Shown one piece after another: positions 1-64,000 of a stretch of DNA of 64,000 nucleotides (positions within the stretch are counted from its first letter, which is position 1; each line of letters begins with the position of its first letter). Both the position numbers and the translations under genes were made by a program. The DNA is taken from positions 33,916,001-33,980,000 of the forward strand of contig OZ076409.1 in the NCBI GenBank assembly GCA_964187785.1, in the 5' to 3' direction. The notes under the pieces were generated by a model. The model was not told where the DNA came from, made no database searches, and saw nothing but the letters and a program-made list of their open reading frames with translations. Source of the DNA: Amphiscolops sp. MND2022. Its lineage: Eukaryota.

Positions 1-155
1 AGAGAGTATAATACAAGACGGTTCCCCCACCTTGGGACTGGCTCCTTCGGAGGGAAAATGAGCTAGAGCCGCGGAGATCTGGGTCCCAGATTATATTCGC
101 TGTTCTGGTTCCTCCACCCTACGTTGCGGTTCAAGCGCCAGCGCTTATCGTTACA
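1..155 (+). repeat. 3' part of 5' LTR
   Basis: Ends in CGTTACA. Identical to 17691-17845 except at positions 10, 11 and 118. Confidence 0.97.
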
Positions 156-170
156 TTGAAACTCATTTTT

Positions 171-186
171 TGGCGACCACAGAGGG
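171..186 (+). promoter_or_regulatory. Primer-binding site (probably tRNA-Arg type)
   Basis: TGGCGACCACAGAGGG. TGG complements tRNA CCA, and the rest resembles the complement of tRNA-Arg 3' ends (...GUGGUCGCCA). Lies 15 nt downstream of the LTR end. Confidence 0.75.
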
Positions 187-2741
187 CTTTCCCTAGCGGT
201 TTTTAAAAGATCTGGCCCCCTGGTGATCAGCGCCAAGCCCGTTTTCGACTCTGGACAGGAGAGAAGCAGAGTTTTACCTCTTTTTAGTCGTATTACGTCT
301 TACTGGAACTGGGAGAGGCGTTGAACCAGAGAAAATGCCGAAGAAAACGTGTTTTCAGGTGTGAAAATGGTATTTTTGGGCATTTTAGAAGGAAATCGCT
401 CCTTAGGTGTGATGTGTTGTGTACCCATCAGCGGGTACCTTTTTGCAGGTGTAGAGGACCGTAGCACGTGGCTACGGGTGTCTAACAGGTTTTTTGAGCT
501 ATTTTCAGCCATTTTATGCCATGCAAGAGGGTAACGGATGGATGGTTTACCATACTCCAGCGAGGCGAAGGAAGGGACGAATCTTGTGTTGCCTACTTCC
601 TATTCCCATTTCTCGTGGAGACGTCCTAGAGGCATGGTTTTTGGTGGACAGCAAGTGCAACGACAGACGGTGCTAATGGTCCCACCCGCGTGTTTCTGTC
701 TGGTCTAGATGTGGAGAAATAACGTGGTGAAGATGCATCCCTTGTGACCAGATGTGTCGCTCAGATGGAGTATGGTTGGCGAAAATTTCGAAAATACACC
801 TCTTTCGATGGAGAATCGTTGGTGCAGGTCAGTGACGTTCTACTATAAATGTAACGACACCCTACGAAGTGCTTTTCTGCGAAAAAGATAGCACTTGGAG
901 AAAAAACCTCATTTTTGCGTTTTTTTGGTGTTTTTCTTGGTTTCGAGCACTAGTGCTCACAGAAGCCAGGAAAGTTTAGTAGAAAGTTTTGAAAAAGCAG
1001 CTGCAAGGCTCGAGAAAGCCGGCACGAGGCACGAAAGGTGAAGTTGAAGCCTTTGATTGTGATAAAAGTGCCAATTTGATGCCGAAAAATGTGAAAAAAG
1101 TGGAAATTTGGCCAAAAAGGCACCCAAAATGTGAACGTACACGAGTGTGGAAGTGTAAAATGACAGTGTACGGCACTGCCCCAAGTGTGGTTGACCCTCA
1201 GGATAGTAATTGCAACTTTTGTAGCGGACTCAGGCAGCCTGGGGCTGATACAGTGTGAAAGACTTGTGATTTTTTGCATTTTCGAGCAGAGAAAGTGCAT
1301 TAACCGAAAACACCCAGACCGAAGTTTATTCGAAGAGAGCGGGCTCGAGCGCTCTCATTTTCGATGTTAGCAGCAAAAACGACGCATCGTGGTGAAAACC
1401 GCGTGCAAAAATTCCTTTTCAGTGCTGAGAAAAGTGGAAAAACGCACTGAATTTGATCAATTGTCCACAAAACTGGACTGTCGCTGAGCTAGGGTCGGGT
1501 CATCGATTCCTGAACCCTAGCCAAAAAGTGGTTGCATTTTCGTAACTACCACAAACATTAACGTTAGTGCCGAAAATTTGGTGAGCGTGTCGCTCACCAA
1601 AGTCGAGAAAAGCTCTCTGACGTTTCGACTTCAGAAAAGCATAAAAAAGCCGAAAATAACCATAACTGCAGGATTGTCAGTGCCCTATACCTAAAGGCAC
1701 AACCAATTGAGGGTTTATCCCAGTGCTACGGATAGTGGGGCAACATGTTGGTCCCATTTTGCCTGCCGTATCACTTTCTGAGGTGATCCTCTTGATCAAT
1801 TTGTGAAAAAAGTCGTCAAAAAAAGTGTTTTTTGGTGTACAACGTACATAGTGGGTCGAAACCTCAAATAAGCGTTCGCGCTTTAATTCGACCATCTTAG
1901 TGGCATTGTAGGTGCCCATTGGCGTAAACTACTAAGTTTGGTGCCGATCCGTGTGATACTTGTCGAGAAAATAGAAAAAACGTGGAGCCCAAAAAGGTGT
2001 CCAAAAAGGCAGTTTTTTCTTAACTTTTCCAAGTAACCCGGGTACCTTAGCCGACGGGTGGGGCCATATTGCAGCCCATCATTGTAACTTGTGCTAGTTC
2101 CTACGTTGTTGCAGAGCTTTTGAGCTTGCTAGCTCTTTCCAGTGGACCGCAATCTTGAAAAAGACGTGAAAAACAGCGTATCTCGGTACATAGTGGTACC
2201 GCACGTCTGCACCTAGGTGAAACTGTGTTGAAGGGGCGCAGCTCAAAACCGTGTTCATTTTCGTAAACCTACGTGTACCTAAGATCTGCTGGTCAATTTT
2301 GGGCTTGATACAGCGCTTCTAGCGCATACACGAGCCTCTTGAGTGTTGTCGTGCGAATTTTGAAAAATCCTAAAATTCTTTGAAGTCCTTCCTGTGAGTG
2401 ACCGGAGACTTTCTGCCCCAAACCAAGTTGATTTTCTGGCCCAGTGCGCTTGTGAGAAAACGCTGTGCAAAATTGAACAGCCTACAAGCTCTGGAACGTG
2501 CTTCGAAAAATCAAGGACATTGAGTAACATTAAATTTCTTAAGTGCTCACCGGGACGACCAAGGGATCAGCCTCGGATTGAAGACCCTGCTACGTTCGGC
2601 GACCCAATTTGAGTCTTCCGAGTAATCGTGAGCGGTAACTCGATCGCTATTAATAAGCGCGTGGCCACCGAACTGATGGCGGTGCCCCATACAGGTTCAC
2701 AATCGTGGGTTACGATAGATGGTTCGCGTTTTTCAGACGAC

Positions 2742-5700
2742 ATGTCTGACGAAGTCACTATCGAACAACAGCGAAAAGAGGAATTGGCCGCTATGGTTCC
2801 TCCCTCAGAGAACTCCAGTGTTTCCGAAAATTCGCGTCGGACCGAGCAGTGGGTCGACGAAACCTGCCGCGATAGAGTCTGAAGTGGAGGAGGGCTGGCC
2901 CAATTCGAATGCAACTGATGAATTGGTGGCTGAGGAAGGGTGCTCGCGCGCACCCCCGGCTGGAGAGACACGACTTGGCTCGCAGACCGATATGGAGCAG
3001 GACCTCACTTATGTGGGAGGCATGAGTTACGCGAGACAGCGAGGACTCGGGACCACTCGAGGACCTACCGGGGTCTGTGCCTACGGAAAGCACAAGAAGG
3101 TGCGACCACCCATACTGCAGGTAGGCGAACCACGTCAAGAGGCATCCCGTGTTAGGAGTATGACAGGTTCATTGGCATCATCGCCACGGTCTTCGGTATA
3201 CAAGGCAGCGCTATTGGATGCCCAAGCCGAAACCCAACGGGCTCTAGCAGGTCTAGCCAGCACTCGTGCTGAGTGCAATGAGCAACATCTTGCTATCGTG
3301 GAAAATATTAAACTGATGCAGACTACGATGCGTGAGGGCCTGCAAGTCAGCGATCAATTGCGTACCGCGCAAAACGTGCAAAATGATCGAGTGGACACAT
3401 TGGGTCACCGGATGGGAGAGATGAGATGAATGACATGTTGATGGCTCGCGAATTGCGCGTGGAAACGCAGATCAACGACTTAAGCAATCAGATGCACACA
3501 GTACTCAACGCCATCGATGTAATGAGGCGTGAGAAGTCACTCCCGCGACAGCCCAGTGCAAGTGGAGGCGTGCGGAATGGAGATCCAGTCCGTATCTCGG
3601 AGCCGACGTGCCCGAGCCAGGTAGTGAAATCCGAACTGCCAAGTGCGTTGAAGCCTAGCACTTCCAGGCCGGCAGTACCTGCGCCCCGGAAAAATGAAGG
3701 AGTAGCCGGAAATTTGGTGATAGCCACGCCTGAAGCAGAGCGCAAGCCTGCACGAGTGCAGATGAGGGGACATCACGACTCAGCAGAGTCATCGATGCCT
3801 TCTGCAGCCCAGAGCACTACTCGAGATCAAGGCGTGGATCCGATGTCAACCATCTATCTTGATTCTTCGGTTGACACCAAGGCAACCCTAGGTTCTCAAA
3901 CCGAGGGAGCAACGTTTGCAACTGCCCCCATGTCGACGTCAGGACCAGACTCCTTAAACTGGACAGCAGACTTGTTAGCCGATCATGGACTGCCCTCGGG
4001 CACTCCCTGTGCTAGTAGCACTCGCAAGAAGGACGAAATCGCTGACCTGTCAATACAAGCCACTCTTGGTAGTCATGACAGGACGCGCGAAGGGGAAGCT
4101 AAGGTCGAAGAAGGAGAAGCCATATCCCCTGAGCAGCTGAGATTCACGGCCGCCATATCAAAGGCAATGTCAAAAGAGTTAGCGCCTTTACTCGCCGGCA
4201 GAGAATTGGCTCAGGCGAGACCTAATCTATATCGCGGTTCTGAAGACGGATCCATTGATGGGTGGATCCTTATTATGCAGAGATACCTGAAGAGAACGCA
4301 AACCAAGGTCTCGGCCGAGGACCAGGCCTGGAGCGTCATCAGTCACCTTGAAGGTGAAGCCCGCAACTACATCATTAACAAAGCGGAATCCGAACGTGAC
4401 ACCCCCGAGAAGGTGTTCGAATTGTTATCCAGCCGCTTTGGCGCTGGAGGAAATCGTATGCAAGTACGACAAGCCTTTCAGAGCCGCATTCAACATGAGA
4501 AAGAAGACTGGATGCAGTATTTAGACGCTCTAGAGGGTCTTAGGAGTCAAGGATTCCCGCAAGAGGCAATCACTACCAAGCGCTACGAAATCCTCCAGCG
4601 CTTCATGAAAGGCGTACGAGAACCAGCGCTGAGGCGGGAACTATCTATAGTGTATGCCTCGGAAGTCTTCCTGACCGAACCACCTAATGTGGAATCCCTT
4701 CGCTTCACCACCCGCCAATTGCAGCGCAATCGTCCCAAACCTAACCAATTCCCTCAACCCTATGACCCCAGACTAGCAATGAGGTCTAGACCTCATCCCT
4801 TCGCGCCACTACCCCCCAACAAAATGGTGTTACCACAAGGAGTAATGCCTCCCCCACCTGCGAGCAATGCCCCTCCAAATCAGGCAGCAGCGCGGCCTGC
4901 GGCACGCCTACCCGTTGGAGCATGCTTTAATTGCGGTCAAGCTGGGCATTTTGCCCGGGACTGTCCCACCCGCGATCAGGCTCGCAAACCAGTGGCAGCT
5001 CCCGAGCCAGAAGGCGTGAAAGTCACTGCTGAAGACGTAATCGACGGTGTGTTGGAGAATTATCCAGGCATTCATCAGTGTGCGCACTGTGGAGTCTCTG
5101 ACCATGTGGATGTCCCCTGTGGTGAGCACTCTCAAGCTCCAAGGCCTAATGATGAATTGGCCTATAATCGATGGGCCGAGGTGGAATCCGCTGGTGTGGC
5201 CGCCCACACGGTACCCCTGGAGGATGATCGCGTGTTAATGCTGCACCCAGCGGAGCCCCCAGCGTTTCATCCCCCACTGATAGTTACGTGCGGAACAAAG
5301 CAGATCCAAACGTGCTTGGAGCCCACCACGTTCGATTCACAAGGGAGAACGTTGATCTCGATTCATCTGATGCTGGCAGCCGAGCAGGTGCGTAGACCAA
5401 CGCCAACCTTGGCGAAACTCTGGGTTGAGCTATCTGTCGTCTATAACCGGATGGAGTTGCCCCGCCCAAAGCAGTGGTACGTCCCTGGAGAGTCGGAGAC
5501 CCTGACTACATACTCGCCAGTACCGGTTTGTGCAACAATGGACGGCGTGGACGTGAAGTTTGAGGCCTGTGTGGTGGTAGGTGTATTCCCACCCGGCTTA
5601 TGCTTGGGACCTCAAGAGCTGAAATGCTATAATATCAACCACCAAGAACCCACCGGGGAAGCGCGGATAGATGAGCGTGCGTCGCTTGTTGTCTCTTTTG

Positions 5701-6509
5701 TGGTGCCCCATGCGGCACCTATTCCACTGCGAGGTTTGGTGGATACTGGTTCCGGGGTGTCCATACTAACCTTCTCCGCCTTTAACCGGGTAGCTGCACG
5801 GACCGGTGCGGTCCTGAAACCCTATCAAATTGATTTGTACGCTGCCAACGGGAAGACAATAAAGACTTTCGGGTTGGCTGAGCAGGTACGCTTCCAGTTG
5901 GGAGGGTATGAACTCGAAACCAATTTCGTCGTGGTAGATGACGCAATGGGCGTGGAGGACTTTCTGTTGGGTCGAAACTTCCTCCGTTCCTACCAAGTCC
6001 TGGTAGACCTAACCTCCATGAAGATAGTGGCGCGAGCACCAGTGAAGCCCGTCTGGCATCATGCACACACCCAGGTAGGTGATGCTTCGCTAACTACTCC
6101 CATTGCTCTGGACAGTGACCTGGTCCTACAGCCTTTCGAGCGTACAGTGGCAAAGGCTAAACTTGTCACCAACGCGCTTGAACCATTAATTTTCCAGACC
6201 GTGGCGCTTAACGCCTCGTTGTCTGACCCCTCATTGCAAAATACCATCTTTTTAGAGGACAGCGTGGCCACTGTCAGTGAGACAGGAACACTGTATGTGA
6301 GTCTGGTAAACCTCACCAGCAACCAGCAGCGTGTACGATGTGGTGCCCACCTGGGCACGGTAGTGCCTGTGTCTTTAGTATACCAGGCTGTGCCCCAAAA
6401 GCTGGATGCTACTGCAGAAACTGACCACAAAACTGAAGCCGACGACAGTCGAGCAAATTTTGTTTATAAAGTGTACAGTGAAATGAACCTGCCACTGCTT
6501 CTGAGTTAA
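2742..6509 (+). pseudogene. gag: Gag-protease region (N-terminal coiled coil, capsid-like region, two CCHC knuckles, aspartic protease, dUTPase-like region)
   Basis: ATG at 2742 joins ORFs 2628..2882, 2719..3429 and 3426..6509 through two frameshifts; one is a 5-nt AGATG duplication at ~3418-3428. Knuckles CFNCGQAGHFARDC and CAHCGVSDHVDVPC. Protease LVDTGSGVSIL...FLLGRNFL. Confidence 0.9.
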
Positions 6510-9500
6510 TTTCTTCATCTGAAATTGAGTTTTTATCTTCGACGGACCCAAGCAAAGCAGGGCTTTCGGAGCGCGAGATTCGCAAGCGCACCGATCCGGA
6601 CCTATTGGCCCCGATCCCTGGGCCCGATTCTCAACTGCAAGAAGTTAAAAAAAACTCTGGGGCGCTAGCGCCTGCGAGTCCTTGGACAACATTCTTAACG
6701 AGTTTGATGACTTATTCATGAAGCGTAAGGCGGATATTGGCCGCTGTACCATTGCTAAACACACGATAGAGGTAGAGCCTGGGGCTGTACCGCACCGTGA
6801 AGGTGCTCGCAGAATGTCTCCCGAAAAGGCTGAACGAGCCAACCAGGAGGTTCGGAGCCTACTGGCCTTAGGGATGATACAACCTTCACTGTCCCCTTGG
6901 GCAAGTGGCATCGTAATGGTAAAAAAGAAAAGCGGGGAGTAGCGTTTTTGCTGTGACTTCCGACCGCTGAATGAAGTAACCATTAAGGATGCCTACCCCC
7001 TGCCCCGCATCGACGAAAGCCTGGCGCGACTGGGCAATGCAAAGATCTATACTAGCATAGATCTTGCCTGGGCTTTCTGGCAGATTCCGCTGCGAAAGGC
7101 GGACCGCCACAAGACAGCTTTTGCCTGTGAGTTGGGACTCTTCGAATGGCGAAGAATGCCATTCGGCTTGTGCAATGCATCAGCCACCTTCCAGCGAGCA
7201 ATAGCGCGAGCGCTACAAAAAATAGTTAATCGCAAAGGCATCATGGTCATGGCATACATCGACGACATAGTAATAGCAACGGAAACTGTGGAAGATCACA
7301 TGGCGCGTCTGCGCGACGTCTTTGAATGCCTCCGCGAGGCTGGTTTCAAGATGCGCGTAGCCAAATGCGACTTCATGAAACCAGAAATCAAATATCTGGG
7401 ACGCGTAGTCTCCGCAGAAGGCGTCAAACCGGACCCGAAACTGTTGCCAAACTGCGCGATTGGGACATCCCTCGCAACAAAACGGAAATGCAAAGTTTTC
7501 TGGGATTCGCCAATTATTATCGTGAATTTATCCCATGGCATGCCAAGCTGGTTGCGCCCCTCCACGCCGTTACTGGACTGAACGCCACGTTTGCATGGGG
7601 TCCTGATCAGCAAAAGGCCTTCAACGAAATCAAGAAAGCATTGATCGAGGCGACTGCGCTCGCGCAGCCTGATTCTGAAGAAGAGTTTGTGCTGGACACT
7701 GATGCCAGCGCCGTGGCCATTTCCGGCGTCCTACACCAGTGGCAAGGAGCTCCAGGAGAGCGACGCCTACGACCGATCTTATACGGCAGCAAGAAATTGA
7801 CCACCACCCAAGCCAAATATGGGGCACCCAAACTGGAGATGTTTGCAGCCTACTACTTCATCCTGAAATACCACAGCTACCTTTGCCCCCGAAAGTTCAC
7901 CCTGAGAGTTGACAATCAAGCCCTATCCTGGTTGAAAACCTACTCCACGGACCAAGCATTGATTGGACGTTGGATCATGACGCTGGACAGGTATCACTTT
8001 CGTGTGGAACACAGACCGCGAACTCAACACCGCAATGCTGATGGCTTGAGCAAACGAACCAACGATTATCGATGCCGAGAACAGCAGCTTGCGCAGCTGC
8101 CAGCTACCGGAGAGCGTTGGAATTTCCTCTCGGCCGAGGAATTCGACAACCTCCCCGTAGCCCCCTGGTTCGACCTGCAAGGTCGAATAATTCCAAATCA
8201 TCCTGACCTACCACTGCATCTGCAGAACTTGGAGCCTAAGGCTCCTGACCAAGCACTTCGTGTGCTTCGCCGTGTGCAACGAACGAACAAGCGAGAACGA
8301 CAGGCAAAGGCGCTAGCCGCACCTTTACCGCCTCAGCCTCCACCCGTGCTGCAAAAGCACGAGGACTTCTACCCAGACTATCCTGAAGATTGGATAGACG
8401 TAACTACTGAGGCAAGCGAGGATTACCTGCTGCCAACACATGCAGTAAACGTCCCCTCTCGCACCATCTATTCAGTGGCGGAAACGAGTAACGCCATGCT
8501 ACAGAACTCTCCTGGTGGCGTGCGCGAGTCGATTATGGCCCTCAAGGACATTGACACCGAGCTCCATGAACACACTCATACCGTACATGGGATCAAGGAT
8601 TTAGTCCTAGCCCAAAACCGCGATGTCCATGTGCTAGCACTAAAGAAGCTCCTGCAGTGTGAATCCCTAGATAACGATGTGTTTCCCGAGAACGTGCGTG
8701 AGTTCGCACGTAACTACTTCCGCCAGAAAAAGGACCTCTTGTTCAATAACAAGAATGATGTCCTTTGCGTGCAATACTCCCCCACCCAACGCCCATTGCA
8801 CGAACGTCCGTGCATGATCATAATGCCTCAGCTATACCAGCATGAGATTCTGTTCCGTGCGCACGACGCAATGGGACACCAAGGTATCTCAAAAGTGGTA
8901 GCTCGAATTCAAGAGCGCCACACTTGGCCCGGCATACGGCGCAGTGTCGGTCGATACGTCGGCCAATGCCTCACCTGCCAACAAGTACGTGACAAGCCTG
9001 GTGACATACGAATTCAACTGAAAAACATTCAGAGTGGCTACTTCAACGAGTTGGTCCAGTATGACCACTTAAAAATCTGCCCCTCTGATAACAACAACAC
9101 CGGCATTTTGGTCATCATCGACCATTTCTCTAAATTTGCAGAGGCAGTCCCTTGTAGTCACCATGACTATGACGCAGTGACCACCTCACGATTGCTGCTG
9201 CAGAAATGGTTTGCCCGCCACGGCACCCCCACTCGCATGCAATCGGACAATGCTCCCAACCTTACTGCTGAAGTCTCTAATGAGTTCTTAAAGGCAGCCC
9301 ACGTCACTAAAGTGACCTCTACTGCCGGACATCCACGAACACAAGGTTTGGTGGAACGCCAAAACCGAACCCTCTTAACCCTGTTGCGAGTCTTTTGCTC
9401 GCGCCGCATGCGCGACTGGGACCAATGCTTAGATGAAGTGATCGGTGCCTATAATTCTACCAGGCACGCCACCACAGGCTTCTCGCCCTACATGTTAACA

Positions 9501-12013
9501 AGGGGTGTTGAGAAAGCAATCCCCCTCACCTTTTTGTACCCTGAATTTGCGGCCAAGTCCTTTGATACGCATGAAGCATACGTGGATCATGTGTTGGCTC
9601 GCCAACAAGAAATTCACGACTTGGTCCGGCGCAATACGCACCAGGCCCAATTACGCCAAAAATTGAAATATGATCGTGCTATTCGAGCACGAGCCTACCA
9701 GCCAGGAGAGCCTGTCTGGGTTTTTTGCCGCTACGTGCCTCAAAAAGGCTTCCCCAAGCTGATGCGCGCCTGGCGTGGCCCGCACAAAGTAGTACAAGTC
9801 TTTCAAGAAGGACGTGTCTACGTGTTGGACACAGGCCAAAAGGTTCATTTTGAGCGCCTAAAACCTCATCACAGTGGGCCCCTTGAGCTCGCCACCGCGC
9901 AAGCGGACAGCGGCGAAATAGTGGTACTCATGGACCCTGACCCTGAACGTTCTATTGAAGTAGTTGACGACGATAAGTCCCAGCCTTCATATAAAACTGA
10001 ACAACTACTTTCAGAAGCATCTGACGTATCCTTGCCTTCGCGCAAGCACCATTGGATGGATACCCGTCTGCGCACAAAGCTACGTGCTGGAGGTTCCCGC
10101 ATGCACTACCAGCAGTTCGACTACTCGACCTCGGGCACTGACGACGAATTATCCGAAATCATGTTACCGGTACCTCCCGATCCAGTTGATGCTGATCGTA
10201 GGGAACCCGAAGTCCCCCAACCCCCATCAGACCAATCAAACCATCGTCTACCTCAACTATTCTCAGACCATGAGCGCGCGCGCTCTCCGTCACCACAAAT
10301 ATCTTCCCCCGAAAAACAGCCCTCATTATTGGGAACCTCGGCCCCATTACTGACAAATCCATCGCTAACGAGTTTCCTCAATAACTATCCCATTTGGCCG
10401 GCCGCTCCTTCCCTCCCTCTGAAGTCCGCCACCGAGGATGACGACGCTCAATCCAATGTGCCTACTCTTCCCACGACATTGCCCGGAGCGGGGACCGCTC
10501 CTTCTTTCAAAAGGGGGAGGGGGAGACCACCCAAAACGCGAAAACGGCTGGTTAGAGCGAAGGCAAGAACGAGGAAGAAGGAAACAACAACAACAATGCC
10601 ATTGGAAACAGCAATGCCGACCGAGGCTTCTGAGGTCCCCCGATACCAGTTGAGAAGCAGGCGGCAACCACGCTACAAATGCGGGACCTGTGGGCTGCGA
10701 GACTGTGTTTGCTTGCTAGCCGTCAATGAGAACCGGAGGGTTCCCACTGGAGCCCGGGGAGTTCCTCCGGAGCGGGGAGAAAATCTAGTACATCGCCTTA
10801 CGGTGAGAGCTGAGAAGACTTACTCTTCCCTGGAATGACACGGAGACCATCCCGTGGAAACTATTCTGGAGAAGTTATCATCACCTGGAGTAGCGAACGC
10901 TCCATGTCCTCGATTCAAGGAGTGGACTAGCGACGGAAAAGGGTTAGAGTTTACCCTCGCAACGGTGATGCCCCCAGTACCCAGCAATATTGCGTTTGGA
11001 CCCTTCAACTTCGAGCGGGAGCCTGTGCAAATGGTCCGATGCATCACCGCTGATCTTCTCTGTGACAAATACGGAATTCACGTGGATCCGGGCGGAGTAT
11101 ACAGCCCAGCGCCGCACTGGTGGTTGCTGGTTACTGCTCCACGAGTGGAGGCAATAGTGGAACCACTGCACCTGCTGTCCTGCTTGGAAGGTCTGAGGAC
11201 CCTCACTACCGCGGACTTGATACTTTGCTTCCACATCATAGACTGGTATCGTGGCAAAGTGAAATTCGCGTGGTGGTTGGAACTAATCATCACTTGTTTC
11301 ACCAATTATCCTCGCATTAGATTGCTGGATGAGTGGACTCATACTTTCGAGATTCCACTTCCCTCAAAAGCCGCTTTGAGCACCCTAGACACATAGGTCA
11401 GGGCGAGCAGTGATAATCGAGCGATGCCACGCACGGTGTGGCAAGACCTGGCTGCAATCCAGTGGCGTACGCCCCGCGTATGCTTACCTGCTGACAATGG
11501 GCCGGGGAGAGAGATTATCTACCCGGGAATTCTGCATCCAGCCCCAATAGAGCACCTCTCGTACGATGTGACTGACTTTCTTCAAGTAGAAGGTGATATG
11601 GTGTTAGCGTGTCCCGCTGACCTAGAGACCAACTCAGCCGCCCTACGGTATATGCTACGAGAATGCGGCAAGGAGAATGTGTTCTCCTTACGTCCCAAGG
11701 TGGGGGAGATTCTCACCATTCCCCCTGATATCAACCCAAACCCCAATCAGAGTGTTCACTTATTGATAATCAGAGCAAACCAGCGTGCGCCGCTGCTCTC
11801 CGACGACTACCTACGTTGTATGACACACTTAATACAGCGTTTGATAGAGAAAAGATCCACGAGGTTCCACCTACCTATATTGAATCCAGAGCGACCCGCC
11901 CTCTCATTGGTAAACTAATACCATCCCTAACGAATTTGCTGGAGGGCACTGGCATTCACGTGGTGCTGCATAACCGCGTGTATGTGTCCATTCTGAGCAT
12001 AGGGCCAGAGTAG
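6490..12013 (+). pseudogene. pol: Pol: reverse transcriptase, RNase H, integrase and long C-terminal extension
   Basis: RT motifs SPWASGIVMVKKK, RMPFGLCNA, YIDD, YLG. RNase H motifs DTDAS, KLEMFA, VDNQAL, NADGLS. Integrase HHCC (HDAMGH...CLTC), D-D-E (YDHL, SDNAP, VERQN) and GPY/F-like WRGPHKV. Lesions: frameshifts at ~6490, ~6650, ~7440, ~11915; stops at 6940, 10836, 11394. Confidence 0.95.
10944..11975 (+). other. Two tandem TARG1/OARD1(Poa1p)-like macrodomains at the end of the pol frame
   Basis: ORFs 10854..11396 and 11424..11918 are in the same frame as pol ORF 7326..10838. By eye, both follow the TARG1 pattern (LAHCISED / GEVAVL / IYYLITK / LQKSLEAM / LSMPRIG / EVFEATDIKITVY). Confidence 0.65.
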
Positions 12014-12248
12014 CCCGCCCAAAACTCTTTTCTGTTGCCCCCAATTTAATTTATTTACCCCGATAATTGTCATGTCTGGGATGAAGTCTTAAACTATCCC
12101 ATGAAATGATTACCTTGTAACGTGTCGTTAAATAAATCCTATCTTTGTGTTCTAGTTAGTTAGTTGAACTACAATTTAAACTTGTTGCGGTTCCCCTATG
12201 GAACCATCTTTGTTCATAGTGGCCGCCCTGCTCACTCAACTAGACACA

Positions 12249-15200
12249 ATGCAGACGCTGCCGGGCGTATCTGTGTCTCTGGTGACGGAAGTGGCCGGTT
12301 ACCGTCGCACGCTAACCTGCCAAAACAATGCGTGGGATAGCCACGATTTGACGCATCAGTTCTTGGATGAACGCTCTACCACGGTGCTCGGGCCTAGCCA
12401 GGGCACGAGATTCGAACAAGAAGCTTCTCTGTGCCTGCCAGCGTTGCAACGATGCCACCTCCTCAGATGGTCGCATTGCCCCCACCAGCACCAAAACCAG
12501 TACCAGTGACGTCAACTTATTCCGGTTCACCTGCCTTTGGGACCTCATATCGAGCGCCACATATGGTACTGCAAACCACTACTAGTGCACCAGTCTCTGA
12601 TCGGGAGCCCTCGGGGTCCCGGTTACCACCCATACCTAACCCAGAGCTGACCGGAAGAAGTACCAGCGAACAGGCCGTAATTGTGGCCTTGTAAGCAGTG
12701 GCCAACTATCCGAACTCCTCCGATTTTGTTCGTGCCGTAGAGCAGAGAATCCCTGGACTAGCCACTTATCTGCAAGCTGCTGTCCAGCCCTCGGGCTGTG
12801 ACCCTCCTGACCCCTTAGTGGAGACGGCATCTATGGATGTGGAAATTGCTGCCGGACCAAGCAACAGCACAAGCGCTGCTACTGGCACACGAGAAGAAGC
12901 CGGGAGAAAGCGACTAACTGAAGAAACTGCCTCAGTCACCCCAGCTAGCTCAGTAACCGAGAGCCCGACTAGTCGTCCCCCTCCCGATAAGCGCGCTGAT
13001 GTACCTCGACCCCAGCTGAAAAGTGTAGTCATCCCAAGGCCTCCGTACCGGGTGGGTAATCTAGGCCGAGGCGCGCCTCAAATGTCTTTAGCGGACGCGA
13101 TCGAGCAGTATGGAGATCCGGATGCAGGATCGGAAGTGAGCTCTGTGCCCTCGGGCACGAATCCAATAGATATGTCCCTGGAGATACCTGAGACGGTGGA
13201 GGAGGCCCGTCCTCCAGCCTTCCTCCCTCCATCTGATGACGTATCCGGTTCAGTAGTCACCAATGATAGCAAACGCATTTGGATGGCGGCTGAGCATCTC
13301 TACCCCAGTCAATGCGCTATAAAGAAAAGGGCCCTTCCAACTGAAACGGAGCAAAAGGAGATTAACCGAACCACGATACCAGCGCAGGTCACACGTTCGC
13401 TGCGCCCCCGGGACGCGGATATGTCGGAGCAGGCCTGGGAACAGCGTGCTCGAGAGCAGCTGCCTACGACAACTAACGATTACATGGCACCCCTGCAACA
13501 CGACATCACCGAGCAATTCCCCGCACGGTATGTGTTGCGCGAAGGTGAGACATGGGAAGCGAACGCCCGCTACGCCCGCAACTTAAGATCTCTGAAACCA
13601 CTATTGAAAGCAGCTCTGCAGCGCGCGCTACTGCATGGCGGTTGATTCTACCTGCCGGAGTGACCTGCCTATCGACAACTTGATGCCTGACGTGCTGGTG
13701 CTGACTATGCCCCTGTCTCGCTTCGCTGAGATCGCTGAAATGGTTGGAGCCATATACGATCCAAACTTAAGAGGATCACAGAAGGAACCACCCCCACAGC
13801 GTGTGATCTTTGCCAATCTTCTGGATCACATGGCATGCGAAGGGTTGCTGCGTGACCTGGACGCTATAATGTCCGATGTCCGACGACCTGGAGAAATTGC
13901 AGCCCTGGTAAATGAGGTGGTCGGTGCAATGGAACGTGCCGCAGGGATCCTTCGGGGTCGCCTGGGAGCGCTCGCGCTCTTTATATCCCCACCGGGATTT
14001 ATGTACTGGCCACGAAGTCTGCAGCAGTTTGTTTACATTCTGCTGGAGGTATGCAAGGCGCGCAGAGTCGAATTTGCCATCTGTGCACCAAACTTGCGTG
14101 TGGACCGAGAGGACCTGCGCCCAGATACCTTATCGTATCCAGCCTTCTTTGCCGCCGTATCTAGAGCACTCGTGGCTATGGAACGCTCAGGAAACGCCCA
14201 GCTAACCATTGACGACGCGATCCTCTATGATCATGGGATGCGGATGGGCAGAATGGCCTTTGACCTTGACGGCAACCGCATCGCCCGAGAGTCAAATGTG
14301 ACCGAACGAGAGGCTGTTCGTCGGTACAACTGGCTAGTGCGAAAGGACAGAGAAATCCCAGTGCGTGCAGAGTTAGCCGAACTGACAAAACAAATCGATG
14401 CATGGCCTGCAGCGCGCACCGTAGAGATAACAATCCCTCAGATCCACTTCGCCTCAGGAATCGAGCCCGTGAAGCTGCCTGTAGGACTGCGATGCATCGT
14501 GGCAATGGAAGCAACAAATCTGAAGGCAGAGGTCGACGCCGCAGCTACCACCTACGCCTATTGGTACCAGACTAGGTTTGCCACCATGACTCTAGCAGAA
14601 GTAGCTCGAGAGCTTAAATTGTCCATTGGAAGCCTTCTGTACCAGTCTTGGTCTGGGATGGAACCTTGAAGTGCTAACTTCGGAGTTTTCGTTGACCCCT
14701 ACGCAAACGGACAAGCTACTAGAAACAATTGGAGAGGCAACTGTTGGAGAAGTACTAGCGCTCGCGCTAGCGATGGGTCCAACGAAGTTTGTAGCCGGAC
14801 CACTAGCCCTATTTATCGACATCGTGATTGCCTGCGACCTCGCCGTGTTCTACAGCTACTTGGTCCTGGCACAAGGACAACTACGCAGCCTGAACCGCTG
14901 GGGACATTTATTGACCTCCAAGGACCAACAAGATTATTCCGCCCAACTGGAGCGCATGCGTGCGTCGATCCAGCACTGGCTATACTCCACCCTGGTGTTC
15001 GCCTCCGGTCTATTCGTAGGCGTGGACCAATCCCAACCACTACACAACTCAGACCAGCAAATCCCACGGGAAACGGCAGGATTCCCCTTGCCGCGGCAAA
15101 TTGCTGATCTTACCCTGGCTGAGGTAGAGGATTTTGTGGCAGCCATGGCTCCTGTCTTGGCCCCCATCTTCGGCGCGGTGGGCGTATGCCGATACCCTAC

Positions 15201-16360
15201 GAAACCGTTAGCAACAGCAGTCCAAGTGCACATGGTCTCCTTTAGCACCTATCAGCGAGGCCGTCCCTCACTGGCATATCCAAGGGTAATACATGCCGTG
15301 CTGAGTGGTGAAGTACCGCATGGGTACACGACCGTGAAATCCGAAAGAGAGTTGGAGGAGAACCTGATGGGTTTGTTGCGCGCGCACCAGGAAAGCATGT
15401 CCTCTGCCGCGAGAGCATGGGACTGTGAACTGGTACTCCGCACCTCTCAGTTTGGAAGGAGTCCCCTTTAGATTCCCCTGGAGTCAAGAGTTCATAAGAA
15501 AGGCGATTCGCGCCAGCACTAGTGCTGGTCCACCTGTGGACCCTTTATACTGCTTTAAATGCATCGCTTTCCCAAACCGCTATTGAAAGGAGCCGTTGGG
15601 TTGGCCAAGGGCGAAACCCGTTGGACGCGCCCCGGAGGTCTTCAACCGTCAAATCCAGCACTTGGAATCAGCCCAGATCCCAGGATGGATTGAAAGCGCT
15701 GCTCAAATCAGGCAAAGGAATCTCCAATCTCGCGTTACCCCATTCCCCAGGAAGTCGGTGTGGAAGCCTACGGGAAAGATGACTATGTCTGGAGATATGT
15801 CCATCGTCCAGCATGATGAGATAAATTCCGTGTTGGGCTCGACAGAACGAGCAAGATGGGAAGAGTACTGTCTGGAGTTGGAGATTGCAAGCTTCCCTAA
15901 GTGGAAGAGAGCTTGCGAGCTCTGGAGCCAACCTGGATGGATCTCACGCCGAGTCGCACTAGCGGTAGAAGGTAGAGCAGAAATAGCGAGACAACAGGCG
16001 TTCGCGCCTACCATGCTCGCACCAACGATGGCGATGTCTTTGGATCGGCCCATCTCTCAACCGATCACCATTAACCTTCCAACCAACAACTTGGAGCCAG
16101 AACCAGTTGGCCCGTCTTCGTCGCGAACCAGCCCTCACTCCTTGCAGCAGCAGTCCGGAGAGCACACTGCCGAGTTGACTCCCAATGCAGCACTAGTGCA
16201 GCCTATTGCCGAGTTGTCGCTCCCCGAAAGTCCGTCAGACTCTGAAACAGTTGCCACAGAAGTCTCTCCTCGACGTCGAGCGTCAGTGTCGACTGATAAC
16301 CCAGAACAGAACTCAGATGATGCCACTAAAGAGCGGACCCGACGCATTTCGGCTCAATAA
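12249..16360 (+). pseudogene. Additional long ORF (~1370 codons reconstructed): Pro/Ser-rich N-terminus, SGNH/GDSL-like domain, helical region of unknown function
   Basis: Chain of abutting sense ORFs (12198..12509, 12431..12694, 12698..13645, 13635..14669, 14626..15471, 15596..16360) linked by single frameshifts or stops. GC content is similar to pol and the flanks are AT-rich spacers. Confidence 0.8.
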
Positions 16361-17100
16361 ACCCAGCCGCTAATGGGAGCGTTCGCGCTCCCTATACCCT
16401 TGCAGACTGCCAACAAACAGTGCCTTAAAACTTCTCATCCAGAACGGTGCTACAGTACAAAGTGCAATTTTTGTTCTTAGTTATGGTTATATAATTAGTG
16501 TACCTTTACTGTTGCACTGGGTGTATGGCCAATAGAGTACGCCTGCCCCAGTGGCTTGAATTACCAAGCAGAAAGAAGAAAAACTATTAATCAGAAAAAC
16601 TGCTATTTTTGTTGCGCACCGTTCGCGGTGTTTTTGAGTTGTCACAATCAAAAGAAGTTTTATCCCTCTTGATTGCATTTTTCTTTCTAGTCTAGTGTTC
16701 TTCATCAATTTGGTTGTTCACCGTAAGAGCCCGCAAGCTCTGAAAAAAGTTTTTAATCGCCAGAATAGAATTGAAGACTACAAGTGTCAAATGGTAAGAA
16801 AAAGAAATTTTAGCCGACTTGGTCGCAAAAAAATTTTTACGTAAATTGTCTGCCCAAACGAGTTTTAACTGGCTGAAAACTTTAGCTCTCGACCTGGTGC
16901 TAAAACCTCGTTCGTGTTTTGTACAAATAGCTAGGCAGTAAGTCTTTTTTTCTCAAAAAAAAACAGCAAAAACTGACCGAAATTGTTGCCGAAAAACAAG
17001 GACTCGTCCTTGTTCCCCGATGTGTGGATGATGGTTCCCAGCAGTCACCGTGATGCAGTTTCCAGACGAGCCAGACGCCGCTTGCCAGGGACGACAAGCC

Positions 17101-17117
17101 AGGAGACTGGGGAGTGA
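17101..17117 (+). promoter_or_regulatory. Polypurine tract
   Basis: AGGAGACTGGGGAGTGA lies immediately before the TGTAAC start of the 3' LTR. Confidence 0.8.
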
Positions 17118-17845
17118 TGTAACGGCAAGCTCTGGTACAGCAATATCAACCGACGTGTTTAGAAAATTTTGTCAAAAATTCGTTCAAATTTGACGTGGCA
17201 CTCAAACATGCTCAAGACGAAGTACCTGCCAGAAAAAGCACCCCAGAAAAGCAGAAATCGCCGCTCGCGACGAACAAGCACCGGAGACGACTAAAAGACG
17301 TCCCCAACGCATACAGGACACGGTATTGTGTCCATCTCTAGGAGATATCCATTACTACAGTAAAGGAAACCGGTGTTCCAGATGTTCGCCTGAGTATCCC
17401 TGCGGTATCCTGTGTGGCAACTAGCGCTAGCGCTGGGAAGCTGAGGTCAATTTTCATCAAATGACTCTGAACTCTTGATCTCTTGTTGTATTTTTGATGT
17501 GGTAAATCAATATGCTCGAGAGCTGTTGTTTAACATCTGTTTATCCAATTTGGCGATTTTATCAGATTCTCCAATATTACGGTTCAACCGTCATCAATTT
17601 TCAGCCCGATTTTTAAAGGCTAGTCGAGCAGTGGTCTTGAGTCTTGCAAGATGCCTGTTACTTTTAGCAGTTACAGACTAGGACCAGGCCAGAGAGTATC
17701 CTACAAGACGGTTCCCCCACCTTGGGACTGGCTCCTTCGGAGGGAAAATGAGCTAGAGCCGCGGAGATCTGGGTCCCAGATTATATTCGCTGTTCTGGTT
17801 CCTCCACTCTACGTTGCGGTTCAAGCGCCAGCGCTTATCGTTACA
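17118..17845 (+). repeat. 3' LTR (728 bp)
   Basis: 7-bp terminal inverted repeat TGTAACG...CGTTACA. Its last 155 nt match the window start. Confidence 0.95.
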
Positions 17846-19324
17846 TGGCGTTTTATTTCAACAACGCGCCGACTAAAAACGGCGATCTGGGAATGTGTAT
17901 TCCAAATCATTACAGAGCTGGAAACTGCATTATTGGCAAAACGACAGAAAACATAATGTTGCACAAAACTATCCAACGAAAAAAAAACATTTTAGCGATT
18001 CTTCGTTTTTGGTTCCATGAAAAAAAAAGTTTTAGCCCGGCTCTCATTATAAATTTTGGTACAAAAGTTTTTTTTTCCTACAGGAAAATGAAAAATACTC
18101 GTTTGTAATAAAAAATGAAAAAAGTTGGCGAAGAAAATACAGTACGATGTTCCACGTGGACGCCATGTCCGATTTTTATTAGATCTTGCCATGAAAAAAT
18201 TGATGTTCGCATTTACACAGTGTCGTGGGTTCTGAGTAATGAGATCTGATTTTAATTTGCCAGCAAGGAACGAGGACTACGATGTGTCTTTGAAAACTCG
18301 AAGCAATTGCTCAGAGACTATCTATATAGAATAAAAAGAAAATCAGGTATGTTTGTTTATTGCTGTTAAATGATAGATGTTAAAGCAGTGAGCATTCTAG
18401 GTGACCACATTTCAGCTTTTTCTTTATCAAGTTTTGTCATAATCTTATACGTTATATTATCTTATAATTTATGAGCGAATAGTCAGCCTTTCTCTTGCTT
18501 AGCGAGGGTATGCATTAATAAACCAGCGAGGGTAAGAAGCGATCAAATGGGTCCTTTTGGCGGAAAGGGCAGGCGTGCATACGGCAAAGAAGCTCCCGGG
18601 TCCACGTCGTACGGCGTCACCTCATACCAATCACCACTCGTTTCAAAAGTTAACCGACTTTCTCAAGTGTCATTGGAAGTTTTACGTTAAATCCTATTAA
18701 CCATTATATTCAAGTATTCTAGAGAGTGCAGTTGGTGTAAATCTAGAGAAAGATCGGGCATTGGCTAGATTAAAATTTTCAACATATTTCATGATATTAC
18801 GAAAGCTTTGAAATTCTTCAAACTTTTCCGGGAAGCCAACTTCAAAACTTTTTTCATAACAGGTAACCAATTGTTCTCTAATCTGCTAAAAGCAAGCTCG
18901 AACTTGTAGTTAAAAAGTTTACGCAAAAGGTATTAAACGATGGCGAGTTTCTTTGTCAATTGTCAGGAAAAAATCACAGCTTAGGTGGAACTTCTTTCGG
19001 CGTATCCTTCATCGGGTATGTTGCTTGGTGGTGAGTTTAGAATGAAAAATTTGAATTGATAATTCGAATTGTTATTCAACTGTATTTTGAATTTAGCTCT
19101 GCCCCAACCCCAACGTTAGGCAAAACTTTTTTGAGTAGTCTTAAAGGTCCATACATTAAGGTTGTCTAATTTACAACGAAATGCTTTACGTGCATTTTAG
19201 TATTATAGCTCTACATCATACAATGTAAAAATGTTAACTTGTTTATGTATACAATTTGTTTGTTTATTTTAGTTTTCTGGCATATTTTCTTTCACAGTTG
19301 GCAAATCCATGCGTGAGAGCTGGG

Positions 19325-21710
19325 TTACCATAATGTTGTGGCAATTGAACTGAATTTTGGCTTGTTCGTCTGTCTTCCTCCTTGCCTCGCCATTGATTGC
19401 TCTTCTTCTTTGTTCATTTTGCTCGCCTTTCCTTCGGTTGTAACTTCTGGTTCTGGGTTGTGACCTTGTTCTGTTTGGGTTTCTTCTTCTTCTGAGTCCG
19501 ATTGCGGTAAACGATCTGTATGGTTGTTGTCTGTTTCTTCTCGTTTGTCATTTGTTTTTTCATGAACGCTAGGAGGCGGCGTTGTCTCTACGCTAGTTTG
19601 AGGCAATTCACTCTCGCTTATCAGTTCAGGTTCGCTTGCTCGGTTGTTGCGATTTGACTATTTACATTAGTTTGCAATTTTGAGCGCCACGGTCTGTTTT
19701 TCACATTCCACCCTGTATCTCGCTTGGAAATAATTGCCGATTCTGTTCTGCTTGTGGATAAAAGCATTATGGTGTGGTTGTTGTTTTCCAGTAACACCCC
19801 TTTTCTCTTCTTATAGGGTCCTTCGTTCGCGTTTCGACCCTCTGGTGCGTTTTCTTAAAAATATTGATGGATCTTATCCCGATTGGAAAACATCTGCATG
19901 AAGCTCGAATTCCGGCGTTTCTGAAAAGAAATGATCTCTGTTAGTTTTTGTTCTCTTATCAGTGTTCGGTTCTTGTCCTGTATATTGTTGGTATGGTGAT
20001 TTCCGTGTAGCCGACGGATTCATTCTTAGCGCTAAGAGGATTTCTGATAGCCTCGATTTGTCCTTACGAATTACCATTTCTTTGTTGGTTCTCAGTCGTT
20101 CGTTCATTGTTCGGATTAGCTTTTCCATATTATCCTTGCCCCCATGATCTCCTATTGTTTGCTAAATCTTTCTTTACGGAGTTCCTTAAACTTGTTACTC
20201 CTGGGTGTTGTTGCAGGATCTGTTCGCATGCTTTTTGGAATACCATGTCTTGTGATTTTTGGGATACCATGTTTTGTAGTTTTTCAGGAATTTTACCACC
20301 TTTTCCGTTTTCCGTTTTTGCATAATTTTTGCTTCCTGTCACCATGTTTAGTGCTCGATAGAAACTAGTTGATATCTATTAGCCCCTATTGTATTAAGGA
20401 TCGGTCCAGCAAAATCGATAGCAACTTCCTGATTTATCTTGTTAAATCTTAGAAGCTGAGCTATCTGTTTTGTCTTAGCATTGACGCAAACTTCTCACCG
20501 GCGGTTTGGCATTGTTGATATGTTTGAGCTATTCCCACGACTTCTCGGTGTAGTAGGGACCACCACATCATTGCGACTGTCGCCAGCATGCTATCGCGTC
20601 CTGGTTGTGAATTTTGCATATTTCGTAGTACAATGGGCGTAAAACTTTTGGTATTACGTGGCGCTCCTCCAAATACAAAAAATCATTGGAGTACAGGCTC
20701 AAATGTCTGAAATTATCCCTCCATGCAACTGGAAATCTATTGATTTTTGTGGAACCCGGCTTCTCAATAACTGAACTATTTTTGGAAGAATCCATCCGCT
20801 TAAATTCAAAGTGCGCCGCGAATGTACAGTTCCCGAGATTCTGAAGTATTTCAACTTGATTTATGGAGTAGCATACAAAAGTTTCCAATTGCAGCTTGTC
20901 CGCAACTTCAATTGTGCTAGTTTCATGCAAATCGCTGTATTCGGAGTTGTCATCCAAGACTTCGTTGCTACTTCAGTCGTCGATTTTAAAAAAATGTGCT
21001 CTTTAATGTTTGCACTTCTCCCTTGTTCAGCATGTTCAATGTCCTGTTGTACAGAATAGTTATTAATAAGATTTGTTTACTCACTGTTTCCGTTCGTTTC
21101 GCCTACTCTCAAATGTATTTGCTTCAACCATTCGCGCCAAATCAAAGATTTTATCCAACTCTCATGATGACGATTCGCGCATTCTTGATGTTCTTCCCAA
21201 CTTTCACGTCAACCGTGGTGAATCCAAGCATGTTGAGTGACTGGTTGTTATAGTCTGCGCTGTGTTTGTTCTTTGGCATTGGACTTGCAAAGATGACGTC
21301 TACGTTCGACAATTCGCTCCGATTCGATTGAGTGAATATGGTAACGGAGAACCCCAGTCAGTCTATAATGAGAATGGTTGACTGTTTCTTTTTTTCAATT
21401 GTCACCTCATAACGAAATGATTATAGCTCCCAAGGAAGAGCAACACCATGTTGACCTCGTCCAGCTTGTTATTTTCTGCTGATTGGTCATCGTCTAAATC
21501 AAATCAGAGCATTCCGGCTCTACCCTGGATAATGCCACTTTTCGGTGTTTTGTTCAATTCCATTTGTAGCGCAATTCTGTTGTACTAGCTTGTTGTTCAT
21601 GTTTTGTGAAAATGTTTCCATGATTAGACTATCAGTTGCGAACGCGACAGCGGAGACGTCTCCTTAGAAAATGGCAACTCCACGCTGGATAAAAAATGTC
21701 CCAGCGCCAT
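19325..21710 (-). mobile_element. Degraded, internally deleted Gypsy-like retroelement (integrase remnants)
   Basis: Minus-strand fragments FLYLEERHVIPKVLRP (start of the integrase Zn finger) and EKLIRTMNERLRT...LLALRMNPSATRKSPY...TGQEPNT (integrase core end). Possible LTR-end/PBS junction CAACA|TGGCGCTGG at ~21710. Confidence 0.7.
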
Positions 21711-22199
21711 GTTGAAAGTAAAACATTTGTGTCAATTTTCTTTATATAAGAACATATAGTAAACTCTAATGTTTTTTTTCGTGTGAGCTCGGTCGTTGTG
21801 AATCAACAACTTGTATCTTTCTAATTGAGTTGATTAAACGGCATTGCTAGAAATCGGTCGAAGTATTCAAAGTAGGCCAGGACCTTTGTATATATATATT
21901 TATACACAAAAGTCCACAAAGGTTCGACCGAGACAGATCGCCTAAAACAGATTGTGAAGATTGGCGAGACCATTAAATCGCTGTGAATGAAATACGTCTA
22001 TTAAATACGGAGTAACGGATCGATATATTAATCACCACAATAAGTGGAATTCATGAATGTTTTAGTCGGTTTCGCTGTCTTAACTCATAATCATCAGAAT
22101 TTCTTCGAATGCATGCTTAACATGCAAAACCAATGTTCAACTGAACAACATGATTCAAAAAACATGTTCAATCTTGGATGCCAAAGGAGATGCGCAAGC

Positions 22200-22520
22200 A
22201 AAACTGAATATTGAAATAGAATCTGAAAAATCTAAGATTGATATCAAAAATGTGAAAAGCCAAACGTCAAAAATCAAACATTGTGAGTTGAACATCAAAA
22301 GTTGAAGATCACAAATCACAAATCAAATTTCAAAATGAAGTACACATGATCAATATTGGACATTGAAAATCACAAATCAAAAAATCTAAATTGAAAATCA
22401 ACATTTAGTGTCAATAATCAAACTTGAACATCAAAATCGAACATCAAAGTCGAAAATCAACCAGAATCAGCGACTGACAATCAAACTTCAAGTGTCAAAA
22501 ATCAAAATCGAAAACGCCGA
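22200..22520. repeat. Low-complexity degenerate repeat (AAATCAAA / TTGAACATCAAA motifs)
   Basis: Strongly A-skewed run of recurring short motifs. Confidence 0.6.
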
Positions 22521-22663
22521 CCTGTGGTGAAAAAAACGCTACGAGGAATTTGAACAAAAACAAAAACGGGAAGCATCAAGAGAAAGACCTTGTAAAATTC
22601 TGTAAAGCCCAAACAACATGAAAAAATCAGGCAAAAACCGCACAATATCCACTCAATAAAAAA

Positions 22664-22942
22664 AGATGGCCCGGCGATTCGCAACATGAATCGGGGTTTG
22701 CGCGAATCGATTCGCGCAAATCGATTCACCGAAAAACCTCTGTTTTCATAACGTGCGAGCGATTTGCGAATCGCCTCAAAACGGTTTGAGTCAAACCTGC
22801 AATTCGCAATTTTTAGCCCCCCCCCCCCCCGAAGCGCGATTCGCAAAAACGGGGTTCAGATTGGCAACCCCGAAACGATTCGCGAGAATGAGACGATTCG
22901 CGCGAATCTGCGAATCGATTCGCGCGAATCGGCCCATCCAAG
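22664..22942. mobile_element. MITE copy 1 (GCGATTCGC/GCGAATCGC-rich)
   Basis: Imperfect terminal inverted repeats AGATGGCCCGGCGATTCGC...GCGAATCGGCCCATCCAAG. Colinear with 23820-24044. Confidence 0.75.
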
Positions 22943-23148
22943 CCTTCAAAACATGTGTAGCATTTTGGCCCAAACGTTCTCGGCAAGCAATGTCTGCTTC
23001 ATTCGCAGGAGCCGACCCAGACAACACCTGAAACACCACTTCTGGGCCACATTTGATGGACAATCCACGAAAATTGGGGGGAACTACCAAAACTACCCCA
23101 AACAATTAAAAAAAAATGCTCAATTCAGAATTTCGAGATTTTTGGAAA

Positions 23149-23303
23149 TTGCTCGAGGTTGCTCGAGGTCGCTCGAGGTTGCTCGAGGTTGCTCGAGGTT
23201 GCTCGAGGTTTGCTCGAGGTTTGCTCGAGGTTGCTCGAGGTTGCTCGAGGTATGCTCGAGGTTTGCTCGAGGTTGCTCGAGGTTGCTCGAGGTTGCTCGG
23301 GGT
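23149..23303. repeat. Minisatellite of 10-11 bp unit GCTCGAGGTT(T), ~15 copies
   Basis: Tandem array visible directly. Confidence 0.97.
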
Positions 23304-23819
23304 CTATTTTTCGAAGATCGTTCAATTCGCATCAATTTCGAAAACTTTTGCTTCATGTTGCACAATTTCCCAGGTTTTTGCCAAAACTGAAGATTTCTGG
23401 GGGGGAAATGATCAGGTGTGACCAGTTTCAGTTTGGCTTCATGATTTTCTTGGTTTGCGTGATAGAGATTCGCGTTGGCGCAAAATTCATGGGCGAAAAC
23501 CCCGAAAACAGTGTGGGAAAACACAAATGGTAGCAAAATTCCAATGATCTATCTGTTTCATGTAGTGTATTGGGAGGATCAACTTGAAAATGTTGCTTGT
23601 TTGTTTGGAACCAGTTGTGTTGTTTAAAAGCAGAAATGAGTTCATGTAGGGCATACGACAAGATCATTGAAGATTATCAGACAAAGAAACAGCTCCAAAA
23701 TTGTTGAAACCGATCAGGGATTGTCATACATCAATGTCATGGATCATCTTCGACGTTATAAGGGCAGTAATCGTTCTCTCATGTCTTGGGGTTAAAAGCT
23801 GTGTTGATGATGTTTGAAA

Positions 23820-24044
23820 CTTAGTTGGCCTGGCGATTCGCAACGCGAATCGGGGCGATTTGCGCGAACAGATTCGCAGAAAACACTCTCTTTTCATAAC
23901 GTGCGAGCGATTCGAGCGCATCGCCTCAAACCTGCGATTCGCAAATTTCGGCCTCCGAAGCGCGATTCGCACAAAAGGGGTTCAGTTTGGGAACCCTGAA
24001 ACGATTCGCGAGAATCAAGCGATTCACGAACCGGGCCATCTAAG
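23820..24044. mobile_element. MITE copy 2 with 8-bp target-site duplication (hAT-like)
   Basis: TIRs CTTAGTTGGCC...GGCCATCTAAG. GTTTGAAA at 23812-23819 and again at 24045-24052. Confidence 0.88.
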
Positions 24045-25399
24045 GTTTGAAACATTCATATAGTAGTTGTAAGTTTTTAGATCACTGAATGACTGTGTTG
24101 CTAGATTTCTGAAAATGTTTAATAACAAGGGAAAGGCACAAAGCGTTTGTCCTGCATTTGGGTTGGGGGAAGGTGCATTGTTCCCTTGGAGATTGAATCC
24201 AGTGTGATCAAACACGGAAGGTAGGCAATAACACTCGAATTTGGACAGATGCAACTTGGTAATGCCAGAAATTTCAATTTCAAAAACAAATTTTGTAATG
24301 ATTTTTGGATTGCAATATCGTAAGAGGATCATGAGACAACTATGTTCAGATTGGTTTGTTGACAATGACACAAACCTGAAACACATGAACTGGAAATGAT
24401 TAATATGCCATGTTTATCATGTGTGTAAGAAATTGGCCCTAATTGTCTTTGCATTTGCAATCACCCTTATGCCAAATTTGGCTGAACATCATTTTGACAA
24501 CTGTTTTTTGTTTTGAAAACGTTTGGTCTCCGCATTATTTTGTTTGGGGAATTTTGTCCTTGTAAGTTATCCAATGGTTGTTTTTTTGGTTGGTTTTGAT
24601 TCACCATGCACTCCCCAATCGTTTTTGATGAGATGGGCGTCACACTCCCCAAACCTTCAAACCCAAGATTCCCTGGTAAACACATATAATACACATCATG
24701 TCAACAATACTTAAACTCATTTGAATATTTTAGCCTTGACCCTATGACTGCCATATACTTGAGTTTATTTTCCTTTGCACACATCATGTACAAAATATTT
24801 TGCATGTACAATCAAAAATTTGGTAAAACAAACCGATTTACACACTAAATTCATGACCAAAAACATTCGCCAATAACAATTTCAAACTTCACTGTACAAA
24901 AACTATCAAACAGAAACTGTTAAAATGTAAACACAACCAACAATTCCCATGAATACGCCAAATTTTCGCGGGTGTGATTTTTAAAGTCCAGCAGGTTCCA
25001 CATCTCAAACACGCGCAGAACATGTCCACGTGGTGGAGAGTATGGACTGTGAGAGCAATAAGGAAAACATATGTTGTGAGGCTGGTAGGCCTTTTTTAGG
25101 AGTTCTGCAGCGCCCATCCTCACACCACCAACCCAAGTCAAATGAAACGATTGATTTTGGTTTGACATGGAGTGATCTGCCAAGAGCCCACCCGTTTGCC
25201 CCCCCTGCGCCATCTGTCAATACCCCATAAGTTTCTCTGTGGAATCTGTCGTCTTTGCGGGGAAACGATGGCAACTTTAATCACCAGCTGCAGGCCCACA
25301 TCAGCCAATGCAACATTGAACAGCAAGAGTGAGAGGGTTTGGTTTGCAGACCAGACCGACAGTCCAGGCTCACTGAGCACGTGGATCGTCCGTCCACTG

Positions 25400-25879
25400 T
25401 CAGAGCCTATAGTGGGGGATCAAAGTTATCATCAAACGGCGTATCTTGTCCTCTTTTGCATTGATTTTTTCGTGAACTGCCTTGAAGCAACCAAAACGCT
25501 CTTCTAACAGCATCACCTGGGACAAACAGGATCCCATAAGTTCAACCGAATATGGATCGGTATTGCGGCTGTTTCGCAAAACCTGATCATATCGGGATAG
25601 AAATGGGTGCAATGAAGCAAGCAATCGACCACGAGCAACCTGTTTGCCTAAATACATCTGCCACTTGGTCATGATGCTGCATTTCAGTTTCTGAAGACGG
25701 CGAAATTCCGACATGCATCTACGAGTGCCGCCCCTTTCGAGAGATCTACATTCGTCGATCAAGCGCTGCGAGAATGCACGTCGACGCTGTGGAGTGTGTG
25801 GTTTCAATCGTGTACGGGCGGTATACCTTCGACCATTATGAGTGATCTTGATAGCGACTTTCGGAGCCGGCCTTGGCAT
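25400..25879 (-). CDS. Hypothetical basic 159-aa ORF, no recognisable domain
   Basis: ATG-initiated open frame in a locally GC-richer island. No motif recognised. Confidence 0.25.
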   Translation of the reverse strand: MPRPAPKVAIKITHNGRRYTARTRLKPHTPQRRRAFSQRLIDECRSLERGGTRRCMSEFRRLQKLKCSIMTKWQMYLGKQVARGRLLASLHPFLSRYDQVLRNSRNTDPYSVELMGSCLSQVMLLEERFGCFKAVHEKINAKEDKIRRLMITLIPHYRL

Positions 25880-26229
25880 CCTGGCGGGCTTTCATGAATG
25901 ACATGACCTTTCAAACACATTCCTCTAGACCCATGACCCTAACCCACGCCCCATTTCGATGATTGATGAACAGAAAAGGGAGTATCACTGGTCACATGGG
26001 GCTTTGATTTTTGGGAATGGGCCTCTTATAGGTACCTACTCGCCAATCACCTTTCACCTGGCGAAAAGAAACCTGTCCTGACCTGCAATCCATTCCGCAC
26101 TTCCACATGGGACGGACCATGGTTGGATGAATGCAATCGGGCGACTCCAATGCCACTGTCTGGAAGACGCGGTCTATGACCGTGATGGATGGGTTACATC
26201 AATTACGGGAACTTGTTAAAAAAAAACAA

Positions 26230-28054
26230 TATAAAATACGCATTTCGCGCAATTTAGGTTATGCATACCCAACAATTCGTAAGTAAGTCATCCCGCTTTT
26301 GATAGAGATTGTTAGGAATTGACAGTGGTGGTTTCTGGAGAAATATTAGAGCCATAATAAGGTTGTAATACTGAGAGTTGTCCAAAATCACTATCAAAAT
26401 GGGCATTTCGTGCAATTTTCGTTCGTACTTGCCCGAGACTCTGCAGATGAATCGTCCCGCGTTAAATAGGGTTATCTACAATTTGATGGGAAGCCACCCC
26501 CAGTAAAATGTAGAAACCTCTGTTTCAAGCGGGACGACTTACATGAGGACCGTCGCGTATGTATATATTATAGTTGCACGAAATGCCTATTTTATGGGAT
26601 TTTTGGCAAGTTCCCGCCAATAATTCGGAAGTAAATCATCCCGTTTTTGGTAGAGATTGTTAGGAATTGACAGTGGTGGCTTCTGGAGAAATATTAGAAC
26701 CATAATAAGGTTGTAGCACTGAGAGTTGTCCAAAATCACAATAAAATTGGCATTTCGTGCAACTTTCGTTCGTACTTGCCCGAGACTCTGCAGATGAATC
26801 GTCCCGCGTTGAATAGGGTTATTTACAATTTGGTGGGAAACCACCCCCAGTAAAATGTAGAAACCTCTGTTTCAAGCGGGACGACTTACATGAGGACCGT
26901 CGCCTATGTATAGACTAAAGTTGCATGAAATGTCTATTTTTATGGGATTTTTAACAAATTCCCGTATCACACTCTTATTAGTGTTACATTCTTCTTCTAT
27001 AAACTAACTGCAGCACAATGAAACAATTTGTATTGTAAGCGGGACCAGTTATGCATACATTCTTGCGTATGCATAAACTAAATTTACACGAAATGCCTAT
27101 TTTTATGGGGATTTTGGACGATTCCCGTATGTCCTCCATGCCATTTTCCAACATATCTCCAAACACCACACCCAACAAACTGTGGAATAGCTATTAAAAG
27201 CGGGACGAGCTTCTTGCGAATTATTGCGTATGCATATATTAAAGTTACACGACGTACCTATTTTTATAGGGATTTTGGATGAGTTCTTGCGAGTTCGTGC
27301 GTGTGCATAAAATTAAGTCGCACAAATTGACATCATTACTACCTCCTTAATATGTGTTTTTTGTTTGTCAGCTGCTACCTTCAACAAACTATATAACAAA
27401 CTATTAAAACCAAGATGATTTATTTGCAAATTCTTGCATATGCATAAACTACAGTTGCACGAAATGCTTATTTCTAAAAGGATTCGGGCGAATTCCCGTA
27501 CAACTGTCCTGATTATCTCCATAATGGGGTTCCCTTAAAAAAAAACACCCCAACGTAATGTCGATATCTCTATAAAAACAAACTGTACCATTTATGTGTA
27601 AATTCTTGCACATTCATAAACTACAGCGGCACGAAATCCGCCCTTTTCTAAATTAAGGTTTGGTGGGGCAATTTCCCGTACACAACAGGTATTAGTGTGC
27701 TAAATTTGTGTCCTAATTCTACTAAAACCCCATGCCCACACAGCCACATACATACATACATACATACATACATACATACATACATACATACACACTCCAC
27801 ACATATCATGATCTGACACATGTCGGCTCTTGTTCGCACAGGCTGGGCGTGTGATCCGAGAACTTGGCTTTCTCGCTTGGTACCTCTGCAGACAACATAC
27901 CACGAGTTGACAGAGGGTGAGACTTGCTGACGCACAGGCTGGGCGTGTGTTCCGTCAACCTCTCTTTGGTTTGCCTTTTTGGGGGGAAATTAGAATCAAA
28001 AAAACCAAGTTGTGATACGGGAGTTGGTCCAGAATCCCTATAAAAATAGGCATT
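26230..28054. repeat. Complex array: ~348-bp tandem duplication plus a recurrent ~70-bp motif with variable spacers
   Basis: 26274-~26615 is repeated from 26622. The motif GTTGCACGAAATGCCTATTTT-ATGGGATTTT..TTCCCGTA recurs at ~26573, 26920, 27083, 27244, 27454 and 27626, and inverted at 28013-28054. Confidence 0.85.
27747..27792. repeat. (CATA)n microsatellite
   Basis: About 11 tandem CATA units. Confidence 0.97.
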
Positions 28055-28254
28055 NNNNNNNNNNNNNNNNNNNNNNNNNNNNNNNNNNNNNNNNNNNNNN
28101 NNNNNNNNNNNNNNNNNNNNNNNNNNNNNNNNNNNNNNNNNNNNNNNNNNNNNNNNNNNNNNNNNNNNNNNNNNNNNNNNNNNNNNNNNNNNNNNNNNNN
28201 NNNNNNNNNNNNNNNNNNNNNNNNNNNNNNNNNNNNNNNNNNNNNNNNNNNNNN
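28055..28254. other. Assembly gap (200 N)
   Basis: Run of N. Confidence 1.
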
Positions 28255-28799
28255 GTTCTGTTGCAGTTTTTGTTCGTGGATTATGATGTTAAAGTCAATT
28301 TACAAAGTTATCTGACACAGGCACCGGTCAAAATGGGGTTTCGTTTGAAAAAATCTCTCTTCAACATACAATTGAATAATTTAAATCAATTTTGAGCATT
28401 TTTGTGATTGTAACTCGTAGTGTCAATGAGGACTGCTATCTAATATCTCCATCAAAACGAGATTGTTGTCCACAAACTATTCGTGTAGTTTTTCTGAATG
28501 AAACTTGAAATCCATGAAAGTATAGCATCGAAACGAAATGATGAGTTGAGGCATGAAACCCCGCTCTTTCAGCAACTTTTTCAACCCTGACTTCCATGTT
28601 CCCCAATCAGAAAATTAGGAATGTTTGAGTTGTGTTTCTTACCAAGTTTTCAGTTACAATAGATGTTTATTGCTTGTCGTTTTGAGTTCAGATTGATATA
28701 GGTTTTCGCGTTTCGCATAAAACGCGAAAAACTTGAGTTTTGTCGTGCAAACTTTTTTCTACCATGCGGCAATGACTTTTAGCTCATTTCTATACCTGC

Positions 28800-30530
28800 C
28801 TGATTGTCAACAAACAAACATAGAGGTTCAACAACAGATTACACAAGAAACGTAACAAACCAGTCAGTCCAACACACTCTTAGAAAGCACTCACACAAGC
28901 ATTCTTTTCAGCTTCATTTGTGGACGTGGCCACAGTCCCGTGTACTTTACTCTACCAACTTAAACATGCCAAGAGTTCATACAACTGAAAACAATATCCA
29001 GAAGTGCTCGTATAAAGTTCGTCATTCCCAGCGCAATCAGAACTTTGAAATACCAACTAGACACACAACTTTAAAACGGCAGACAAAGATCTTCCCTGTA
29101 AATTCCTCAAAACTTTCTTATCTTAACCTCTTCCCAATATTGCTCACCTTGATTTTCCCGAAAGAAACTCTCGCACATGCGACGCTTGAGCTGCATTAGG
29201 TCCATGGGACAGAGTCAAAGACTTCAAACATCCCACCAAACTACGATACTTACGATCACTCAACATACGTTGTTCTTCACTACATTCCAGAGGACACATA
29301 TCTTTCATAACTCATAATAATTTTGATCAACTGGTTTTCAATGTACTTCTCTTGGTCAAAAGAAATCGCGTGTTCAATTCATCCACAGTCACGTTCAGTT
29401 CCAGAAACCAACTCAACATACAGCATTCACTCAGTTGGAACTTTGTTTTTACTTGTTCGTCAAACCAGTTAACAAAATATTCATATTTCCACAAAACATT
29501 TTATAATCAAACAAAGCGCCCACAAGAATCACATATACATTCATCCGCCTGACAAGCAACTGTTGTGCACACTTTCAGAAAGCCGAAAATAACATGTCTT
29601 GCTCATCTATAACTACAAAAAAGTGTTTATTTTTTATCATGAAATTTCTGCACTCCGAATCGATGACAACAACAGGACTCGCTTCAGCGCAAAAACCAGT
29701 GATAACGGAAAAGCTTTTTTTTGCGACCTCAAAAAGGTCTCATTAACGATTTATATTCGCTTCTCCATCTGCCTTGCAAGCGAAGTAATCCTCCTTGCTA
29801 CTTGATCTCTCTTCTCATTGCTTTGTTTTCATGGGAAAAGCTTCAACCTCTGTGACCAATTTTTCACTCCATGAACAAAATCTAACTTTCTTTAGGTTAC
29901 AGTTTCCGTGAATGCCATATCGTTGGGCTCTACAATCTTTGGTATCATGCCCTCCTTGTGGCAATTGGAGCGCAAACAACTCTCTAGGTTGCGACAATTG
30001 ATTGCTTTGTGGCGTTCTTTGGTACAATCATAGCATTTGATTCCTGTTGTTCTTCCTCCGTACATTATCGACTCGCTGACACCTTCCTTTTATCCTTTTA
30101 TGCCGGCCCCTCTCAAAAGTAACCAGGTCTCTTGGCTTCATCGGACTTTCATATTTTCACAACACAATTTAACTAGTGTCACGAACATCTCCTTTTCTCG
30201 TTAGAGTCTTTTCAAAACCATTACCACTAGCTTCTCTGTTACAGCTTCTTCAACTTGCTTCAACTCACATTGACTTGCCTCTTCGCAACATATGAACTCT
30301 TCGCTTGCAGTACGTCACATTCTTTTGGTTCGCCGCCGTTGTAAACCTTCAAATACATGATATTAGCTCTGTGTAACGCTTGGATTGACTCAAACCAAAG
30401 CTCTCTGCTTTTGTCTTTCATCGTTATCTCAGACTTATCCTTTGCTTTATAAGGTCCTTTTTTGCTAATAGTTCTTCCGCTCAATTTTTTAAATACTATT
30501 TTTGTTATCCTTCCATTCGAAGACATCAAA
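28800..30530 (-). mobile_element. Heavily degraded Ty1/Copia remnant (Gag knuckle, RT C-terminal half, RNase H)
   Basis: Manual minus-strand translation gives SNCHKEG/HDTKDC (~29940-29975); VKTKFQLSECCMLSWFLELNV and ISFDQEKYIENQL (~29330-29455); KYRSLVGCL (~29230-29255); SDCAGNDELYTSTSGYCFQL...LSW*SKVHGTVATSTNEAE (~28905-29045). These match Copia RT/RNase H consensus blocks. Confidence 0.8.
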
Positions 30531-31505
30531 CAATGAATACAAGCATCGAACTGTTTCTGGAAATAAGTGGAACGGTCTTTTTAACCACTGAAAACGAAAA
30601 CTCTAAACAAGTTGGAAACGACAACGAGGCTGTACGACAAGCGGAAAAATTGTCAAAGCAAACTGCTTTTTCATCATGTTCAAATTTGTATTCAAGGTAA
30701 AAAGTATCACCCAAAGAAATCAACTAACTTAAAACTAGTATCAAGCGATTGGTGTTTGCTCAGACTTTTTGATTTTTTTGTTGATCCTTAAGACCACAAA
30801 ATGACTCAGGAAAGGCCCCAAATTGACAAAATTTTCTGATTTTTGTCGTTTTAATGCAATTTTGATCAAACTTTTGATAAAAATGGTAGCTTATGAATGT
30901 TTGAAAAATCGATTGAAAAAAACATCCGTTATCTGGGGGGCTATTGTGAAGAAATAAACGCAGTTTTTCAGTTAAAAACGTCTGAATTTGACAGAACTTC
31001 CAAAATTAACAGGTTTGTTGCAACGTTTCAAAAAAATTTGAAAAATTCCGTGAATCGAAAAGTTCAAACACGTTTGAATTCGTTGTTCATTAGAGTGCAC
31101 AGGCAAGCTTAATTTGCTCAAAGCGCAACTTTGTGCTTTCAATACCTCGGATTCCACGACCATACCTTTAACCGTGCAAAATTGGCAAATTACGTCATAA
31201 GTCCCAGATTCCACAGATTTCGTCGTGGATTCCAGTAACAAATGCTTAGCTGTGCGCACTGTCGGCATGCCGTTGTGTCCCGGATTCCACAAAAACGTAA
31301 GTTTTGCAAAACTAACCAATCAGAATGCAGAAATCATAATTTTCCTGGATTCCACGAATTTATGCTTGACGCGATACGCGGCATGGCATCTCTTCTTGAA
31401 TTAATTTCAAGTGGAAGACTGAACAAACCTAATATTATGCACTACTTTTCGTATATTAACTCAAAATGATTCAGACTAACACACCAGTATTACACAAATA
31501 TTCGT

Positions 31506-34500
31506 ATTTTTCAGTTTAGTACAATTTTTGCATAAACGGTCAGATCATCACAATCTTCCATTTTTTGATGACATGCTGCAAGTTTGGTACCAGTCATGAG
31601 TATCTCTATTCGTACTTTGGGATTTTTCGTGTCAATCAAAACAAATTCCATTGATATAAAACTAATTTGATTAAAAGTTCTTTTGCCTTTCCAATAATGA
31701 TCAATCAAAGTCAACGGACCAATCAGAGAGCAGCAGCAAAAACGTCATTATAGCAGCAGTGTTGGCGTGGAATCCAAGACAAGCACTGTCGTGGAATCCA
31801 AGACATGCTTAACATCAAAGAGTAATTTTGTCCCATATTCCACGCCTTTTCTCAATTTTCGTGTCCTGGATTCCACAAAAAGCAGCCAAATAGCTTGCCT
31901 GTGCACTGTAATGTCCGTTAGAGTTGTTTTGAGAGACTATTCTAGTTGTGAAAAAAGACCACGACGAACCAAAACAGTCCAACATCCCCTTTTGTTTCTC
32001 CAAAATTTGATGTTTCAACACAGTTTTCCTGCAAATGTTCGACACCAAATGAATAAGTTATCCAGTAGGCCTTTTGAAATCAAACATGCAGTTTCATCAT
32101 AAAAGTGTGCTTTAATTTGATATCAAAACTGTCGACAAGTCCAAAACTTTCCCGTTCCTGTAAAGTATTTCATGTTACTTCAGTACAACTTTAAAACTTT
32201 TTTGTCTCATTAGGTTCAAAATAATCAAAGGCACGAAAATTCAGGTGTATCGTCCTTTTTGATGAGAAAATAAAAGTGTATTAAATCAGAAACAATTAAA
32301 AACAATCTCAGTTTGTCGGAAACTTGAAAACTGAAATGTTAAACGTTTTTGAGCAAAGTCTCCAAATTTTTCGTATTCTTTGAGGGTTAAAATAAAAGAA
32401 TGGCACATCAACATTTGCAGTTTATATCTAATTGGCTTTTGTGGGAGGTATTTGCTGATTCGTGGCTGAAGAATGTCTCAATAGGATCCGAAAAAAAAAT
32501 CCAAAACGTCAAATGTCCCTTTTTGACAATTTTTTTGATTGTTTGTGAAATGTTTTTTGAGTTAGACAGTTCCAAAGCTCCAGACAATCTATCAATCTAG
32601 GATTTGTACAATTTGAAGGAACGTTTTGTACTTTTCTGGATGAAACTTCATCTCCGAATCAGACCGAAAAACGTCCGAAAAACGTTTCGTTGGAGATTTC
32701 TTAATTTTTCGTTCGTTAGAAGAATGAAAACATTCAATAGCAAACAGTAATGGATGGAGAAGTTGCTATTTGGACGTGATATTTGCAGTGATTTGCTTCA
32801 AAAACACTTCAAAATGATTCCAAAGAGTCGAAAATAAACGTTTAAAGAAGAAAATGAACGTTATTCGAAGAAGAAAACCGTTCAACAACGAACAAATGTG
32901 TGATCCTTTGAAGTTCAGTTTGACGTTAGAGAAGTGCCTCAAAATGACCCAGAAAAAGTCGAAAGATTTCATTTAAAATTTTTGAAAATTGCCAAAATTG
33001 TGATTGAGAAGTTTCAAAAAAATCTTTCATTATGATGAGGCATGCAGAAGGTTTTGAAGAAAGTAATATACGGTAGGTAAAAAGTTCATCAGAAATACCT
33101 AGAATTATCTAAAGGCCATTTTTTGATGGTTTTGGAAATTTTAAATACTTTTTTGTAAACCTTTCGAGCAATTTCGGAATTCAACAGCAATCGAACCCGT
33201 TATCTGATAAGATAGGTCTTTTTTAAAAGTCATTTTCACTTTTTTGGAACCAGTCATGAGTATCTCTATTCGTACTTTGGGACTTTTCGTGTCAATCAAA
33301 CACTTTCCATTGATATAAGATAAATTTAATTGAAAGTTCTTTTGCCTTCCCAATAAGGATCATGCAAAATGAATGTTATGTTACCCAAATATTTGTATTT
33401 TTCAGTTTGGTACCAGTTTTGAACAAACTAAACTGTCAGATTATCACAATCTGCCATTTTTTGATGACATGCTGCAATTTTGGTCCCAGTCATGAGTGTC
33501 TCTATTCGTACTTTTGGATTTTTCGTGTCAATCAAAACAATTTTCATTGATTTAAAAATTAATTTAATTAAAAATTCTTTTGCCTTTCCAATAAGGATCA
33601 TGGAAAATGAATTTTATATTACCCAATAATTTGTATTTTTTAGTTTGGTACCAGTTTTGAACAACCTGCCAGATCATCACAATCTGCCCTTTTTTGATGA
33701 CATGCTGCAATTATGGAACCAGTCATGAGTATCTCTATTCGTACTTTGGGATTTTTCGTGTCAATCAAAACAAATTCCATTGATATAAAATTAATTTAAT
33801 TAAAAGTTCTTTTGCCTTTCCAATAATGATCAATCAAAGTCAGCGGACCAATCAGAGAGCAGCAGCAAAAACGTCATTATAGCAGCAGTGTTGGCGTGGA
33901 ATCCAAGACAAGCACTGTCGTGGAATCCAAGACATGCTTAACATCAAAGAGTAATTTTGTCCCATATTCCACGACTTTTCTCAATTTTCGTGTCCTGGAT
34001 TCCACAAAAAGCAGCCAAATAGCTTGCCTGTGCACTGTAATGTCCGTTAGAGTTGTTTTGAGAGACTATTCTAGTTGTGAAAAAAAGACCACGACGAACC
34101 AAAACAGTCCAACATCCCCTTTTGTTTCTCCAAAATTTGATGTTTCAACACAGTTTTCCTGCAATTGTTCGACACCAAATGAATAAGTTATCCAGTAGGC
34201 CTTTTGAAATCAAACATGCAGTTTCATCATAAAAGTGTGCTTTATTTTGATATCAAAACTGTCGACCAGTCCAAAACTTTCCCGTTCCTGTAAAGTATTT
34301 CATGTTACTTCAGTACAACTTTAAAACTTTTTTGTCTCATTTGGTTCAAAATAATCGAAGGCACAAAAATTCAGGTGTATCGTCCTTTTAGATGAGAAAA
34401 TAAAAGTGTATTAAATCAGAAACAATTAAAAACAATCTCAGTTTGTCGGAAACTTGAAAACTGAAATGTTAAACGTTTTTGAGCAAAGTCTCCAAATTTT

Positions 34501-35375
34501 TCGTATTCTTTGAGGGTTAAAATAAAAGAATGGCACATCAACGTTTGCAGTTTATATCTAATTGGCTTTTGTGGGAGGTATTTGCTGATTCGTGGCTGAA
34601 GAATGTCTCAATAGGATCCGAAAAAAAATCCAAAACGTCAAATGTCCCTTTTTGACAATTTTTTTGATTGTTTGTGAAATGTTTTTTGAGTTAGACAGTT
34701 CCAAAGCTCCAGACAATCTATCAATCTAGGATTTGTACAATTTGAAGGAACGTTTTGTACTTTTCTGGGTGAAACTTCATCTCCGAATCAGACCGAAAAA
34801 CGTCCGAAAAACGTTTTGTTGGAGATTTCTTAATTTTTCGTTCGTTAGAAGAATGAAAACATTCAATAGCAAACAGTAATGGATGGAGAAGTTGCTATTT
34901 GGACGTGATATTTGCAGTGATTGGCTTCAAAAACACTTCAAAATGATTCCAAAGAGTCGAAAATAAACGTTTAAAGAAGAAAATGAACGTTATTCGAAGA
35001 AGAAAACCGTTCAACAACGAACAAATGTGTGATCCTTTGAAGTTCAGTTTCACGTTAGAGAAGTGCCTCAAAATGACCCAGAAAAAGTCGAAAGATTTCA
35101 TTTAAAATTTTTGAAAATTGCCCAAGTTTGTGATTGAGAAGTTTCTAAAAAATCTTTCATTATGATGAGGCATGCAGAAGGTATTGAAGAAAGTAATATA
35201 CGGTAGGTAAAAAGTTCATCAGAACTACCTAGAATTATCTAAAGGCCATTTTTTGTTGGTTTTGGAATTTTTAAATACTTTTTTGTAAACCTTTCGAGCA
35301 ATTTCGGAATTCAACAGCAATCGAACCCGTTATCTGATAAGATAGGTCTTTTTGAAAAGTCATTTTCAGTTTTTT
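31506..35375. repeat. Near-identical tandem duplication with 2129-bp period, containing ~235-bp sub-repeats
   Basis: 31742 matches 33871 and 32766 matches 34895 (offset 2129). Sub-unit CCAGTCATGAGTATCTCTATTCGTACTTTGGG occurs at ~31590, 33250, 33486 and 33719. Confidence 0.95.
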
Positions 35376-37540
35376 GGAAAAGCGCCTCAATTGACCACAA
35401 AATTGACGAAAAATGCGAACTCCAAATGTTGATGTTTTTAGTTTTTTCTTGCAAAACCCTCTCAAATTGGTCGGTTAAGTTTCGGTATCCAACACAGGCC
35501 GACTACAGACCACATAGGTATCTGGTGTGTTCTTGAAATAAAATGCAAACAATCAAAAAGTGTCAAAACGCTTTTCGTCAAAATACTCTTGTGACTCAAA
35601 AAGATGTCGTTGCTTGAACAAAATGGACAGAAAATATCCCGCTGGTCAGTGGGCGTCTCATTTGAATTTCCTTATCCATTTATTGGAATTTTATCAAATC
35701 TTACGAAATACACTTTTTGAAATTTCATCCCAATCAGCAAGCAATGTTTGTTGTTGGTTTACTCTACCCAAAACGTTATCATATAGTCAGTTCTGTGACT
35801 TATATAGTTTTTTGAAATGAATATTCACCCACAATTTCTTTACATGTTAGCTACTGATTGTGTAGCACGATATAAAACAAAATGAGTTTGAGTTCACTCT
35901 TTTTTAAAAAGGTTTCTGCACTCAAGAACACAGGTTGTCCTCTGCGTTGGTTAGACGCGGAATGTTGCTTCTGTTGATCATTTTTGCATATCGTTTCTGA
36001 AAAACTAAAACAGAAAGCAATTTCCGGGTTTTTCTTCTCGATTTTTTCGAAAACAGTCAACTTCCGTTTTTCACCTCAGCAGCACTAAAAGTGAATTACG
36101 ATCAATTCATTTTGAGCAGTTGTTATTGTAACGCATTGTGTCGAGGAAGACATCTCTGTAAAGTTTCCAGTAATACGTGATTGTTGTTCACAAACTAATC
36201 AAAAAAGTTTCTCTATGAAATTTGAAACACAAGAAAACGTAGCAGCAGAACAAGACGATGAGTCGAAAATGTAAACGAACGTTCAACAACGAAAAAATTG
36301 GTTTCCAAAAAGTATAGTTGAAATTTGTCTATATAAGAACGCATCAAACTGATCCCAGAATGCTTGATGACAAACTTTACCTGTTTTCAATGCTTTTAAG
36401 CAATGTCTGTCAAGTTGGAGATGGATCTTGTGAATTAGAACTTCATAAACGTTCAACAACGAACAAATTCACTATCTGAAAGTTTTTTTTGAGAAGATAA
36501 AGCAACTTCGTGATCAAAAAATAAACAAATTCGTCGATTAGAACTTCGAAACTGTTCAACAACAATTGACTTCTTTGTTCAGTATGCTTTTTGAAGAAAT
36601 AAGTGCACTTTTCATTAGCAAAGTTTTGCCTCAGCCAGTTGGTTCAAAATATTCAATAATGAACAAACTTTTAAAGCAGTACACTTCTTAACAGACTGCT
36701 TCGAAAACACATCGGAATGACCCAATGAGTAGTGAAAATTCAGTATAATCAACGTTCATGTAGAATTTTTGTGACACTTTCAAATCGTTTTGAAGATAAC
36801 AACGGTAAAAACTTTCAACAAGTTTTGCAATTGATAACTAGTAGAATTTTTCGAAGTATTTGCTCATTTGGTCTTGGAAAAAGCCTCAAATTGGTTCAGA
36901 TTTTGTCGAAGTTACCATTTACCAACTTTTGACAGTTTCAGTGATTTTTGTGGAAAGTATCGTACATGGAATAGTTCTCCGAGCTCCCGGCGAACACGAA
37001 GCTATGCTTAGAGGAAAATCTATCGTTTACCTGGTGAAACTAGGTTGACCCAGAACAGTTTTTGAAAAGTTTTCGTTGTTTTGGTTTCTCACTGCAATTT
37101 TCATAGATTTGTTCCAGAAAAATTTAGACTTGAACTTGAAAACCGATTAACAAATTCAGTTTCGTTGTAAAAAAGGCTCTTTGAAGACATAAGTCGAACT
37201 TCTCTGTTCGAAATATGCCCTAAATTGGCCCCAAAGAGCCTAAAACTTCAAATTTTCCCAGTTTAGTTGTTTTTCATGCATACTGTGTACAATTTCAAAG
37301 TTTTTCTGGTTCAGATAGTTCAAAGCGTTCGAAGACCAAATAGGGATGACCCCAAAAAGTCGAAAACCTATTTTTTCGGAACTTTGAAACTTTTTCGGAA
37401 AGTATAGAAACATTTCGCAGAATTTCGCTTGTCAGAAAACGAAATCTTTCAGCAGCAAACAAACGCTTTGACGGGTTGGTGTTTACATGGTTTTTGTATG
37501 TCCATTGCAGTTACGCTTCAAAAGCCCCAAAATGACTCCT

Positions 37541-37880
37541 AACAAGTCGAAAAACTAGATTTTCGAACTGGAAACATCAGAGAAAGACTTATTAGCCTTT
37601 GGAGGTTTTTTTCGAGAAAGTATTTGATAAAAAAGTCGCATAGTGCCGAAAAACCCCAAAGGGGCCCTCTTGTCTCCGCCCTACTTCTGGAAGCATAAGA
37701 AAATATGTGCTTTAGTGCGAGACTCAAACCCACGCTCTCCTGCTTCTCAGACCCCAGAAAAATAGTCGGCGTAGAAGTTGAACAAATAAAGAAAAAATCT
37801 GGACCGATCGCGTTCAACTGAAGAAAAAAACTAGCCAGTGTAAGAGTCGTGCATTTTCTTCGCACACGACGGCTAAAAAC
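37541..37880. mobile_element. Short non-autonomous interspersed element (Helentron/HINE-like architecture)
   Basis: Begins AACAAG and ends with an imperfect hairpin GTCGTGC..GCACACGAC then CTAAAAAC. Internal AAGTCGCATAGTGCCGAAAAA recurs inverted at ~52387-52407, and a similar end occurs at 17846-17880. Confidence 0.45.
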
Positions 37881-39958
37881 TAAGCAGCATGCTTCTTCGA
37901 TGCGAAAACTATCGCTTCGTGCAAAAAGTTCGGAATGAACTCGAAAACGTCAAACGTGCAAAGCTTCCATATATTCGACATTTTTTTGAGATTTTTGTGA
38001 AACGACAGGGTTTGATGGTTCAGATTTTACAAAAATCTCAATGACGAATGACAGAGTTGTCCGATACAACTTTTGTAGTTATACACGCAGTTTGTCTCAA
38101 AAACATGCCTCAAAAAACTCAAAGATTTCCAGTTTTTCAATAATTTAATAATTTTCTGAAAAAAAAGTTTCGAAAGAAAATTGAAAAAATACTTAGACAT
38201 ACCGCATACTTGGCGAAAAGGTCTTGTTTTTGAACTTCTTATGCCCTTTTGTTGTAAATTTTTGAGCGGTTTGGTACGTTAGGATGGTGTAGTCATTAAA
38301 CAACGACTGAATCTGTTATCAAAGGGCCGTTTCTGAAGAGACATCTGCAGTTTGTCAGAAATGTGACTCACAATGACCGCGAATATGACAAAACAACAAA
38401 ATGTTTCAGTTTTCTTCATGTCTTAGTGAAGTGTTTCAGTCTCGAAGTTGTGGTAACTGGATCGATTAGAACATTCAAAAAGCTCCTGACAAACTATTAT
38501 CGCAATACGTTTTTTTCGGAAACCTTTGCAGAAAAATACCCAAGAGAGATCCCTAAAATTTCAAAATTATTTGTTGCAATTTCTGTACGAAATGGTCGAA
38601 AACATCAGTTTTCGATTTGTGAATGTCCTAATTATCCAGTAAGTTTAGTTCAATAGATAACTGCAGATAAAATAGGGCAGAAAAAAATGAATAACCAAAA
38701 GCTAGTTTTTGCCAAGTTTGTTCACATTTTTGCTCACTTCATAACTTTTTTCAGATCAGAACTTCCAATAACGTGAAAGGTGTAACACAAGGCTATTGAA
38801 AAGGCTATTCACTTGGAAAAGGTGGATGAAGTTCTTGAAAATGTTTTGAAAAATCAAAAAACTAATCACTTTTGACAAATTACTCTTAATTTTTAACAAA
38901 TTCCAAACTTTTTTCAAACTTAAAAGCGTCAGTAGGCTCAGCGTTGCAACATGTAGCTATCAGTACGTGTTTCGAAAACAAATTGGACAAAATTGTCATC
39001 GACAACGTTTACTTTTTTAAACCTTTTAAATGTCTTAGATAGGCTCCGGGCGAAATAACGAGCTATGCAGTACGCTTTTTAGAGCTAAGTTTCAAAGGTA
39101 GAAGAATAATCGCAGATTGAACAAAAGTCCAAAAAAATTGACGGTTTTTTACGTTTCAAGTGACTTTTCGAGCGAAGATATAACTGTTTGTTAGGTACTC
39201 CACACAGTTCGACAACAATACAATTAGGTATTTAGGGTGCCCATCAATTTAGTGTTTCCTTCGAAAGTGGGATGACATGAATCAAAAAGTGTTTTTTTTT
39301 CTTCAAACGTCTAGACATTTTCATAGTGCATTGGCTACTTTTGAGCCTCAAAATCAATTATGTACTTGCTAGAAGTTGGAACGGGAAATATCCTGCTGGT
39401 CAGCTGGCCTTGTAAGCGAAAAGTTGTCGGGTCATGGTCTCTTCCTTGTCTGATTGTTTCGTTGAAGCTTGGTACTAAACTTTTTTGGTATCTTTCGAGA
39501 GCTCACGGGTTTGAATCAAAAATTTCTAACCATTTCTACGGCAAAACAATTAAATTTGGGCTGGAAAAATTTTCAGCGTTAGTCAGACATCTCGCATATA
39601 AACTTCAAAAAGGCAGAACAGATTGCATGATATCAAATTTGAATTGTCAAAGAATACAGTTAACAGAAAACATATACAAAATATTGATTGTTTAAAAACA
39701 CAAACAAACAAACATTCTATTGCATAGTGTAGCACCAAGTGTTAAATTTGTCAAATATTAAAACGAAAGGTATAACAGTACGAATCATTTTTCCTAAAAA
39801 AATCTACAAACTAGAAAATTATTGACTTTATTTAGATTTCTATTGAAATTAATCTCGAAAATTTTTCAAGTTTTCTACTTCGGGTCTGAAATGAATGAAA
39901 AGGTTGGCTGCTCCGTCTGTGCATGTTAGACAACAAAGAGTGAATAAAATTGATTGGC

Positions 39959-40370
39959 TCACAGAATGCTGACTGCTGGACTGGGTTTGATGGTCAGAGT
40001 TGACATACTCTTCTGATAATCACTCTGTTGCAACTGGGCCGCCTGCTGCTGTTTCACAACTTCGAAGTACTTCAAAAGTTGTTTTCTATGTTTCTCGTTC
40101 CCCACCCCTAGTTTCTTCAGTGTCCGTGAGTCCATGTTGCGATCTATTACGTCATCTAGAAGGTGTATGCCGTTATTTTTGAAGCCGGCGCTGTACTGGG
40201 GTAGTTTGAGCTGGGTGAGACATTCCTCTATGGTCCAGAGTCCCCTCTGTTGTCTCTGGGGGGTGAAGCTGCTGAAGCTGCCCGTGGTCGTGTTTTTGGA
40301 GAGCAGGGTGCCGCTGGCGTAGTTGTTGCAGTCGATGTCCATCAGATGGCGGTTAGAACGGGGAAGGGTG
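39959..40370 (-). CDS. Eph terminal exon: SAM domain and PDZ-binding C-terminus
   Basis: TIEECLTQLKLPQYSAGFKNNGI...LKKLGVGNEKHRKQLL; ends AVSIL-stop. Confidence 0.93.
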
Positions 40371-43300
40371 CTGAAACAGATATGAAAAAAGCACGTTTTT
40401 TAAATATTTTCTTGCTTATTTTCTATTGATTTCAAATTAGTATGACAAAACTTGCGGTTTTGGAGAAACTTTCTATAAATTTTCAAGTTCGGGAATTTCG
40501 GCGTGCTTTGTAAAAAAAGTTCTAAATTGTTATAATTTCGAATTACACGAATGGAATGAGTTTTCAAAATGCTTCCGCCTTGTAACATCCAACGTAAACA
40601 TAGTTTTGTAACAGGTTTCTATTAAAAATTTCAAGCGTCGTGGATGGTTTGGGGTGAAACGTTGGAAGCTTTTCAAAATCATAGCATAATCTATTTTCAC
40701 TTCATTCTCATCTCAACTTGCTTACTTGCTTCAAAAGAATTGACTCTGCTAACTTCTCACCTGCCAACTTGCTGAGCGAGCGCGTCTCTCTGCTTGATGA
40801 AGTGATAAAAGGTCTGACTGAGGAATGCGAAAGTGGGTCTTCGTTTGGCATCCGGCTCCCAGCACTGCATCATGAGGTTGTAAAGGGCCATGGAGCAAGG
40901 TGTGTTATTAACCGGCAGTTTGTGGCCACAAAACACTGCCTTCTGGATCTCCTCTGGTCTCTTTCCAGCCCACGGTCTGTCCCCCTGAGAAATTATTTCC
41001 CACATGAGCACCCCAAAGGACCACACATCACTGGCTGAGGAGAACTTGCCACAATCCAGCACTTCCGGAGATAGCCAGGGGAGCATTTCTATCCACAGCT
41101 GTAAAATTACATGAAACAATCAGTCATGTATCTTCTAGTAAATGAAATAATCGTGATCAGAGAAGTGGCAGAGAAGAATAAACCATATATTACATGCTCA
41201 AATATTCGAATTCTAACCTTGTTCAAAGTCTTGATATTTTCAAAATAAAAGGAGCCCAACGACTGATTTCCATTAGTTACACTTCTTAATTTTTCAAAAA
41301 TGTGTGTAGAATGATTGACATATTTCATTTTTAAAATGCACATCAAAATACAAGTCAAAGAATAATGATAAATTCTGAACATGTTTCATTTACTGAATAT
41401 TCCAAAAAAGATGGTTCTAGGCATAATCCAATAATATAACCAAACATCATTGAAATTTGTCCGACTTTTTTTCAAAAGCATGTGAATGTAGCATGTGGAA
41501 AGATCGGAGTTATCATTTAAAAAGAAAATGATACGGAACAAATTTTGAGAAACAAATTGGGTCCATGTGTTCTCATGCAATGAAAACATTCGGGGTGCCT
41601 TTTTGCATTTGGAAAAGCTTTTTATTTATGTGGGAAACATTAAAATTCTTACTTTTTCTGTTTATGTCTCGGTTCATCTGTTTTAATACCTTTTATAACT
41701 TATCATGCATATTGAGAGTATAATTTTATGTGGGTTAATGCAACCACTCAAGCTACTCAACAGTCTTGTAGTGACTGTACCATTAAATTCCCAAGAGTTA
41801 TACGAAAAAAAACTTGATCGAAGAAAGTCTTGCATAAATTAGCTTTTATGAACGACGCAACGAATCTTTCAAGTAGTATTGCTGAATACTAACGTTGAAA
41901 TACTCCAGAACACTTTCGCTATTGAAGCATATGATAAAGTAATAACCTCATAATGCATATAAAATATTTAGCATCATAAAAAAGGATCGAAGATTGTTCA
42001 TTTTTCATGTCAGAGCAAAAAACAAGTCAAGTTTTCAAATTTAATCGTATACTTTCAACACCTTTGATGTTCGATCCAAATGAAATGAAGGGACGTGCCG
42101 CTACTTAATTATCTCACTTGACAATGGCCGACCTGAATGTAATGTAAAGGGCCTCTGGAAAAGAAAAACCGGGGAATTTCATGCAACATTTACCACAATT
42201 TTCCATTCTGAATTTAGAGAAAAAATTTAAAAACAAGAGTTCTAGAAAGATGGCGAAATTTGGAAATTAAAGCCATGATCTTCTATGTGGCAGAACTTAC
42301 AACCATAAGAAGAAAAATTGATCAAGCGTTCACCTCAGAGTTTCCACAATATAACACAGACCCATGTAGTGTCATTATCTACTAGATTTATATTCGTTTT
42401 TTTTTCAAGTCAAATTCTTTTCATTTGAGCAAATAACGACGACAAGTATATGTTTCAATACAACGTTCGAAAAATCGTTTTATTGAAGTTAAGAAGCTTT
42501 TAGAGGTTGTAAAATAGAGGGGAGCAGATTGTTGAATAGCTCTCGAGGCTGGAGATGTTTTGATGATTAAAAATTCGCACCCAGTTGCTACTAAAGTACA
42601 CTCTTGTCTGCCTCAATTAAGCGGCAGTCGAACTCAAAGAGATTACAATTAACATCCAATATCTAATCATGCCCAGGTTGATTGCAGACACGATTCACTC
42701 TTCAAACTGCTTTCGAATTTCTCAACCAAACTAGCCGTCCAAACAAAATCCCCACACAACTAAAGATGACTTCTTCAACTCCTGGCGAATGATGCCTTGT
42801 AGAAGTACAAAGTGTATTGGTGCTTGAAACCAATCAATTGTATAAACTTAATACCAATTGAAGTACTTCAAGTTTACATTGTGTTTTTCTCAAGTAACAA
42901 GGTGATTTTACCATCAAATTATAATTATTGTTATCTTGCAGCATGAAAAGAGGTTCTTGTGGATGATTATCGAACATACAAGTAGCACGCTGACCTGACC
43001 ATTGGCGAACTTCAAAGAACCACGTTTGAAAAAGTTCTAGTTGAAACAAACCGCAAAGGACTTTAGATCCAATCTTGTCGATCCGGACCAATCTAACACA
43101 CTTTATCAATACAAATAATAATAATAAGCATCATCTATTTTATCATTTTTTGTCAAACGAGCTTCCAAATATAGGTTCTTTTTCGGGCAATTTTTGAGAA
43201 AAACGGAGAAAAACCGATCAAAATTTTCTGATTTTCCTCGTTTTGTGAAAGGTGTTCGACTTCCACTTTGGGGAAAGTGCGTCCAAACATGTGAGAAACA

Positions 43301-46300
43301 TTGTATAAAATTTTGGATTTTCCGAAAAATTGTACATGCCTACCTGTTTATGCATTATAGGTGACAAGCGACAGCGAAAGACACCAACCTCTTTCGTTTC
43401 AATGGAAGAGTCCATCAGTTCTTCATCTAGCAAAACACGGTGGTCGAATCCCGCAATTTTAGGAGTGCCCTCTTCCGTCAAATACACGTTTCTAGCTCTC
43501 AGCACCTGAAAAATCATCAAGTTTTTTTTTCAATTTTGCCTAAATATTGACTGCCAGTGATAATTTTGCAGTTACCATCGCGGTTTCATGCTGAATTATG
43601 TGCGAGTACGCATGGATGCATGGATTCCACGAAAATTTGCTGGAATATAGCTGCGACTTGAAACATGACGCAAAAGACTTCCACGTAAGTGGGAAAGTAA
43701 TGAGATTGTTGAATATATATATATATTCATTTATGTTAAAAATGATTCCCCTTTGCCCCTGTATCAGCGTAGCTTAACTTTTAAGGAAAAGGTCTGACGT
43801 TTTTGTGGGGGCAAAAAAACTTTGTAAGAAGAAAACATTCCAGCAAAGAATATAGAATCTAGTAACCCGGACAGTACCCCTTCGAAACACTGAACTGCTT
43901 CCGAAGTCCTAAAACTTTGTCACTCCGCTTATTCTGCAAAAACTACCGTGATCGTTGCACATGATTTCAATATTGGAAAGATTTTAAATCACATTTTGTC
44001 AAAGTAAGCAATTTGTATAACTTTGTCAATTAAATTGACCGAAGTTTGATTATTTTGTGTACTTTCTCCGCGTCTTGGTTAAGTGTCTGTGAATCAATAA
44101 TAAGTTTAATTCTGGTTAGAAAACGACCAATATTTTCATTTATTCGACCGGTTTATGCAAGCCAATGTTTGATGATAAGGGCATAAAAGGAGACAAGCCA
44201 AGCATAGAAGTTGGGGCGTCCATTCAATTCAGGCAATTCAAATTTGAACAAGAGATTGTAAACACGTGTAAACATTTGTATCAAAGTTACCATTGTGAGA
44301 GAATGCACAAAATGAAGATTACCACGGTGGTACTTATGGCATCTTTTGTTTCATTCTTTCTAAAGGTGAAAGTTGAGATTGCATGAAATGCCGGCCACCA
44401 CAATTTTAACTTTCCAATGTTAAAAACAGCACAAAATAAATAAGAAATTTACTATCCGCAAACAGAAACTCATGTTGCCAGGGAGCGCGCGAAGGTAATA
44501 AATATTCCAAGAAACATAAATTAGGTTGGGTCACTGGTTACCCATGAGTACGAACTTGATGATCATAAAAAACAATGATGCTTTTCAGTACTTTTATCGG
44601 CTTTAATTCTTCAGAAAACATGCGTTCCTAAAGAAATGGCAGAGAAAAAAACTTTTTTCAAATTGAAATCCCACAGCTGTAAGGGCAACTCAAAGCAAAC
44701 GAATAAAGGATACTCGATTGTCCGTCTCATCGATGCAAACAGAAACTTTCAAATAGATACTGTCGCATAATACTACTTCCTTCAATACAACTCTTAGGAT
44801 GGTCTTCCTTGTCTTGGTTCCCAGTTATCAAAAGTTGTCATCGCTGGTTTTATTGCACCAATTTTGACCACCTGGTCTTGATGATGGCCAGTCAAATTGT
44901 GTATATCAACTTGATTACCAACTTACTATACTTCATAAAGTTGGAACAGAACAAATATTAAAGGTATTTGAAACTCAGATGATAACAACCGAGAGTTTTC
45001 ATTCATTGCATTCAAATGCCACAGATACGTTTTCGAATGTTCAATATTTTTTTGCAAACATGAATTACGGTTTTAAATAGGTTGTACATGATTGTGTTTT
45101 AATATTTCCAGATTTTCTCCAGCTGATCTTTCTCATCCTAGAGTTGCTCCTTACCTTATGAATGTATCCCAGTTCGGACAGGTACTGCATTCCAGTGGCG
45201 ATGCCCCGCATGATGTGCACTTCAGGGGACCCCGGCCTGGCAGCCCCCCCGGCCACCCCACACGGGGCGAACTCAGAGGCAGAGAGGCTCTGCTGAGTGG
45301 CGGACATGGCCATGGCGGACTTGCGTTGTTGTTGCCAAAGAGTGTTGCTCAAAAGAGCGTGTTCTAAAGTGGTGTCTGCGTTCTCATACACTGCGTACTC
45401 GGGGTAATCTGTACAACACATATCTCATGTTTACATTTGAGAGAGCTTGCAAGGCAAAGTCAAAGGTCGTTGGGTCAAACTTGGGAGATTAGAGGTCACG
45501 AATGAGGGTCAAATAAGTAACAAACGCTGGTCCTGAAAACTGAACTTGTCTTTTTACCTTTTTAGGTAGTTCGTTGAAAAAAATGAAAGTTTTAATAAGT
45601 TCTTGTGGATTTGTTGCCATCAATATCTAACATGATACATTCGATAAAAATATTCATTTTGATCTAGAGGTTGCGGTGTTATAATTTGGGGGCTTCCCAC
45701 GAAGCAGAATATTCACTAAGCCGAAAAAACGAAAGTATTCACTAAGCCGAAAAAACGAAAGTATTCACTAAGCCGAAAAAATGAAAGTATTCACTAAGCC
45801 GAAAATTACGTAGCACTGTATAATTCTCTGCAATCTAATTGGCTGACGCGGGCGGACCGGAACGAAGTCCGTTCAGAATTTTTTTTTTAAATGAAATTTT
45901 CAATTTCCCCCAGTCAGCTATGTTCACATACTCCTAGTGCCCTAAATGCAGGAGCGAAGCGAAGCGGAGCGACGTGCCATTTGGCCATGCCTCAATGTTG
46001 CTACCTGGCGAAGGGAGCGAAGCGACTGAGCCATACAACAAATATTCTAACCTATTCAAATAAATCAAGTTCCATACATATTGGCTGTAACAGTATACAT
46101 TTCATTGTATTTTTCGGCTTAGTGAATACTTTCAATTTTTCGGCTTAGTGAATATTCTGCTTCGTGACACCCCACCTTATAATTTAAACACAGCCAATGA
46201 TTGAGTGCGGAAACAGTTACAGTCATTTGATTAACAGAATTGCATTTTGGGATTGAAAAACAATCGTTTATATCATCATAGGCATTATTGAACATATTTT

Positions 46301-49300
46301 AAACCAAGCACACCTCTAACCATAAATCATACAACGAAAACCTTCCTCTAAAAATTTGCCTTTTTGGAAATCTTTCCAATTTTTTGAAGAAAATTAACTG
46401 TTCAATTCAGAATTTCAGGAAACGTCAGTTCAAAAATTGAGAAAAGTAATATAGAATCTGGTGACTTACATAATCGTTTTTTTTAAAAAAAACGTAAAGT
46501 CAATGACATTTAAAGTATATCTATCATACAAGCGGATATGTCTACGAGGGTCATCGAAACAGGTCAAATTAACAGTGGATCGTTTTGAACAAAGAGGAAG
46601 AAAAATAGGCAAGAGCACTTTTTGTTGTTCAATTTCAGTTCTGTTAATGAGAGAATAGGTATTTGTTGTTAGAGACGGGAAAGAAGAGCATCATCAGGAG
46701 CAGTGATGACTCACCGTCTGGGCCAGCTTCTATTCCCAGAACTTTCAAGGGTGCTTCAAAAATTAAAGAGTAAATTAGGCGAGTTTATAACTAGACGTCT
46801 AATTCACTGCTATGATACACATCTTATTCCATCATATTCGTCTATCTATATTATGCTCATATAATTTTGAAAGAGCAAAAGTTTTTTTGCTAAAAAGAAG
46901 CTATTTTTCTGAGGCTGATAAAACGAAAATGTTGAAAAAAGACCCATGTCGAATATTGCCAATATGACACGCAAAGGTCAGTTCGATTGAAAATTTGTTT
47001 CAGAATCACAATTAGTCTCTCCTCTTTTACACTTCTACCTCTATTTGATGAAAATATAAGGACCGCGCGTATTCACAGTCACATTTGAGATACAGATTTT
47101 TGATAGCAGTCATAATCTTGGGATTCAGTCAACTGGAAATGAATCACAGTTTCGAAAGAAGGTAATTACTGTAGGAGCTTAGTCTTCGATAGCCAGTATG
47201 CTTCTCAAAAATATTCGCATACAACACTGACTTTCGCCATCGTTCTAAATTAAGGGAAAACGTTTTAATCAAGGAAAGACATCAGGAGACTTATGCTGAC
47301 AACTTTTAATTTACTTTCTAACCCCATATCGAGATCATTTTGAAGTAATGGAATTATGGAACACGATGTCGCAATTTGCACACGTTCTCTAGAAAAACTA
47401 GGATTGGTATCGAATAGGGAATATTTTCGAGCTTAGTGAAACTGGTTGACAAAGAAATATGACATCATCATCATTAGTAGCAAGATGACGAGTTATGTAA
47501 TAATGTTACGAAACGATGACATAAAAACAAATGATGTCATTCGAGAGCAATGGCAATAACCCACCTTTTCGGACAATTCCACACAACTTGAGGACGTTGC
47601 AGTCATATGACAGCTGGGCGGCGATGGCTATCTCGTTGAGGAATACCCGTCTACTGTCTACATTCATGATACACCCACTGTCACTGCTGCCTCCGTGAAC
47701 CCCGACCCCGGCAGGACCTCCCGGATGCAATCCCCCCACGGCCATGTAGGTAGAGAAGGGTGGCGAGGCCATTGAGGATGCACAGGCCGCTTTTTTAATC
47801 AGAACCGGAACTTCCACGAAAGAAGAGGCGCCGCTATTTGCTCCGAAATTGCTTCCGTTGCTGTCCATGTAACTTCCTTTCATAAATCCGAAACTTCCTA
47901 AAATTGAAGAAATCATTATCAAGAGAGCACATTATAAAAGGATGGAGTTTAATGTTGAGATATGTGCGTTTGATTACAACAATTTCCTATCGGAAGTGTT
48001 TGGTCGATATTAATGACTGATGCGCAAAACCAAGTCTAAAAACGGCACGTATCGCTACTAACGTTTCCAGCAAAGAAGTATCAGATAAATTTTCACCTTG
48101 AAACATGGTTTTTACGGGATGACGTCATGAGACAATTAGCAAGTTTAACTTTTTGAGCCACATTGTTTTTATTATTCAGAAAAGCAAGACAAGGTGTTTT
48201 TTGAAATGGGCGTTTGAAACCAACATGGGAATCTCAGATTGATTTTTTGAAAATTTTTCTTCATTTTCAGCAAAATTCGTTGGAAAACCAAAGACGTGAA
48301 CTAATTGCATCTCCTTGTTGTCAAATAATGAGTTCAAATTTTGATAATAGTGATTACTAATCAAGTCTCAGCGCTTAGGTATACAATGTGGGTGGACGTT
48401 TTGACATGATACAAATCTATTGAAAATTCAACTTTCCAAGAAAATAAAGAGAAGCATGAAAAATTGACTGATCACAGTCAATTCGCCCGTTGTTATTGAC
48501 CGATGTCACATTTCAATAATAAATATGTCATGATTTTATGTATTCGAGAGATCTCATTGAGTCATGTTTTAATAGCTTATATACATGCGGCCTAGATATG
48601 AAAACTTCAATTTGCAAAAATAACATAAAAAAACTGGTTGTAGTCTATTATAATTGCGCAATAATGACCAGATGGCACCCTTGTTTTCAAACAATACTCC
48701 CTTCTGTTAAGTACTCCCCCAAGTTAAATTTAATCCGAGAAGTGCATCACCAATTTATCATATCCTCTATCTCCTCAACATGTTCCACTAGAACGATTCC
48801 TTGAGTCAGGGTTCAAATGGCTTTATATCTAATTGTAAAATCAATTATTGGATTTTTGGGGGGACTTGCGAGATCAAGGAACAAGGACGGAGCAATAGGT
48901 GAAAATTAGAGTATATGAAGTATGTTACAGAATGCTGGTTAATGGCAAGATGCGTTTGACAGGATTTAATAGAAATGTCTATTAAATTTCGGGATGCACG
49001 AAATAAAAAGGTAGCAGAAAGAAATGGAAATTAAGTTGGAGTCACTCAAGCGAGTGCAGTGCGCTAGTCGCCTAATAACCTGAGCTCATTTCCGATTCAA
49101 CCACATTACAAAAAACTCAGGTTTGATAAAGGTCGACGATTATGAAGGGATGAAAATTTCCTTGGAAAACTTTATGGAGCTTTTCATCGATATTGACACT
49201 TTCGCCCAAAAAACGGACAGTGTGAATTGTGGCTTAAACAAGTGTTTTGAGTAACAGCATTTTATCTCGCCAGATTGACAAGACAGATCTTCAAGTTAAA

Positions 49301-52300
49301 AGCCAGTTTTTGAAAAGCATCATTTACTGTTGTTGTTCACGCAGTTTGGAATTTTCTTTGAATATCTCTAAATTTTCCATGCTACAGAAAAAGTTCGTGG
49401 AAGGTGCTCAGTATGAGATCTTACCTACGCTATGTGTCAGTTTGCACACGCTTATACGAGTCTGCTTTCTTTTTGCTTTTTTGCTGGGAGCTACTCAAAT
49501 TATTTGAAAGACTAAGTAGCTCAAAGCTTTAAAAAGGAAGGAGATTCGCATCAATTAAGATTACTCTTTTCAGGTTTCTTACACCTTACATCGATGCTTC
49601 TCCCGAATCCATACATGACTCCCTTTTCTATCCAAAAAAAATCGTGATTCATTTACCTTTCTTCACTAATTTTATGCTGATCTAGCTAATCAACCTCACT
49701 GATTCTTTTATTACATTTGGTGCAAATTTTCTCAATTTTCAGCTCATTAAAAAATTCAGCATGATTAGATACGCTTAATTATAACAGTTGAAAATCGACC
49801 GGTTCGCAATTTTAGCCTCCGAAGATTCGATCTCCAAAATTAAGACTAATAATTGTTCACGTTTGAGACAAAGTCCCCTCCCCTCCTGTGTAAAATGGTA
49901 AAAATGATGTATTTAAGATCAATTTTCGAATCGAACAGTCAAAACTGTGTCTTAGTTAAAGACCACAGGTGCAAAATAGAATTGATTGATTAATTATTAG
50001 ATGCCTCAGGTAAGCTATACGAGTAAGCATGGTACTATTGATAACTCCTGCTGGTATTGATACGGTTTGACAACAACCTTTTAAAACTTTTTTCTACACC
50101 TACTAAAAATTTAAAGCAAAATTAGTTCCAAAATTGGTCATTTGCTCAAAATTTGATTAATATCTTTCATTGAAAGCATCATTTCTGACGCTGATTTCCT
50201 GCAAAAGACAAAAATGAGAACTTCAAGGGTTGCAAAATCCTTATTAATGACTCCGAATTTGCCGCAAAGTCCGGAAATTAAGCGCAACTTTTAATCGATT
50301 TGTCCCTAGATAAAAGGGGTCCTTTCTCCCGCTCAAATAATTAGCCAGATTATCATTTTTTTCTGCAATATTAGAAGCTAAAGTCTCCGCTATAACTGCA
50401 AAAATTTCAATAAAATTTTTTTTGCAGATAGATTTCATCATCGTCTTGAGGGAATACTGGCGCCGGACTGTTGAATTGGTCGCTTTTCATTAAATTTTGA
50501 ATTTAAAAAATAACTCTTCGCAGCCCTAATTGATAAAGTAATACGACTCAATTCCGCCCAATTGCCGGAAGAAACTGCAAGTAAACAGGTTCTAATTAGC
50601 AAAATTAAAGCTCTAAAGTATTGTTCTCAAAGTTGAGTGTACAATACTTTTCGTCAAGATGCTTGAAAATTTTCAAATCATCAATATTTTTCATTTAAGC
50701 AAAGATTGCTGAACATTTTTCACTACGTTATTTAATTTTTAGTCTACTGTGGTGTTAGTCTATAGCTTGCAGCAACTGCAGTAAAAAAAAGTATGGAAAT
50801 AAATTTGCTGGATTTAATTGGTTCCTCTTTGGAAAACGAAATGATTGGTAAACTCCATTACAGAGGCAACGACGATCCTCGTTTTTGTCCAACTTTTTTA
50901 TTGTCGTCGTGTCATAATTGCGATCTTAGAAGGTATAGAATCATTTCGAGAGTGATCTCAAGTTATACAGTTATACTATTTGTGAATCAAGGCGTTAGTG
51001 CAGTGCGAGAATGTATACAGAGATAGAAAGAGCGTGTTTGATAGTAATTTGAGGGTCTTACCTTTCAGTTCACAAGCTGGGAACTCGAATTTAGAGGGAT
51101 AGTTTATTCTTTCTTCCTCCAATTCATGGATACCACATTCTCCGATGATTTGCTCGGCGCAGTTCGGCTCGGCTTGACTAGGGTCCACGAAAGCAGCACC
51201 ACCTACCGGCAGTTTTGTGTCTGAAACAAAGGCCACTCTTTCATAAACTTTGGAATACGAAAACGAAATCTTTAACAAACTCTTGGAAATCACAAAATTT
51301 CAATAAATGAGACAACCTTAAAAGATTGAAAAACGAAGTTGCTTTCTCGAAGGTGCATCATATTTCTCTTATATTTCAAAAAACTTACTAGAATTATATT
51401 GCAAATGTAGAAAATCTTGGCAACAAAATTTCCTTTAAAAAAGAAGACCTTGCGACATTCGAAGATTCAGATTCATACGAGAGGCATAAAAGGCAGCTCA
51501 TTGAACAGACCAGATGAATGTTTGTTTTACAGAACAGCTAAACCTTAGAAATTTGGATGAAATTGTACTCTCTGATAACACCATGTTATGCATGCAGTGG
51601 CGGAGAGGGTCAAAAGGATGAAATTATAAAGTTCACGCGGAGAGAGAGAGAGAAGAATGGAATCAAAGAGGAAGACAAATTTTGTTTTGCCTCCTTGACT
51701 AATGGGAACGCACCAAATGCTTCATCCAATTAGTGTAGAATATGTCTTCTTTATTGGCTGTGCGCGTGACATATCTGTCAATTACACTCGCTTTTCCAGT
51801 CCCAGCTAGCTTTCAGCCCCCGGCTCTGTAAGCTATATCCCAGGCCCCATCCTAGCAACCTAGCCTTGCTCCTTGCCTCGTTCTTGCAACACCCTCCCCT
51901 TTTACCATATACCAAACACTGCCTCTCCCCTTATCCTTGGCCCAACTGAGCAACCCAACTTCGCAAAAAATACCATTTAAAAGTACTGAAAGTTCAGTAA
52001 CGCATGCAGTTCGAATTCTATTTGTTGGGAAGTTGTACTCAAGATTCAATTGCATTCATTTCATAACTTTTCTCGATAACAATTTCCAGATACAGTATGG
52101 AATTTTTTTTTGCTTCAGCACTATTTTTTAATCCAAGAATTTATTTTGAGTTTTTGTATTACAAAATTTTTGCAAGAGGTTAAATTTTAAAACAAGACGC
52201 CCGCTGAGCAGCGGGATATTTTCCGCCCCGAACTGTTCTACAACTACATAAGTTTGAGGCTCAAGAATAAGCCAATGCACTATAAAAATGCCAATAAGTT

Positions 52301-55300
52301 CGAAGAAAAGAAAACTTTGATTCATCGTACCCCCATTTTAAAGGAAACCCCTAATTTATCATTTCAGAGAGCTGGCCACTTTTCGTTTTTTCGGCACTAT
52401 GCGACTTACCGAGAAAAAAGAAAGTTTTCAATAAATTTTTTGAAAATAATTTTTTAAAAACAATTTTCAAAATTTCTAGTTTTCGAGTTTTTCTGTAAAG
52501 GAAACAAGTTTCCCGAGTCTTGAGGGTGACCTCTTTGTTACTTTTGATCACGTGGAACTGATGAGTTTTCTTCTTGATTGTGGGAAATACCTCATTCAAG
52601 TTTTTTTCGACTCTGTACCTCTTTCTGAAACTTTCATTTGGTCAAAATGTACCCCTTGCTTTCATAGCACATTTCGGCTTGAGAAAAGCAGTTTCGCGAG
52701 CTGAAACTCGTTTCGCCATAAATGGTAAAAGGGAAAATGGTAAAAGCTTGAAATTAGGTCTGTTTCAAATTTGGGAAAGTTGAGCGAACCCGGTTTGCTA
52801 TATTATTGTAAATTGTTTCACCAGAAGTGTCAAAAATTGCAAATAGTTTTGACAACTTTAGGGTCCACTTGAGGAACTTTTCGAACGTGAATCTACAGAT
52901 GTCTCTTCAAAAATAAGCCTACTGGACACCGAGTTTAGCTGTTGTTGAATGTTTACACCATTCTAACCCACGAGTAGCTCGAAACATCTTTCTTAGGAAG
53001 ATGTACTCCATATCTAGTGAATTTACTTGGAGGTTTTTGAATAACAAATATTGGCCAAATGAGGTTCAAATTTACGTTTTCAAGTAATGTATTTGAAAGT
53101 TGTGCAAATAAACTTGTCTGATATTTTTTCGGAACACTACCGGTAGCTAGACGTTTCAATCCTGAGCCTATGATATTTCTGATTGAAGTAAGTTTTAGGA
53201 AAGTGTCCAAAATTGGGACTATATTGTCGAAAATAAAGAAAGTTCGGAAACTTTGACATCTTTGCTGTAAACTCGGTGAACTTAATGCCCATTTTTCCCA
53301 CAATTGCGTTTTGAATACCTTATTGTTTAAACGCTGAGGTCATTGAAATTTCTCTTCCTTAAAAACTTTCATGGCTTGAACAAAAATGGGATTAGTTTGT
53401 CAAACATTGTGCTTTTTTGTTGTTTCATGGATTTTTGGGTGTTTTTGAGACCAATTCCAACAAAAAATGCAGTTATCTCTTGAAAATTGCCTACTGGAGA
53501 TACCCAGATTAGTTAGTGTTGAGTGTTTAAAACCATTTTATGCAAGGAAGTAGGTCAAAAAAACAACCAAAAAACTGCCTGAAATTGTAAAAAAAACTTG
53601 AAAATTTTCAGTTTTTCCAAAATATTCAGTTTTCCAAGGCTCACCGAAACAACAAGTTTGCCCACACCTTAAGCGTGTAAACACTGTAGTCCACGAAGTC
53701 TATCGATATTTTGACAAAAAGTGGAAAAAAGGAATTTGATAATTTTTCGAAATTTTGTCTTTTTCGATCTCGATTCCGGACAATTTCTTATTGAAAAACT
53801 GTATTTATCTCTTTTCTAAGCATACTAGACAACACTTATTTTCCTTGTTGACCCTTTTCAACGTTCCAATTGGCGAAGTCTGTCAAAAATTTGGAAAAAA
53901 TGCCTGAAATCTTTGAAAATTGGAAATTTTGGGGATTTTTGTTATTTTCGGTGTCAATTTGAGACATTTTCAATCAGAATGTTGCAATTATGTCTTCATT
54001 AAAGACTACGGGACGTACCAATTTTTTCATTGTTGTCCCTTCAAAACATTCCAATCCACGAAGTCTGTGAAACTTTAACAAAAAAGGCATAAAACTTTAC
54101 TTTGAAAGTTGGAAAATTTTGTGTTTTTTGTCAATTTTGGTGTCAATTTGAGACATTTTCATTTAGAAAAATGCAATAAACTCTTAAAAATGGTCACTGG
54201 ACAACCAACGTTTTCCTTGTTGACCCCTTAAAACATTCCAATCCACGAAGTCTCCAAAATTTGACGAGAAATGCGTAGAAACTTTGAAAAATGGAAAATT
54301 TAGGGACTTTTGTCATTTTCGGTGTCAATTCGAGACTTTTTTCAGTAGAAAAACAGCCTTTATCTTTTCGGAAACGCCTACTGGACAACAAACCTTGTAC
54401 CATGTTGATCGTTTTCAACATTCTAGTCCACGAATTCTATCGAAAATTTGACAAAAACTGCTTAAAAACGTTAAAAATCTGGAAATTTTTGGTTTTCTTT
54501 GTCTTTTTTGGGTCTTTTTCTTTCCAAAAAACCGCATTTATCTCTTCATAAACGACTACTGGACAACGAGTTTTTGTCTTTGTGAATCTTTTCAACATTC
54601 TAATCCACGACATTTATCGGAAACTCGACAAAAATTGCATTAAAACGTAAAAAAATGCAAATTTTCTTTTTTTGGGGTCATTTTTAAGTTATTTTGGGGT
54701 CATTCTGGGGTCCTTGGGGTCAACTAAAAAGTCCGGAAATCTCCACAAATACAATTCGCACGAAGCTAAATTTATGTGAGCTGAATTCTATGGGTGAAAC
54801 CCTTTAGCTTTGATATAAATAAATTCTTGGCAAATTTTGTAAAAAAAACCCGTTCGATTTAAATATTTTCCTTTCCCATATGAAATATGGGCGGAAAATA
54901 ACAATGCAACCATGCAATAGAACAACTACTTACAGTTGTTAGGTCCATACATGTCAGTGTAGTAGGTATTGTAGGAGACTGGGGTGAGGTTAGGGTATCC
55001 TCCGAAGTTTTGAGGGTGGAAGTAGAGACCAGAGGAATTCTTGTATCCCTCGTAAGTGGATCTCCGGTAGCAGCAAACTGCAGTGAGACACGCCACCACC
55101 AAGATGAGAACTACAGTTAGAACCACGCCCACGGTGAAGATTAGACGCTTGTAGTCTTCCGCTGTCTGGTTGTAAGGACCTGAAAAAAATCACGCTTGGT
55201 TCGAAAATACTTCGAAAGAGGGCAGGAGAAATGTTTAGGTCTAGTGTCTCAGCATCCGAAAACTGAAGCCGACCTTCCAGAGGTGAATTCACTTCTGAAT

Positions 55301-58300
55301 GTTTCAGAATACACTCTAAATTTGTAAACTGATTGGATAATTATAATTACCGGAGAAGTGTTTCATGTTTTTTAGCTTCAATTTTGTCTCATTTGTTGGT
55401 TTTTTACAAATGTATTTTGCTATATCGCACTTTTAAAATGATCTCATTTATCAAATTTTATGTACAACATTGTTTCGAAAACCACTTTTCAATAGCCTCC
55501 GTGAGATTTCAATTTCTAGGGGATCTAAAATGACAAACTTTCTGTCGAATATAATTTGAAAGTTAAAGAAGCTATTATATTCGTCCATATATCTAATTCG
55601 TTGAACTTCCAACACTTTTTTTTCAATTCTTGAGGAGCAATTTCATCATACAACTCCAAGTTGGGAGGTTCATCTTACATGAATTGCTGCGGTTGAATTT
55701 TCCCGCAACCACCAAAATTTCACGCGGTCAACATGAGATTGAGGATCTTTTTTGTGCAACAAGAAAGCTGCAGAGGGCGACAGCAAGGACGCCAAGGAAA
55801 ACATCGTCAATTGTGAATCGCGCCAGCAACGAATTAAAGTCGTTTAGTTGTCTTTTCCAATCTGGAAATTGATTTTATTCGGATGTAATTTTGTATAATT
55901 GCGAGTTTATCTGAGGGATAATCTTTGTTTGCTTGTACACAGATCGATTAAGGATCCCCGCTTAAATCCACACGCAGGCGAAATTGGCAATTTACGGGGC
56001 TCATATTTCAGTTGACATTTCACAAAGTTGTCATAAAAAGGAATTAGCAATGCAATCCATCAAAAACTACGTGCACAGTAACAAAAAATCTCCGTTCAAT
56101 TTCCATGTCTATAATTATGCTTCCAAAAAAAACAGTAGAATCAATTTTTAGACGACAAAATGGTCAAAACAAATTCTTACAAATTTTCTTACAAACTTTG
56201 GAAAATTTTACTGCGTACATTGAGAAATGAACTAAATAGTCGAAACCATTTGGATGTTAGAGATCTTGAAAAGTGAAAATTTCGAAAAAAAACTAACCTT
56301 CGCTTAAGCGGTCAATTTTGACGCTACCATGAGAGCCATCTTTGAAAGTAACTTGGAATGTGTGTTTGCCAGCCTCAAGACCTGAAATATAAACTCAATT
56401 TGTCAATTTGGGTAACATTTTCCATTTCTATGAAAATGAACTTTCAAAATCTTGAAATTATCAGAAAATGCACATACATTCCGTTTGTACAGCTAGTTAT
56501 TTAAACACCATTTTATGCGGGAAAAAGCATCACACAAAGAAAATACATCTAGCTGTGACATGTGTTAGCTTTCAAAAACAATGCCTGTATTAATAATTAG
56601 CACGTCATTTTTGACAGGGTCCGGATTGTAACCTAATCTGAAAACAAATCTGAATGGGGTCCGGTCAATTTCAGGAATGTCAGGAGAATTGCACGAGCAA
56701 AAAAGCAAATAAACAGCCCAGCGCCGTTTCTCTACAGTAGGAACTGAGCTTAAAGTGACTATTGGATAGCTGACTGCAAAAGTGCATGTACAATTCAGTT
56801 ATAAAAAGCTAGGTTGCAGTTAAATTCCAGCTGGGTTGTTGGCGGCGGTAAATGCAAGAAAGAAGGAGGGAAAAGTGATTTTGGCACCAGTGGTAAATTT
56901 GATTAAATACCAGCCCATTTAATCACAAGAGACCAAAAATCACAATTTAGCCACTCTTGTTGCTGGCAAGACGTCCTTCAAAGCTTCCCAGAATTTGTGA
57001 CGTCATTCATCATGTGATGAGATGAGGCACCGCCGCCCCGCGCCTATCCAAAAAACGATTGCTTTCCTTGTACATGGTTTACACAGTCTAATCGAATTGG
57101 GCGGAAGAAATTTTCAATTGCGCTAGCAATTTGCAAGATTTACTTATTCCCCAGTCGATCATAAATTTCACTGGCTAAAAATATTCTAAGTTGTTGATAA
57201 GTAATTCACACAAACAATATGCAGCTTTGGAGAAACTTCTCAGAAATCCTCGAAACCTAAATATTCGCAAGATGATTATTTTTGTTTCATGTTAAATTTC
57301 TATAAATCGTCGTCCATAATTTCAAAAGCTTTCCATTATTTGACTTAAGATAAACGGCTTTTAAAAATTTGAGCTACCATTTGGAAGTGAAAATATCAAA
57401 GAGCATACATCAGTAAGTCCTAATCGATCAGTTTTTGACTGATAGTGTCATGGACAATATTGGTGCATGTAGAAATACCGAACGACAAATTTGCGAGAAA
57501 AAAACGACATCTTCACGATTCGTTGCTTTTTCTTAGCAGGTCGTAACCTCACAGTCGATTTGTAGCCAAGAAAGAATTCGGAGGTTTCACACATTGCCGA
57601 TACGTCATAAAAAGAAAAGGTTTGAGCACCTTTCAATTAAGCGAATCATAAGCGTGATAATTGAAGTCGAAGTAACTAATGTTTTTACAATAGGCGTTCC
57701 AATGACTCTTGAGTTGATCAACCGATTAATTATTTTTGTGATAAAAAGATTCAACAAAAGTGCTTCTGAAACTTCTGAACTATTCATCTCGAGTCAAGCA
57801 CCGACTTTGTTTCTTTTATCCAGTCCGCTTCAGATTGAAATTGAGAGACAGACTGAGCATTTCGGCCTCCAAAGACTCTTCACACAGATCGGAAAAGTTT
57901 TGCCTCAGTTGATGAGAAGAAAATTACAAGTTCGAAGTTTTCCAAAACTCAAATAAATTAGAGTCAAGTATTTCACATTAACACTCAACTTTCGGCGCGG
58001 TGTACAATGTGAGGTTTTTTTAGACGGAAATAGACAAAAATATATTTTTATGGTATTCGGTCAAATAGTTCGCTGTAAAATCTTCACTGATTAAACCTTA
58101 ATGATCTTAAACAAACTGTTGTTAATTTCAAATAGTTAAAAATGAATTTCTATATTTGTGAACTTGAGGAAATTATAGAAATAATTTTATTGTATACAGG
58201 TTTTAAGCCCGGCATTCATATCCTGAACAGTTGAATTTCATCAAAAAAATCGGCATTTTAATTATTTCTAATGACCAATCCCGCCAAACCCAGTGTTTTT

Positions 58301-59605
58301 GATAAAGAACCTGTGAATCAAAACGTTCTTTTCTGCACTGTTTTTATTAGAAACTCTCTTCCAGAGTTCAGCGAGGTAATTTCAATCCGGTCATTAACAA
58401 ACACAGTTTCCCCAAACCAGTTCCGTAATTTCTAACACCTTCAATGAAATATCTTTATGGGGGTCATTATTATGCAAACTCAGGGGAGTCCCACAGCAAT
58501 CCAATCATGGGTTTTGATCTTTAGTGTTGCAAAGAGATCCGTTATATCTGTAATCCCTAGAATTTTAATCATGAAGCTTTTCATACAAGGTGTAATATCA
58601 CAAGGGGCACCACTTCTATTTAATTTAATAACCTTTATTATCGCCCATGAATGGAAACTCAAAACAGTTTTGTTTACTGAAGGATATTTATATGGGTAGA
58701 TTATCATCGACACGGCAAAAAATTTAATGTTTCTTAGTGTTAACACTGTGGAATTTCCTGCACTATTCACAGCGTGTGTTTGCCAAAAGTTGTTCCTGAT
58801 TCCGCTTCAAAGATATTTGGGTCCAAAGAAATTGGTTTTCTGGGATAAGAGTCAACCTCAGTCGACACTTTGGAGCCTCAACTCATGAACGAATTATCTA
58901 GTTTTAGCAAAGGTGCGAAAAAGGCTTCCAATATTCAGCTGATCGACTTCGACTATTTTCGCTTTTGTGAGACACACTTTGATATTGTATTTACAGCCAC
59001 TTTTGTATCTTTTCTCAAAACCCTCACACATGCCGCTCCACTGGTTCAAGGTTTATTCTGGGCCGAGTTTTGGGTCAACCAGTAAAAGCAAGATTTAAAA
59101 CATGGTTTGATTTTTTGAATTTTTCCACTCACTAAAAACAAAGTCGAGATTCCTTTATAAAATTGAATATACATTCAAGTTTTTCTGAGCATTTTAAAAT
59201 GAGAGACCAAAATAATACAAAAAAAAGTTTTTCCTATTTTCCTAAAGGAAAATTTCGCGGAAGGAGGAGTCACTTGGAGCAAGAAGGAACAATTCAAAAA
59301 CGTAGCTGCTACATTTCACAAGACATACCTTATTTCACTACAATTCAACATTACTAATGTAGTACGGTCAAACAAAACGAAGAGCCCTAACTGATCAAAT
59401 ATTTACCCGCAAAGTCCGAACAGATGTTGCTAACCTTTGAAGTGAAATGATTCGCCCTTGACGTAAGTGGTGGATGGCTGGCCCTTGAACACTCTTAAAA
59501 TGGCGTACTCCCTATTGGGGTTGACGAGGGGGCCAAGCATCGGAGGTTTCCATCTGAGGAAGACTGTGTCGTCATTAATGCTCGCCTGGATGATCTCAAT
59601 CTTGG
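39959..59605 (-). CDS. Eph-family receptor (FN3-TM-kinase-SAM-PDZ motif), 3' nine exons; predicted pseudokinase; 5' exons not identified
   Basis: Phase-consistent GT-AG exons 59435-59605, 56298-56381, 54934-55179, 51062-51220, 47565-47897, 45155-45408, 43389-43505, 40761-41098 and 39959-40370 splice into one open frame. Confidence 0.9.
40761..41098 (-). CDS. Eph exon: kinase C-lobe
   Basis: WLSPE...[25 protein letters not shown]...LMMQCWEPDAKRRPTF. Confidence 0.95.
43389..43505 (-). CDS. Eph exon: catalytic loop and activation segment (degenerate)
   Basis: VLRARNVYLTEEGTPKIAGFD; 117 nt, phase 0-0. Confidence 0.9.
45155..45408 (-). CDS. Eph exon: kinase subdomains V-VIa
   Basis: IMRGIATGMQYLSELGYIHK; acag/gtaagg; 254 nt. 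Confidence 0.92.
45679..46183. mobile_element. Intronic MITE/foldback element with long TIRs built of 26-bp tandem units
   Basis: CACGAAGCAGAATATTCACTAAGCCGAAAAA at 45698 has its reverse complement ending at 46166. The unit TATTCACTAAGCCGAAAAAACGAAAG occurs 4 times on the left and 2 times on the right. Confidence 0.88.
47565..47897 (-). CDS. Eph exon: kinase subdomains I-IV with Gly/Ser-rich inserts
   Basis: GSFG, VPVLIK, RRVFLNEIAIAAQL, NVLKLCGIV; 333 nt. Confidence 0.88.
51062..51220 (-). CDS. Eph exon: juxtamembrane segment to kinase start
   Basis: AAFVDPSQAEP...IHELEEERI resembles the Eph YVDPxTYEDP...FAKEID block; 159 nt, phase 1-1. Confidence 0.85.
53690..54660. repeat. Diverged intronic tandem repeat, ~183-bp unit, ~5.5 copies
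   Basis: CCACGAAGTCT...ACTGGACAAC...CCTTGTTGACC motifs recur at ~53691, 53873, 54056, 54243, 54428 and 54604. Confidence 0.85.
54934..55179 (-). CDS. Eph exon: transmembrane helix and Tyr-rich juxtamembrane region
   Basis: LIFTVGVVLTVVLILVVACLTAVCCYRR; tttcag/gtaagt; 246 nt. Confidence 0.9.
56298..56381 (-). CDS. Eph exon: FN3 domain, second part
   Basis: GLEAGKHTFQVTFKDGSHGSVKIDRLSE; tttcag/gttag; 84 nt, phase 1-1. Confidence 0.75.
59435..59605 (-). CDS. Eph exon: fibronectin type III domain, first part
   Basis: KIEIIQASINDDTVFLRWKPP...EYAILRV...TTYVKGESFHFK; ttcag/gttag boundaries; 171 nt, phase 1-1. Confidence 0.8.
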
Positions 59606-62600
59606 CTGAAAAACACCCGCAGTTATATCAAACTAGCTTCGTGGCTGATCTTTTAATCTCCTGAATTAAAATAAGTCTAAATGGTTTGAATGATAAATCG
59701 AACATTTTTCTGATGAATATGTCACATGGTACTGTTGAAACGCATGATCTACATAAAAATAGAGGTTCAATTTTCTTTAAAATTCAGCTAACATTCACTT
59801 TTTCGCAAAATTCATTTTTCTACAAGATATCTGACGGACTGTGGATGAGATATTTTCGGTATCTCAATTTGATTGAAATACAATTTTGTAGTACCCCATT
59901 GCGTAATAGTAGTAAGTAAAACATTTCAAGTTCCTCTTTACAATCAGTGCCAGTCAGCGAGTAGAATTAATGAAGCACAACAAAGCGATCTCCCATTGTA
60001 TGTAAAACTTCAAAGAACCAGCGAATCAAGTCATCTTTTCTTGGCATCCTGATAAAAAAGGACCGCCAGATTTTTTTTCCACAAATATCGCAACGATACA
60101 TCTCAGCTCTGTTTCTTTCCAACCCACACAATGCTTACAAAAAGAACAGAAAGTTTAAAAAGGACAATTCTGGAAAACTGTCTCAAGAGAATGGCGAAAA
60201 GCAAAAACCCTAAGATTTGAAATATTATCGAATTAGTTTTTGTCAAAAAGCTTGAAACTTCCTAAATGAACGCAAAAAGATGGAACTATGAAACGGTGCA
60301 AAAAGATGTTATTCATCAGTATCACTCAGTAATTTTGCCGGAAAAAAAACAAAAAGTTTGTTTGAAACAAAATTGGTGCAAACAGGAGGATCAACAGGCA
60401 ACAAGCGAGTAAGGTTTGGATTTATGAAACCTGGGGTTGTGGGTTGACATAGCAAAGCAGGTTTTTAATAAATTTGGATCAAGCACTCGCAAGAAGCCGA
60501 GGCCACTAATCCTCTCCCTAATATTCTGGTTAATAAGAATTAAGGAATAAATTTATTAAAAGAGTTGACAAGAACAAAAGACGAAATTCCACTAAAGTAA
60601 GCTTGCATTTCATTTGCAGTTGAAAGCCAAGTCTACCTATATTCACCTGGCATTGAAAGGAGGAGTAACACTGGTAATTATTATTGGCTCTTGCCCCCAG
60701 AAACAAACAATTAGTACAATCGAAATTAATCTAGCAAAAAAAATCAATTTCAAAACATTGAGCTTCAAAAAAATAATAAAAAAAATAATACCGAATCCGA
60801 TTATGAGAGCCTGGAAAGAGCATGAATTACATTCCATTTTTTGGAATTTGAATCGAAAGCTAGGACAAGGCTTCAATCTTTGTCCATTGTCCTTTTGTGA
60901 TCGACCAAGTAAACACCTTTTTCATCGGATTGCATTTTTTCGTTTCTGGAACAAATTTTAAAGGCTATGAAAAAACATAGTGCTGAAACCATGAGAAACA
61001 CTGTTCTCAGTAAGTGATGGTAATTTTCCCTATATAGATAAATATTTCAAAATCAATTATTTCACAAGACTGAAATACAGTGAAAAGTACACAAAGTACA
61101 GTGTAGTTCATCCTAGTGTGTTAAGTGTCATGTTTTTATTTGGGAACCGCGCCTTGCAATAACTAGGCTGAAAGGGTGAAGATCTACGAAACTAAATTGC
61201 TTCAAGTTCCCTCTCAAAGATGAACGAGTCGCGTGAATGGAAATTTGAAGAGACATTAAAAGTAATTTCAAGACGGCTAATTTGGACGATTGTTTTCACA
61301 GATAGAAGCACTTAGAGACGTCAGCGCTGATCACAGAACACTCTCAGATACAAATGGAGAATCGACGTCACAGCTGAATGACAGGCCGTGGTTGATGAAA
61401 ACCAAACTTACATAATTCATCGTTTTAATCTACATTTCATTGAAACATGAAATAAATTTCGTTCACTGCTGACTTAAAGGCAAGATTAATGCATTTGGAA
61501 TGGCTCCAATATTCTAAGACCTAAGCGTGACAAATGTCTCCAAGATAGTTTTCCAATTTTGTCGAATGAATATCAATTTGGTATGCTATGGTTGATGTAA
61601 AACTCTTCAACTATTTTTAATTTGTAACCTAGGCATATAAAAGCCTTCAAAATGCATTAAAATGACATTTTCCGCCTTTAGTACTTCCAAATAAGTAGAT
61701 GAAATGTTCCTGGTCGAATTTTAAGGTCATCATCTTTGGGGCGCCAAATTATTTTGTATTGCCATTATAATTCTACTTCACTTTTCCTGGAAAATCAACT
61801 TCGAAGGAAAAGTGTAATCGAATTAGGCTGGCTTTACAAAATAAATCAGAGACCCAAAGAAAACCAAGATGCAAAAAACTGAAGAAAAATCCAGTATTGT
61901 ACTACATGAGTTTAGCATTCAAATGGATTATTTTTTTCTAAGCTTGAAAAAGAACTGATAAAAAAACTTGAAATGTCAAAAATTTGACACGTGAATATTG
62001 ATCTGCCATATGAGGTGTTGAAAGAGTTGTTCAACGGCACTGATACGTTTTAATAAGCAGAGAAAATCCGTTGAAATCTCTCACTGAATTTTCCCGGATA
62101 AGTTTATAATCCCTTTCCCCCTTTTTTGGTATACATGCAAATGACATCAAAAAGTCAAATTGGTCAGATGCAAATTAAGTTAGCCATTCTTCTCTTTTCA
62201 TATCATAGCCTGCCTACCTTATTGATTTTTCCTTGCGTGATAACCTTTAAAGTCCGCTAAACGGAATTAATCCTTCAAAAAATGGGGAGGGGGTTTCTTC
62301 AACCGTGTGGCATCATTCCTGCTCTTTGCAGAAAACTTCAAAGGTGTATAAATCTAAGATGTGTGGACTGAAAAGCACAACAAAATGTAACGCTAGTAAT
62401 GAAAACATTTCAATTATAACTCAGCCGGGTAATAAGTTGTAAAGAGCTAGTGTATCTGCAGCACAAAAGAAATGCCGTTCTTGTCGCCACGCTCCTTGGT
62501 CGGCGGCTTTCAATCTAGTTAGGAAAGATTGTTTCCAGGTAAAAGTTGCAAATGAAATTTGGCTTTTTTGCAAATAAAAAAAAGAGACAATTCAATTCAA

Positions 62601-64000
62601 GGCAACAGGCGACTGTGTCAATAGAAGTTGTCATGAAAAGCCAGTCGGTTTGTCTTCAAACCCCCTCGACGTTCATTCCAACTTCACTACTTCAGTTCAA
62701 TAACTTCTCCCCCAACCGGCGGGTGGGGCCTAGTAGGGTCGGTTTTATGGGCAAGATAGGGAAAGATGACACATTTTATTGTGATTCAGTGTGAAAAAAC
62801 CTAACCCCGATATTTATAAAATTATGGAAAGATATATATTTGAATAAAATTTAAAAGCTTACTAAGAATTAATCCCATCACAATTTACCAATAAACGCCC
62901 TTCTAAAAATATAACCGTCACTTTGCACAATAGAGGGCGGGTTCACTTTGAATCATATCCACTGATTTTACTCTAGTAGAAGAAAATCGTACTAACTTAT
63001 TTTAACCCAAAAATTGGGGCGTTGAAAAATGTATTATAGAATCTATGTTGGTTAGTTGTAGTTTCTGAATGTTTTCTAAATGATGCTTAAAGAACTTTGA
63101 AATAAAAATAACATATTTGAATTACGGAGAACAAGAAAAAAATTTGAGAAAATCCAAGTGGGGCATTATTTTTCAAGGTGGACTTATTAATGATTCCTTA
63201 TTTTTGCAGGGAAAAATCGTACAAAATGAAATAAAACTCTGTGACCCAATAGCCTGAACTTGATGAAAAGAGTTGAATGACTTTATATTTGCGCTTTCTG
63301 AACCCAGACATTGCAATGATGTAAGACCTAGTTATCATAATAACCCGACAGAGACTTCGATCGGCCTCTCTGATGCATAACTGATGATCTCTGTCAACTC
63401 AAAATCAATTTCATTTGCACTTTCAATAAACACCTCACAGCAATTTTTCCTTATTTGCAATTCACACAGGTAGCCTCGGCTACAAAGACCTAAACAAATA
63501 AATGAGTCAATCATTGGCAAAAATTAATGAGGGAACTGAGAATTCAGGGGAGCGGGGATCAAAAAGCTATCCTTTCATTTCATCATTTAGCAGTGACTGT
63601 GCGAAAGGCTCTAGAGATTTTTTAAAAACCTGTAAGGACCAAGAAAAAAGAAAGAAGTTGTCGCCAACTTAGGCGAGAAAATATAATGATAGAGTAATAA
63701 TTTAGTGACTTTTTGCAAGTTTACCTCCAGTGAGCCAACAATCGTTTCTCATTTGCTTTTTTCAACTTAGAAAAAAACGGAAAAGGATGTAGTATCGATT
63801 TTAAAAAACCTCGAGAGATTTTTTAAAAACCTGTAAGGACAGACACCCCCAAGAATTCCCGAGAGCAAATCCATTCCAGCTCATTTTCAAAAACACTTCT
63901 ATTTTCACAAAGCAAACAGGCACATGTTGTGCAAACATTTAAATGTGGACAGGAAGCGTTTTTGAATGACAAAGCAAATGACGCTCTGGCAGGCAATCCA

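Follow-up and report, generated by a model that had tools for sequence, protein, structure and literature searches.

The window, a stretch of 64,000 nucleotides from the Amphiscolops sp. MND2022 contig OZ076409.1, begins inside an LTR retrotransposon: its positions 1–155 recur at 17691–17845, and the full LTR is 727–728 bp long with TG..CA ends. As the 5′ LTR starts 572 bp upstream of the first base of the window, the whole element measures 18,417 bp (Table 1). This bears out the initial annotation, which had described matching LTRs around a giant internal part and a long leader of 2.6 kb; the element is 18.4 kb long and of Gypsy type. The gag-pol of ~3000 codons claimed there agrees in frame order and size but is in pieces in this copy, and the second ORF, put at ~1370 codons, is present, although longer where open and here a remnant without its start. 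Frameshifts interrupt ORF1 near 2880, 3420, 6490, 6650, 7440 and 11920, with stops at 6940, 10836 and 11394, and ORF2 near 12430, 13625, 14615 and 15380, with stops at 12692 and 15584. With ORF1 and ORF2 both in pieces, the window copy is dead. Its two LTRs differ at 6 of 727 positions (0.8%), and its flanks match at two of three bases and thus show no exact duplication.

Table 1. Features of the element within the window
Feature	Positions	Strand	Remarks
LTR, 3′ part of the 5′ copy	1..155	+	remaining 572 bp upstream of the window
Primer-binding site	171..186	+	15 nt inwards from the LTR end; complementary to genomic tRNA-Arg(TCG) 3′ end plus CCA
Long non-coding 5′ leader	187..2620	+	about 2.5 kb
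Leader block	1390..2210	+	families A and B 73% identical; no codon periodicity; hairpins in first 200 nt
ORF1 gag-pol	2620..12009	+	about 3100 codons; Pfam: Gag, PR, RT, RH, IN in Gypsy order
PNMA-like capsid and CX2CX4HX4C zinc knuckle	4245..4975	+	PF14893 E 5e-4 (below cut-off), PF00098 E 9e-8
Conserved pre-protease domain	5250..5670	+	possible degenerate protease copy (weak)
Aspartic protease	5690..6000	+	DTG at 5742
Conserved PR–RT intervening domain	6080..6420	+	possibly degenerate dUTPase-like
Reverse transcriptase and RNase H	6750..8000	+	YIDD at 7255
Integrase	8826..9880	+	HHCC finger, DDE core, presumed GPF/Y-type motif (WRGPH at 9771)
Presumed AT-hook (RGRGRP) and Cys-rich motif (CxxCGxxxCxC)	10500..10720	+	conserved in families A, B and C
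Tail domain 1, probably a shortened macrodomain	10980..11330	+	
Tail domain 2, TARG1/OARD1-type macrodomain	11540..11980	+	canonical loops replaced
Deletion point	12213..12219	+	~240 bp shorter than all 9 of 9 sister copies; lacks acceptor-like site and ORF2 start
ORF2 remnant	12219..16360	+	about 1435 aa in open copies
ORF2 core, conserved, SGNH-like motif order	13614..14320	+	catalytic His absent from its expected position
Polypurine tract	17100..17117	+	
3′ LTR	17118..17845	+	728 bp, TG..CA

By established Gypsy biology, RNA from the 5′ LTR would be translated into a single polyprotein, cut by the protease and packaged, and the packaged RNA would be copied from a host tRNA and then integrated. 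The conserved domain ahead of the protease had been read as a second protease; it aligned to the protease with an hhalign E value of 0.011 over 48 columns, which supports a doubled protease weakly and does not establish it. For the domain between PR and RT, a Pfam search gave no direct dUTPase match, and the sole hint of a dUTPase-like identity is PF04797 (E 0.026) in the relative P0304. The ~280-aa spacer between RH and IN had no Pfam match, including to an additional archaeal-type RNase H. WRGPH, assigned by eye, is presumably the GPF/Y motif.

At least four families related to one another (A, A2, B and C) occur in the genome; they are 15–19 kb long, with LTRs of 714–734 bp and internal parts of 13–18 kb, and at least 12 LTR pairs lie 17–21 kb apart among the 40 matches listed. 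Three of the four families have many fully open frames; many of the best 150 matches fall in open frames of 2999–3310 codons or of 1430–1551 codons. LTR pairs diverge by 0–1.5% in family A and by 0–0.4% in A2, B and C. Judged from these sequences, the lineage has many young copies and appears to be still spreading or recently active. Mobilisation of defective master copies is unsupported, as 50 of 67 frameshift bins occur in one copy only, and those found in several are the window copy's own lesions.

The most distinctive traits of the lineage are a 3-bp target-site duplication and a displaced primer site, both absent from the initial annotation. The duplication was exact in 17 of 18 scored copies across the four families, and the primer site lies 15–16 nt inside the LTR end. 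The primer tRNA is Arg in A, A2 and B and Lys in C, with matching tRNA genes in the genome. A control Gypsy element from the same genome (a single element; 1 of 3 scorable) had a 5-bp duplication and a primer site adjacent to the LTR. The integrase would thus make staggered cuts 3 bp apart in the target DNA and, because the primer site is set inwards, would have a longer cDNA end than usual to trim; we consider both the stagger and the required trimming quite likely. The available text of a 2025 survey (PMC12440569) assigns 4–6-bp duplications to LTR retrotransposons other than Troyka and treats the 3-bp duplication as a hallmark that no LTR element but Troyka has. If the reading is true, a lineage with TG..CA ends, a GPF/Y motif and a 3-bp footprint would mean that the geometry of integrase cutting has changed a second time, independently, and LTR-finding programs that presume 4–6 bp could overlook it.

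In the RT tree the lineage formed a clade of 37 rows from three sources (SH-aLRT 100, stem 0.57), the tree being a quick search with unnamed outgroups and no named reference elements. Among viral contigs we found no confirmed relative. Like Ty3/Gypsy elements (Metaviridae), the families have direct LTRs with TG..CA ends, a tRNA primer-binding site (displaced by 15–16 nt) and a polypurine tract, the order PR-RT-RH-IN with no tether domain before RH, a CX2CX4HX4C knuckle, a PNMA-like capsid and a motif that we take, by its pattern, to be of GPF/Y type. Unlike Ty3/Gypsy, they reach 15–19 kb with 0.7-kb LTRs and combine a single ORF1 of about 3000–3300 codons with a displaced primer site, a tandem macro-type tail and a large orphan ORF2. 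The 3-bp duplication, exact in 17 of the 18 copies scored, also departs from the 4–6 bp that the survey extract (PMC12440569) gives as typical for Ty3/Gypsy, a typical value and not an enzyme-level criterion. We therefore file the lineage as Gypsy-type and treat membership in Metaviridae as provisional.

Troyka and the Kuafuorterviruses, as far as described in the portions of PMC12440569 and PMC11673190 consulted, have in common with our families the 3-bp duplication, a single Gag-Pol in Gypsy order and animal hosts. Troyka, however, ends in CG..CG (TG..CA in all four families here), has LTRs of 100–400 bp and an internal part no longer than 7.7 kb (here 714–734 bp and 13–18 kb), and lacks a GPF/Y motif, its knuckle being CX2CX8-10HX4C (here GPF/Y and CX2CX4HX4C). 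Termini, LTR size, internal size, knuckle and GPF/Y thus rule out membership in Troyka. Burro/GYPSM1 of planarians is, in the sections of PMC6431247 seen, likewise a giant animal Gypsy with a very long polyprotein bearing add-on domains, accessory ORFs and a very high copy number, but it exceeds 30 kb and its 4873-aa ORF1 includes MATH, BIR, ankyrin, BCL2-like and env parts, for which Pfam gave no match here. The plant Ogre/Tat elements resemble ours in total length (16–25 kb) and in extra ORFs of unknown function, whereas, by the same partial accounts (PMC6431247, PMC6317226), they have plant hosts, LTRs of 1.9–6.5 kb and an extra archaeal RNase H, against 0.7-kb LTRs in an animal here; the plant elements surveyed there make 4–6-bp duplications. 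Vesta/Juno of bdelloid rotifers, in the excerpted account of PMC5408684, share a non-envelope ORF after pol, in some cases GDSL/SGNH, and a domain lying between PR and RT; their GDSL ORF3 is recognisable and keeps all catalytic residues, whereas the ORF2 core here is unrecognisable to Pfam and sits within a 1435-aa protein.

A literature search returned no description of this lineage, Repbase, GyDB and Dfam lying outside its scope. Daidara is a giant Gypsy lineage. The family might already be curated in Repbase or Dfam, or as part of Daidara, and our copies would then be new members of a known group. That giant Gypsy elements with add-on domains (PMC6431247, in part) and GDSL extra ORFs in rotifer LTR elements (PMC5408684, in part) are known speaks for such a reading, as does the TARG1-type macrodomain that a different Gypsy family of the same genome carries on its integrase. 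We regard it as unlikely, given the empty literature search and the 4–6-bp duplications that the consulted text of PMC12440569 gives for all LTR retrotransposons but Troyka. The acoel-directed papers, in the parts covered, give bulk LTR percentages only (PMC9911081, PMC6451197).

The integrase tail bears out the claimed AT-hook and Cys motif, which are visible and conserved, RGRGRP being what we take to be the AT-hook. Of the two macrodomains also claimed, the last is confirmed as a predicted TARG1-type fold (E 8e-8; structure match with Z 15.3, rmsd 3.0 and 141 aligned), and the first is a probable macrodomain, in a tail model of mean pLDDT 58 built from 21 sequences. Domain 1, modelled as alpha/beta with pLDDT mostly 60–88, matched domain 2 with E 0.017 and a canonical macrodomain copy with E 0.076; when it was searched within the tail, the tandem macrodomains of PARP14 aligned over 110–447. 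The fold of domain 2 resembles the TARG1/OARD1 and DarG macrodomains (PDB 4j5s, 2lgr and 5m3i; Z 14.5–15.3), but its identity to TARG1 is 12%, the phosphate-binding and catalytic loops are replaced and, unlike TARG1 and DarG, it is fused to an integrase, probably in tandem. Since the other Gypsy family noted above also carries one, the add-on is not unique. A single within-family pair gave a dN/dS of 0.51 for the tail.

With its AT-hook, Cys cluster and two TARG1-type folds lacking the canonical catalytic loop, the tail may be a non-catalytic binding module that tethers the integrase to chromatin or to partners bearing ADP-ribose, a role we put forward tentatively, at slightly below even odds. 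Alternatively, the macrodomains could be active erasers that use changed catalytic residues to remove ADP-ribose from the element's protein or cDNA as a counter-defence. The best fold matches are indeed hydrolases, TARG1 and DarG, and neither DPER, the motif that stands in for the original, nor an Arg varies among families A, B and C. In the alignments, however, both glycine-rich loops are replaced and a Pro stands at what we take to be the position of the catalytic Asp of TARG1 (the Lys/Asp roles being presumed); with identity so low, active erasers seem rather improbable.

ORF2 runs for 1439 codons from stop to stop in two of nine sister copies. With dN/dS of 0.15–0.40 between copies, and with 40–47% identity between the A and B cores, whose synonymous sites are saturated, the sequences indicate that ORF2 is under purifying selection. 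The SGNH-like identity given to it in the initial annotation is not established: the core was colinear with the SGNH profile over 120 columns at E 0.08, no better than the reversed control (0.07). Ser is conserved in 45 of 48 sequences and Asn in 63 of 65, and Arg occupies the block-V His position in 52 of 59, supposing an SGNH fold. Searches of Pfam, PHROGs, PDB sequences and the ESM Atlas gave no useful match to ORF2 or to the tail, a blank that signifies neither novelty nor absence. In A, A2 and B, a pyrimidine-rich AG precedes the start codon of ORF2 by 10–13 nt, and we lean towards expression through a subgenomic RNA made by splicing or trans-splicing, as this sequence pattern would suggest.

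Family C has identical LTRs and lacks ORF2, so ORF2 is optional. We see about even chances that it is a dispensable helper acting inside the cell, with a core that is SGNH-like and probably inactive, and not an envelope. The lineage would instead be an infectious retrovirus-like agent if ORF2 were an atypical envelope or a protein for transfer between cells. It does occupy the env position after pol behind an env-like acceptor site, one or two hydrophobic 19-mers (mean 1.7–2.3) are conserved in position, and a relative has the intact motif set of the SGNH esterases, a membrane-linked family. Against this, ORF2 has no hydrophobic N-terminus, no C-terminal anchor and few Cys, it matches nothing in Pfam or among PDB sequences, and family C spreads without it, which together make an envelope improbable.

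That the giant appearance reflects a nested insertion, a tandem chimera or an assembly artefact, as the inexact flanking duplication and the two broken ORFs of the window copy might suggest, can be dismissed: all nine fetched sister copies, located on five chromosome-scale contigs, have the whole layout and are colinear through 10840–16360, and in families A2 and B the same layout occurs with its frames open. The segment is not confined to the window copy, a nested insertion is ruled out, and the architecture is, as first proposed, a trait of a giant multi-copy lineage. The host-interaction role suggested for its accessory modules is not established. We thus read the window as holding a decayed family A member of a recently active giant Gypsy-type lineage with the integrase, tail and ORF2 roles proposed above (probability roughly 0.7). 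A bolder version is a good deal more doubtful: an unnamed giant Gypsy-derived clade with at least three hosts, whose 3-bp cut evolved independently of Troyka, whose integrase would be guided by tandem pseudo-macrodomains that read ADP-ribosylated chromatin, and whose ORF2 would be a new protein family with a dispensable part in counter-defence or trafficking. The capture of additional domains is in itself nothing new. The four young families, one lacking ORF2, offer a natural comparison for the effects of the accessory ORF and the macrodomain tail, and bear on why some elements reach twice the usual size.

Within the leader, the families have no ORF in common and mismatches fall evenly on all three codon positions, which rejects a hidden leader ORF. 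An Rfam search of positions 1–18000 gave no match. The leader block showed no overall covariation (term +0.39; both partners had changed in 15 of 222 pairs), and families A and B may therefore have exchanged leaders. Elsewhere in the window, Eph-like kinase and SAM exons point to an animal host.

Bases 1-155 and 17691-17845 of the window repeat each other as the end of a 728-bp TG..CA LTR, giving an element of 18,417 bp whose two LTRs mismatch at 6 of 727 positions. Its Pfam domains stand in Gypsy order (zinc knuckle, weak PNMA-like capsid, protease, RT, RNase H and integrase), bearing out the initial annotation of matching LTRs around a giant Gypsy element, and GC content is ~0.52 in the coding part versus ~0.36 in the flank. 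Of the two long ORFs described there, both ORF1 (gag-pol with its integrase tail) and ORF2 (the second large frame, ending at 16360) are fragmented in the window copy; a deletion near 12215 removed the ORF2 start, and the copy is dead.

LTRs of the window copy and other features of the window.
Feature	Position	Strand	Remark
5' LTR	begins 572 bp upstream of window base 1
3' LTR	17118-17845
Possibly a small non-autonomous element	22700-24030		10-bp tandem array (23149-23303) flanked by two imperfect 57-77-bp direct repeats, ~1.1 kb spacing
Tandem repeats of 347 bp and 233 bp, and N run	26269-26964, 33245-33832, ~28050-28250
Near-duplicate ORF pair	31701 and 33830
Exons of a SAM-domain tyrosine kinase (Eph-like), from which the host is judged to be an animal	39959-47931	minus

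Among the matches listed in an LTR search (the best 40 of 1606 candidates), at least 12 pairs were spaced 17-21 kb apart, and all nine pairs fetched were colinear with the window copy at ~96-97%, private deletions and insertions aside. The segment 10840-16360, which could have been an insertion private to the window copy, is present in all nine of these family A sisters. Two of them keep ORF2 fully open at 1439 codons, and ORF1 is broken in every one. In two sister copies (L028, L025) there is a nested insertion (~2.3 kb within ORF2, ~0.9 kb within the 3' LTR) or a ~1-kb internal duplication. Another (L019/L020, G000:C12:28.43 Mb) has no LTR mismatches despite several private frameshifts, reflecting either LTR conversion or chance. 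Protein searches, each covering the best 150 of 2500-3600 candidates and yielding figures that are not copy numbers, reached sister families, three of them in this genome: A2 (~18.9 kb; ORF2 of 1430 codons, 82% identity), B (19.2 kb in two of three copies; ORF1 of 3292 codons, ORF2 of 1478-1551 codons and 42% identity) and C (14.8-15.1 kb; ORF1 with its tail 2999-3116 codons long, ORF2 absent, LTR pairs identical in 3/3 copies).

The families share an exact 3-bp target-site duplication, found in all eight scorable A sisters (nine fetched) and in 3/3 copies each of A2, B and C; read by eye, none of the scored copies extended it to 4-6 bp. The flanks of the window copy agree at two of the three bases. 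A control Gypsy family of the same genome showed a 5-bp duplication (one of three attempts scorable). The primer site begins 15-16 nt past the LTR in A, A2, B and C, compared with 0 nt in the control. In A, A2 and B it is complementary over 16 nt to a genomic tRNA-Arg(TCG), in C to a genomic tRNA-Lys(TTT). The tRNA-Lys(TTT) matching family C lies in a tandem array (G000:C7 from ~5,219,700, L119-L126; period ~193 bp) that appears to contain most of 925 pattern matches, judging from the first 100 listed. A 3-bp duplication is described as Troyka-specific in PMC12440569, but the other Troyka features are missing from the A/A2/B/C lineage. For plant elements, one survey gives 4-6-bp duplications only (PMC6317226). 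In the literature covered, which was outside Repbase and most subscription journals, giant size and captured domains together with TG..CA ends and a 3-bp duplication were not found; for giant size and captured domains as such, PMC6431247 and PMC5408684 offer precedents. Ordinary Gypsy-type copy-and-paste accounts for the element, and its 3-bp footprint most likely reflects a property of the integrase.

Behind the GPF/Y-type motif of the integrase follow a linker, an AT-hook, a Cys motif and two alpha/beta domains, with tail identities of 52% between A and B and 41% between A and C. For one natural tail with an open frame, an AlphaFold2 model (mean pLDDT 58, with domain 2 mostly at 76-88) had the macrodomain protein TARG1 as its best match (Foldseek E 8e-8; Z 15.3, rmsd 3.0, 141 aligned), and a viral library returned macrodomain-bearing proteins. 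In the control Gypsy family a canonical TARG1-like domain ends the integrase (E 1e-27 to human TARG1); its alignment with tail domain 2 has a probability of 79% (E 1.6e-5). Of the macro-macro tail proposed initially, domain 2 is thus upheld as TARG1-type (Z 15.3), while domain 1 is probably a shortened macrodomain duplicate, judging from E 0.017 and the alignment of PARP14 tandem macrodomains over both domains. Because both glycine-rich loops of domain 2 are replaced, an invariant DPER being among the replacements, its sequence and the generally known chemistry of TARG1 suggest that it is no canonical hydrolase; the tail may serve as a non-catalytic tether. The control family (L112-L114, L139/L145; G000:C12:44.81-44.83 Mb) is ~13.7 kb long, with identical 437-bp LTRs terminating in GA, not CA.

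Upstream, all families conserve a domain that precedes the protease and resembles it weakly (E 0.011 over 48 columns, no DTG). A and B share an 820-nt leader block at 73% identity, in which codon periodicity is absent; its first 200 nt form stable hairpins (z -2.8 to -5.1, crude shuffle), and the A/B block has no overall covariation. Two readings fit this block: a cis element, or a leader that was exchanged between the families.

ORF2 is conserved at the protein level: dN/dS is 0.15-0.40 among A copies, and its two core regions retain 47% and 40% identity between A and B despite saturated synonymous sites. A pyrimidine-rich AG precedes its ATG by 13 nt in A and A2, accompanied by a branch-point-like CTAAC, and by 10 nt in B; ORF2 could be an optional helper made from subgenomic RNA. 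Just upstream, A and A2 (L023, L131) keep a two-codon ORF with a stop that overlaps the ORF2 start; B lacks it. The protein sequence has neither a hydrophobic N-terminus nor a C-terminal anchor. Its core opens with a motif order like that of SGNH blocks (VDS; NxxDH), and its match to the SGNH profile was not better than the reversed control. In one protein of family D, a further relative, the SGNH motif set is complete (PF13472 at E 9e-7, below the cut-off) and lies upstream of an ORF2-core homolog (probability 49%, E 1.7e-4), and this single rearranged sequence would link the lineage to SGNH capture. Many dispersed ~300-codon ORFs with SGNH-type motifs (L061-L063, L148-L165), some lacking the catalytic Ser, are probably ORF1 of non-LTR elements. 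ORF2 relatives numbered 418 among 50% representatives, down to ~28% identity; of ten distant clusters looked up, nine were unnamed and one was a 'hypothetical protein'. The homolog P0148, a 'hypothetical protein' of a bacterial MAG on an 816-bp contig, is probably animal DNA in a bacterial bin.

A quick IQ-TREE analysis of RT-RH covered 49 rows, made up of 26 proteins plus the 23 metagenome loci, out of 45, that were left once shorter matches had been dropped. Against outgroups without named Gypsy references, 37 rows formed one clade (SH-aLRT 100, stem 0.57) of three branches: the families of this genome, family D and metagenome-assembly loci. A family D marker had only 32% matches in this genome, which places family D in another host.

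Follow-up and report, generated by a model that had tools for sequence, protein, structure and literature searches.

The window, i.e., the whole analysed stretch of 64,000 nucleotides of the Amphiscolops sp. MND2022 genome, contains within its first 17.8 kb a disabled LTR retrotransposon of the Ty3/gypsy type, a member of a clade that retains a third gene, ORF3 (Table 1). The hallmarks of Ty3/gypsy elements are present: paired LTRs of about 727 bp bounded by TG...CA, a primer binding site, which we take to be of the tRNA-Arg type, a purine-rich tract, and gag-like, CCHC, protease, reverse transcriptase (RT), RNase H, and integrase domains, matched with Pfam in the Ty3/gypsy order. The 5′ LTR starts approximately 570 bases upstream of the window. 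Since the two LTRs of the window copy differ by 1%, its broken frames presumably reflect ordinary decay after insertion. At the end of pol, two tandem degenerate macrodomain-like units can be placed; the assignment of the second is supported, and that of the first is weak.

Table 1. Coordinates of the features of the element and of its ORF3 remains within the window.
Feature	Position	Strand	Remarks
5′ LTR, 3′ end	1..155	+	99.0% identity with 3′ LTR
Spacer, 5′ LTR to primer binding site	156..170	+	15 nt; clade range 15–17 nt
Primer binding site	171..186	+	
gag-pol, several broken frames	2719..12013	+	PNMA-like gag, CCHC knuckle, protease, RT, RNase H, integrase
Two tandem degenerate TARG1-type macrodomain-like units, pol end	10960..12013	+	boundaries approximate
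Site of ~240-bp deletion	12213..12219	+	lost: branch point, splice acceptor, ORF3 start
ORF3 remains	12219..16360	+	natural copies ~1,430–1,440 codons; window copy with 4 frameshifts, 2 stops
SGNH-fold domain	13620..14196	+	predicted model; coordinates from motif positions
SGNH landmarks	Ser codon 13,647; block II 13,707; block III 13,815; Arg at His position 14,118	+	
Conserved C-terminal region, ~550 aa	14300..16000	+	
Conserved hydrophobic Pro/Gly segment	15133..15189	+	P-I-F-G, then R-Y-P
Purine-rich tract preceding 3′ LTR	17100..17117	+	
3′ LTR	17118..17845	+	

The initial annotation assigned to the env position a single intact ORF spanning 12,249–16,360. The region does lie between pol and the 3′ LTR (17,118–17,845), as env would; the single frame does not exist, and the window copy is disabled by frameshifts near 12,434, 13,625, 14,615, and 15,382 and by stops at 12,692 and 15,584. 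What is left of ORF3 are five frame pieces, each 93–98% identical in protein sequence to an open copy from nature. The ATG at 12,249, taken as the start, encodes an internal Met; the deletion of ~240 bp near 12,215 took away the true start together with the initial ~55 codons. Because of a frameshift in the window copy, the sequence block read as “LHGG” was translated in the wrong frame; natural copies contain RYCMAVDST, with a hydrophobic residue at the Gly of GDS. The other blocks listed for the putative esterase domain (VLVLTMP, RVIFANLLDH, ALFISPP, EVCKARRVEF, and REDLRPDTLSYPAFFAAVSRAL) were all found in the frame 13,608–14,669.

To place the window copy among its relatives, the genome (1.07 Gb, 1,929 contigs) was searched with the central domain of ORF3, yielding 3,017 candidates, of which 150 were scored. 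All scored copies are 94–100% identical, and 14 of the 150 have open frames of 1,428–1,439 codons without stops. The window copy's own subfamily (A-type) occupies at least 232 sites, as counted with an exact pattern, and more distant subfamilies, of about 80%, 50%, 40%, and 30% identity, occur in the same genome. ORF3 lies downstream of pol in the 26 elements that were fetched, selected mostly for long open frames: gag, protease, RT, RNase H, and integrase were detected upstream of it by tblastn in 19 of 19 elements, in the same order in other subfamilies, and the remaining 7 have long frames upstream and an LTR downstream. Complete elements are mostly 18–19.7 kb long. Trees of integrase and ORF3, built for 13 elements, agree in how they order the subfamilies; ORF3 has changed at several times the rate of integrase. 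Among copies picked for long open frames, dN/dS of the SGNH-fold domain was 0.04 between subfamilies A and B and 0.05 between C and E (between-subfamily dS being near saturation), 0.04 for two B copies, and 0.06 for nine A copies, for which the whole ORF3 gave 0.13; the closest pairs of copies gave about 0.5, as expected where private decay dominates. ORF3 is a real gene under strong purifying selection, co-inherited with integrase. The proposal that it is borne by the element and selected thus holds, with dN/dS of 0.04–0.06 in the domain and agreement between the two trees, and the same data rule out a captured host gene evolving without selection.

Other organisms appear to carry the gene as well. 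Searching 1.84 billion representatives with a profile returned 663 matches, and of the 150 listed most are fragments of this genome's subfamilies. P0134 and P0179 have no match in this genome above 37% and 31%, respectively, and members of the P0131/P0203 group share ~27% identity with the subfamilies to which they were compared; therefore, the same gene layout appears to be present elsewhere, as judged from these sequences. A search of metagenome and viral contigs yielded no relative.

Several features of the clade lie outside ORF3. Target duplications of 3 bp were found in 16 of 21 scored elements, a spacer of 15–17 nt precedes the primer binding site, and degenerate macrodomains are attached to pol. 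In Ty3/gypsy elements, the target duplication is typically 4–6 bp, although this length is not defining, and structure-based LTR finders require 4–6 bp by default. Finders with this demand would miss the present elements or place their boundaries wrongly. The 3-bp duplication also points to an unusual geometry of the integrase. In the main texts of the open-access literature searched, 3-bp duplications by LTR elements were not found; we consider the duplications, the spacer, and the degenerate pol macrodomains to be new side features.

The central domain of ORF3 very probably adopts an SGNH-type fold, as judged from its predicted structure. The AlphaFold model (321 residues, 48 sequences) reached pLDDT of 83 and pTM of 0.83, and shows a three-layer α/β arrangement in which block I is followed by II, III, and V. 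When it was compared with 48,161 chains, the best match was PAF acetylhydrolase (PAF-AH; Z 11.0–11.2, rmsd 3.6, 184 aligned), nearly all of the best 50 matches were SGNH/GDSL proteins by title or known identity, and at least 25 chains among the matches listed had Z ≥ 8; the structure of the ZfL2-1 esterase was absent among them. In this way the predicted model bears out the SGNH assignment of the initial annotation. In Foldseek, SGNH proteins took high ranks without reaching E ≤ 0.001. When profiles were compared with the canonical SGNH proteins of this genome, blocks I–III fell in register, with a score that was not significant and lower than that of the reversed control. By sequence, ORF3 could be assigned to no family in Pfam, NCBIfam, or PDB sequences; the weak PDB-sequence rows for TMV capsid, a designer PPR protein, and polyketide synthase were rejected as short or repeat-driven. 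In the ESM Atlas, the best value for one query was 0.87, a lead at most, and the other ORF3 query had no match.

SGNH enzymes are described as depending for catalysis on Ser, Gly, Asn, and His, in most cases also on Asp, residues distributed over blocks I, II, III, and V (PMC10792757). In ORF3, 85 of 87 copies retain the block I nucleophile Ser. The position of the block V His is occupied by Arg in 88 of 88 distinct copies, as the initial annotation had noticed for the window, the equivalence being set by motif register and by location just ahead of the domain's final helix and not by residue-level superposition. The oxyanion Gly of block II is replaced by Leu, Cys, or Phe (88/88), block III reads N-x-hydrophobic-D instead of G-x-N-D, with Asn at the oxyanion position in 0 of 88 copies when the register is set by the conserved Asp, and the acid position of block V is Asp in 3 of 88. 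Outside this genome, Arg at the His position is found also in lineages P0134, P0179, and P0207, and the P0203/P0207 lineage keeps the block II Gly. His at the Arg position occurs in 4 of about 232 A-type sites, roughly the level of decay, and a few decayed fragments deviate at the active site, one of them having His. A replicating master lineage bearing His is not supported: in a small nearest-neighbour comparison with 34 copies, two of the four His copies were nearest to Arg copies, although the other two were nearest to each other. Standard SGNH catalysis has probably been lost, and with Ser kept, His changed to Arg, and the oxyanion Gly and Asn gone, the ORF3 domain is apparently non-catalytic.

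The SGNH-fold domain is part of a much larger protein. In natural copies, a conserved N-terminal domain of ~110 residues is joined by a Pro/Ser/Thr linker to the SGNH-fold domain, after which come a conserved region of ~550 residues and an acidic tail. Pro/Ser/Thr-rich stretches cover residues 136–395 (34%) and the last ~120 residues (39%); the Pro/Ser-rich character ascribed to both ends fits the C-terminus, but not the conserved N-terminal domain. Neither the N- nor the C-terminal region matched the searched libraries. The helical domain of ~600 residues that had been suggested to follow the esterase domain corresponds to the conserved C-terminal region of ~550 residues, but its helical nature finds weak support because of the low confidence of the model: the 930-residue prediction from 9 sequences was poor (pLDDT 40.6), and fold searches with it were uninformative. 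In 10 natural proteins, hydropathy and motif scans revealed neither a signal-like N-terminus nor a C-terminal anchor, and a furin-type motif is not conserved, being missing in subfamilies C, D, E, and F, which agrees with the lack of a furin site and of a C-terminal transmembrane (TM) anchor noted earlier. The same proteins contain one or two internal hydrophobic segments each. The conserved one (Table 1) has a 19-residue Kyte-Doolittle mean of 1.7–2.3 in all subfamilies scanned; therefore, to state that TM-like segments are absent would be too strong. Of the three outcomes that would have refuted the initial annotation (a non-SGNH fold, a fusion glycoprotein, or an unselected captured host gene), none was found.

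How could such a protein act? The shared fold by itself shows no function, and the ligand is the weak step. The substrate of PAF-AH is a phospholipid. The esterase of ZfL2-1 was reported to bind anionic phospholipids and liposomes, and not oligo-A RNA, and its active-site mutants to retain liposome binding (PMC3905857). Borrowing from this binding of anionic lipids, we tentatively propose, as a possibility that falls somewhat short of an even chance, that the Ser/Arg pseudo-esterase domain tethers the element particle to anionic membrane lipids. Since the catalytic His is replaced, our best guess is binding of membrane lipid rather than its cleavage. A branch point and a TTTTAG acceptor precede the ATG by 6–12 nt in subfamilies A, B, and D, the acceptor being less clear in C, E, and F; from this conserved sequence arrangement just before the ATG, the ORF3 protein would be made from a spliced sub-genomic RNA. 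Candidates for spliced and re-inserted copies were also considered, and all 4 matches turned out to be natural CAG acceptor variants. As the protein has no signal peptide and no anchor, it would stay on the cytosolic side. There, the Ser/Arg pocket may hold a head group, phosphate or carboxylate, that it does not turn over, the hydrophobic Pro/Gly segment, which is conserved, may dip into the bilayer, and the flexible Pro/Ser/Thr linkers could extend to the Gag-RNA particle. In this manner ORF3 might aid assembly, transport, or vesicle export, replacing Env.

A different ligand is assumed if ORF3 is an RNA-binding pseudo-enzyme resembling OSK, one that scaffolds, localises, or shields the element RNA, e.g., in germ granules or against silencing. 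OSK is described as an SGNH fold devoid of the catalytic residues that binds RNA (PMC5785220; PMC10792757), and it does appear among the structural matches of the ORF3 domain (Z 7.4, rmsd 4.3, 163 aligned); however, it ranks 46th of the best 50, under PAF-AH and many active esterases, and the OSK profile (PF17182) run over the genome matched other repeats, not ORF3, among the 22 candidates scored. The invariant Arg could contact a backbone phosphate, the segments flanking the domain are basic (pI 8.8–9.4), and disordered linkers would suit granules, but the domain itself is not consistently basic, its pI ranging from 5.2 to 9.3 in 12 copies and being near neutral in several subfamilies. Taken together, we consider RNA binding rather unlikely.

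Enzymatic activity might be suggested by the retained Ser, encoded by all four TCN codons. If it acts as a nucleophile, with another residue or the substrate as the base, ORF3 might be a non-standard enzyme that transfers acyl groups or cleaves phospholipids, slowly or in a single turnover. Block III contains an Asn-x-x-Asp-His motif with His in 88 of 88 copies of this genome, but the outside lineages P0179 and P0207 have Tyr or Asp there. In each of the 8 subfamilies, CGC and CGT are the only codons for the Arg at the His position, a restriction that the other 10 invariant Arg columns do not share, although this pattern was noticed post hoc. The oxyanion Gly/Asn and the acid Asp are lost, and structural roles are described for the Asp-Ser motif and the block III Asp (PMC10792757), which makes such an enzyme decidedly unlikely. 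Still less probable is a protein-binding adaptor that, like the LIS1-binding PAF-AH subunits, couples the particle to the host transport machinery. It would agree with PAF-AH as the best match, one that spans also the N-terminal extension (model residues 8–245 on chain residues 10–216), with the LIS1 complex 1vyh at Z 10.1, and with the inactive PAF-AH homologues described in insects (PMC3905857); however, the bacterial GDSL proteins 3p94 and 4ppy lie less than 1 Z unit from PAF-AH and likewise cover the extension, and identity is 11–13%. An unrecognised envelope or esterase-fusion glycoprotein, to which the env position, an acceptor conserved as in env genes, and the internal hydrophobic segments might point, is highly improbable, given the lack of an N-terminal hydrophobic signal, the acidic Pro/Ser/Thr tail without an anchor, the furin-type motif absent from four subfamilies, and the scarcity of Cys among 138 invariant columns (2 or none), where an ectodomain would be expected to show more.

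The lipid-tethering proposal can be extended to an undescribed LTR lineage in which Env has been replaced by a cytosolic Ser/Arg pseudo-esterase gripping lipid head groups and by a membrane-inserting domain of new fold, which together would move particles into vesicles or between cells, in an element equipped with an integrase producing 3-bp duplications, a 15–17 nt spacer, and dead macrodomains. Such a complete scenario is unlikely to hold in all its parts. The present clade bears on the question of how LTR elements without Env could enter the germ line or cross membranes. The roles of esterases captured by retroelements are mostly guesses, and here a very successful clade retains a large third gene across subfamilies ~30% identical, apparently in a non-catalytic form. 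This retention would separate binding from hydrolysis and offers a compact, well-predicted domain to assay.

An SGNH ORF3 in an LTR element is already known. The initial annotation named only LINE esterases and Oskar as precedents; GDSL/SGNH ORF3s in LTR elements and dead GDSL derivatives in Athena have also been described (PMC5408684). In bdelloid rotifers, a GDSL/SGNH ORF3 is carried by the Vesta LTR retrotransposons (Rodriguez, Kenefick, Arkhipova 2017, PMC5408684), and, according to the description given there, this separate gene follows pol, replaces env, has no TM anchor, and is thought to play an auxiliary or membrane-related role. In Vesta, S, G, N, and H are intact, the ORF3 was amplified as 1.3-kb clones, and the families are low-copy; by comparison with these descriptions, the present ORF3 is ~4.3 kb long with additional N- and C-terminal domains, has His changed to Arg and Gly and Asn lost, and belongs to elements whose copies number in the hundreds or more. 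Athena-L is similar in carrying a GDSL derivative described as free of catalytic residues, but is a Penelope-like and not an LTR element (PMC5408684). The esterase of ZfL2-1 ORF1p, of a kind found in CR1/L2, RTEX, and Penelope elements, is likewise an SGNH domain borne by a retroelement; however, it has an active triad and a coiled coil and is encoded by ORF1 of non-LTR elements (PMC3905857). Oversized gypsy-like LTR elements with extra ORFs or domains are exemplified by Burro and Ogre, whose cargo is different, the env homology of Burro lying inside the polyprotein and the size of Ogre being largely due to long LTRs (PMC6431247). Among host proteins, Oskar OSK shares the non-catalytic SGNH fold, but is a germ-plasm protein that binds RNA, and PAF acetylhydrolase Ib alpha, the best structural match, is an active host enzyme of ~215 residues, 11–13% identical. 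The same main texts of open-access literature that were searched for target duplications contained nothing on this family, and no LTR element whose SGNH ORF3 is dead. In comparison with the known systems, the size and architecture of ORF3 are new, and so is a His-to-Arg change that is fixed, with strong selection, across a clade of high copy number.

Pol is closed by two tandem macrodomain-like units, in both of which the conserved macrodomain motifs are degenerate. The second unit resembles the TARG1-type macrodomains of other retroelements in the same genome, with a probability of 89% and a score of 43.5 vs a shuffle maximum of 23.2. The resemblance of the first unit to these domains is weak (probability 6%, score 23.2 vs a shuffle maximum of 18.2), and no match to Pfam or PDB was obtained for either unit. 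Macrodomains detectable with Pfam are found in several other retroelement families of this genome (loci L188-L203), where they lie after the integrase or between the protease and reverse transcriptase. In subfamily F, one of the groups of related elements, there are copies in which gag and pol are joined in a single frame of 3,100-3,200 codons.

In ORF3, the arginine at the catalytic histidine position of the predicted SGNH fold is encoded only by CGC or CGT in 8/8 subfamilies. Such a codon limit, which was observed post hoc, is found in one of 11 invariant arginine columns (this position alone) and in 1/55 four-fold invariant columns. The SGNH domain is canonical (GDS, G, GTND, and DGIHP motifs) in another gypsy-like family of the same genome (loci L143-L150, including L149), where it lies in frame, downstream of an apparent integrase C-terminus.

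Coordinates of features in the window and at locus L149
Feature	Location	Remark
3' end of 5' LTR	1-155	
Spacer	156-170	
Leader, primer site to gag	187-2,718	~2.5 kb
Pol-end tandem units	~10,960-12,013	
Arg codon, His position	14,118-14,120	
3' LTR	17,118-17,845	
Repeats beyond the LTR element	23,139-23,314; 26,269-27,637; 31,488-35,379; 45,681-46,183; 53,832-54,673	10-bp tandem array, several longer repeat arrays, ~2.1-kb tandem duplication, inverted-repeat element
Run of 200 N	28,055-28,254	outside LTR element
Canonical SGNH domain	L149:853-2406	minus strand

The leader of the window copy contains no long ORF, and no splice donor was identified in it. Upstream of the leader, the primer binding site begins 15-17 nt downstream of where the LTR ends, and this holds for each of the 25 elements in which both were located; the usual distance is 0-4 nt. 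A primer site placed that far past the LTR would leave a long overhang, which the integrase would have to remove. The element ends were also considered with regard to target duplication, and 16 of the 21 scored elements, across subfamilies, are flanked by a 3-bp duplication. Among the five remaining elements, one agrees after re-placing the LTR start, and in two others the paired sequences are not genuine LTRs of one element. The last two are mismatched, the window copy (2/3 bases) being one of them. The target duplication made by LTR integrases is usually 4-6 bp.
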